A stretch of DNA of 32,000 nucleotides from an uncultured bacterium (GCA_964640155.1 CAZXEQ010000008.1:1-32000), one strand, 5' to 3'. Numbered from the stretch's first letter, positions 1 through 32,000 are shown. Notes: a model not told the origin generated them from the letters alone. Numbers and translations are program-made.

Positions 1-3000
1 CTTATTAAATTAGAGCTAAGCAGAAGCGAATTAGAAGAGTTAAAAAAGAATGGATCCCCGACAAGTACGCTCGGGGATGACAAACCAACAAACTTCCTGT
101 CATTCCCGAAAGCTGTAATCGGGAATCCATTTTTTGAAAGAAGCGACAAGTTCAAATTAGACATTCAAGACCTCATTCAAAGTGCATGGCAGTTTTATGA
201 ATTGGCACAAAAGCGTGATCATGTTTTGGCTCAAAATGCTTTAAGGGCATTGAAGTCACCAGTCATCAGTCTCCAGTCTCCAGAAAACAAAAATACACTA
301 GAACTGGAGACCGGCGACCGGAAACAGGCGACTATCTTAATCACCGGCGGTTTCCACACAGAAGCCATCCAAAAGCAATTAGAAGAATCAAACATCAGCT
401 ACAGCACATGGACCCCGATTGTCTCCGGAGATATCTCAAAAAGCCTTTATGAAAAGATCATGATGGATGAGAGATTTGATCTCGACAATATTGAGTTCTC
501 CCAGAAACGTATCTCAACCCGGCATGACAAAGATTCCATCCATCAAATGCTTGCAAGCCCATCTTTAATTGCTGAATTCGAAGCGCTTGGAGAGGTAAGA
601 CAGGCGTCACTTCAACAAAAAATTGTTGCAAGATTTGTGAATCTTAGAATAGGACAAGGGGCTTCTGTTCCTCAAACTTTTGAAGAATGGTTTGGTGAAA
701 AGTTTTGGGAGGATTTGAATGAGAAAGAACAAAGGATAGCAAAAAAAGTTTTTGATCTTTTTTATCAAGTTTTTCAAATCGAAAAATATAATCCTAAAAG
801 TGAAACTCAAGCCTATCTTGCCATTGGAGTTTTAGAGGAGGTTTTTGGAGAGGATTCTGTTGTAGTTAAAATCGCCCAAGACCATTTTAATAGGCAAAAA
901 TCCAAGACTCTCGCTGAATGGAGAGCTCTCTATGGAAAGGATTGGGATTCTATTTTTGAAGAGCTGAATAAAATTGGATTTTTCTTCGACTCTACAGAAA
1001 AGAGAGAGCTAAGAGAGGCAATTGAAAAGTTAAATCTTAAAGAAGGGCAGAAGTATTTACATGTAGGTATGGCACTTAATAAATTGGTTTTTTTATTAAG
1101 TCTTAATGGGGTTGAGTGTGTTTTTGTGGATTTAGATCCAGATATTATGGGAAGTATACGCGTGTGGTTTGAAGTTTCCTATAAAGCATTAAATATTTCA
1201 GAACTTCTTCCCGTAAGATTTATTACTAAGAATATTGATAATGTAATGAGTAAAGATGGTTTAACGCTCGATGAAGAAGATACATTTGATGTCATTTCCA
1301 TGTTTCATGTTTTTTTTAATTTTAATGGAGATATGTCGAGAGCTATTGGGAATTTGCTGGCACTTGTGAAACCAGAAGGAATTCTTTGGTTTACTCCTGA
1401 AACTACTCTTCCAGGTATTGCAAGTAATATGGATATGTCTGCTGCTGTGAGAAAAATAGCTAGTAGAATTAAAAATAAAGGAATTGGTTTAGAAGAAATC
1501 TCAGATGTTGTGATAGATGGAAAATTTAATGACGATTCTCTTAATCATGCTTATCGGGTTGTTAAACCTCCGCGTTCTTTACCTTTGGCAACAGGGGAAT
1601 CGGTTGGTACACTTCGAGCGATTGGCCCTTATAAAACACCAAAAACTTTAAGTCAAAGTGAAATGGACCATCTCGTAGATTTATCTGGAGGGCAAAGCCA
1701 AACTAATAGCTCTGAAATAAATGGGAAGGTTATCGAATCTCAGGTGGTTATTTATAATGAAGATGATGAAAATGACAAAATTGGGCAAATTGCAAAATCA
1801 AAAGAATTTAAACATGCATTTCATATACCAGCTTCTTTGTCCCAAGATGGGAAGAATTATGTTTTTATTTCTTCAAAGGCAGGAGCACAAACTAGCTTTT
1901 ATCAATGGCATGAAATAACGGAGATTTATATTAGAAGTGAGTTTGGAGCTAAAATTCATGCTGATATAGGCAGTGGATATTGGCCCGAAGATTATACATT
2001 TGAGCGCATTCTACATATCCTTGCATGGGCTTATGATATTCATTTTGCAATGTCTCAACAATCCGGAGAAGATCTTAGAAGATCTCCATTTCGTTCTTCT
2101 GCATCACTTCCAGGTTCAACATTGGAAGATCTTTTAGGCTTTCTCTATCCCCAAGAAAATTTAAATTATAAAGCTCTAGTAGATCTTTTAATTGAGGAAC
2201 GTTCACAAGACATTCTGACAAGGTATTTACCTCATACAGTTTTACACCAAAAGGAATTTGAAGAAAAAATCAGAGGCTTTGTTGTAAATGTATTAGTAGA
2301 GGCTTACAAAAGAGAAGCTGTTCAAATAGGAAGTGGAGTTGTTTTATTTAACCCTGTCGTACGATTTTTAGCAAGAGCAGCCTTTTCAACTACTGATAAG
2401 CATGGAGCGAGTGAAAGACAGGAATTAGACGATTCTTTTGAGCAAATTGTTGACAATGGTTATATTCCCATTCGTCAGCTGAGTCTTGAAAGAATAGAGG
2501 CGGGCATGCCTGCGATTGTAAGAACTTATGAAGTAATTGATGTTGAAGCAGGCAAAATAAAATTTCTTATGGTTATTTCTCAAGGGGAGACAGCTTCGAC
2601 TAAGAGTTGCTATGTATCAGATTCTGCTGTAAAAGCACAACCTATTCAATCTGTTGGAAGCTGGTTGGAAAGATTCCCTCAAGAGCAAAGAAAAGCAGAA
2701 TTTTCTGCCTTTCTAGGCAGATTCACAAAGTTTATCGAAAATAATTTTGATCCTGAAAGAGGTATGCCGCAATATGAAGATGTATTGGTTACTCCTGGTG
2801 GATACCCTGTACTAAGAAATTCTTCCCCATCTTTTGAAACTCCCGAAGCTTTTTTTCTTAAGCTTTTTTATGATGGTAAGATTCCTAGGAATCTTAGAGA
2901 GGATGGTATTGAAAAAAGAATTATTGAAGTTTTTGGCAAAGACAAGGGAGAGGGGCAATTGTTTACTGTTTTGCCGTCTACTCGTGGAAGTCTCTCGCCT

Positions 3001-6000
3001 TCTTTGATATGTAGGCCTGACAAAAATGCTCGTGATGAGGGAATCAGAAATTGTTTTTCAATGAGACACGCAGGAGTAACAAGCGCAGCGCACATGGAAG
3101 GCCTTAAATTGAAAGTGGGAGGCCCGATAAGATGGAGAGATCAAGAGATTAAAGATGAAAATGTTTTTAAAATTAAAGAAGCCGCGAAAGCCCAATCCAC
3201 TCAATTAGATGGAAAAATAGAAGGAAAAGCTGTTTGGATTGACAATGAAATATTATACAGGTTTTCTGAATTTGGTTTTGAGTCGCAAGATGATTTTGTT
3301 CATTTCCTTAAAGAATATTTAGCGGAGCAGTTTAAAACCTCACCTCCTCAACAAAATGAAGTTATGATTGCACTTCTCTCTAGTTCTACCCACCTTTTTG
3401 AAGATCATAAAACCAACGGATTCATCGGAATTAATGCACAGCTTTTTAGTCAAACCATTTCTCCACAGCTTCGAAGAAAGCTTTTAATGATTGGTTTAAG
3501 GCACGAGTTGCGTCATGAATCAAGCGTGAGTAACTCGGTTGAAGATGAAACGATATTATTAAAAGAAGATGCTCTCTATGCCAGAACATTAGGAATGACC
3601 GATCAAGAATTGCTTGTTACAGATGTTTTTAGTCGCGAGTCAGAACTTATTCAGATGTTAAAAAATTCTGTTTTTCTTGAGCGTGTAAAAAGCATTCTCT
3701 TGAATAGCTCATTACCTCCAGACTGGCGTGTGATGGAAGCAGTTGCTTTGATTGGTAGGAATGATGCTATTTCCTCAGAGGTAGTATTTTGGTTTATTGT
3801 CGATGAGATTCTTTTAAGTTCTGATTTAGAGCTAGGAGATATGTCGACAGTGGCATCGGTGCTGTCCTTTCTATTTTGGAGTGCTCATTCTACAGATTCT
3901 TTGCTTGCAGGACTAAAAGAACGGTTTTTACGAAAGGATTTGACAGATGGAGTTGTTTATCGGATCACTTATTTGCTGATATGTATAGAATTTTTTACTG
4001 CAAATAATATTTCTAGAAAAGAGTTGATCTTAAATTTTGTTGAAAGTCTGTGTCAGGAAGTTTTTGAAAATTCAGATTATAATTATGCTCTTCCCCGTAC
4101 ACTTGCTATGGTGAAGGTTTTTGTGAACAAGTACAGAAGCGATACAATTCTTGACAAACTTGAGAAATTTCTATTGCGAGAAGATTTACGAAAAGTGAAC
4201 CCAAATATTTCTAGAGAAGTAGTTGAGCTTCTTTATGATTTCGCTGATAGAGGGGATGCAGGATTTTTAGCACATACATTCAATGTTTTTAGAAATATTT
4301 TGTTCCATCCCAGAAGTCGTCTTGACGTATCCGCCCATGTTTTAGAAAAATTAATAAAACTATGTGATAAAACTTCGGATCCCTCAACAGCCGCATCTCA
4401 TATTTCTCAGCTACCGGGTCTTTTAATGAGTTCTAATTTGATTGCTGCTATTGAGAATACACTTCAACGAACAATGAATCAGTTGTCGAGCGGGGATTTA
4501 AATCCGGATGATCAAGCTATAGCCAAACGTGTTTTACTTTTAGGCATTGATTTGCTAGTTAGAATTCATAGACTTACGAAGCTTTCTAGTATGGAAGATA
4601 GGGCATACGAGGCATTGAAACAACTTCTCACGAAGGCTTATCAGTTAGGTTCATCAGAGGAATTGAATTTGTTTAAGGATGCTGCAGGTCTAGAATTGTT
4701 TTTAATTGATCATGAGAACTCTCCTAAAAAAACGGATTCAAAAAATGTTTTGAAATTATCTGATCATCTTTCCTTGGTAGAGGAATTTAATCCTGAACGA
4801 CTCATAAAAGTGATGAGATTATTGGTAAACGATGGGATTCATTCGTCCGATGTCGAAGCGGCTCAAAACATTGTCGCGATATTAATTAGAGTTAAATTAA
4901 GATTGGCTGCTAAGGCGTATTTGCTAGGGGAAATAGATAAAATTATAAGTGATATTCAAGAAGTCCGATCAGAAGTTTTTGTGCCTGATTTTTCAGGGCC
5001 TTCAAATATTGCCTTATTGCCCAGAGGTGTGGTTGCAGGACATGGTGGTATTAGGGGTAAGACGGTCAATCGACAAGTGAGCGCTAAAAGGGACGATGAA
5101 ATAATCACGTTTAATGTCGTTGATGCAAGAGATAAAACAGGAGATGAGTTGCAAGGCCAATTGGGCCAATTTATGGCAACGAAAACATACAGCGATTTAG
5201 ATGAGGAAACAAAAACAGCATTTGAGAGTACAAGACTCGTCATTCTTAAGGATCAAGTGGAAGTTGCTTCTGATAAAAATGGAATGAGCTTTGGACATTA
5301 TGGTGAAGATCGCGGACCTACACAATTTATTGGTGAAGAGCTTTTAAAAGCATTGCTAAAACATCCACCTTTGCTAACTCTGTGGATTCGAATTGAAATG
5401 AGTCGAAAAATTTATCGTGAAAAGAAGAGAAAAGAGCTTCTTAGTCAAGGGATTACAATCCTCACCAAAAATCAAATTAAAGATCCTCTTAAAGATCCTC
5501 GCAGTAGTTTAAAAGCTATTCGTGATTTAGGCCTCGCTCCAGCTGATGTAGAAGAGCTAACCAGTACCATTATTAAAACAAAAGTCCAATTTGAACTACA
5601 AAAAATGCGTGCAAGCATGAGCGATTTAGATATTTCAGAGATGGTCATTTACGCTGCAGATGAAGCAGATAGAATGGGAGGGGCAAATTTTGAGATTGCA
5701 GGTATCGATTTAGGATGGCTAAAAGGGAGATATTTGGAAGAAATGAAAAATCAGTTGGCCCAGATTCTGCGTGCCTCCAATCCTCTTTCAAGAGAAATTT
5801 ATGAAAATTATGAATCTTTAAGTCTTGCAGCAGCAGAAAAAGTAAAAGAGCAAATTTTGCAAAAACCAAATTCTGTGCTCTTATTTCCAACAGGCAATAC
5901 ACCTAAGGGCATGTATCGACATTTAGCTCGAATGGCTAAAGCAGGGGAGATTGATTTTAGTGAAGTGACTATTTTTATGTTGGATGAATACGAAGGTGGG

Positions 6001-8760
6001 AGAGATTATTACAATTTTATTCATGAAAATTTGATCCATAAGCTTCCTTTAGGGAATCGACCTATTATTCATGTTTTGAATGGTCAAACAGACAATGTGA
6101 ATCTTGAAACAAAAGCATATGAAGATAAAATCCAAGCTGCTGGAGGGATAGATTTAGCTATATTAGGGCTAGGTGTTGAAGGACATATTGCCTTTAATGA
6201 GAAAGGGGCTTCTCCTTACACACATACACGTAGATTTAAACTTGCGCAATCGACGATTGAAGCAAATCCAGAAGCTAAAGCAAAAGGATATACCCATGCT
6301 CTGACAACTGGAATAGGTACAATTTTAGAAGCTAGAAAAATACTGGTTTTGGCTAATGGTCCCAAGAAAGCCAAGATTATAAAAGAACTTTTAGATCACG
6401 CGCCTACGAAAGAAATTCCTGCAACTTATTTAAAATTCCATTCTAATGTGACGCTCATGATGGATAAAGAAGCAGCTGGTCAGGTTCAAGAACCAAAAAA
6501 TCGCAAAAGTGCTTTAAAAGCTTTTGATGCAATCTACAAAATTTTAGAGCGTTATTCTAATGTGCATCGTGGAACAGGACAGCATTCACAAGTAAGCACC
6601 CATCTTTTTGAACAAGCTAGATTTTGGATTGGAGAAAAATTAGGAGCTGATCGAAAGCAGCAGGAGGTGATTTTAGGAACTCACCCTGAGGATATGATGG
6701 AAGCATTAGCACATGATTTGCGTTTAACGCCGAGCGACGGAGTGATTTCTGACAGTGAAGAACCATGGAGCTTTTTGAATCGAACAGGTTTACCTCTGAG
6801 GAATGGAGAAATTGATTTTGGGAAATTAAAAGCTGTTTTGCGAAAAGGAGCTGTTAAAGTCCTTTCTATCCAACATCCTGTTCAATTGGGACTGTATCCT
6901 TCAAGTATTTCTCGGCTAAGTAAGTTAGCACACCGGTATGGGGTAAAGCTTATTGTAGATGCAAGTGAATGGCCTTATAAAGAAGTTAATGCGAAGTCTT
7001 TAGGGGTTGATTATTTAATTTTTGAGGGTGGGAAAATTTCTCCTTTTGCGCCGACAGTGGTTTTAGCAGATCGAAGCCTTCTCAAGACAGATTCGAAAGA
7101 GTCTCCTCGCTTACGAGGAGGGGGGACAAAGAAATTTAATTCACAGGCCAGAGTCATTTGGGCTGATGCTCCTGATAAATTTGAAGTGGGAAGTCCAAAT
7201 ATTGTTGGGACTATTCTTTTAGGATCATTTCTAAAAAATAATGGACGGTTACCTTTTGGAGAAAGTGTAGCTAGAGCATTGCCTCAAAAACGTCCCTTTA
7301 CTATAGATTCTTTAAGAGAAAGTTTAATTGGGAAAGATTTGCTTGTTCCTACTTTATATGGAGATAAAGTATATGTAAATTTTGATAATAGTTCTTCAAC
7401 CCCAACATTTGTACCTATTCTGGAAGCCATTGAACAATATGTTTTCGCGTCTACCGATGAGCAGACTAGAATGGTTGCACAGGCTCTAGATGCTGTTTTT
7501 GATTATTTTGGGACCTCTTCAGAAGATCATGAACATTATTCCTTTAGAAATACATCAGAAGCAGCAAACTATGTGGCGCATGAATTTATAACTTCTGAAG
7601 ATGATGTTGTGGTTAATTCTTTTATAGAACATAATTCCAATGAGCTTCCTTGGAGAAGTGAACAGAGTCAGATTCGCTTGGAACCGGATGCAAATGGATT
7701 TTTTGACCCAGCACAACTTGAAAAATTTTTAATAGAATATAATATAGAGAAAAAACATGGGAGAAAACGTATTAAACTTGTAGCCATTTCAGGCGCATCA
7801 AATGTGCTAGGAACGGTGAATAATCTTAAAGAAATAGGTGAACTAGCTCGAAAATACGATGTAAAATTAATGGTTGATGCTGCGCAGCTATCTGCTCATC
7901 GCGAAGTCAATATGGAAGAATGGAATATTGACTTTTTGGTTTATTCGGCTCATAAGATTTATGCACCCTTTGGTCATGGGGGACTTATTGCACGAAAGGG
8001 GCTATTAAAGAAAAAAAGAGCGGTTGTTCCTGCTCCGGAAGGTTTAATCGCTGTAGCAAGATCTTTTGAGATTTTAAAGAAGGACATAGGATTAGATGCT
8101 GTGGCTCATCATGAAGAAGAGCTTTTGCGCTATGCTCTGGGTAAGTTCCAGGATTTAAATAAAAAAGAAGGAGTGAATGTGCAGATTTATGGAATTAACG
8201 ATACTGAGTCTGACAATATTAAAAATAAAACAGGCGTGATTGTTTTTAATCTTCAGATAGATGATAAATATTTACCTCCAAGTCTTAAAGAGAGAAAATT
8301 TCTTCCCTATAATCTTGTTGCTGCAATTTTAGCTGAAGAAGGTGGTATCGGAGGTCGAGCAGGCTGTTTTTGTGCGGATCTTCTCATTCAGAGATTGTGG
8401 GGACTTGGGGAAAAACAAATTGCAGAGCTTCAAACTCAAAGTCGTTCAAATCAACCAGGTGCTGTTCGCATCAGTTTTGGAATTTATAACACCAAAGAAG
8501 AAATTGACCGAGTTTTTGAAGTTTTAAATCGTTTGGTAAAAGGTGAAATAGATCTTTCGAAATATAAGTTTAATGAAGACTTGGGTGAGTATTATACGCA
8601 TGAACATCTGGAAGCTATGGAGAAACTTTTAGTAGGAATGGAAAAAATTGTTTTTGGTCCTAGCGAAGAGCAACATTCTCATGCGCATCTTCCTGTTGTT
8701 AGACCTACAGAAGTTATTCCTTTACGGGTCAATGAAGGTGCTTTTGCTGCTGCTGCTTAA
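1..8760 (+). CDS. Giant multidomain protein, 5'-truncated by the window edge (2,919 codons visible)
   Basis: Frame 1 has no stop from nt 1 to TAA 8758-8760. Hand translation of 1-201 gives LIKLELSRSELEELKKNGSPTSTLGDDKPTNFLSFPKAVIGNPFFERSDKFKLDIQDLIQSAWQFYE, which runs straight into the track ORF. The track start at 202 is only the first in-frame TTG, has no SD, and sits inside a helix-like segment. Readable pieces: QKRD..ILITGGFHT..L..SNISY (TraB/GumN-like, ~205-400); MTase-like fold (1045-1401); HELRH (3502-3516); Leu-rich helical repeats (~3680-4970); NagB-like domain (5788-6480); class-V PLP folds (6520-7245 and 7369-8545). Confidence 0.85.
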   Translation, partial: LIKLELSRSELEELKKNGSPTSTLGDDKPTNFLSFPKAVIGNPFFERSDKFKLDIQDLIQSAWQFYELAQKRDHVLAQNALRALKSPVISLQSPENKNTLELETGDRKQATILITGGFHTEAIQKQLEESNISYSTWTPIVSGDISKSLYEKIMMDERFDLDNIEFSQKRISTRHDKDSIHQMLASPSLIAEFEALGEVRQASLQQKIVARFVNLRIGQGASVPQTFEEWFGEKFWEDLNEKEQRIAKKVFDLFYQVFQIEKYNPKSETQAYLAIGVLEEVFGEDSVVVKIAQDHFNRQKSKTLAEWRALYGKDWDSIFEELNKIGFFFDSTEKRELREAIEKLNLKEGQKYLHVGMALNKLVFLLSLNGVECVFVDLDPDIMGSIRVWFEVSYKALNISELLPVRFITKNIDNVMSKDGLTLDEEDTFDVISMFHVFFNFNGDMSRAIGNLLALVKPEGILWFTPETTLPGIASNMDMSAAVRKIASRIKNKGIGLEEISDVVIDGKFNDDSLNHAYRVVKPPRSLPLATGESVGTLRAIGPYKTPKTLSQSEMDHLVDLSGGQSQTNSSEINGKVIESQVVIYNEDDENDKIGQIAKSKEFKHAFHIPASLSQDGKNYVFISSKAGAQTSFYQWHEITEIYIRSEFGAKIHADIGSGYWPEDYTFERILHILAWAYDIHFAMSQQSGEDLRRSPFRSSASLPGSTLEDLLGFLYPQENLNYKALVDLLIEERSQDILTRYLPHTVLHQKEFEEKIRGFVVNVLVEAYKREAVQIGSGVVLFNPVVRFLARAAFSTTDKHGASERQELDDSFEQIVDNGYIPIRQLSLERIEAGMPAIVRTYEVIDVEAGKIKFLMVISQGETASTKSCYVSDSAVKAQPIQSVGSWLERFPQEQRKAEFSAFLGRFTKFIENNFDPERGMPQYEDVLVTPGGYPVLRNSSPSFETPEAFFLKLFYDGKIPRNLREDGIEKRIIEVFGKDKGEGQLFTVLPSTRGSLSPSLICRPDKNARDEGIRNCFSMRHAGVTSAAHMEGLKLKVGGPIRWRDQEIKDENVFKIKEAAKAQSTQLDGKIEGKAVWIDNEILYRFSEFGFESQDDFVHFLKEYLAEQFKTSPPQQNEVMIALLSSSTHLFEDHKTNGFIGINAQLFSQTISPQLRRKLLMIGLRHELRHESSVSNSVEDETILLKEDALYARTLGMTDQELLVTDVFSRESELIQMLKNSVFLERVKSILLNSSLPPDWRVMEAVALIGRNDAISSEVVFWFIVDEILLSSDLELGDMSTVASVLSFLFWSAHSTDSLLAGLKERFLRKDLTDGVVYRITYLLICIEFFTANNISRKELILNFVESLCQEVFENSDYNYALPRTLAMVKVFVNKYRSDTILDKLEKFLLREDLRKVNPNISREVVELLYDFADRGDAGFLAHTFNVFRNILFHPRSRLDVSAHVLEKLIKLCDKTSDPSTAASHISQLPGLLMSSNLIAAIENTLQRTMNQLSSGDLNPDDQAIAKRVLLLGIDLLVRIHRLTKLSSMEDRAYEALKQLLTKAYQLGSSEELNLFKDAAGLELFLIDHENSPKKTDSKNVLKLSDHLSLVEEFNPERLIKVMRLLVNDGIHSSDVEAAQNIVAILIRVKLRLAAKAYLLGEIDKIISDIQEVRSEVFVPDFSGPSNIALLPRGVVAGHGGIRGKTVNRQVSAKRDDEIITFNVVDARDKTGDELQGQLGQFMATKTYSDLDEETKTAFESTRLVILKDQVEVASDKNGMSFGHYGEDRGPTQFIGEELLKALLKHPPLLTLWIRIEMSRKIYREKKRKELLSQGITILTKNQIKDPLKDPRSSLKAIRDLGLAPADVEELTSTIIKTKVQFELQKMRASMSDLDISEMVIYAADEADRMGGANFEIAGIDLGWLKGRYLEEMKNQLAQILRASNPLSREIYENYESLSLAAAEKVKEQILQKPNSVLLFPTGNTPKGMYRHLARMAKAGEIDFSEVTIFMLDEYEGGRDYYNFIHENLIHKLPLGNRPIIHVLNGQTDNVNLETKAYEDKIQAAGGIDLAILGLGVEGHIAFNEKGASPYTHTRRFKLAQSTIEANPEAKAKGYTHALTTGIGTILEARKILVLANGPKKAKIIKELLDHAPTKEIPATYLKFHSNVTLMMDKEAAGQVQEPKNRKSALKAFDAIYKILERYSNVHRGTGQHSQVSTHLFEQARFWIGEKLGADRKQQEVILGTHPEDMMEALAHDLRLTPSDGVISDSEEPWSFLNRTGLPLRNGEIDFGKLKAVLRKGAVKVLSIQHPVQLGLYPSSISRLSKLAHRYGVKLIVDASEWPYKEVNAKSLGVDYLIFEGGKISPFAPTVVLADRSLLKTDSKESPRLRGGGTKKFNSQARVIWADAPDKFEVGSPNIVGTILLGSFLKNNGRLPFGESVARALPQKRPFTIDSLRESLIGKDLLVPTLYGDKVYVNFDNSSSTPTFVPILEAIEQYVFASTDEQTRMVAQALDAVFDYFGTSSEDHEHYSFRNTSEAANYVAHEFITSEDDVVVNSFIEHNSNELPWRSEQSQIRLEPDANGFFDPAQLEKFLIEYNIEKKHGRKRIKLVAISGASNVLGTVNNLKEIGELARKYDVKLMVDAAQLSAHREVNMEEWNIDFLVYSAHKIYAPFGHGGLIARKGLLKKKRAVVPAPEGLIAVARSFEILKKDIGLDAVAHHEEELLRYALGKFQDLNKKEGVNVQIYGINDTESDNIKNKTGVIVFNLQIDDKYLPPSLKERKFLPYNLVAAILAEEGGIGGRAGCFCADLLIQRLWGLGEKQIAELQTQSRSNQPGAVRISFGIYNTKEEIDRVFEVLNRLVKGEIDLSKYKFNEDLGEYYTHEHLEAMEKLLVGMEKIVFGPSEEQHSHAHLPVVRPTEVIPLRVNEGAFAAAA
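51..129. repeat. 79-nt compound palindrome (two hairpins with near-identical 8-bp stems), followed by a T6 run
   Basis: Hairpin 1: ATCCCCGA (54-61), 9-nt loop, TCGGGGAT (71-78). Hairpin 2: ATTCCCGA (102-109), 9-nt loop, TCGGGAAT (119-126). Flanks TGG/CCA (51-53/127-129) and GAC/GTC (79-81/99-101) also pair, so the left arm 51-81 is the near-reverse-complement of the right arm 99-129. TTTTTT lies at 130-135. By hand count the element is about half G+C, clearly richer than its surroundings. Confidence 0.8.
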
Positions 8761-8781
8761 AGAAAGATGAGGAGTGCGTAA

Positions 8782-9171
8782 TTATTGTTTCTTCTTTGAA
8801 TGCTGTTTCAGCCAGTTTTCAATTTCCTGAAAACTCATTTCACCTGTTGCAACTTTTAAACACATCTTAATTTCTTCCTCAGAGTTTGAGGTCAGATCAT
8901 GATGGTTGATAAGTAGCATCAGATGCATGGCTCCAAATCCGGCCCTTTTATTTCCATCTAAAAAAGGATGATTTAGAACTATTGAATGCAGTAAAGCCGC
9001 TGCTTTTCCAAAGAGAGAAGGATAGGCATCTTGACCAAACGCTGATGCTTGTGGGCGCAAAACAGAAGATGCAAGCAGGCCTTTATCGCGAATGCCGAGC
9101 GTCCCACCATGAGCTTCTATAACCTGTTGATGAACATAAAGAATCTGATCGAGTGAAAGATAACGAGTCAT
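8782..9171 (-). CDS. doc: Doc (death-on-curing) family Fic-fold toxin
   Basis: 129-aa ORF with the Doc-type Fic motif HPFLDGNKRAGF. Typical N-terminus (LSLDQILYVHQQVIEAHGG..GIRD.GLL.S). Its ATG overlaps the stop of the upstream small ORF (ATGA at 9171-9168). Confidence 0.9.
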   Translation of the reverse strand: MTRYLSLDQILYVHQQVIEAHGGTLGIRDKGLLASSVLRPQASAFGQDAYPSLFGKAAALLHSIVLNHPFLDGNKRAGFGAMHLMLLINHHDLTSNSEEEIKMCLKVATGEMSFQEIENWLKQHSKKKQ

Positions 9172-9407
9172 TCAGCAAGTTTTTTATAAGTGGCATGATG
9201 CTTTTTAAGACTATAGTCCACAAGTTGAGCAAACATGCTATCAACAGCACCATCAGTATAGGTTGTGCTCATTTGTTTATAATGGTCATCAAGCAAAAAT
9301 ATGGCTTTTTCCGTTAACTGCCGTATCGGAATATGTGTTTTTTTATGTAGTTTGTTAAGAATCGCTTTCGCTTTAGCGTCAATTCTTGTAGCCAGGGGTA
9401 CTGTCAT
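9168..9407 (-). CDS. Ribbon-helix-helix type antitoxin partner of Doc (Phd-functional analogue)
   Basis: Small ORF directly upstream of doc with a 4-nt overlap. N-terminus PLATRIDAKAKAILNKLHKKTHIPIRQLTEKAIFLL has a strand-helix-helix pattern. I prefer the ATG at 9407 (MTVPLATRID) because GGAGG lies 7 nt upstream of it. The track start at 9422 is that same GGAGG region. Confidence 0.75.
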   Translation of the reverse strand: MTVPLATRIDAKAKAILNKLHKKTHIPIRQLTEKAIFLLDDHYKQMSTTYTDGAVDSMFAQLVDYSLKKHHATYKKLAE

Positions 9408-9491
9408 AGGAACAACCTCCATAAATACATTAGCATGTTTTTAAGAGTAAAAGCTAGCAAAAACTAGAAAAAGCATGTATTTTTATAATTA

Positions 9492-10238
9492 ATGAATACT
9501 ATTAAACTTATCCTTTCCTATGACGGAACGAACTATCATGGTTGGCAGTTGCAAAAAGGCCATACGACTGTCCAGGAAGTGTTAGAAGAAGCCATTGAAA
9601 AAATTGTTCATGAAAAAATTCGTGTGACGGCCGCTGGGCGGACAGATGCGGGGGTGCATGCATCGGGGCAAGTGGTTCATTTTATTTCAGAAACAAAAAT
9701 TCCAGAGCGTATTTTAAAACGGGCTATCAATAGTAAATTACCTGACGATATTCAAATTATAAAGTTACAAAAAGCTTTAAAAGATTTCCATGCAAGATTT
9801 TCAGCTAAGTCAAAAATTTACCAATATCATATTTGGTTGGGAGAAACTCTTCCTGTTTTTCAAAGACATTTTGTGTTGCATCATCCAGGTAAGTTTGATG
9901 TCCTGAGCGTGGCGAAAGCAGTTAGAGTTTTAAAGGGGCGACATGATTTCTCAAGCTTTGCAGTCAATCCCAATTTAAATAGAAAACCGTTAAGAGATAA
10001 AGTGCGATTAATGAAAGATGCTCAATTGAAGAAAAAAGGTCATTTGATCACAATTCAGTTGGAAGCAGAAGGATTTCTCTATAAAATGGTTCGGTCTATT
10101 GTAGGAACACTGCTAGATGTAGGAGAAGGAAAGCTTTCGGCTAATGAATTTAAAGAGATATTTCAAAAAAGAGACCGACGCTTTGCAGGTAAAACAGCGC
10201 CACCTCACGGGTTGTGTCTTGTTAAAGTGAAGTATTAA
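9492..10238 (+). CDS. truA: tRNA pseudouridine(38-40) synthase TruA
   Basis: N-terminus KLILSYDGTNYHGWQ.Q, catalytic-Asp motif GRTDAGVHA, and the later FLYKMVRSIVG motif. Length 248 aa. Confidence 0.95.
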   Translation: MNTIKLILSYDGTNYHGWQLQKGHTTVQEVLEEAIEKIVHEKIRVTAAGRTDAGVHASGQVVHFISETKIPERILKRAINSKLPDDIQIIKLQKALKDFHARFSAKSKIYQYHIWLGETLPVFQRHFVLHHPGKFDVLSVAKAVRVLKGRHDFSSFAVNPNLNRKPLRDKVRLMKDAQLKKKGHLITIQLEAEGFLYKMVRSIVGTLLDVGEGKLSANEFKEIFQKRDRRFAGKTAPPHGLCLVKVKY

Positions 10239-10254
10239 AACGATAGGAGAAACA

Positions 10255-11139
10255 GTGAGTTTAAGAGAAAAATTACATCAAAATAAATTTGTTATTACCG
10301 CAGAACTTTCACCTCCGAAAGGGCCGGATGTCACTGAGCTTTTAGAAAAGGCAAGAAAGCTTAAGGGTTTGGTGGATGCAGTTAACCTTACAGATAATAA
10401 TCGTGCGGTGATGTGCTTGAGTTCATTAGGCGCATCAGCACTTCTTGTTCGCGAAGGACTTGAGCCTATTTTACAAGTGACTTGTCGTGATCGTAATCGT
10501 ATGGGTCTTCAATCAGATCTCCTCGCTGCACATGTTTTAGGAATTCATAATATTCTTTCATTAACAGGAGACCCTGTGAAGGTGGGAGATCATCCTGAAG
10601 CCAAAGAAGTTTTTGATATTGATTCTTTACAACTAATGAAAGCAATACAAGGTTTGAACCAAGGTGTGAATTTAGCAGGTAAAGAGTTGAATGGAAAAAC
10701 TGAATTTTTAATTGGTGCTGCGGCCAATCCTGGAGCAAAGGATTTAGAGGTAGAACTTTCAAAATTTCAGAAAAAGGTTGAATGTGGTGCCCAGTTTTTT
10801 CAGACACAAGGTGTGTATGAAGTGAGTTCTTTTAAGAAGTTTATGGATAAAATAGCCTCTTTTTCTGCCAAGATTATTCCGGGGATTATCCTTCTTAAGT
10901 CTTCAAAAATGGCACAGTTCTTAAATGAAAAGGTGCCTGGTATTCATGTTCCGGAAAAACTAATTCAACGTCTCGAACAAGCAAGCGATCCCATTGAAGT
11001 GGGAATTGAGATCGCGGCTCAGACTATTCAAGAGTTGCAAGGGGTATCAAGTGGCGTTCATTTAATGTGTATAGGAAGAGAAGATTTGATCCCTAATATC
11101 TTAAAAAAGGCCAGTTTAGATGGGGTTAAAATAGGCTAA
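10255..11139 (+). CDS. metF: 5,10-methylenetetrahydrofolate reductase (MetF family)
   Basis: 294 aa. ITAELSPPKG...NLTDN...QVTCRDRN...LSLTGDP...FQTQ pattern of the MTHFR TIM barrel. GTG start preceded by AGGAGA. Confidence 0.85.
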   Translation: MSLREKLHQNKFVITAELSPPKGPDVTELLEKARKLKGLVDAVNLTDNNRAVMCLSSLGASALLVREGLEPILQVTCRDRNRMGLQSDLLAAHVLGIHNILSLTGDPVKVGDHPEAKEVFDIDSLQLMKAIQGLNQGVNLAGKELNGKTEFLIGAAANPGAKDLEVELSKFQKKVECGAQFFQTQGVYEVSSFKKFMDKIASFSAKIIPGIILLKSSKMAQFLNEKVPGIHVPEKLIQRLEQASDPIEVGIEIAAQTIQELQGVSSGVHLMCIGREDLIPNILKKASLDGVKIG

Positions 11140-11182
11140 AAATAGGCCAGAAGAGAAGAGTAAAATTTTTCAATTTATATAG

Positions 11183-11211
11183 TTGACACATATTAGGCAG
11201 AATGGTATTTT
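11183..11211 (+). promoter_or_regulatory. Candidate sigma70-type promoter for rplM-rpsI
   Basis: TTGACA (11183-11188), 17-nt spacer, TATTTT (11206-11211), about 28 nt upstream of the rplM ATG. Confidence 0.4.
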
Positions 11212-11238
11212 ACTGGCCTCAAATTTTAAGGAAACCAA

Positions 11239-11673
11239 ATGAGTACAAAGAGTTATCAGGCAAAAGCTTCTGAAATAGAACGTAAGTGGTATTTAATTGA
11301 TGCAGAAAACAAGGTTCTTGGAAGATTGGCATGTCGTATTGCTGATATTCTGAGAGGCAAAACAAAGCCTATTTTTACGCCTTATGTGGACTGCGGAGAC
11401 TTTGTTGTTGTAGTGAATGCAGAAAAAGTACGTACAACCGGTCGAAAGGCTGATCAAAAAACATACGTCACCTTTTCTGGTTATCCAGGTGGACAAAAGA
11501 TTGTTTCTTTTGAACGGATGAAAGAGGAGCATCCAGATCATATTCTTAAGCATGCGATCAAGGGTATGTTACCTTCGAATCCTTTAGGTAGAGCTGTTTT
11601 TAAAAAGCTTAAAGTCTATGCTGGCACAGCGCATCCTCATCAGGCACAAAAACTCCAAAAATTAGAAGTTTAA
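11239..11673 (+). CDS. rplM: 50S ribosomal protein L13
   Basis: 144 aa. [38 protein letters not shown] is the canonical L13 N-terminus. Followed by rpsI. Confidence 0.97.
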
Positions 11674-11695
11674 ACTTTATTTATAAGAGGAAAAA

Positions 11696-12091
11696 ATGGC
11701 TGAAGTTGCTCGTCATCAAGGAACAGGTAGAAGGAAAACAGCAATTGCAAAAGTTTTTTTGCAATCAGGTTCTGGAAAAATTCTTGTGAATGGACGTGAT
11801 TTTAAAGAATTTTTTCCTCGACTCAATTTGCAACATCTCCTTCGTCAGCCTCTTGAGGCGACAAAAACAGAAAAGACACTCGATGTTAATGCGAGTGTTT
11901 TGGGTGGTGGGGTTTCTGGACAAGCAGGTGCATTAAGACATGGTATTGCACGTGCGCTTCTAGCCTCCAATCCAACACTCAAGTCCATTTTGAGACAAGG
12001 TGGCTTTTTGACTCGAGACCCAAGAGCACGCGAAAGAAAGAAATACGGTCAAAAAGGTGCTCGCAAGCGTTTCCAATTCTCGAAACGATAG
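11696..12091 (+). CDS. rpsI: 30S ribosomal protein S9
   Basis: 131 aa. GTGRRK.A.A.V....GSGKI.VNGR and the C-terminal RD.R..ERKKYG..GARKRFQFSKR signature. Confidence 0.97.
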   Translation: MAEVARHQGTGRRKTAIAKVFLQSGSGKILVNGRDFKEFFPRLNLQHLLRQPLEATKTEKTLDVNASVLGGGVSGQAGALRHGIARALLASNPTLKSILRQGGFLTRDPRARERKKYGQKGARKRFQFSKR

Positions 12092-12157
12092 AATGTCAGG
12101 AGTGAAAACAATTTATTTGTTAAAGTTTTATTTTTAAAAATATTTTTTAAAAGAAAA

Positions 12158-12190
12158 GCAGAGGACATTCATATTTCCTCTGCTTTTTTA
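12158..12190 (+). terminator. Rho-independent terminator after rpsI
   Basis: Perfect 8-bp stem GCAGAGGA (12158-12165) / TCCTCTGC (12176-12183), extendable by flanking A/T pairs, with a 10-nt loop and TTTTTT at 12184-12189. Confidence 0.8.
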
Positions 12191-12252
12191 TTTGTATCTA
12201 TAAATCATTAACATATAATAAAACTCCTCATTAAAAGGTTCTAACTGACACG

Positions 12253-13269
12253 ATGAAAATTGGAATATGTGGGGCTACAGGTTATAGCGGCCGAGAACTC
12301 GTTCGGATTTTATTAAAACATCCGAAAGTGGAAATTGGCTTTTTGACTTCACAGCAATTTTCGGGTCAGCCCTACAGCGATGTTTTCCCTCAATTTCGGG
12401 GTCAAATAGATTTGGTTTGTCATCAGATGGAAGCAGGTCCCGACGAAGCAAAGGTGGATCTTGTTTTTCTAGCATTACCTCACACGCTTTCAATGAAAAT
12501 TTCACCTCTTTATCTTAAGAAGAATGTAAAAGTGATTGATTTAAGTGGCGACTATCGTCTCTTGAAAACAGAAGAATATGAAAAATGGTATGGTGCAAAG
12601 CATTTAGATCCTTCAGGTGTTGAAAAAGCGGTTTATGGGCTTTGCGAATTTTTTAAAGATAAAATTCAAACCGCAAATTTTATAGCTAATCCAGGTTGTT
12701 ATCCAACAGCAACATGTTTAGGGTTAGTTCCAGCTTTAAAGATGGGACTGATTGATTCTCAAAATATTATCATTGATGCAAAATCAGGTGTAAGTGGAGC
12801 AGGAAGAAGTCCAAGCCTAGGGACTCATTTTGCTGAAGCTTATGAAGACATGAAGCCTTATAAAATAGGTACTCACCAACACACCCCAGAAATTGAGCAA
12901 ACGCTTAAGATTTGCTCGGAGGCTAACGTCAATGCTCTTTTTGTTCCACACCTTATTCCTATTGAACAAGGAATTTTGTGTACCATGTATGGAAATTTGA
13001 AGAAAAAGATAAAAACTGCAGAAGCGATTCAGGCGTATCAAGACTTTTATAAAGGAAAAACATTTGTTCGTGTGTACCCCGAGAAGAAAATCCCTCAGAC
13101 AAAATTTGTTCGCAATTCTAATTATTGTGATATCGGTCTAGTCGTGGATGAGCGCACCAACAAACTCGTGATTATTTCCGCTATTGATAATATGATTAAA
13201 GGCGCTTCAGGTCAGGCTGTGCAAAATATGAATTTGATGTGTGGATTTCCAGAAAATTTAGGGCTATAA
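12253..13269 (+). CDS. argC: N-acetyl-gamma-glutamyl-phosphate reductase
   Basis: 338 aa. GATGYSG.EL.R.L..HP N-terminus and the active-site Cys context ANPGCYPT. Confidence 0.95.
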   Translation: MKIGICGATGYSGRELVRILLKHPKVEIGFLTSQQFSGQPYSDVFPQFRGQIDLVCHQMEAGPDEAKVDLVFLALPHTLSMKISPLYLKKNVKVIDLSGDYRLLKTEEYEKWYGAKHLDPSGVEKAVYGLCEFFKDKIQTANFIANPGCYPTATCLGLVPALKMGLIDSQNIIIDAKSGVSGAGRSPSLGTHFAEAYEDMKPYKIGTHQHTPEIEQTLKICSEANVNALFVPHLIPIEQGILCTMYGNLKKKIKTAEAIQAYQDFYKGKTFVRVYPEKKIPQTKFVRNSNYCDIGLVVDERTNKLVIISAIDNMIKGASGQAVQNMNLMCGFPENLGL

Positions 13270-13306
13270 AATTCTAATAAGATTTCAAATATAAAGAGAG
13301 CATAAA

Positions 13307-14509
13307 ATGGCATCTTTTAAAGAAATTTCTCATGTTTCAGTTTGTTTTCCTAAAGGTTTTGTCGCTGCAGGAATCAATGCTGGAATTAAAATGACAAAAA
13401 AAGATTTGATGCTAATCGTTTCAGAAAAGCCTGCTCGCGTTGCAGGAACATTTACGACAAATGCATTTGCGGCGGCCCCGGTTCGTTGGTGTCGTGAAGT
13501 TGTGAAAAAAGGAGTTGCTCAAGCTATCATTGCCAATAGCGGAAATGCAAATGCTTGCACAGGAGACGGGGGAGCGCGTGATGCAAAGAAAATGGCAAAA
13601 CTGGTAGCACAAGAATTGGGAATTCCTTTTGAAACTGTATTAGTTTCTTCGACGGGTGTGATTGGTAAACGTTTGCCCATGGAAACGATTGAAACGGGTA
13701 TTAAAAAAATATCTAGCGTGATATCAAGTTTTGGAGATGTAGATGCTGCTACCGCTATTTTAACAACAGATACCTGTGCTAAAACGGTGGCTGTTGAATT
13801 TCAAATTGGATCAAAAAAAGTACGAATGGGCGCGATCGCAAAAGGCGCTGGAATGATTCAACCCAATATGGCAACCATGCTTTGTTATATTACAACGGAT
13901 GCAGTTATTGAGTTGTCGGCTTTAACGGCTTCGCTTAAAACAGCAGTTGAAGATTCTTTTAATTGTATTACCGTTGATGGGGATATGAGTACCAATGATT
14001 CTGTTATCTTGCTGGCAAATGGCCAGGCAGGTAATCCAGAAATTTTAGTAGGTTCTGAAGGCTATAAGATCTTTTGTGAGGCTCTTTCTTTTGTGACTCT
14101 AAAATTAGCAAAGCTTATTGTTTGGGATGGAGAGGGCGCTACAAAGCTTGTTCGAATTAAGGTCCGAGGAGCTACCACCGATGAAGATGCGAAAAAAGCG
14201 GGTCTAGCTATTTCTAATTCCAATTTATTTAAAGTTTCTCTTTATGCTGAGGAACCCAGTTGGGGAAGATTAATGGCAGCGCTTGGAAGTACAGGCTTAA
14301 AAGGATTAAATTCTGAGAAAATCTCTGTTAAATTTAATGGACGCATTTTTGTGAAGAAAGGTAAAGCGACAAATATTACGCGTGGAGAAGCTCGAAAAGT
14401 TATGAGAGCCAAGCAAATTGAAATTGATGTTGATTTGGGGCAAGGCCAAGGTAAAAGCACTGTTTGGACATGTGATTTAACACACAAGTATGTTGATATT
14501 AATATGTAA
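13307..14509 (+). CDS. argJ: Bifunctional ornithine acetyltransferase / N-acetylglutamate synthase
   Basis: 400 aa. GF.AAG..AGIK, autoprocessing site PNMATMLCYITTDA, and C-terminal DL...YV.IN. Confidence 0.95.
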   Translation: MASFKEISHVSVCFPKGFVAAGINAGIKMTKKDLMLIVSEKPARVAGTFTTNAFAAAPVRWCREVVKKGVAQAIIANSGNANACTGDGGARDAKKMAKLVAQELGIPFETVLVSSTGVIGKRLPMETIETGIKKISSVISSFGDVDAATAILTTDTCAKTVAVEFQIGSKKVRMGAIAKGAGMIQPNMATMLCYITTDAVIELSALTASLKTAVEDSFNCITVDGDMSTNDSVILLANGQAGNPEILVGSEGYKIFCEALSFVTLKLAKLIVWDGEGATKLVRIKVRGATTDEDAKKAGLAISNSNLFKVSLYAEEPSWGRLMAALGSTGLKGLNSEKISVKFNGRIFVKKGKATNITRGEARKVMRAKQIEIDVDLGQGQGKSTVWTCDLTHKYVDINM

Positions 14510-14515
14510 TTTCGC

Positions 14516-14543
14516 TGTGCGTTATTCGTCGTGCGTTATGCGT
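14516..14543. repeat. Tandem heptamer array (nnTGCGT)x4 in the argJ-argB spacer
   Basis: tgTGCGT taTTCGT cgTGCGT taTGCGT at 14516-14543. Read on the minus strand this is ACGCAnn x4, the same unit as at 28025-28059. Confidence 0.75.
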
Positions 14544-14562
14544 TTATTGAAAGAGAAGATAT

Positions 14563-15507
14563 ATGCAAAAATATATTGAAAAAGCTGCGACGTTGGTTGA
14601 GGCACTTCCGTACATTCAAGCCTTTCGTAATAAAACGGTGGTGATTAAGTTTGGTGGAAGTGTTATGACCAAAAAAGAAGTTTTGATGAGCATTTTGCGC
14701 GATGCCGTATTTATGGAATGTGTGGGAATTAATCCAGTCATCATTCATGGAGGTGGACCTCTCATCAGTGAAAGAATGAAACAGGCAGGAAAAGCTCCTA
14801 AATTTGTTGAGGGACTTCGTGTCACCGATGCTGAAACGATGAAAATTGTTGAAGAAACTTTGCTAGAGATTAACCAAGAATTGGTAAATGTTATTCAGAG
14901 TTTTGGTGGGCGTGCCAAAGGAGTTTCGGGTCGCACAGAAAATATGGTTTTAGTGACCAAGTATCCACCTGTTGAAACCAGACTTCCTAATGGTAAAACT
15001 GAATTTGCAGATGTTGGTTTTGTGGGTGAAGTAAGACTTGTAAATCCTGAGCCTATACGCAAATTGATACAAAAGCAGGCTGTTGCTGTGATTACTCCTA
15101 TTGGTGTTGATTTGGAAGGGAATGCCTATAATATCAATGGAGATCATGTGGCGAGTCAAACCGCTGTAGCTCTTAAAGCCGAGAAATTGATTTATTTGTC
15201 AGATGTTGGGGGCGTTATGACTAATCCTCGTTCTCCTGAGTCTTTGGTTTCCACTTTAAATATAGAGCAAGCCAATAAAATGATTAGAGATGGAATTATC
15301 TCAGGAGGGATGCTTCCCAAAGTAAAATCTTGCATTCGATCTGTTGAAGGTGGAGTTGAAAAAACCCATATTGTAGATGGACGAGTTCCTCATTCATTGC
15401 TTTTAGAAATATTTACTGATCAAGGTATTGGTACTGAAATTGTTCGAGAGAATAGAGCTGAAGCGCAGACAATTCCTCAATTGAATCATCATATGAAACA
15501 CGATTAA
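14563..15507 (+). CDS. argB: Acetylglutamate kinase
   Basis: 314 aa. VIKFGGSVM, HGGGP, N.NGD and GGM.PK motifs of the amino-acid kinase family, ArgB type. Confidence 0.95.
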   Translation: MQKYIEKAATLVEALPYIQAFRNKTVVIKFGGSVMTKKEVLMSILRDAVFMECVGINPVIIHGGGPLISERMKQAGKAPKFVEGLRVTDAETMKIVEETLLEINQELVNVIQSFGGRAKGVSGRTENMVLVTKYPPVETRLPNGKTEFADVGFVGEVRLVNPEPIRKLIQKQAVAVITPIGVDLEGNAYNINGDHVASQTAVALKAEKLIYLSDVGGVMTNPRSPESLVSTLNIEQANKMIRDGIISGGMLPKVKSCIRSVEGGVEKTHIVDGRVPHSLLLEIFTDQGIGTEIVRENRAEAQTIPQLNHHMKHD

Positions 15508-15542
15508 AACTTTTACTCTCTATAGAATTCTTGAAAGGTCCT

Positions 15543-16742
15543 ATGAAATTAAGTTCAAAAACAAATCAAGTTATTCATCTTTATGATGATTATGTAATGC
15601 CGACTTATCGAAAAAATCCTGTTGTTTTTGTTCGAGGGAAGGGTTCTTACGTTTGGGATATTGATGGTCGTAAATTTTTGGATATGTTTCCGGGTTGGGG
15701 AGTGAGTGGCTTGGGGCATTGTCATTCAGAAATTGTAAAAGCAGTGCGCTATCAGGCCGGACGTTTGATGCACATTGCTAATAATTATTACAATGAGGTT
15801 CAAGGTGAGTTGGCCCGTGAAATTGCCAAAAATTCTTTTGATGGGAAATGCTTTTTTTCGAACAGTGGCGCTGAAGCCAATGAAGGAGCCATCAAATTAG
15901 CCAGAAAATATGGCCATGACAAAGGTAAATATAAAATTATTACGGCGATGCAATCTTTTCATGGACGAACCCTTGCCGCCATAACTGCAACAGGTCAACC
16001 CAAGTATCAAGAAGGTTTTAATCCTTTGGTTCCAGGATTTGTTCACATTCCTTTTAATGATGTCTCGGGCTTAAGACAGTCATTTGATAAGGAAACGTGT
16101 GCCATTATGATGGAGGTGATTCAAGGAGAAGGGGGTGTTCACGTCATTTCCGAAGATTTTCTTAAAGAGGCTAAAAAATTATGCCAGGAAAATGATGCCC
16201 TTTTAATCATTGATGAAGTGCAAACAGGTATGGGGCGGACAGGGAAAATGTTTGCATATCAGAATTGGAAAATCGAACCTGATATTATGACGCTTGCAAA
16301 AACATTAGGAGCGGGTATTGCGATTGGCGCCATGATTGCCCAACGTCGAATTGGAGATGTATTGCAGCCTGCAACACATGCGACTACTTTTGGGGGAAAT
16401 CCTTTGGCTTGTCGCGCTGCTTTGACGGCCTTTAAAGTTTTGAAAAGGGATAAAGTTCCTCAAAGAGCTCAAAAAATGGGTCGCCTTTTGCAAAAAGAAT
16501 TTGAAAAATTGAAAAAAGACTTTTCATTCGTTAAAGAAATTCGTGGAATGGGTCTTATGTTAGGAATGGAGCTTTCTATCGACGGGGTAGAGTTGATTAA
16601 AGAGTGTTTAAATCAGGGTTTAATTATGAATTGTACTCAAGGCAATGTCATTCGAATGCTTCCATCTCTTTTTGTGACAGAAAAAGAATTAAAAACGGCT
16701 TTGACTATTTTGAGAAATGTATTTGAAGGACTGAAAGTATAA
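15543..16742 (+). CDS. argD: Acetylornithine aminotransferase
   Basis: Class-III aminotransferase with SNSGAEANE, DEVQTGMGRTGK and the PLP-Lys context TLAKTLGAG. I prefer ATG 15543 (GAAAGG SD upstream; N-terminus then aligns as ..Y.MPTYR..PVVFVRGKGS) over the track TTG at 15531. Confidence 0.92.
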   Translation: MKLSSKTNQVIHLYDDYVMPTYRKNPVVFVRGKGSYVWDIDGRKFLDMFPGWGVSGLGHCHSEIVKAVRYQAGRLMHIANNYYNEVQGELAREIAKNSFDGKCFFSNSGAEANEGAIKLARKYGHDKGKYKIITAMQSFHGRTLAAITATGQPKYQEGFNPLVPGFVHIPFNDVSGLRQSFDKETCAIMMEVIQGEGGVHVISEDFLKEAKKLCQENDALLIIDEVQTGMGRTGKMFAYQNWKIEPDIMTLAKTLGAGIAIGAMIAQRRIGDVLQPATHATTFGGNPLACRAALTAFKVLKRDKVPQRAQKMGRLLQKEFEKLKKDFSFVKEIRGMGLMLGMELSIDGVELIKECLNQGLIMNCTQGNVIRMLPSLFVTEKELKTALTILRNVFEGLKV

Positions 16743-16744
16743 CA

Positions 16745-17680
16745 ATGAAAAAAGATTTTTTAGCTTTTGAAGATTTTACACAGGAAGAGATTTTAAAGCT
16801 TTTAGATTTAGCTCAAAAATTAAAAGCCAATCCTATTCAGCCTCTATTGCTTGGAAAAACATTAGGTCTTTTCTTTACAAAATCTTCAACACGAACGCGT
16901 GTTTCTTTTGAAGTGGGAATGATTCAGCTGGGTGGACATTCTATTTTTTTAGATAGTCAAGGTTTGCAGTTGGGAAGAGGTGAGACAATTGCAGACACAG
17001 CCAGAGTTCTTTCTGGCTATTTAGATGGTTTAGTAATTCGAACTTATGCCCATGAGGATGTGGTGGAGTTCGCTAAAAATGCAACTATTCCCATTATTAA
17101 TGGATTAACAGATGCGCTACATCCTTGCCAGATTTTAGCTGATCTTTTGACGATTAAAGAGAAGAGAGGACAGGTTAAGGATTTGACGATTGCCTATGTG
17201 GGGGATGGTGCAAATAATATGGCGCATACATGGCTTTTTGCTGCCGCTGTGATGGGGATGAAATTTAGAATAGCGGCACCTCCTGAATTTTGGCCAGATC
17301 CTGAGTGTGTTCGCCAAGCGGTGAAACTTTCTTCAGTGGGCTCAAGATTCTTTGAAGCTACCAAAGATCCTTTAATGGCTGCACAAGGTGCAGATATTAT
17401 CTATACCGATGTTTGGGTGAGTATGGGGCAAGAAAAAGAAAATGAAAAACGATTAAAGGTTTTGGCTCCGTATCAAGTAAATCAAAATTTGATAAAAGTG
17501 GCCTCAAAAGAAGTGCTTGTGATGCATTGTCTTCCCGCACATCGGGGAGAAGAGATTTCAGCCGAGGCAATGGAAAGTCCTCATTCTGTTATTTTTGAGG
17601 AAGCAGAAAATAGACTGCATAGTCAAAAAGCTTTGATGGTGATGCTCATGGAAAATCAAAAATTAAAAATTAAAAATTAA
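16745..17680 (+). CDS. argF: Ornithine carbamoyltransferase
   Basis: 311 aa. The STRTR, HPCQ, DVWVSMG and [10 protein letters not shown] motifs are OTC-specific rather than ATCase-like. Confidence 0.95.
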
Positions 17681-17699
17681 AAATAAGAGAGTCTTGAAA

Positions 17700-18896
17700 A
17701 TGGAAAAAGTAGTTCTTGCGTATTCCGGTGGATTAGATACTTCAGTTATTTTGCATTGGTTGAAATTCGAAAAGGGCCTGGATGTTGTTGCATATGTCGC
17801 AGATTTAGGTCAGGAAAGCGAGCTTGATAATATCAGCGAACGCGCTATGGCAACAGGTGCTTCGAAAGTGGTGGTCGCTAATTTGCAAGAGCCTTTTGTT
17901 AGAGATTTTATTTTCCCTATGATTAAAGCCAATGCAGTTTATGAAGGCCAATATATGATGGGAACTTCCATTGCACGTCCTATCATTGCTCAGGAACATG
18001 TCGATGTTGCTCATCGAGTGAAAGCAAAATATGTAGCTCACGGCTCGACGGGTAAAGGAAATGATCAAGTCCGATTTGAATTAACCTATATGGCTTTGGA
18101 TCCTTCTTTGAAAATTATTGCGCCTTGGCGAGAATGGGATTTTGAATCTAGGACAGACCTCATCGACTATGCAAAGAGACATCGTATTCCTGTTCCTGTT
18201 ACAAAAGCCAAGCCTTATTCCAGCGATCGCAATTTATTTCATATCAGCTTTGAAGGTGGTGTTTTAGAAGATCCCTGGGCTGCTCCTCCTGATGACATGT
18301 TTAAGTTGACGGTAAGCCCAGAAAAAGCACCCAACAAATCCGAAGAAGTTGAGATTGAATTTAAACAAGGTACACCCATTAAAGTAAATGGCGTATCCTT
18401 GAAACCCCATGAACTTTTGAAAAAATTAAATGCTTTAGCAGGTAAACATGGTGTGGGCCGAATTGATGTGGTGGAAAATCGTTTCGTAGGGATGAAATCT
18501 CGAGGTGTTTATGAAACTCCTGGAGGAACGGTTCTTCTTTTGGCACATCGTGCAATTGAAAGCATTACGTTGGATCGTGAAGTGATGCATTTAAAAGATA
18601 GTTTAATTACAAAATATGCAGAACTTGTTTATTATGGGTTTTGGTTTTCTCCTGAAATGAAGCTTTTAAACTCAATGATTGAAGAATCTCAAGAAAATGT
18701 AACAGGTACGGTTCGTTTGAAGCTTTATAAGGGGAATTGCATGGTGCTTGGACGAAAGTCTCCTAAAACACTTTATCTTAAAAATCTTGCAACTTTTGAA
18801 GGTGGTAGTTTGTATGATCAAAAAGACGCTACTGGATTTATTCGATTGAATGCTTTGAGGCTTAAATTACAAGCCTTAAGGGATAAGGAAAAGTAG
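17700..18896 (+). CDS. argG: Argininosuccinate synthase
   Basis: [12 protein letters not shown]-PPase motif, [32 protein letters not shown] prefer ATG 17700 ([11 protein letters not shown]; AAGAGAG SD 8 nt upstream) over the track TTG at 17694. Confidence 0.95.
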
Positions 18897-18898
18897 AA

Positions 18899-20308
18899 AT
18901 GGCTTCTTCAAAAAAGCAGACCCAAAAGAATGGTGAACAAAAAAAAATGTGGGGCGGTCGTTTTTCGTCTGAAGCACATCCCTTAATGGAAAAGTTAAGC
19001 GCATCTGTTCATTTTGATCAAAGGCTGGCTTCTTATGATATTCAGGGGTCTATCGGTCATGCAAAAATGCTAGAGAAAAGCGGCATTTTATCCAAGTCTG
19101 AAACTCAGAAAATCATTCAAGGCCTACAAGGCATTTTATCTCAAGTGCAAAAGGGAAAATTTTATTGGGATGAAAAATTAGAAGATGTTCATACCAATAT
19201 TGAAGTTGCTTTACGTGAAAAAATAGGGCAAACCGCCAGCCGTCTTCATACGGCTCGCAGTCGAAATGATCAGGTTGTTTCAGATATGAGACTTTATTTA
19301 AAAGATGAGATTCATAAAATCTCTCATCTTCTTCATTTGTTTATGAAGTCAATCTGGGCACTTGCTCATAAAAATCAAAGTCTGATTATTCCGGGCTATA
19401 CACATTTGCAAAGAGCTCAACCTGTTTTGGTTGCTCATCATTTAATGGCTTATCTGGAGATGTTAGAGCGAGACGTTACTCGTTTAGAAGATGCAAGTGA
19501 TCGTTTAGACAGTCTTCCTGCAGGTTCTTGTGCTTTGGCGGGAACTTCCATGCCCATTGATAGAGAATTTTTGATGAATGAACTAGGATTCAAGCGTATT
19601 TGTGAAAACAGTATGGATGCAGTAAGTGATCGTGATTTTGTGATTGAAGTAGCCTCAGACCTTGCCATTTTAGGGGTCCATTTATCTCGAATATCAGAAG
19701 AGTTGATTCTTTGGTCTAGTTTTGAATTTAATTTTGTGGAGCTTCCAGATGCTTTTACAACAGGATCAAGTGCTATGCCACAAAAAAAGAATCCGGATGT
19801 GTTTGAACTTATTCGGGGTAAATCAGGTCGTTTGATTGGAAATCTTACAAGCCTTTTGGTTTTGCTCAAAGGACTGCCTTTAACCTATAACCGAGATTTA
19901 CAAGAAGATAAAGAGCCTCTGTTTGATTCTATTGATACGGTTAAACAGTCTCTTGAAATTTTGACAGCACTTTTCCCTGACATTCAATTTCGTCTTGAAT
20001 CTTTAAAGGAAAAAGAAGATTTTACATCGAGTATGGATTTAGCCGAATATTTAGTTCAAAAGGATATTCCTTTTCGTCAGGCACATGAAATTGTGGGGCA
20101 GGTGGTTCTTCATTGTCTTGAACAAAAGAAAACACTTCGGGAACTTTCGTTAAAAGATGTCCGAAAATTCTCTCCAAGTTTTGAAGAAGATTTTAAAAAG
20201 ATTTTAGGCTGGGAAGCATCGGTTAAAGCTAAAAAATCTCTAGGAAGTACAAATCCTGCTTTTGTTCGAATGTCGCTTGAAAAGTGGGGAGAAAAACTTA
20301 AAATATGA
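18899..20308 (+). CDS. argH: Argininosuccinate lyase
   Basis: 469 aa. WGGRF N-terminus, TARSRNDQV, and the fumarate-lyase signature GSSAMPQKKNPD. Confidence 0.95.
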   Translation: MASSKKQTQKNGEQKKMWGGRFSSEAHPLMEKLSASVHFDQRLASYDIQGSIGHAKMLEKSGILSKSETQKIIQGLQGILSQVQKGKFYWDEKLEDVHTNIEVALREKIGQTASRLHTARSRNDQVVSDMRLYLKDEIHKISHLLHLFMKSIWALAHKNQSLIIPGYTHLQRAQPVLVAHHLMAYLEMLERDVTRLEDASDRLDSLPAGSCALAGTSMPIDREFLMNELGFKRICENSMDAVSDRDFVIEVASDLAILGVHLSRISEELILWSSFEFNFVELPDAFTTGSSAMPQKKNPDVFELIRGKSGRLIGNLTSLLVLLKGLPLTYNRDLQEDKEPLFDSIDTVKQSLEILTALFPDIQFRLESLKEKEDFTSSMDLAEYLVQKDIPFRQAHEIVGQVVLHCLEQKKTLRELSLKDVRKFSPSFEEDFKKILGWEASVKAKKSLGSTNPAFVRMSLEKWGEKLKI

Positions 20309-21558
20309 TGCACGATTTTCACTATCTACAAGATATTTTGTATTGCGAAGATGTTCCTTTGCCGGACATTGCCGAGAAAGTAGGCACTCCTGTTTACGTC
20401 TATAGCAAAAAAACATTGGTAGAACATTTTAGAAAGTTAGATGCTGCTTTCAAGAGTGTGGATCATCTTATTTGTTACTCGGTTAAATCAAATTCAAATC
20501 TTGCAGTATTAAAAGTTTTAGCTGATGAAGGATCCGGTTTTGATATTGTCTCAGAAGGAGAGCTGTATCGAACTTTGAAGGTGGGTGCTAAGTCACAAAG
20601 AATCGTTTTTGCGGGAGTTGGGAAAACAGATCAAGAAATTGAAAAAGCTTTACAACAAGACATTTTATTTTTTACCGTAGAATCTTTTCCTGAATTGGAT
20701 GCCATTAATGCTGTTGCAACTCGAATGGGGAAAAAGGCTCCGATTGCTATTCGTGTCAATCCCGATGTTGATCCTAAGACGCATCAATATACTTCTACGG
20801 GAAAAGCAGAAAATAAATTTGGTTTAGATATTCAGTCGGCAATGGAGGCTTATCGCAAAGCATTGACATTGCCTGCTATTAAAGCTTGTGCGGTTCATAT
20901 GCATATTGGATCTCAAATTGTTGAAACGGGTCCTTATCAGCAAGCTGTTGGAAAAATTCTCCCCGTCATTCAAAAATTAAAAGATATGAAAGTTCCTCTT
21001 GAAATCCTAGATATTGGAGGAGGATTAGGAATTGTTTATAAGGAAGAAACCCCTTCCACAGCAGAGGCTTTTGCCAAAGCAGTGCTTCCTCTTATTCAAG
21101 GATTGAAGCTTAAGATTTTGATTGAGCCGGGTCGATTTATTGCAGGAAATGCAGGTGCTCTTCTGACAAAGGTATTATATCTTAAAGCCAATTCAGTGAA
21201 AAATTTTGTAATTGTGGATGCAGGTATGAATGATTTAATCCGTCCTAGTCTTTACGGAGCATATCACGGGATTTTTCCAGTTCATCATCATGGGCTAGGA
21301 AATGTTGTCTCGGATGTTGTAGGACCCATTTGCGAATCTGGAGATTTTTTTGCAAAGGATCGAAAACTTCCTTCTATTGAGCCTGGAGATTTGTTGTCGA
21401 TTATGTCAAGCGGGGCGTACGGATTTTCTATGGCTTCAAATTATAACTCCAGACCCAGACTTGCTGAAGTGATGGTTGATGGTAAAAACTTTCAAATCGT
21501 TCGAGAACGGGAAAATCTAGAAGATCTCATTCGTGGTGAAAAAATCCTTTCAAAGTGA
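20305..21558 (+). CDS. lysA: Diaminopimelate decarboxylase
   Basis: 417 aa. PLP-Lys context YSVKSN, HMHIGSQ, GGGLGI, CESGD. 4-nt overlap with argH. Confidence 0.93.
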   Translation: MMHDFHYLQDILYCEDVPLPDIAEKVGTPVYVYSKKTLVEHFRKLDAAFKSVDHLICYSVKSNSNLAVLKVLADEGSGFDIVSEGELYRTLKVGAKSQRIVFAGVGKTDQEIEKALQQDILFFTVESFPELDAINAVATRMGKKAPIAIRVNPDVDPKTHQYTSTGKAENKFGLDIQSAMEAYRKALTLPAIKACAVHMHIGSQIVETGPYQQAVGKILPVIQKLKDMKVPLEILDIGGGLGIVYKEETPSTAEAFAKAVLPLIQGLKLKILIEPGRFIAGNAGALLTKVLYLKANSVKNFVIVDAGMNDLIRPSLYGAYHGIFPVHHHGLGNVVSDVVGPICESGDFFAKDRKLPSIEPGDLLSIMSSGAYGFSMASNYNSRPRLAEVMVDGKNFQIVRERENLEDLIRGEKILSK

Positions 21559-21640
21559 TATAATTTCTCTCCTTGTATAATTTCTGTTTTTTTTTGATGT
21601 AGGCCTTATTTAGAATTGATTTAAATTAAGGAGTTTTTCT

Positions 21641-22510
21641 ATGTTTCGTGGTTCCATGGTGGCGTTGGTTACACCTTTTCGAAAAGGGAAGGTAGATAAA
21701 AAAGCTTTGGAGCATTTGGTTGAATTTCATATTCAAAATGGGACAAAAGCTCTCGTTCCTTGCGGAACGACTGGAGAATCTCCAACTTTAAATCATGAAG
21801 AGCATCGGCTTGTGATCGAGATTACTGTAAAGGCTGCAGCAGGACGTATTCCTGTTATTGCTGGAACCGGGTCGAACTCTACAATAGAAGCCCTTGAATT
21901 AACAAGAGACGCAAAAAAAATAGGCGCTGATGGGGCGTTGGTGGTGGCTCCTTATTATAATCGGCCCACACAGGAAGGTCTTTTTCAACATTTTGCCTCT
22001 ATTGCAGAAACAGTTCGGTTTCCTATTGTGATTTATAACATCCCTGGCCGAACAGGTGTGAATATTTTGCCAGAGACATTTCAGAGATTAGCCCAGTTTG
22101 AAAATATTGTGGGAGTTAAAGAGGCCAGTGGAAGTTTAGATCAAATGAGTCAAATTATGGCCGTGGCACCATCCATTGCAATGATCTCAGGAGATGATTC
22201 TTTAACTCTGCCGATTCTGGCCATTGGAGGTGTAGGGGTCATTTCTGTTCTTGCGAACATTGTCCCTAAAGAAATTCAAGACATGATTGATGCATGGGAC
22301 ACAGGGGATATTGAGGAAGCTAGAAATATACATTTTAAACTTTTTTCTTTATGTAAAGTTTTATTCAGTGAAACCAATCCTACGCCGATTAAGGCAGCAA
22401 TGGCATTGATGGGGCTTATTTCTGATGAGATTCGACTTCCTCTTGTTAAAATGAGTGAAGGAAATCGAAAAGCGTTGGAGAAAGAGCTTAAAAAATTAAA
22501 GCTTATTTAA
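21641..22510 (+). CDS. dapA: 4-hydroxy-tetrahydrodipicolinate synthase
   Basis: 289 aa. GS.VALVTPF, GTTGES, YNRP, IYNIPGRTG, and Schiff-base Lys context VGVKEASG. AAGGAG SD 8 nt upstream. Confidence 0.95.
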   Translation: MFRGSMVALVTPFRKGKVDKKALEHLVEFHIQNGTKALVPCGTTGESPTLNHEEHRLVIEITVKAAAGRIPVIAGTGSNSTIEALELTRDAKKIGADGALVVAPYYNRPTQEGLFQHFASIAETVRFPIVIYNIPGRTGVNILPETFQRLAQFENIVGVKEASGSLDQMSQIMAVAPSIAMISGDDSLTLPILAIGGVGVISVLANIVPKEIQDMIDAWDTGDIEEARNIHFKLFSLCKVLFSETNPTPIKAAMALMGLISDEIRLPLVKMSEGNRKALEKELKKLKLI

Positions 22511-22532
22511 CATTTAGATTACGGGTTCATTT

Positions 22533-23348
22533 ATGAGTTCAAAAATTAAACTAGCGATGAACGGTGCTTGTGGAAAAATGGGCCGCCAAATTATTGCCTG
22601 TGCAGCTCGTGATGAAAATTTTGAAATTATCGGTGCTATTGATCATGCGCAAAGTCCTTTTTTGGGAAAAGATATTGGTGAATTAACTGGAGTAGGGGCT
22701 TTAGGCGTCAAGGTAAAGGCCCAATTTGATGTAACTGGTAAGCCAGACGTCATTATAGATTTTTCAACAGTAGAATCTTCTAAAAAACTTCTTCATTTTG
22801 CAGAGAATTCATATATTCCTCTTGTTATTGGTACAACAGGGTTTTCTGAAAATGAAGAAGCTTTTATCAAGAATTTTTCAAAAAAAATTGCATGCGTCAA
22901 ATCGCCCAATATGAGTGTGGGGGTGAACTTGTTGTTTCTTTTAGTTAAAGAAGCAGCAAAGCTTCTCGGCGATCAATACGATGTTGAAGTGATTGAAGCA
23001 CATCATCATCTCAAAAAAGATGCACCCAGTGGAACAGCTAAAAAACTTGTAGAGATCTTGGCGGAAACTTTAGATCGTGATTTAAAAAAAGATATTGTGA
23101 CAGGTAGGGACGGAATGGTTGGAGAGAGAAATAAAAAAGAGATTGGAGTTTTTGCTATTAGAGCAGGTGATATTGTTGGAGATCATACTGTTCTATTCGG
23201 AGGTCCTGGGGAACGTTTAGAGCTTATTCATCGTGCGCACAGCAGAGAAACCTTTGCACAAGGGGCTCTCAGAGCGGCAAAATTTGTTGTAAAAGCTAAG
23301 CCTGGACTTTACAGTATGCAAGATGTGCTAGGAATTGGGATTAAATAG
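22533..23348 (+). CDS. dapB: 4-hydroxy-tetrahydrodipicolinate reductase
   Basis: 271 aa. G..GKMGR N-terminus, DFS, SPNMS.GVNL, and the signature EAHHHLKKDAPSGTA. Confidence 0.95.
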   Translation: MSSKIKLAMNGACGKMGRQIIACAARDENFEIIGAIDHAQSPFLGKDIGELTGVGALGVKVKAQFDVTGKPDVIIDFSTVESSKKLLHFAENSYIPLVIGTTGFSENEEAFIKNFSKKIACVKSPNMSVGVNLLFLLVKEAAKLLGDQYDVEVIEAHHHLKKDAPSGTAKKLVEILAETLDRDLKKDIVTGRDGMVGERNKKEIGVFAIRAGDIVGDHTVLFGGPGERLELIHRAHSRETFAQGALRAAKFVVKAKPGLYSMQDVLGIGIK

Positions 23349-23393
23349 TTTTTATTTATAATAATTTAACCTTAAATACTGAATTGATAAATT

Positions 23394-24563
23394 ATGAAAT
23401 CATTTGAATTTGCTGATCGATTGAAAAAATTACCACCTTATCTCTTTGTCGAAATTGACCGGGCAAAGCGTAAAGCTATGAGCGAAGGTAAAGATATTAT
23501 TGATCTGGGCATTGGAGATCCAGATATTCCAACGCCGGAGCCCATTATAGAAGCTTTGAATAGCGCTGCTCATGATCCTAAAAATCATCGCTATGCGCTT
23601 GATGCAGGATTAAGTGAGTTTCGTAAATCAATTGCTGAATGGTATCAGAAGCGTTTTAACGTTCTATTAGATCCTGAAAAAGAAGTTTTACCTTTAATCG
23701 GTTCCAAGGAAGGAATTGGTCATCTTCCTTTGGCCTTCATTAATCCTGGAGATAAAGTTCTCGTTCCAGAACCAGGTTATCCTGTCTATCAGTCCGGAAC
23801 ATGGTTTGCAGGAGGAGAACCTGTCTACATGAGTCTTTTAGAGAAAAATCATTATTTGCCAGATCTGGATTCGCTTTCAAAACAGGATTTATCCAAAGTT
23901 AAACTCATGTTTTTGAATTATCCAAATAACCCCACAGGAGCGGTAGCGTCTTTAGATTTTTTTAAGAAAGTAGTTCGATTTGCAAACGAAAGAAACATCA
24001 TTGTTTGCCATGACGCGGCCTACACAGAAATTTATTATGAAAATAAACCTCCAAGCTTTTTACAAGTTGAGGGTGCAAAGGAAATAGGGGTTGAGCTTCA
24101 TTCTCTTTCTAAAACTTATAATATGACGGGATGGCGCATCGGGTTTGCGGTTGGAAATGCTCTAGCTTTACAAGGGCTAGCAAAAGTTAAATCAAATCTT
24201 GATTCTGGAATTTTTCAAGCAATTCAATGGGCCGGAATTTGCGCTCTTTCTTTGAGCGATAGTGATCGTGCTCCTCTCTTAAACACTTATCGAGAAAGAC
24301 GGGATGTTTTATTAAAAGGTTTGAAAGATGCAGGATGGAAGGTCAGTCCTTTGGAAGCTTCTTTTTATGTCTGGGCAAAAGTGCCAGAAGGCTACGATTC
24401 CAAAAGTTTAGCTCTAAAGTTATTGGAAGAAACTGGCATTGTAGCCACACCTGGGGTTGGTTTTGGAAAAAGCGGAGAAGGATATATTCGTTTTTCCCTG
24501 ACTGTTCCAGTTAAACGTATTTATGAAGCGGTCACACGACTAAAAAGTGTAGTATTGGTATGA
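23394..24563 (+). CDS. dapL: LL-diaminopimelate aminotransferase (class-I aminotransferase, DapL-type)
   Basis: 389 aa. N-terminus RLKKLPPYLFVEIDRAK, NYPNNPTG, and PLP-Lys context SLSKTYNMTGWRIG. It sits directly after dapA-dapB, and no dapD/dapC/dapE are in the cluster. Confidence 0.8.
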   Translation: MKSFEFADRLKKLPPYLFVEIDRAKRKAMSEGKDIIDLGIGDPDIPTPEPIIEALNSAAHDPKNHRYALDAGLSEFRKSIAEWYQKRFNVLLDPEKEVLPLIGSKEGIGHLPLAFINPGDKVLVPEPGYPVYQSGTWFAGGEPVYMSLLEKNHYLPDLDSLSKQDLSKVKLMFLNYPNNPTGAVASLDFFKKVVRFANERNIIVCHDAAYTEIYYENKPPSFLQVEGAKEIGVELHSLSKTYNMTGWRIGFAVGNALALQGLAKVKSNLDSGIFQAIQWAGICALSLSDSDRAPLLNTYRERRDVLLKGLKDAGWKVSPLEASFYVWAKVPEGYDSKSLALKLLEETGIVATPGVGFGKSGEGYIRFSLTVPVKRIYEAVTRLKSVVLV

Positions 24564-25075
24564 GGGCTTATATCGGCATAGGTTCAAATCTTGAAAATCG
24601 TTTAGAGCATTTTCAAAAAGCTGTTTCTCTTCTTTCAGGAATTGCAGGACTTGAAATCCTGGCTACATCAAGTATTTATGAAACCAGTCCTGTTCTCTGC
24701 GAAGGAGGTTTTTTTTATAACGCAGTTTTAGAAGTTGAAAGTTCTTCAAATCCTATTGAATTAATGAATCATCTTTTAAGTGTTGAAAAAAAGATGGGAA
24801 GACAAAGAGAAAAAAATCAACAGGCAAGAGTAATTGACCTGGATTTATTGATAAGCGAGAATCAAATTTTCAAAGAAACAATTTTAATTTTACCTCATCC
24901 TCGCATGCATGAACGAAGATTTGTATTAGAACCTATTTGTGAATTAAATCCTAAGCTCGTACATCCGATTCTTAAAAAAACTTTTGGAGAGCTTTTAATT
25001 GACTTAAACGATAATCATTCTGTTAAGAAGCTATTTCGGTTTCCATTAAATTTGAAAAACAAGCGTGTTGCATGA
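24560..25075 (+). CDS. folK: 2-amino-4-hydroxy-6-hydroxymethyldihydropteridine diphosphokinase (HPPK)
   Basis: 171 aa. AYIGIGSNL, R.IDLDLL, LPHPRMHERRFVLEP. 4-nt overlaps with dapL and panB. Confidence 0.9.
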   Translation: MRAYIGIGSNLENRLEHFQKAVSLLSGIAGLEILATSSIYETSPVLCEGGFFYNAVLEVESSSNPIELMNHLLSVEKKMGRQREKNQQARVIDLDLLISENQIFKETILILPHPRMHERRFVLEPICELNPKLVHPILKKTFGELLIDLNDNHSVKKLFRFPLNLKNKRVA

Positions 25076-25875
25076 ACTCAAAAACAACTATTGAAAAACT
25101 TTTGAGCAAAAAGAAGTTAGGAGAAAAAATTACAGCCTTAACGGCTTATGATTTTTCTATGGCACAAATCATTGATGAATCTGGGATTGATGTAATTTTA
25201 GTGGGAGATTCATTAGGAATGGTTGCCTTAGGATTGGAGAATACTTTAAAGGTAACAATGGAGGATATGCTTCATCACACCAAGGCTGTGAGCAGAGGGA
25301 TAAAAAATAGTTTGCTGGTGAGTGACATGCCTTTTTTATCTTATGGAGTGTCTCAAGAAAAAACTTTAGAAAATGCTCAAAAGTTTCTTCAAGAAGGTGG
25401 TTCTCAAGCAGTGAAAGTAGAGGGTGGAGGAGAAACCATTTTAGGTGAAATAAGAAGAATGGTAGATCTTGGGATTCCTGTATTGGGTCATATTGGAATG
25501 CTCCCTACGCACATTTATACTGAAAGCAAATACCATGTTTATGGAAAAGATGAAAAATCTAAAGATGGTTTAATGCGTGATGCCTTAGCGCTTGAACAAG
25601 CAGGTGTGTTCGGGATTGTTTTAGAATGTATTTCAAGTGATACGGCCAAAGAAATTACAACGCAGGTAAAAATTCCAACTATTGGCATTGGCGCTGGACC
25701 TCATTGTGACGGACAAATTCTTGTGAGTTATGATATGTTGGGACTTTATGAAAAAATACAGCCCAAATTTGTTAAGCGCTATGCGGATCTGGGTAAAGCA
25801 ATGAAGGAAGCTTTTGGAAGTTATATCAATGATGTGCAGAATAAGAAGTTTCCAGGGAAAGAACAGAGCTATTAA
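25072..25875 (+). CDS. panB: 3-methyl-2-oxobutanoate hydroxymethyltransferase
   Basis: 267 aa. LTAYD, VGDSLGMV, KVEGG, and GIGAG..CDGQ.LV motifs. Confidence 0.95.
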   Translation: MNSKTTIEKLLSKKKLGEKITALTAYDFSMAQIIDESGIDVILVGDSLGMVALGLENTLKVTMEDMLHHTKAVSRGIKNSLLVSDMPFLSYGVSQEKTLENAQKFLQEGGSQAVKVEGGGETILGEIRRMVDLGIPVLGHIGMLPTHIYTESKYHVYGKDEKSKDGLMRDALALEQAGVFGIVLECISSDTAKEITTQVKIPTIGIGAGPHCDGQILVSYDMLGLYEKIQPKFVKRYADLGKAMKEAFGSYINDVQNKKFPGKEQSY

Positions 25876-25908
25876 CCACAGGTGTTGGTCATCCGAATAG
25901 GATAAATT

Positions 25909-26754
25909 ATGGAAGTTATACGAACGATTCGAGCAATGCAAGAATTTAGCTCTCGTCAGAGAGCTCAGGGCAAAACGATTTCTTTTGTTCCCACCATGGG
26001 GGCTTTGCATGAAGGGCATGTTAGTCTTTTAAGAAAAGCTAGAAAACAAGGGAATTGCTTGGTTTTAAGCATTTTTATAAATCCTATTCAATTTTCAGAT
26101 TCTAGAGATTTAAAGGCTTATCCTAAAATGATGAACAAAGATCTCCATTTGGCTCAAGCGCATCATGTGGATGTTGTTTTTTGTCCTTCTGCAAAAGAGA
26201 TGTACCCAAAAGATTTCTCTACAAATGTTGAAGAGAGGAAATTGTCTGCAGGGCTTTGTGGTAAAGATCGTCCGGGGCATTTTAAAGGTGTGACAACTGT
26301 TGTGGCGAAGTTATTTAATATTGTTCAACCCCATATTGCTTTCTTTGGTCAAAAGGATGCTCAGCAGGCTCTTGTGATTCAAAGAATAGTAAGAGATTTA
26401 AATTGGGATATAAAAATTCAAATTTTACCTATTGTGAGAGATATGGATGGTCTGGCGCTTTCTTCGCGCAATGTTCGACTTTCTGCTAAAGAACGACAAG
26501 ACAGCCTGTCTTTAAGCGAAGCTTTGTTTATGGCTAAAATGATGATTTCTGGCGGAGAGCGAAAAAGTCAAAAGATTATTCAAAAAATGGAAAAGTTAAT
26601 TAAGACAAAAAAGTCGGCACAAATCGATTATTTAGATATCGTTTCTTCTGATACACTGGAACCCATAAAAATCCTGAAAGGGAAAGTTTTGATTGCTTTA
26701 GCAGTGAGATTTGGGAAAGTACGGTTGATTGATAATTTGAACATTGAAGTATAA
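25909..26754 (+). CDS. panC: Pantoate--beta-alanine ligase
   Basis: 281 aa. FVPTMGALHEGH HIGH-type motif, FGQKD.QQ, and SSRN. Confidence 0.95.
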   Translation: MEVIRTIRAMQEFSSRQRAQGKTISFVPTMGALHEGHVSLLRKARKQGNCLVLSIFINPIQFSDSRDLKAYPKMMNKDLHLAQAHHVDVVFCPSAKEMYPKDFSTNVEERKLSAGLCGKDRPGHFKGVTTVVAKLFNIVQPHIAFFGQKDAQQALVIQRIVRDLNWDIKIQILPIVRDMDGLALSSRNVRLSAKERQDSLSLSEALFMAKMMISGGERKSQKIIQKMEKLIKTKKSAQIDYLDIVSSDTLEPIKILKGKVLIALAVRFGKVRLIDNLNIEV

Positions 26755-26764
26755 GAGGTTATTC

Positions 26765-27118
26765 ATGCTTAGGACGCTTTTAAAATCAAAGATTCATGGC
26801 GCTACTGTTACACAAACTAATTTGCGTTATCGGGGAAGTATTACGGTTGATGAGGCCTTGCTTGAGGCTGCCGATATTTTGCCCTACGAGAAAGTGCAAG
26901 TCGTAAATATAAATAACGGTGCCCGTTTAGAAACCTATATTATGGTAGGCAAGAGAAATTCTGGGATTATTGGAATGAATGGGGGAATGGCTAGATGGGG
27001 TTGTGTCGGTGATACTGTCTTGATTATAACGTATGCTCAGATGGACTCTTTAGAAGCCAAAAAGCATAAGCCTAAAATTATTTTGGTAAATGATCAAAAT
27101 AGACCTGTCAAGAAATGA
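26765..27118 (+). CDS. panD: Aspartate 1-decarboxylase (pyruvoyl-dependent)
   Basis: MLRTLLKSKIHGATVT canonical N-terminus from ATG 26765. The self-cleavage site is G-S in YRGSITVD. The track TTG at 26744 would overlap panC and add a non-conserved extension. Confidence 0.93.
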   Translation: MLRTLLKSKIHGATVTQTNLRYRGSITVDEALLEAADILPYEKVQVVNINNGARLETYIMVGKRNSGIIGMNGGMARWGCVGDTVLIITYAQMDSLEAKKHKPKIILVNDQNRPVKK

Positions 27119-27930
27119 GCTCAAAAAAAAGAATAGGCCTTATTGGATGTGGAACAATTGGAACAGAAGTAGCTTTAGCTGTTTTAAACAAATTTTCTCA
27201 TTCGGCAACACTTGAAGTTGTTTGTGAGGTTGATCAAGAGCATAAAAAGAATTTTGATCGGGCAACGGGGAAAAATATTCCAAATGTGAGTCTGTTGGAA
27301 TGTGTTGAGCAATCCGATCTTATTATAGAAGCGGCACATCCCGATGTTGTCCCGCATCTTTTAAGGCAAGCTTGCCTTCTTAGAAGAGATGTTTTGATTT
27401 TGAGCGTTGGGGGTCTTTTTCTGGAAGAAGGTTTAGTTGAGCAGGTTGAAGGTAGAGGGATTCGAGTTTATCTACCGTCGGGCGCGATTGGTGGAGTTGA
27501 TTTATTAAAATCTGCTGGTGTTGGAAAAATCTACTCCGTTGCATTAAAAACCAGTAAGCCTATTGAAGCTTTGAGAGGAGCTCCTTTCATTGAGCAAGCA
27601 AATATTGATTTAGATTCTATTTTAGGGGAAAAAACAATATTTGAAGGTAAAGCCTCCGAAGCCATAAAAGCTTTTCCTCAGAATGTCAATGTTGCTGCTA
27701 CCTTGAGTTTGGCGGGTATTGGCCTTGAAAAGACAAGAGTGACTCTAATTACTTCCAGAAGCTTTAAGAAAAACACGCATGAGATTTCTATTGAAGGGGA
27801 ATTTGGGAAAGCAACTTTTTTGATTGAAAACGAACCTTCGGTTAAAAATCCAAAAACTAGTACTTTGGCATCCTTTTCTGCGATTCAAACTTTGAGTCAA
27901 ATTTTGAGCGGCATTCAGATTGGAACATAA
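27115..27930 (+). CDS. nadX: L-aspartate dehydrogenase (NadX family)
   Basis: 271 aa. IGLIGCGTIG Rossmann N-terminus, PSGAIGGVD, FPQNVNVAATL, H.I.IEGEFG...ENEPS.KNPKTS. This closely parallels my recollection of Thermotoga TM1643. ATGA overlap with the panD stop. Confidence 0.85.
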   Translation: MSSKKRIGLIGCGTIGTEVALAVLNKFSHSATLEVVCEVDQEHKKNFDRATGKNIPNVSLLECVEQSDLIIEAAHPDVVPHLLRQACLLRRDVLILSVGGLFLEEGLVEQVEGRGIRVYLPSGAIGGVDLLKSAGVGKIYSVALKTSKPIEALRGAPFIEQANIDLDSILGEKTIFEGKASEAIKAFPQNVNVAATLSLAGIGLEKTRVTLITSRSFKKNTHEISIEGEFGKATFLIENEPSVKNPKTSTLASFSAIQTLSQILSGIQIGT

Positions 27931-28021
27931 CAAAGATAGTCTTCAGGCACCAGTCGCCGGTCGTCAGTGGGTAGTAAAATAAAAAATCCTTTGTTGCACT
28001 CTTGATAACAATAAAAATTCA

Positions 28022-28573
28022 ATGACGCAAGACGCAAAACGCATCACGCAAAACGATAATATTTCAGGAATAACTCTATTTGATCTTCTTTCGGTGCTTG
28101 CCATTATTTGCATTTTAATGGGATTTTTGATTCCAACCATATCCAACGTTAAAAACAGAGCTCGAGCGACAATATGTGCGGCACAAATAAGACAATTGGC
28201 TTTAGCTGTGGCGGCTTATTCAAATGATTTCGAAGGGAATTTTCCGACAACGCTTTATGGAGCTACTATTCAAAAATACTATTCAAACCCAAAAGAGATT
28301 GTCATTTGCCCGGACGATTTAAGAAGTTTTAATTCCGAGTCTTTTCCAAGAGGTTCTTACGGCTTGAATCAAAGGATTTTGAATTACAAGCTGACTTCAC
28401 TTCCTGAAACAAGCGATGTTTCCAATAAACCGATTGCCATTCTGGGCGATGCAGTGGGGGAAACGCTTGAAGTAGGTACATTTAAGATTAGACACAAGGG
28501 AGAGGGAAATCTTGCTTTTTTGGATGGGCACGTCGACTCAGTTTCATCTTTAGGTTTGCAGGAGCATCTCTAG
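28022..28573 (+). CDS. Prepilin-type N-terminal domain protein with C-terminal H-X9-DG motif (type II secretion / type IV pilin-like)
   Basis: 183 aa. Leader ...NISG followed by the hydrophobic helix ITLFDLLSVLAIICILMGFLIPTI (compare G/FTLIELLVVIAII). C-terminal HKGEGNLAFLDGHV is exactly H-X9-DG. Confidence 0.85.
   Translation: MTQDAKRITQNDNISGITLFDLLSVLAIICILMGFLIPTISNVKNRARATICAAQIRQLALAVAAYSNDFEGNFPTTLYGATIQKYYSNPKEIVICPDDLRSFNSESFPRGSYGLNQRILNYKLTSLPETSDVSNKPIAILGDAVGETLEVGTFKIRHKGEGNLAFLDGHVDSVSSLGLQEHL
28025..28059 (+). repeat. Tandem heptamer array (ACGCAnn) x4-5 immediately after the prepilin ATG
   Basis: ACGCAAG ACGCAAA ACGCATC ACGCAAA ACGATAA at 28025-28059. It is the reverse complement of the unit in the 14516-14543 array. 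Confidence 0.75.
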
Positions 28574-28594
28574 TCTAACTTTTTAATGTTCGTT

Positions 28595-29092
28595 TTAATC
28601 GGTGGTCTTTCTTTTTTCTTGGGCGTACTTTAAACTAAGTTCTTTTCGAAGCTTAGCATTTTCATATCTCTTCTTTTCTTTTTCTGTCTCTAGAGTGAGG
28701 GGAGGAACGGGTTTAGGCTTCCCTTTTTCGTCAATGGCGACCATAGTAAAGTAACAATCATTAGTATGAGTTTTTTCTTTGGTAATAATATCTTCGGCAA
28801 AAATATCAATTCCAACTTCAAGAGAAGTTCGTCCCACATATCGTACTGTCGCATCAAAAATAACTAATTGACCGACTTTGATAGAAGAATCAAAGCTGAC
28901 TCGATCCACAGAAGCTGTAACACAGTAAGAATCTGCGTGGCGGCAGGCACAGACATAAGCAACTTTGTCTGCAATGCTTAAAATAACGCCTCCATGCACT
29001 GTTCCAAGATGATTGGCGTCGTTGGGCATCATGAGTTGTGACATGATGGTTCTAGATTCTGAAGGACTTTTGGGTTTTAAATTTGTATTCAT
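28595..29092 (-). CDS. Acyl-CoA thioesterase (hotdog fold, YciA/YkhA-like)
   Basis: SESR....QLMMPNDANHLGTVHGGVILSIAD hotdog motif. I prefer ATG 29092 (MNTNLKPK..) because it forms an ATGA overlap with the cysH stop. The track start at 29143 would overlap cysH by 55 nt. Confidence 0.85.
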   Translation of the reverse strand: MNTNLKPKSPSESRTIMSQLMMPNDANHLGTVHGGVILSIADKVAYVCACRHADSYCVTASVDRVSFDSSIKVGQLVIFDATVRYVGRTSLEVGIDIFAEDIITKEKTHTNDCYFTMVAIDEKGKPKPVPPLTLETEKEKKRYENAKLRKELSLKYAQEKRKTTD

Positions 29093-29802
29093 GAGGTTTG
29101 CGTACCTGTCTTCTCTTTTTTTAGAAATGTATGAATTCCACATTCCAATTTGCCTTTACCCACCCAACGGCCTGATCTCTCCTCAGCTCCAGCATCAACA
29201 GATTTTGTGCAGGGTTCGCATCCAATGCTTGGGAAACCTTGATCATGAAGAGGGTGATAAGGGACATTATTGTGATAAAGATAATTCCAAATTTCTTTAC
29301 GTGTCCAATTTGCAAGAGGATTAACTTTAATCAGTCCACCTTCATAACCTTCTAGTATTTCAATATTACTTCTCGATGAAGATTGATCTTTTCTAAGAGC
29401 GCTAATCCATGCTTTGAGCCCTTGTACCGCTCTTTGCATTGGTTCAACTTTATTAATGTGGCAGCAGAGATCAGGATTGTTTGCGTAAGGGTGTGGACTT
29501 ATTTTCTTGAAGAGTTCTTCTTTTGAAAGAGTAGGGTGATATTCGACAATATTTAATCCATACATCTTTTTGATTTTTTCTTTAAACTCTAATGTTTCCT
29601 TAAAATGAAACCCTGTATCTAAGAATATGATTTTCATTTCAGGATTAATTTGGCTGATCATATGCATTAACACCATGCCGCTTGAACCAAAAGCCGTGCT
29701 CATGGCAATATCAGGCCAAAACTCTTTTATGGACCATTCGAGTATTTCTCGAGGTCCTGAATGTTGAAATGTTTTAGATTTTTCTAAATATTCAGGTTTC
29801 AT
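29089..29802 (-). CDS. cysH: Adenylyl-/phosphoadenylyl-sulfate reductase, Fe-S (APS-reductase) type
   Basis: 237 aa. FLDTGFHFKETLEF, LRKDQSSSR, PLHDQGFPSIGCEPCT, GRW.GKGKLECGIH. The CC (DLCCH) plus CxxC (CEPC) pairs are the 4Fe-4S ligands of the Bacillus/Pseudomonas/Mycobacterium-type enzymes. Confidence 0.9.
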   Translation of the reverse strand: MKPEYLEKSKTFQHSGPREILEWSIKEFWPDIAMSTAFGSSGMVLMHMISQINPEMKIIFLDTGFHFKETLEFKEKIKKMYGLNIVEYHPTLSKEELFKKISPHPYANNPDLCCHINKVEPMQRAVQGLKAWISALRKDQSSSRSNIEILEGYEGGLIKVNPLANWTRKEIWNYLYHNNVPYHPLHDQGFPSIGCEPCTKSVDAGAEERSGRWVGKGKLECGIHTFLKKEKTGTQTS

Positions 29803-29993
29803 AGTTTAATGGAGTATTCTTCATTCAAAATATGATATTCGTAAAGTTCTATAAATCCACATTTAAGGCAACTGATGCAAGTGTTTTCACTTGATCCATA
29901 AATGAAGAATTGTGTTGTTCCTCCATGATGGCCACATTGAGGACATTGAAATTTTTCGGCTAAATCATTAAAAATAGAGTAGTTTAATCCCAT
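29799..29993 (-). CDS. Small (64 aa) single Zn-ribbon protein
   Basis: CPQCGHHGG...(19)...CLKCGFIELYEY. ATG 29993 is preceded by GAGG at 7-nt spacing and lies 1 nt after the upstream stop. Its stop overlaps the cysH ATG (ATGA). The track start at 30026 is a TTG that would overlap the upstream gene. Confidence 0.7.
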   Translation of the reverse strand: MGLNYSIFNDLAEKFQCPQCGHHGGTTQFFIYGSSENTCISCLKCGFIELYEYHILNEEYSIKL

Positions 29994-29994
29994 T

Positions 29995-30546
29995 TTATGA
30001 CCTCGTTCGATCGTAAAATTGTACAAAACCGCATTGTTTGCATGATGAAAGATAAAGTTCTATTTTTTTTCTATCCCAAAATCCCCCTATTTTGTTTTTT
30101 ACATCCATTAACATTTTAAACTCACGATAGTCTGTATTTTTGCAGTCTGGACAAGAATTCTTTCGAAAATCCTTGATCCATTCTTTAAACCAAGGACTAT
30201 TGATTTTTTTCTCTGGACGATTTGAACCCGCTAATAAATCAATATGATAGAAGCGTTTTAGTCCGCATCCCTGGCAATAAACTTCGAATAAATCTGCGTC
30301 AAAAGGGTTTGTTTCATAGCGGCGTTCCTGGCATTTGAAACACCGGAAATTTTTTGCTAAATGGTTTCTTAATTTTTGAATAACATTTTGCAAAGGAACA
30401 TCTTCAAAATGGCTTTTAATGTCTTTAGCTGATATACGATCCGGCGCAGCTTCTTTTCGGTTTAAAATAATAAAAACGGCAATGGCAGCTGAAATTGCCA
30501 CTAAAATTGCAAACAATATTAAAAATAAATGCGGACTTATCGTCAT
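29995..30546 (-). CDS. Membrane-anchored protein with two Zn-ribbon modules
   Basis: 183 aa. N-terminal hydrophobic helix HLFLILFAILVAISAAIAVFIIL. Then CFKC...(18)...CQGCGLKRFYH and CPDC...(35)...CKQCGFVQFYD. Its start lies 1 nt after the HIT gene stop. Confidence 0.7.
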   Translation of the reverse strand: MTISPHLFLILFAILVAISAAIAVFIILNRKEAAPDRISAKDIKSHFEDVPLQNVIQKLRNHLAKNFRCFKCQERRYETNPFDADLFEVYCQGCGLKRFYHIDLLAGSNRPEKKINSPWFKEWIKDFRKNSCPDCKNTDYREFKMLMDVKNKIGGFWDRKKIELYLSSCKQCGFVQFYDRTRS

Positions 30547-30547
30547 A

Positions 30548-30892
30548 TTAACCTGGAGGCCAAGTCATGGGCCGTCCACCTAAAAGATGTAGATGAACAT
30601 GATACACTGTCTGACCAGCTTCAGGATTACAATTAGCAACCAAGCGATATCCTTTTTGGTCGATATTATTTTCTTTGGCCAACTGATTGGCCACCATAAG
30701 CATTTTACCCCAAAGAGAAAGATTGTCAGGTTTTATTTCACTGATTCTTTCAATATGAATCTTAGGAATAATTAAAAGGTGCACAGGGGCTTGGGGTTTG
30801 ATGTCATTAAAGGCAAGAATTTCTTTGTCTTCGTAATGGAGTGTTGCAGGGATTTCTTTTGTAACAATTTTACAAAAGATGCAATGGGTCAT
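30548..30892 (-). CDS. HIT (histidine triad) family nucleotide hydrolase/transferase, Hint-like
   Basis: 114 aa. CIFCKI N-terminus and the histidine triad HVHLHLLGG. Confidence 0.92.
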   Translation of the reverse strand: MTHCIFCKIVTKEIPATLHYEDKEILAFNDIKPQAPVHLLIIPKIHIERISEIKPDNLSLWGKMLMVANQLAKENNIDQKGYRLVANCNPEAGQTVYHVHLHLLGGRPMTWPPG

Positions 30893-30921
30893 ACTCTCAC
30901 ATAAATTGAAACAGGAACCGT

Positions 30922-31560
30922 TTAACTTTCCTTTTTTCTCTCTAACTTTAGCTTAATCTTCTTAAGTCTAAAAGTATCTTCTCTTTCTCTTTGTTCGATA
31001 ACCCCACGAATAAATCGAATATGTTGGGCCATTGTAGGAAGAATGACTTGCTCTAAGGCATTTACGCGGCGGGTTGTCTTTTTAATTTCAAGGCCTAATC
31101 GACGTAATCTAACCTCAATCGAAGCAATTTTAACTAAAAGAGATGAAACCTCTTCAAAAGAAACCGCTGTACGATGCATTCGAGCGCTTAAGGCGCTTGG
31201 GCTGCAACCTCTCTCTAGGGGAGATCTTTTCCATTTTTCTTCTAAGAACTCAGGAACTTTAACGCCCCACACATTTCTTAATTCATTCTCAAGGCGAATT
31301 TGTCTGGAACCCGCCATGGCCATAGACTCAACGGCATCACTTCCTTCAATCGCTTTTGTTAAAGCTAATTCTTGATAGCTTTTAGTCATGGCTTCTGTCA
31401 GGTTTTGGCGAGACTGCAAAGTTTGTTTGACAACATTAAAAAATTCCATCACCAATGCATCTCGTTTTCTCTTGAGGAGATCTACCCCTTGTCGGGCAAG
31501 ACCTGCCTGATGCTTTAGGCTCAGTAAATTCATTCTTGTTGCGCTAACATTCGCACTCAT
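30922..31560 (-). CDS. ntpD: V-type ATP synthase subunit D
   Basis: 212 aa. ATRMNLL.LK......A.QG.DLLKRKRDALV.EF N-terminus typical of V/A-type subunit D. Coiled-coil-rich. Located downstream of subunit B. Confidence 0.9.
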   Translation of the reverse strand: MSANVSATRMNLLSLKHQAGLARQGVDLLKRKRDALVMEFFNVVKQTLQSRQNLTEAMTKSYQELALTKAIEGSDAVESMAMAGSRQIRLENELRNVWGVKVPEFLEEKWKRSPLERGCSPSALSARMHRTAVSFEEVSSLLVKIASIEVRLRRLGLEIKKTTRRVNALEQVILPTMAQHIRFIRGVIEQREREDTFRLKKIKLKLERKKES

Positions 31561-31576
31561 AAGCAGCTTTCTTTTA

Positions 31577-32000
31577 TTAATCTATTTTTACTATTTCTTC
31601 CATTAATTCACCGTAATAGCGATCAATGTGTTTTTTCTGAACACGTTTAAGTTCGCTCTTCGGTAAATGAGTTGAAAGGAGTTTCCATCCAAGATTTAAA
31701 GTCGTTTCGATCGTTCTATTTGTAACGCCTTGATTGATAAACTTCTTTTCGAAGTCTTCGGCAAATTTAAGATAACGTTTATCTAAATCTGTGAGGGCTT
31801 CTTCACCGATGATAGCAACCAACTTGCGTAAATCACGCCCATTAGCATAAGCTGCGTAAAGCTGATTAGCCAATTCGCGATGATCCGCTCTTGTTTTACC
31901 TTCACCAATACCGCTGTTCATCAATCGAGATAGACAACGAGGAGCATCTACTGGAGGATAAACTCCAACGCGATGAAGTTGACGTGATAAAACAATTTGT
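31577..32000 (-). CDS. ntpB: V-type ATP synthase subunit B, C-terminal part (continues beyond the right edge)
   Basis: Reverse translation stays open to nt 32000 (..[91 protein letters not shown]..). This is the conserved C-terminal region of V/A-type B subunits. The Met at 31924 in the track is internal. Confidence 0.9.

Follow-up and report, generated by a model that had tools for sequence, protein, structure and literature searches.

What kind of protein is encoded by the giant reading frame that opens this locus, and on which side of the membrane does it work? The window (the whole stretch of DNA analysed, 32,000 nucleotides from an uncultured bacterium) starts inside a frame that runs in frame 1 without interruption for 2,919 codons, from nt 1 to a stop codon at 8758–8760 (coding nt 1–8757), and a scan for ORFs in the window found no second long ORF overlapping it. 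Its GC content and GC skew do not set it apart from the remaining window. The nearest genome match is a Candidatus Auribacterota MAG with 65–79% amino acid identity, an independent assembly in which the modules follow the same order as in the window gene. L002, an orthologue fragment from this MAG, has an open frame over its full 5,207 nt; window gene and MAG share, in the same order, the junctions N-domain/linker/methyltransferase-like and helical/M/NagB/SufS1. Comparison of the two genes gives dN/dS of 0.16–0.41 across all alignable modules, showing purifying selection on them. The giant gene is real: the sequence-only reading had reported an uninterrupted frame still open at nt 1, and the frame is borne out, including in the independent assembly that it had named as a check on continuity. 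Its expectation that the N-terminus lies upstream also holds, as the orthologue L003 carries the missing part, and the window ORF is roughly the 3' ~88% of a ~3,300-codon gene with ~380–395 N-terminal residues upstream of the window. The modules along the frame are as follows.

1–480, + strand: N-domain, C-terminal part (aa 1–~160), with KRDHVLAQN at aa 71–79 (nt 211–237) and TGGFHT at aa 115–120 (nt 343–360); dN/dS 0.21 against the orthologue.
571–900, + strand: linker (aa 191–300), common to P0001; identity to the MAG orthologue is 94% and dS against it unusually small, at 0.10.
898–1635, + strand: class-I methyltransferase-like module (aa 300–545), with a Pfam match at aa 332–464; dN/dS 0.36.
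1636–3132, + strand: unannotated region (aa 546–1044), of which the orthologue has the first part alone (to aa 830); none of the 165 scanned family proteins holds a relative of it.
3133–3600, + strand: recurrent zincin-like module (aa 1045–1200), with LFEDHKTNGFIGIN and HELRH at aa 1168–1172 (nt 3502–3516).
3679–4971, + strand: Leu-rich, Pro/Gly-poor stretch (aa 1227–1657); 77% identity to the orthologue, dN/dS 0.28.
4984–5772, + strand: unannotated module (aa 1662–1924), common to P0001 (aa 2695–2955) and terminating in the junction-like motif FEIAGIDLGWLKGRYLEEMKNQLAQIL; dN/dS 0.17.
5797–6492, + strand: NagB-type (glucosamine-6-phosphate deaminase/isomerase) module (aa 1933–2164), with MLDEY and GHIAFNE intact; dN/dS 0.17.
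6520–7320, + strand: SufS-like copy 1 (aa 2174–~2440), large PLP domain only; dN/dS 0.16.
7378–8640, + strand: SufS-like copy 2 (aa ~2460–2880), complete class-V aminotransferase fold.
8686–8760, + strand: C-terminal tail ...VRPTEVIPLRVNEGAFAAAA and stop codon, apparently a degenerate form of the family C-terminal motif.

The chain thus joins distinct enzyme modules (methyltransferase-like, zincin-like, NagB and two SufS-like) with unannotated ones, and no single repeat is dominant. That normally free-standing enzymes should be strung on one protein is unusual, as had been remarked at the outset, and the main domain calls made then were correct. The three enzyme folds recognised near the C-terminus are, by profile and structure-sequence matches (PDB matches down to 1e-37), a NagB-like, a truncated SufS-like and a complete SufS-like module. 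The first scores 74.7 bits with Pfam PF01182 (cut-off 27) and 180 bits with NCBIfam TIGR00502 nagB, below its cut-off of 236.9; its MLDEY and GHIAFNE have aligned counterparts in 2bkv and 3hn6 and, by the residue roles of E. coli NagB, hold the catalytic Asp, His and Glu. SufS-like copy 2 scores 196.8 bits with PF00266 (cut-off 21.5), and TIGR01979 sufS gives 203 bits, below its cut-off of 475. VDAAQ, SAHK with the PLP lysine and the cysteine loop RAGCFCA (Cys2789 and Cys2791) are all present in copy 2, and the latter two motifs align to solved SufS structures. Copy 1 retains the NVHRG loop, has FEGGK in place of FSGHK and is without the Cys-loop domain, so that it is probably non-catalytic alone. 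Homology of the folds to free-standing NagB and to SufS/CsdA (type II cysteine desulfurase) is clear, and NagB and SufS copy 2 keep key residues, but the window versions fall well under the NCBIfam equivalog/subfamily cut-offs, are fused into a giant chain and have had nearly all cysteines removed, and the SufS unit is duplicated with one copy truncated and divergent. No SufE, SufU or SufBCD partner genes are found in the window.

The more N-terminal cargo is less clear-cut. A methyltransferase-like fold, proposed earlier, is likely from the match of Methyltransf_23 to aa 332–464 (E = 8e-6) and from 41% identity to a methyltransferase-annotated region of P0002, but the score of 26.1 bits lies just below the cut-off of 27 and the glycine-rich loop is a degenerate HVGMALN rather than the GxGxG of a SAM-binding loop; the module is probably inactive. 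The intact HExxH noted at nt 3502–3516 is present as HELRH and sits inside a module of ~150 aa that recurs as 13 copies in 12 of the 165 scanned proteins, with HExxH intact in 10 of the 13 and with no Pfam or PDB match. As for the Leu-rich stretch, its composition (16.2% Leu against 11% overall, with low Pro+Gly) agrees with the helical solenoid that had been suggested, whereas neither a Pfam match nor an internal repeat was detectable; we presume that the stretch forms an all-helical spacer or scaffold, for which a HEAT/ARM solenoid is plausible.

In regard to family, the domain combination had at first not been matched to a described family; it falls in a family of ~9,800 clusters, whose nearest described counterparts are the Omnitrophota giants. 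A profile of the N-domain finds 9,771 cluster representatives (clustered at 50% identity) at E <= 1e-3 and 6,573 at E <= 1e-30. This very large family is without annotation and belongs to the PVC group, mostly to Omnitrophota, and the window protein is a member. Named family members are Omnitrophota proteins, while the nearest relatives of the window gene are from Candidatus Auribacterota, a PVC phylum separate from Omnitrophota. Family statistics refer to the best-scoring 150 of the 9,771 representatives, which are not a random sample; in these the N-domain always starts at residues 1–127 and protein lengths range from 540 to 7,727 aa. No family protein has a second, internal copy of the N-domain. 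In BLAST, residues 51–150 of the window protein match as many as 31 proteins of the family.

The window holds the last ~160 residues of this conserved N-domain of ~520 aa, whose motifs are IQDxH, EGxxG, GxED, FYxxAxKRDxxxxxN and TGGFHT. The full domain is present in the orthologue L003, and the D-x-H and EG motifs and the putative signal peptide lie upstream of the window. KRDHVLAQN is the conserved Arg/Asn motif and TGGFHT carries the second catalytic His, leaving R72 and H119 as the only members of the catalytic set in the window. The stretch read earlier as TraB/GumN-like (aa ~69–133) is the C-terminal part of the N-domain; its motifs are real, and the assignment gains support from fold and residues at the level of the superfamily, which reportedly, from the work of Bazan et al. 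2013 and Sanchez-Pulido & Ponting 2013, also covers TraB/PrgY/GumN (Pfam PF01963, TraB_PrgY_gumN), but there is no Pfam, NCBIfam or PDB sequence match to confirm it. Full N-domains gave no Pfam match at E <= 0.1 and core-only sequences no relevant one at E <= 10; NCBIfam gave no match, and PDB sequence and profile searches returned nothing relevant.

Structure prediction was more informative. The model of a natural short family member, P0016 (pLDDT 86, pTM 0.80), matched BcR135 best in a Foldseek search of the PDB (3b55, prob 0.98, E = 3e-3; 2rad, prob 0.96, E = 7e-3) and HopBA1 next (prob 0.51), both of which are TIKI-superfamily folds (PMC6254334, PMC7979712). A catalytic set of 2His/2Glu plus a conserved basic residue is a trait of that superfamily (PMC6254334), the published catalytic residues being E3900, H3902, E3930, R4001 and H4030 in RRSP and H85 and E113 in Bcr135. 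In the family, D96-x-H98, E126, R442 and H489 (P0001 numbering) are invariant in three alignments, and the His-to-Glu spacing of 28 residues equals that of RRSP H3902/E3930 and Bcr135 H85/E113; the first acidic residue is Asp, not Glu. Fold and catalytic residues together place the N-domain in the TIKI/Ere/ChaN superfamily. Like TIKI, Ere, ChaN, HopBA1 and RRSP, the head is modelled with a parallel-sheet alpha/beta core and a helical lobe, and it keeps acidic-x-His, Glu at +28, Arg and a C-terminal His. In contrast to them, it resembles no Pfam or NCBIfam member of the superfamily at the HMM level, carries a far larger helical insert (~270 aa in most family members) and forms the constant N-terminal head of modular proteins of great length.

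The other end of the chain is conserved as well. The C-terminus reads [ASGT][LVIA] in 105 of the 150 best members, where composition predicts 12, and the position-specific motif of the family tail reaches back to about -25. The Ala-rich end of the window protein, which the sequence-only reading had pointed out as a bare observation, is real, resembles this family-wide motif and is among the most informative features of the protein. Its ...GAFAAAA fits the two-residue rule; the tail profile score of -0.3 bits is weak against the family median of +15, with a control median of -15, and exceeds the 95th percentile of control C-termini, so that the end looks like a weak form of the family motif. 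The window protein, P0001 and the tandem upstream ORF of L003 share AA/AAA ends with R/K-P upstream, and all carry different cargo.

Between the two ends, cassettes are swapped. Different modules of the window protein match different relatives, and dS between modules of the window gene and its orthologue spreads 12-fold. In the 79%-identical orthologue an unrelated 544-aa cassette stands in place of window aa ~830–1223, and the zincin-like HExxH module is missing there, replaced by the different cassette. The cargo found in 19 relatives includes CsrA, PGM/PMM, starch synthase, PFK, transaldolase and PGI, and further UDPGP, ABC1, DUF89 and HEAT.

These features liken the window gene to giants already described from Omnitrophota, namely the 'Archaeovorin' giants with genes of > 90,000 bp (West-Roberts et al. 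2023, bioRxiv 10.1101/2023.11.21.568195) and the class 1 'multi-enzyme metabolic clusters' of >= 10,000 aa, that is, at least 10,000 (Nielsen & Lui 2026, bioRxiv 10.64898/2026.06.07.730766). By this comparison we regard the window gene as a small Auribacterota-clade cousin of the published multi-enzyme giants. In both, many unrelated enzyme domains share one chain with helical (HEAT-like) spacers, and the repertoires overlap in methyltransferase, PGM/PMM, ROK, starch synthase, GT1, LOG, receiver and peptidase domains. Most published multi-enzyme giants carry signal peptides or TM helices, and the N-termini of the family are likewise signal-peptide-like; the named family members are, like the giants, Omnitrophota proteins. 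They differ in size (~3.3 thousand residues for the window protein and 0.5–7.7 thousand for the family, whereas the published catalogues begin at 10 or 30 thousand) and in phylum, since the closest relative of the window gene is in an Auribacterota MAG. From the Archaeovorin domain set the window protein shares just the methyltransferase-like and peptidase-like modules, and at E <= 0.1 it has none of the hallmark glycosyl transferases/hydrolases, NUDIX, SecA-like or C39/S8 peptidase domains. The N-terminal regions of the published giants are said to have no identifiable domains (10.1101/2023.11.21.568195), whereas the family is defined by its TIKI-like head and C-terminal tail. MARTX toxins work similarly, with conserved ends and variable, recombining enzyme cargo in one giant chain, and the TIKI fold of the conserved head here is also that of one MARTX cargo domain, RRSP. 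Unlike MARTX, the window protein has neither RTX repeats nor a cysteine protease domain, the family has a putative Sec-type signal in place of type I secretion, and its cargo consists of metabolic enzymes and no known cytotoxins.

The Omnitrophota giants are a recognised puzzle as regards their function and topology, and even as to what their ends are. The same building principle appears here at a smaller, more tractable size (0.5–8 thousand residues) and in a second PVC phylum, and close relatives swap cargo cassettes. Two fixed ends in thousands of proteins, a TIKI/Ere-fold head and a short tail, are the first concrete experimental handles.

The reading that we favour, at somewhat better than an even chance, is an exported modular multi-enzyme protein with a conserved head, swappable cargo and a conserved tail. 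The family plan would be a Sec-type signal peptide, a ~520-aa TIKI/erythromycin-esterase/ChaN-type N-domain keeping the superfamily catalytic set (D-x-H, Glu 28 residues on, Arg and His), a variable cargo train of 0.5 to 7 thousand residues, and a conserved tail of ~25 residues ending in small and hydrophobic residues. The window cargo would then begin with the methyltransferase-like module (probably inactive), ~500 unannotated residues, the zincin-like HExxH module and the Leu-rich helical spacer, and end with an unannotated module, a NagB-type sugar-phosphate deaminase with intact catalytic residues, and the truncated then the complete SufS-type PLP module. Export, and anchoring or processing, might proceed through the two conserved ends as shared handles, and the middle would be interchangeable cargo exchanged by recombination. 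The whole chain would cross the cytoplasmic membrane and act in the periplasm, at the surface, or on a partner cell or within one.

Export is suggested in the first place by the N-termini. The orthologue and five relatives begin with a positive segment, a hydrophobic segment and AxA-like sites; in L003 the N-terminus, MGNTVVLRKGYKKLLALLLSFSIG..., precedes the N-domain and is signal-peptide-like, a heuristic reading from charge, hydrophobic segment and AxA-like site in relatives that concerns residues upstream of the window here. A hydrophobic segment lies before the N-domain in 135 of the 150 best members, preceded by a median net charge of +3, and the window protein has no TM-like segment. 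Furthermore, Cys makes up 0.31% of the window protein against 1.07% of the window housekeeping proteins (p = 5e-6), and the family median is 0.44% against 0.9–1.4% in neighbours of family members; such depletion is an argument for exit of the enzyme cargo from the cytoplasm. From these sequence features we infer export from the cytoplasm, as well as the roles of head and tail and the site of action. It counts against this reading that four genomic contexts showed no secretion or processing partner gene that was conserved. The signal-peptide-like N-termini and the Cys depletion agree with the effector or surface machine guessed at initially; neither of them proves it.

Alternatively, and with a probability that is low but not to be neglected, the protein may be a membrane-tethered cytoplasmic metabolon, in which the N-terminal hydrophobic segment is an anchor or goes unused and the enzymes stay inside the producer, where they would channel hexose-phosphate, amino-sugar and sulfur metabolism and be tied to regulation through CsrA and kinases. 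A point against export is that the cargo enzymes are cytoplasmic types: NagB requires sugar phosphate and SufS requires PLP and cysteine, while PFK, UDPGP and CsrA of relatives require ATP, UTP and RNA, and it is difficult to picture them functioning beyond a cytoplasm. The cargo forms a coherent set of cytoplasmic type, both here (NagB, SufS) and in relatives (PFK, PGI, transaldolase, PGM, UDPGP, starch synthase, CsrA), and intact catalytic residues, strong purifying selection and the location of the genes among housekeeping genes point the same way. Against a tethered cytoplasmic chain, the N-termini resemble cleavable signal peptides with positive charge ahead of the hydrophobic segment, an arrangement that puts the downstream chain outside, and the window protein offers no later TM segment to return it inside. 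The roughly 3-fold lower Cys content relative to cytoplasmic neighbours also speaks against it, as do TIKI-fold relatives such as ChaN, TIKI and PrgY, which are extracytoplasmic. Nielsen & Lui nonetheless retain an inner-membrane-anchored cytoplasmic view for the TM-only half of their catalogue (10.64898/2026.06.07.730766).

The favoured exported protein can also be taken further, to a proposal that we hold improbable as it stands: the TIKI-type head and the tail may be two halves of an unrecognised export, display or assembly system of thousands of PVC-group proteins. The head would recognise the C-terminal tail in cis or in trans and then cleave or join it, so that chains would be processed, or linked head-to-tail into a coat. 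Sugar-phosphate, PLP and SAM enzymes, and even CsrA, would thereby be placed outside the producer cytoplasm, with an enlarged periplasm or the interior of a partner cell as their site of action, and the Omnitrophota giants of 10,000 to 147,000 residues would be the extreme end of the same system. If head and tail are such a targeting or processing pair, a 300-aa domain and a 25-aa peptide would be enough for a direct test of the purpose of the Omnitrophota giants.

A self-processing polyprotein, in which the zincin-like module and/or the TIKI-type head cuts the chain, on one or the other side of the membrane, into individual enzymes, seems to us doubtful. The TIKI superfamily does include true endopeptidases, RRSP and TIKI (PMC6254334), and self-cleavage by N-terminal peptidases has been suggested for Omnitrophota giants by West-Roberts et al. 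(10.1101/2023.11.21.568195). In the family, the head retains a hydrolase-type catalytic set, the HExxH module occurs at variable positions in its 12 carriers, and what reads as a junction-like motif lies ahead of the enzyme block in the window protein, P0001 and P0002. The zincin status of the module, however, is read from the HExxH motif, and because most scanned members lack the module and the MAG orthologue has swapped it out, it is not a general processing device.

The analogy with polymorphic toxins drawn at first, together with a defence-island variant in which the C-terminal enzymes would be toxins or Dnd/Ssp phosphorothioation parts linked to a toxin-antitoxin pair, is very improbable and largely refuted, with no toxin domain, immunity gene downstream or Dnd/Ssp partner genes (DndBCDE and SspBCD are absent from the window). 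A conserved head with a variable C-terminal part would suit it, but the extreme C-terminus is conserved across the family, not variable, and the matches of the PADLOC models SspA and DndA to the SufS-like module reflect generic cysteine-desulfurase homology. The adjacent toxin-antitoxin pair that had been reported holds for its toxin, a Doc gene adjoining the 3' end of the giant gene; the partner, an upstream 84-aa ORF, has only a sub-threshold ribbon-helix-helix match. Toxin-antitoxin genes also flank P0004. The neighbourhood otherwise consists of arginine, lysine and pantothenate biosynthesis and ribosomal protein genes, and the toxin-antitoxin neighbour appears incidental. It is hardly credible that an assembly chimera or decaying pseudogene merely resembles one giant ORF, even though the window probably comes from a metagenome assembly and the exact protein is missing from a collection of 5.8 billion proteins, given the stop-free codons, the uniform composition, the same junctions in an open frame in the MAG, the low dN/dS and another contig that shows the same Doc/TruA junction.

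The open reading frame at nt 1-8760 is a real gene, and its product is a variant of the recently recognised giant multi-enzyme proteins. Frame 1 of the plus strand runs without a stop from nt 1 to 8758-8760 (2,919 codons), as had been noticed from the sequence, and an ORF scan of the window found no competing long ORF overlapping nt 1-8760. The ORF has the same GC content (0.34-0.39) and positive GC skew as the downstream housekeeping genes. A search for orthologues in one genome per species yielded two short contigs of the Candidatus Auribacterota MAG JAYRIK01: L003, which aligns with aa 1-830 of the window protein at 65% identity, and L002, which aligns with aa 1224-2420 at 79% identity and holds a single frame open over all 5,207 nt. 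The order of modules is identical in the window and in this independent assembly, and dN/dS between window and orthologue (Nei-Gojobori) is 0.16-0.41 in each alignable module, unannotated ones included. Because the frames are open, the module order conserved and dN/dS in this range, the gene is continuous and under selection, and a chimera or pseudogene is essentially excluded. Its start lies upstream of the window; the missing N-terminus as read from L003 is ~380 aa long and begins MGNTVVLRKGYKKLLALLLSFSIG, and comparison with the family protein P0001 implies ~394 missing aa, so the full-length protein has ~3,300 aa. An exact look-up of P0001 returned no contig, and that of the Doc toxin gene beside the giant gene a 1.9-kb contig only.

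The initial homology search yielded just six proteins (3,862-4,899 aa), from Omnitrophota or Chlamydiota bins and with differing enzymes: AceK; LOG and methyltransferases; NagB; M48 and UbiB; DUF89; ROK and PGM. Separate modules of the window protein match separate relatives in BLAST, as in a mosaic. Common to five of the six are a signal-like N-terminal segment and a ~520-aa domain, here called the N-domain, with the five motifs IIHIQDAH, EGxxG, GxED, FYxxAxKRDxxxxxN and TGGFHT. The window protein belongs to the family defined by this domain and has its architecture. At E <= 1e-3, an exhaustive search with the N-domain profile found representatives of 9,771 clusters (50% identity), 6,573 of them at E <= 1e-30. 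In every one of the best 150 of the 9,771, the domain begins somewhere in residues 1-127; the lengths of these proteins range from 540 to 7,727 aa (median 2,390); no protein scanned carries a second, internal copy. The domain has no model in either Pfam or NCBIfam. Members that carry a name come from Omnitrophota and take it from the cargo domain picked up by the annotation pipeline, for example "carbon storage regulator" (2,933 aa) and "GH15" (7,727 aa). Stand-alone N-domain proteins of 300-870 aa also exist; those in Omnitrophota bins (P0016, 301 aa; P0013, 423 aa; P0007-P0015) have a signal peptide and short cargo or none.

What the sequence-only reading took for a TraB/GumN-like signature is the last two N-domain motifs. 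Pfam, NCBIfam and PDB profiles, compared with the full domain and with its core only, gave no link to TraB/GumN, Ere or ChaN; calmodulin and troponin matches of the N-domain profile were set aside as acidic-helix noise. A first AlphaFold model, of the P0001 N-domain (pLDDT 69.6), has an alpha/beta core broken by a ~270-aa helical insert, and in Foldseek it matched helical noise, with EreC and BcR135 as weak and sole alpha/beta outliers. The model of P0016, a natural member with a short insert, reached pLDDT 86 and pTM 0.80, and its best PDB matches were to BcR135 (3b55, probability 0.98, E = 3e-3; 2rad, probability 0.96, E = 7e-3), with HopBA1 next (probability 0.51). BcR135, HopBA1, ChaN, PMT, RRSP and the erythromycin esterases form one TIKI superfamily, whose active members have a 2His/2Glu set and a conserved basic residue (PMC6254334, PMC7979712). 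The invariant N-domain residues reproduce this set.

Candidate catalytic residues of the family and of two TIKI proteins
Family (P0001 numbering): D96-x-H98, E126, R442, H489; His-to-Glu spacing 28; invariant in alignments
RRSP: E3900-x-H3902, E3930, R4001, H4030; His-to-Glu spacing 28 (PMC6254334)
Bcr135: H85, E113; His-to-Glu spacing 28 (PMC6254334)

The modelled structures give moderate, not strong, support for a TIKI-superfamily fold in the N-domain. Since the fold matches are joined by invariant residues that reproduce the TIKI set, the TraB/GumN-like call would be right at the superfamily level. TraB/GumN itself was reportedly placed within the TIKI superfamily by Bazan et al. and by Sanchez-Pulido and Ponting, both in 2013.

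The second conserved end is a C-terminal tail. Among the 150 best representatives, 105 end in [ASGT][LVIA]-COOH vs 12 expected by composition, and conservation by position reaches back over ~25 residues, as L-x-I-R-P-[IV]-D-[YFW]-x-x-I-x-[DE]-W-x-x-[AS]-Q-E-A-V-A-T-[SA]-L. The tail occurs in 101 of the 131 members that reach 1,000 aa vs 4 of the 19 below that length. The window protein ends in ...VRPTEVIPLRVNEGAFAAAA, P0001 in ...DRPRIEAFEHPAPDPISWAA and a second giant ORF, directly upstream of the L003 orthologue, in ...EIKPHGLPRTEFQVDAAA; an R/K-P ... AA(A) ending is common to the three, and their cargo differs. Against the family tail profile the window tail scores -0.3 bits (control median -15, member median +15), above the 95th percentile of control C-termini and far under typical members. 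The Ala-rich C-terminus singled out earlier is real and informative, and is probably a degenerate, clade-specific version of the family motif. As an independent check on whether head and tail occur together, a search with the tail only gave a single 56-aa fragment, since a profile of 45 aa is too short to be significant among 5.8 billion sequences.

Between the two ends, Pfam, NCBIfam and PDB sequence searches place the following modules in the window protein, among them the three C-terminal enzyme folds expected from the sequence-only reading, now a NagB-type and two SufS-like units.

Modules of the window protein (aa, strand)
332-464, plus: methyltransferase-like module; borderline Pfam match, 26.1 bits vs a cut-off of 27
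HELRH at 1168-1172, plus: zincin-like module of ~150 aa, LFEDxxxNGFIGIN...GLxHELRHE; recurrent module HMM
1227-1657, plus: Leu-rich, Pro/Gly-poor stretch; composition, Leu 16%
1933-2164, plus: NagB-type module; MLDEY and GHIAFNE align with solved deaminases
2174-~2440, plus: SufS-like copy 1, class-V aminotransferase, large domain only; NVHRG loop
~2460-2880, plus: SufS-like copy 2, complete class-V aminotransferase; VDAAQ, SAHK and RAGCFCA cysteine loop

The NagB-type and SufS-like modules score far under the NCBIfam family cut-offs and probably diverged from the housekeeping enzymes as relatives rather than orthologues. The SufS-like copies (28% identity over 125 aa) are complementary across window 6520-8640 (aa 2174-2880): copy 1 has the N-terminal HRG loop, with FEGGK where FSGHK is expected and no Cys-loop domain, and copy 2 has the PLP lysine and Cys loop and no HRG motif. 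Together they could form a fused pseudo-heterodimer in imitation of the SufS homodimer. Of the class-I methyltransferase-like fold suggested earlier, a match survives, under the Pfam cut-off and with a degenerate glycine loop. The HExxH noted from the sequence is intact and sits in a module with 13 copies in 12 of the 165 proteins scanned, at variable positions. For the HEAT/ARM-type solenoid proposed at aa 1227-1657, Pfam gave no match and BLAST detected no internal repeat; on composition, the stretch could plausibly be a helical scaffold. Searches for tRNA genes and Rfam families found none in the window.

Pfam searches of another 19 members identified CsrA (in 3 of them), PGM/PMM, starch synthase, DUF89, PFK, transaldolase, ABC1, UDP-glucose pyrophosphorylase, PGI, GT1 and HEAT. 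Most of this cargo belongs to hexose-phosphate and glycogen metabolism, and NagB fits in there. NagB occurs in 3 of 165 proteins scanned and SufS units in the window protein alone among them. The cargo is shuffled, and there are two direct signs of cassette exchange: in place of aa ~830-1223 (window ~2490-3670; an unknown region and the zincin-like module) the orthologue has an unrelated 544-aa cassette (L002 3-1634), and dS between window and orthologue ranges from 0.10 to 1.2 across modules. The replacing cassette gives weak Kdo/Pkinase-like signals and a sub-threshold RNA polymerase alpha C-terminal-domain-like helix-hairpin-helix. The linker at window 571-900 (aa 191-300) is 94% identical to L003 with a dS of 0.10, flanked by modules at 1.2 and 0.33, which suggests recent recombination or gene conversion limited to that segment. 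On one strand of L003, the second giant ORF (1-7513) precedes the orthologue (7975-11651) by 460 nt, so family genes can lie in tandem; this ORF encodes >2,500 aa, with its N-terminus off the contig, internal repeats and the end ...QVDAAA, and has modules in common with the family proteins P0002, P0097, P0111 and P0091. Elsewhere in the family, P0001 has at least 8 tandem copies of a ~95-aa repeat at aa ~1850-2650 (...LVKKLREEAGRLVEAGINGTYGGRPVSEIIADDEGQIWFYEQVFG...LPKELK..GKLLENWG.L.LNY) and a complete AceK (isocitrate dehydrogenase kinase/phosphatase) module at its end. CsrA RNA-binding domains are embedded in P0018 (3,946 aa; three CsrA stretches; annotated "carbon storage regulator" by NCBI) and in two other giant members with signal peptides, which would put an RNA-binding regulator within an apparently exported protein.

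The N-termini of the orthologue and five relatives resemble classical signal peptides, with a positive segment, a 12-17-residue hydrophobic segment and AxA-like sites; a hydrophobic N-terminal segment is present in 135 of 150 members (median net charge before it +3), and TM-like segments are absent from the window protein. Exported bacterial proteins typically exclude cysteine. The window protein contains 0.31% Cys (9 residues, two in the SufS loop) vs 1.07% in the window's housekeeping proteins (p = 5e-6), and the family median is 0.44% vs 0.9-1.4% in neighbouring genes. On balance we lean slightly towards a picture in which a selected, shuffling family of this architecture has conserved ends that would serve export and anchoring or processing, and cargo that would work outside the producer's cytoplasm. 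The main obstacle to this picture is that the cargo depends on cytoplasmic substrates and cofactors; for that reason a membrane-tethered cytoplasmic metabolon stays the chief rival, though an unlikely one. A self-processing polyprotein is improbable, and would be an add-on compatible with the picture of exported cargo. Toxin and defence readings are essentially excluded, the latter because PADLOC gave generic desulfurase matches only.

The closest described objects are the giants of Omnitrophota, namely "Archaeovorins", with N-terminal regions that lack identifiable domains (West-Roberts et al. 2023, bioRxiv 10.1101/2023.11.21.568195), and "multi-enzyme metabolic clusters" of >=10,000 aa, where 94% carry a signal peptide or TM helices (Nielsen & Lui 2026, bioRxiv 10.64898/2026.06.07.730766). 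The window protein would work like a small version of these; however, it is too short for their size thresholds, lacks the hallmark domains of Archaeovorins and comes from an Auribacterota-like genome. The literature searched makes no mention of such proteins in Auribacterota, nor of a TIKI-type head on giants. Conserved ends with swappable enzymatic cargo also suggest a functional analogy to MARTX toxins, although the window protein is not a MARTX member. Apparently new, and experimentally tractable at the family level, are the TIKI-fold head, the C-terminal tail, the cysteine depletion and the cassette swapping.

The giant gene's neighbours are housekeeping genes: truA, metF-like, rplM, rpsI, argCJBDFGH, lysA, dapAB, folK, panBCD, nadX and V/A-type ATPase subunits in the window, with relatives adjoining dnaA-gyrBA, hisG, valS and uvrB. 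No shared partner, secretion or processing gene was found around the family members P0003, P0004 and P0005.

Other features of the window (nt, strand)
8782-9171, minus: Doc-family toxin gene, convergent with the giant gene, 21 nt from its stop codon
9168-9422, minus: 84-aa ORF, probably the antitoxin, upstream of Doc with a 4-nt overlap; sub-threshold ribbon-helix-helix match
28022-28573, plus: small ORF; sub-threshold DUF1559 (SBP_bac_10) match
30922-31924, minus: V/A-type ATP synthase genes (subunit D; C-terminal end of A/B subunit)

In the toxin-antitoxin pair reported beside the giant gene, the toxin is confirmed and the partner is a candidate through its sub-threshold match. P0004, on contig L004, is also flanked by toxin-antitoxin genes (AbiEii, HicA/HicB), and the Doc pair appears incidental. 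The co-directional biosynthetic run at 9492-27930 (plus strand), which extends from truA to panBCD and includes an aminotransferase and an aspartate dehydrogenase, has strongly positive GC skew. Around 28-30 kb the skew drops to zero or below, cumulative skew peaks and genes change to the minus strand (28595-31924), which may reflect a mere change of gene strand or a replication-related switch. Planctomycetota and other members of the PVC group commonly have the DUF1559 N-terminal type, and the DUF1559-like ORF and V/A-type ATP synthase genes fit a PVC-group host.
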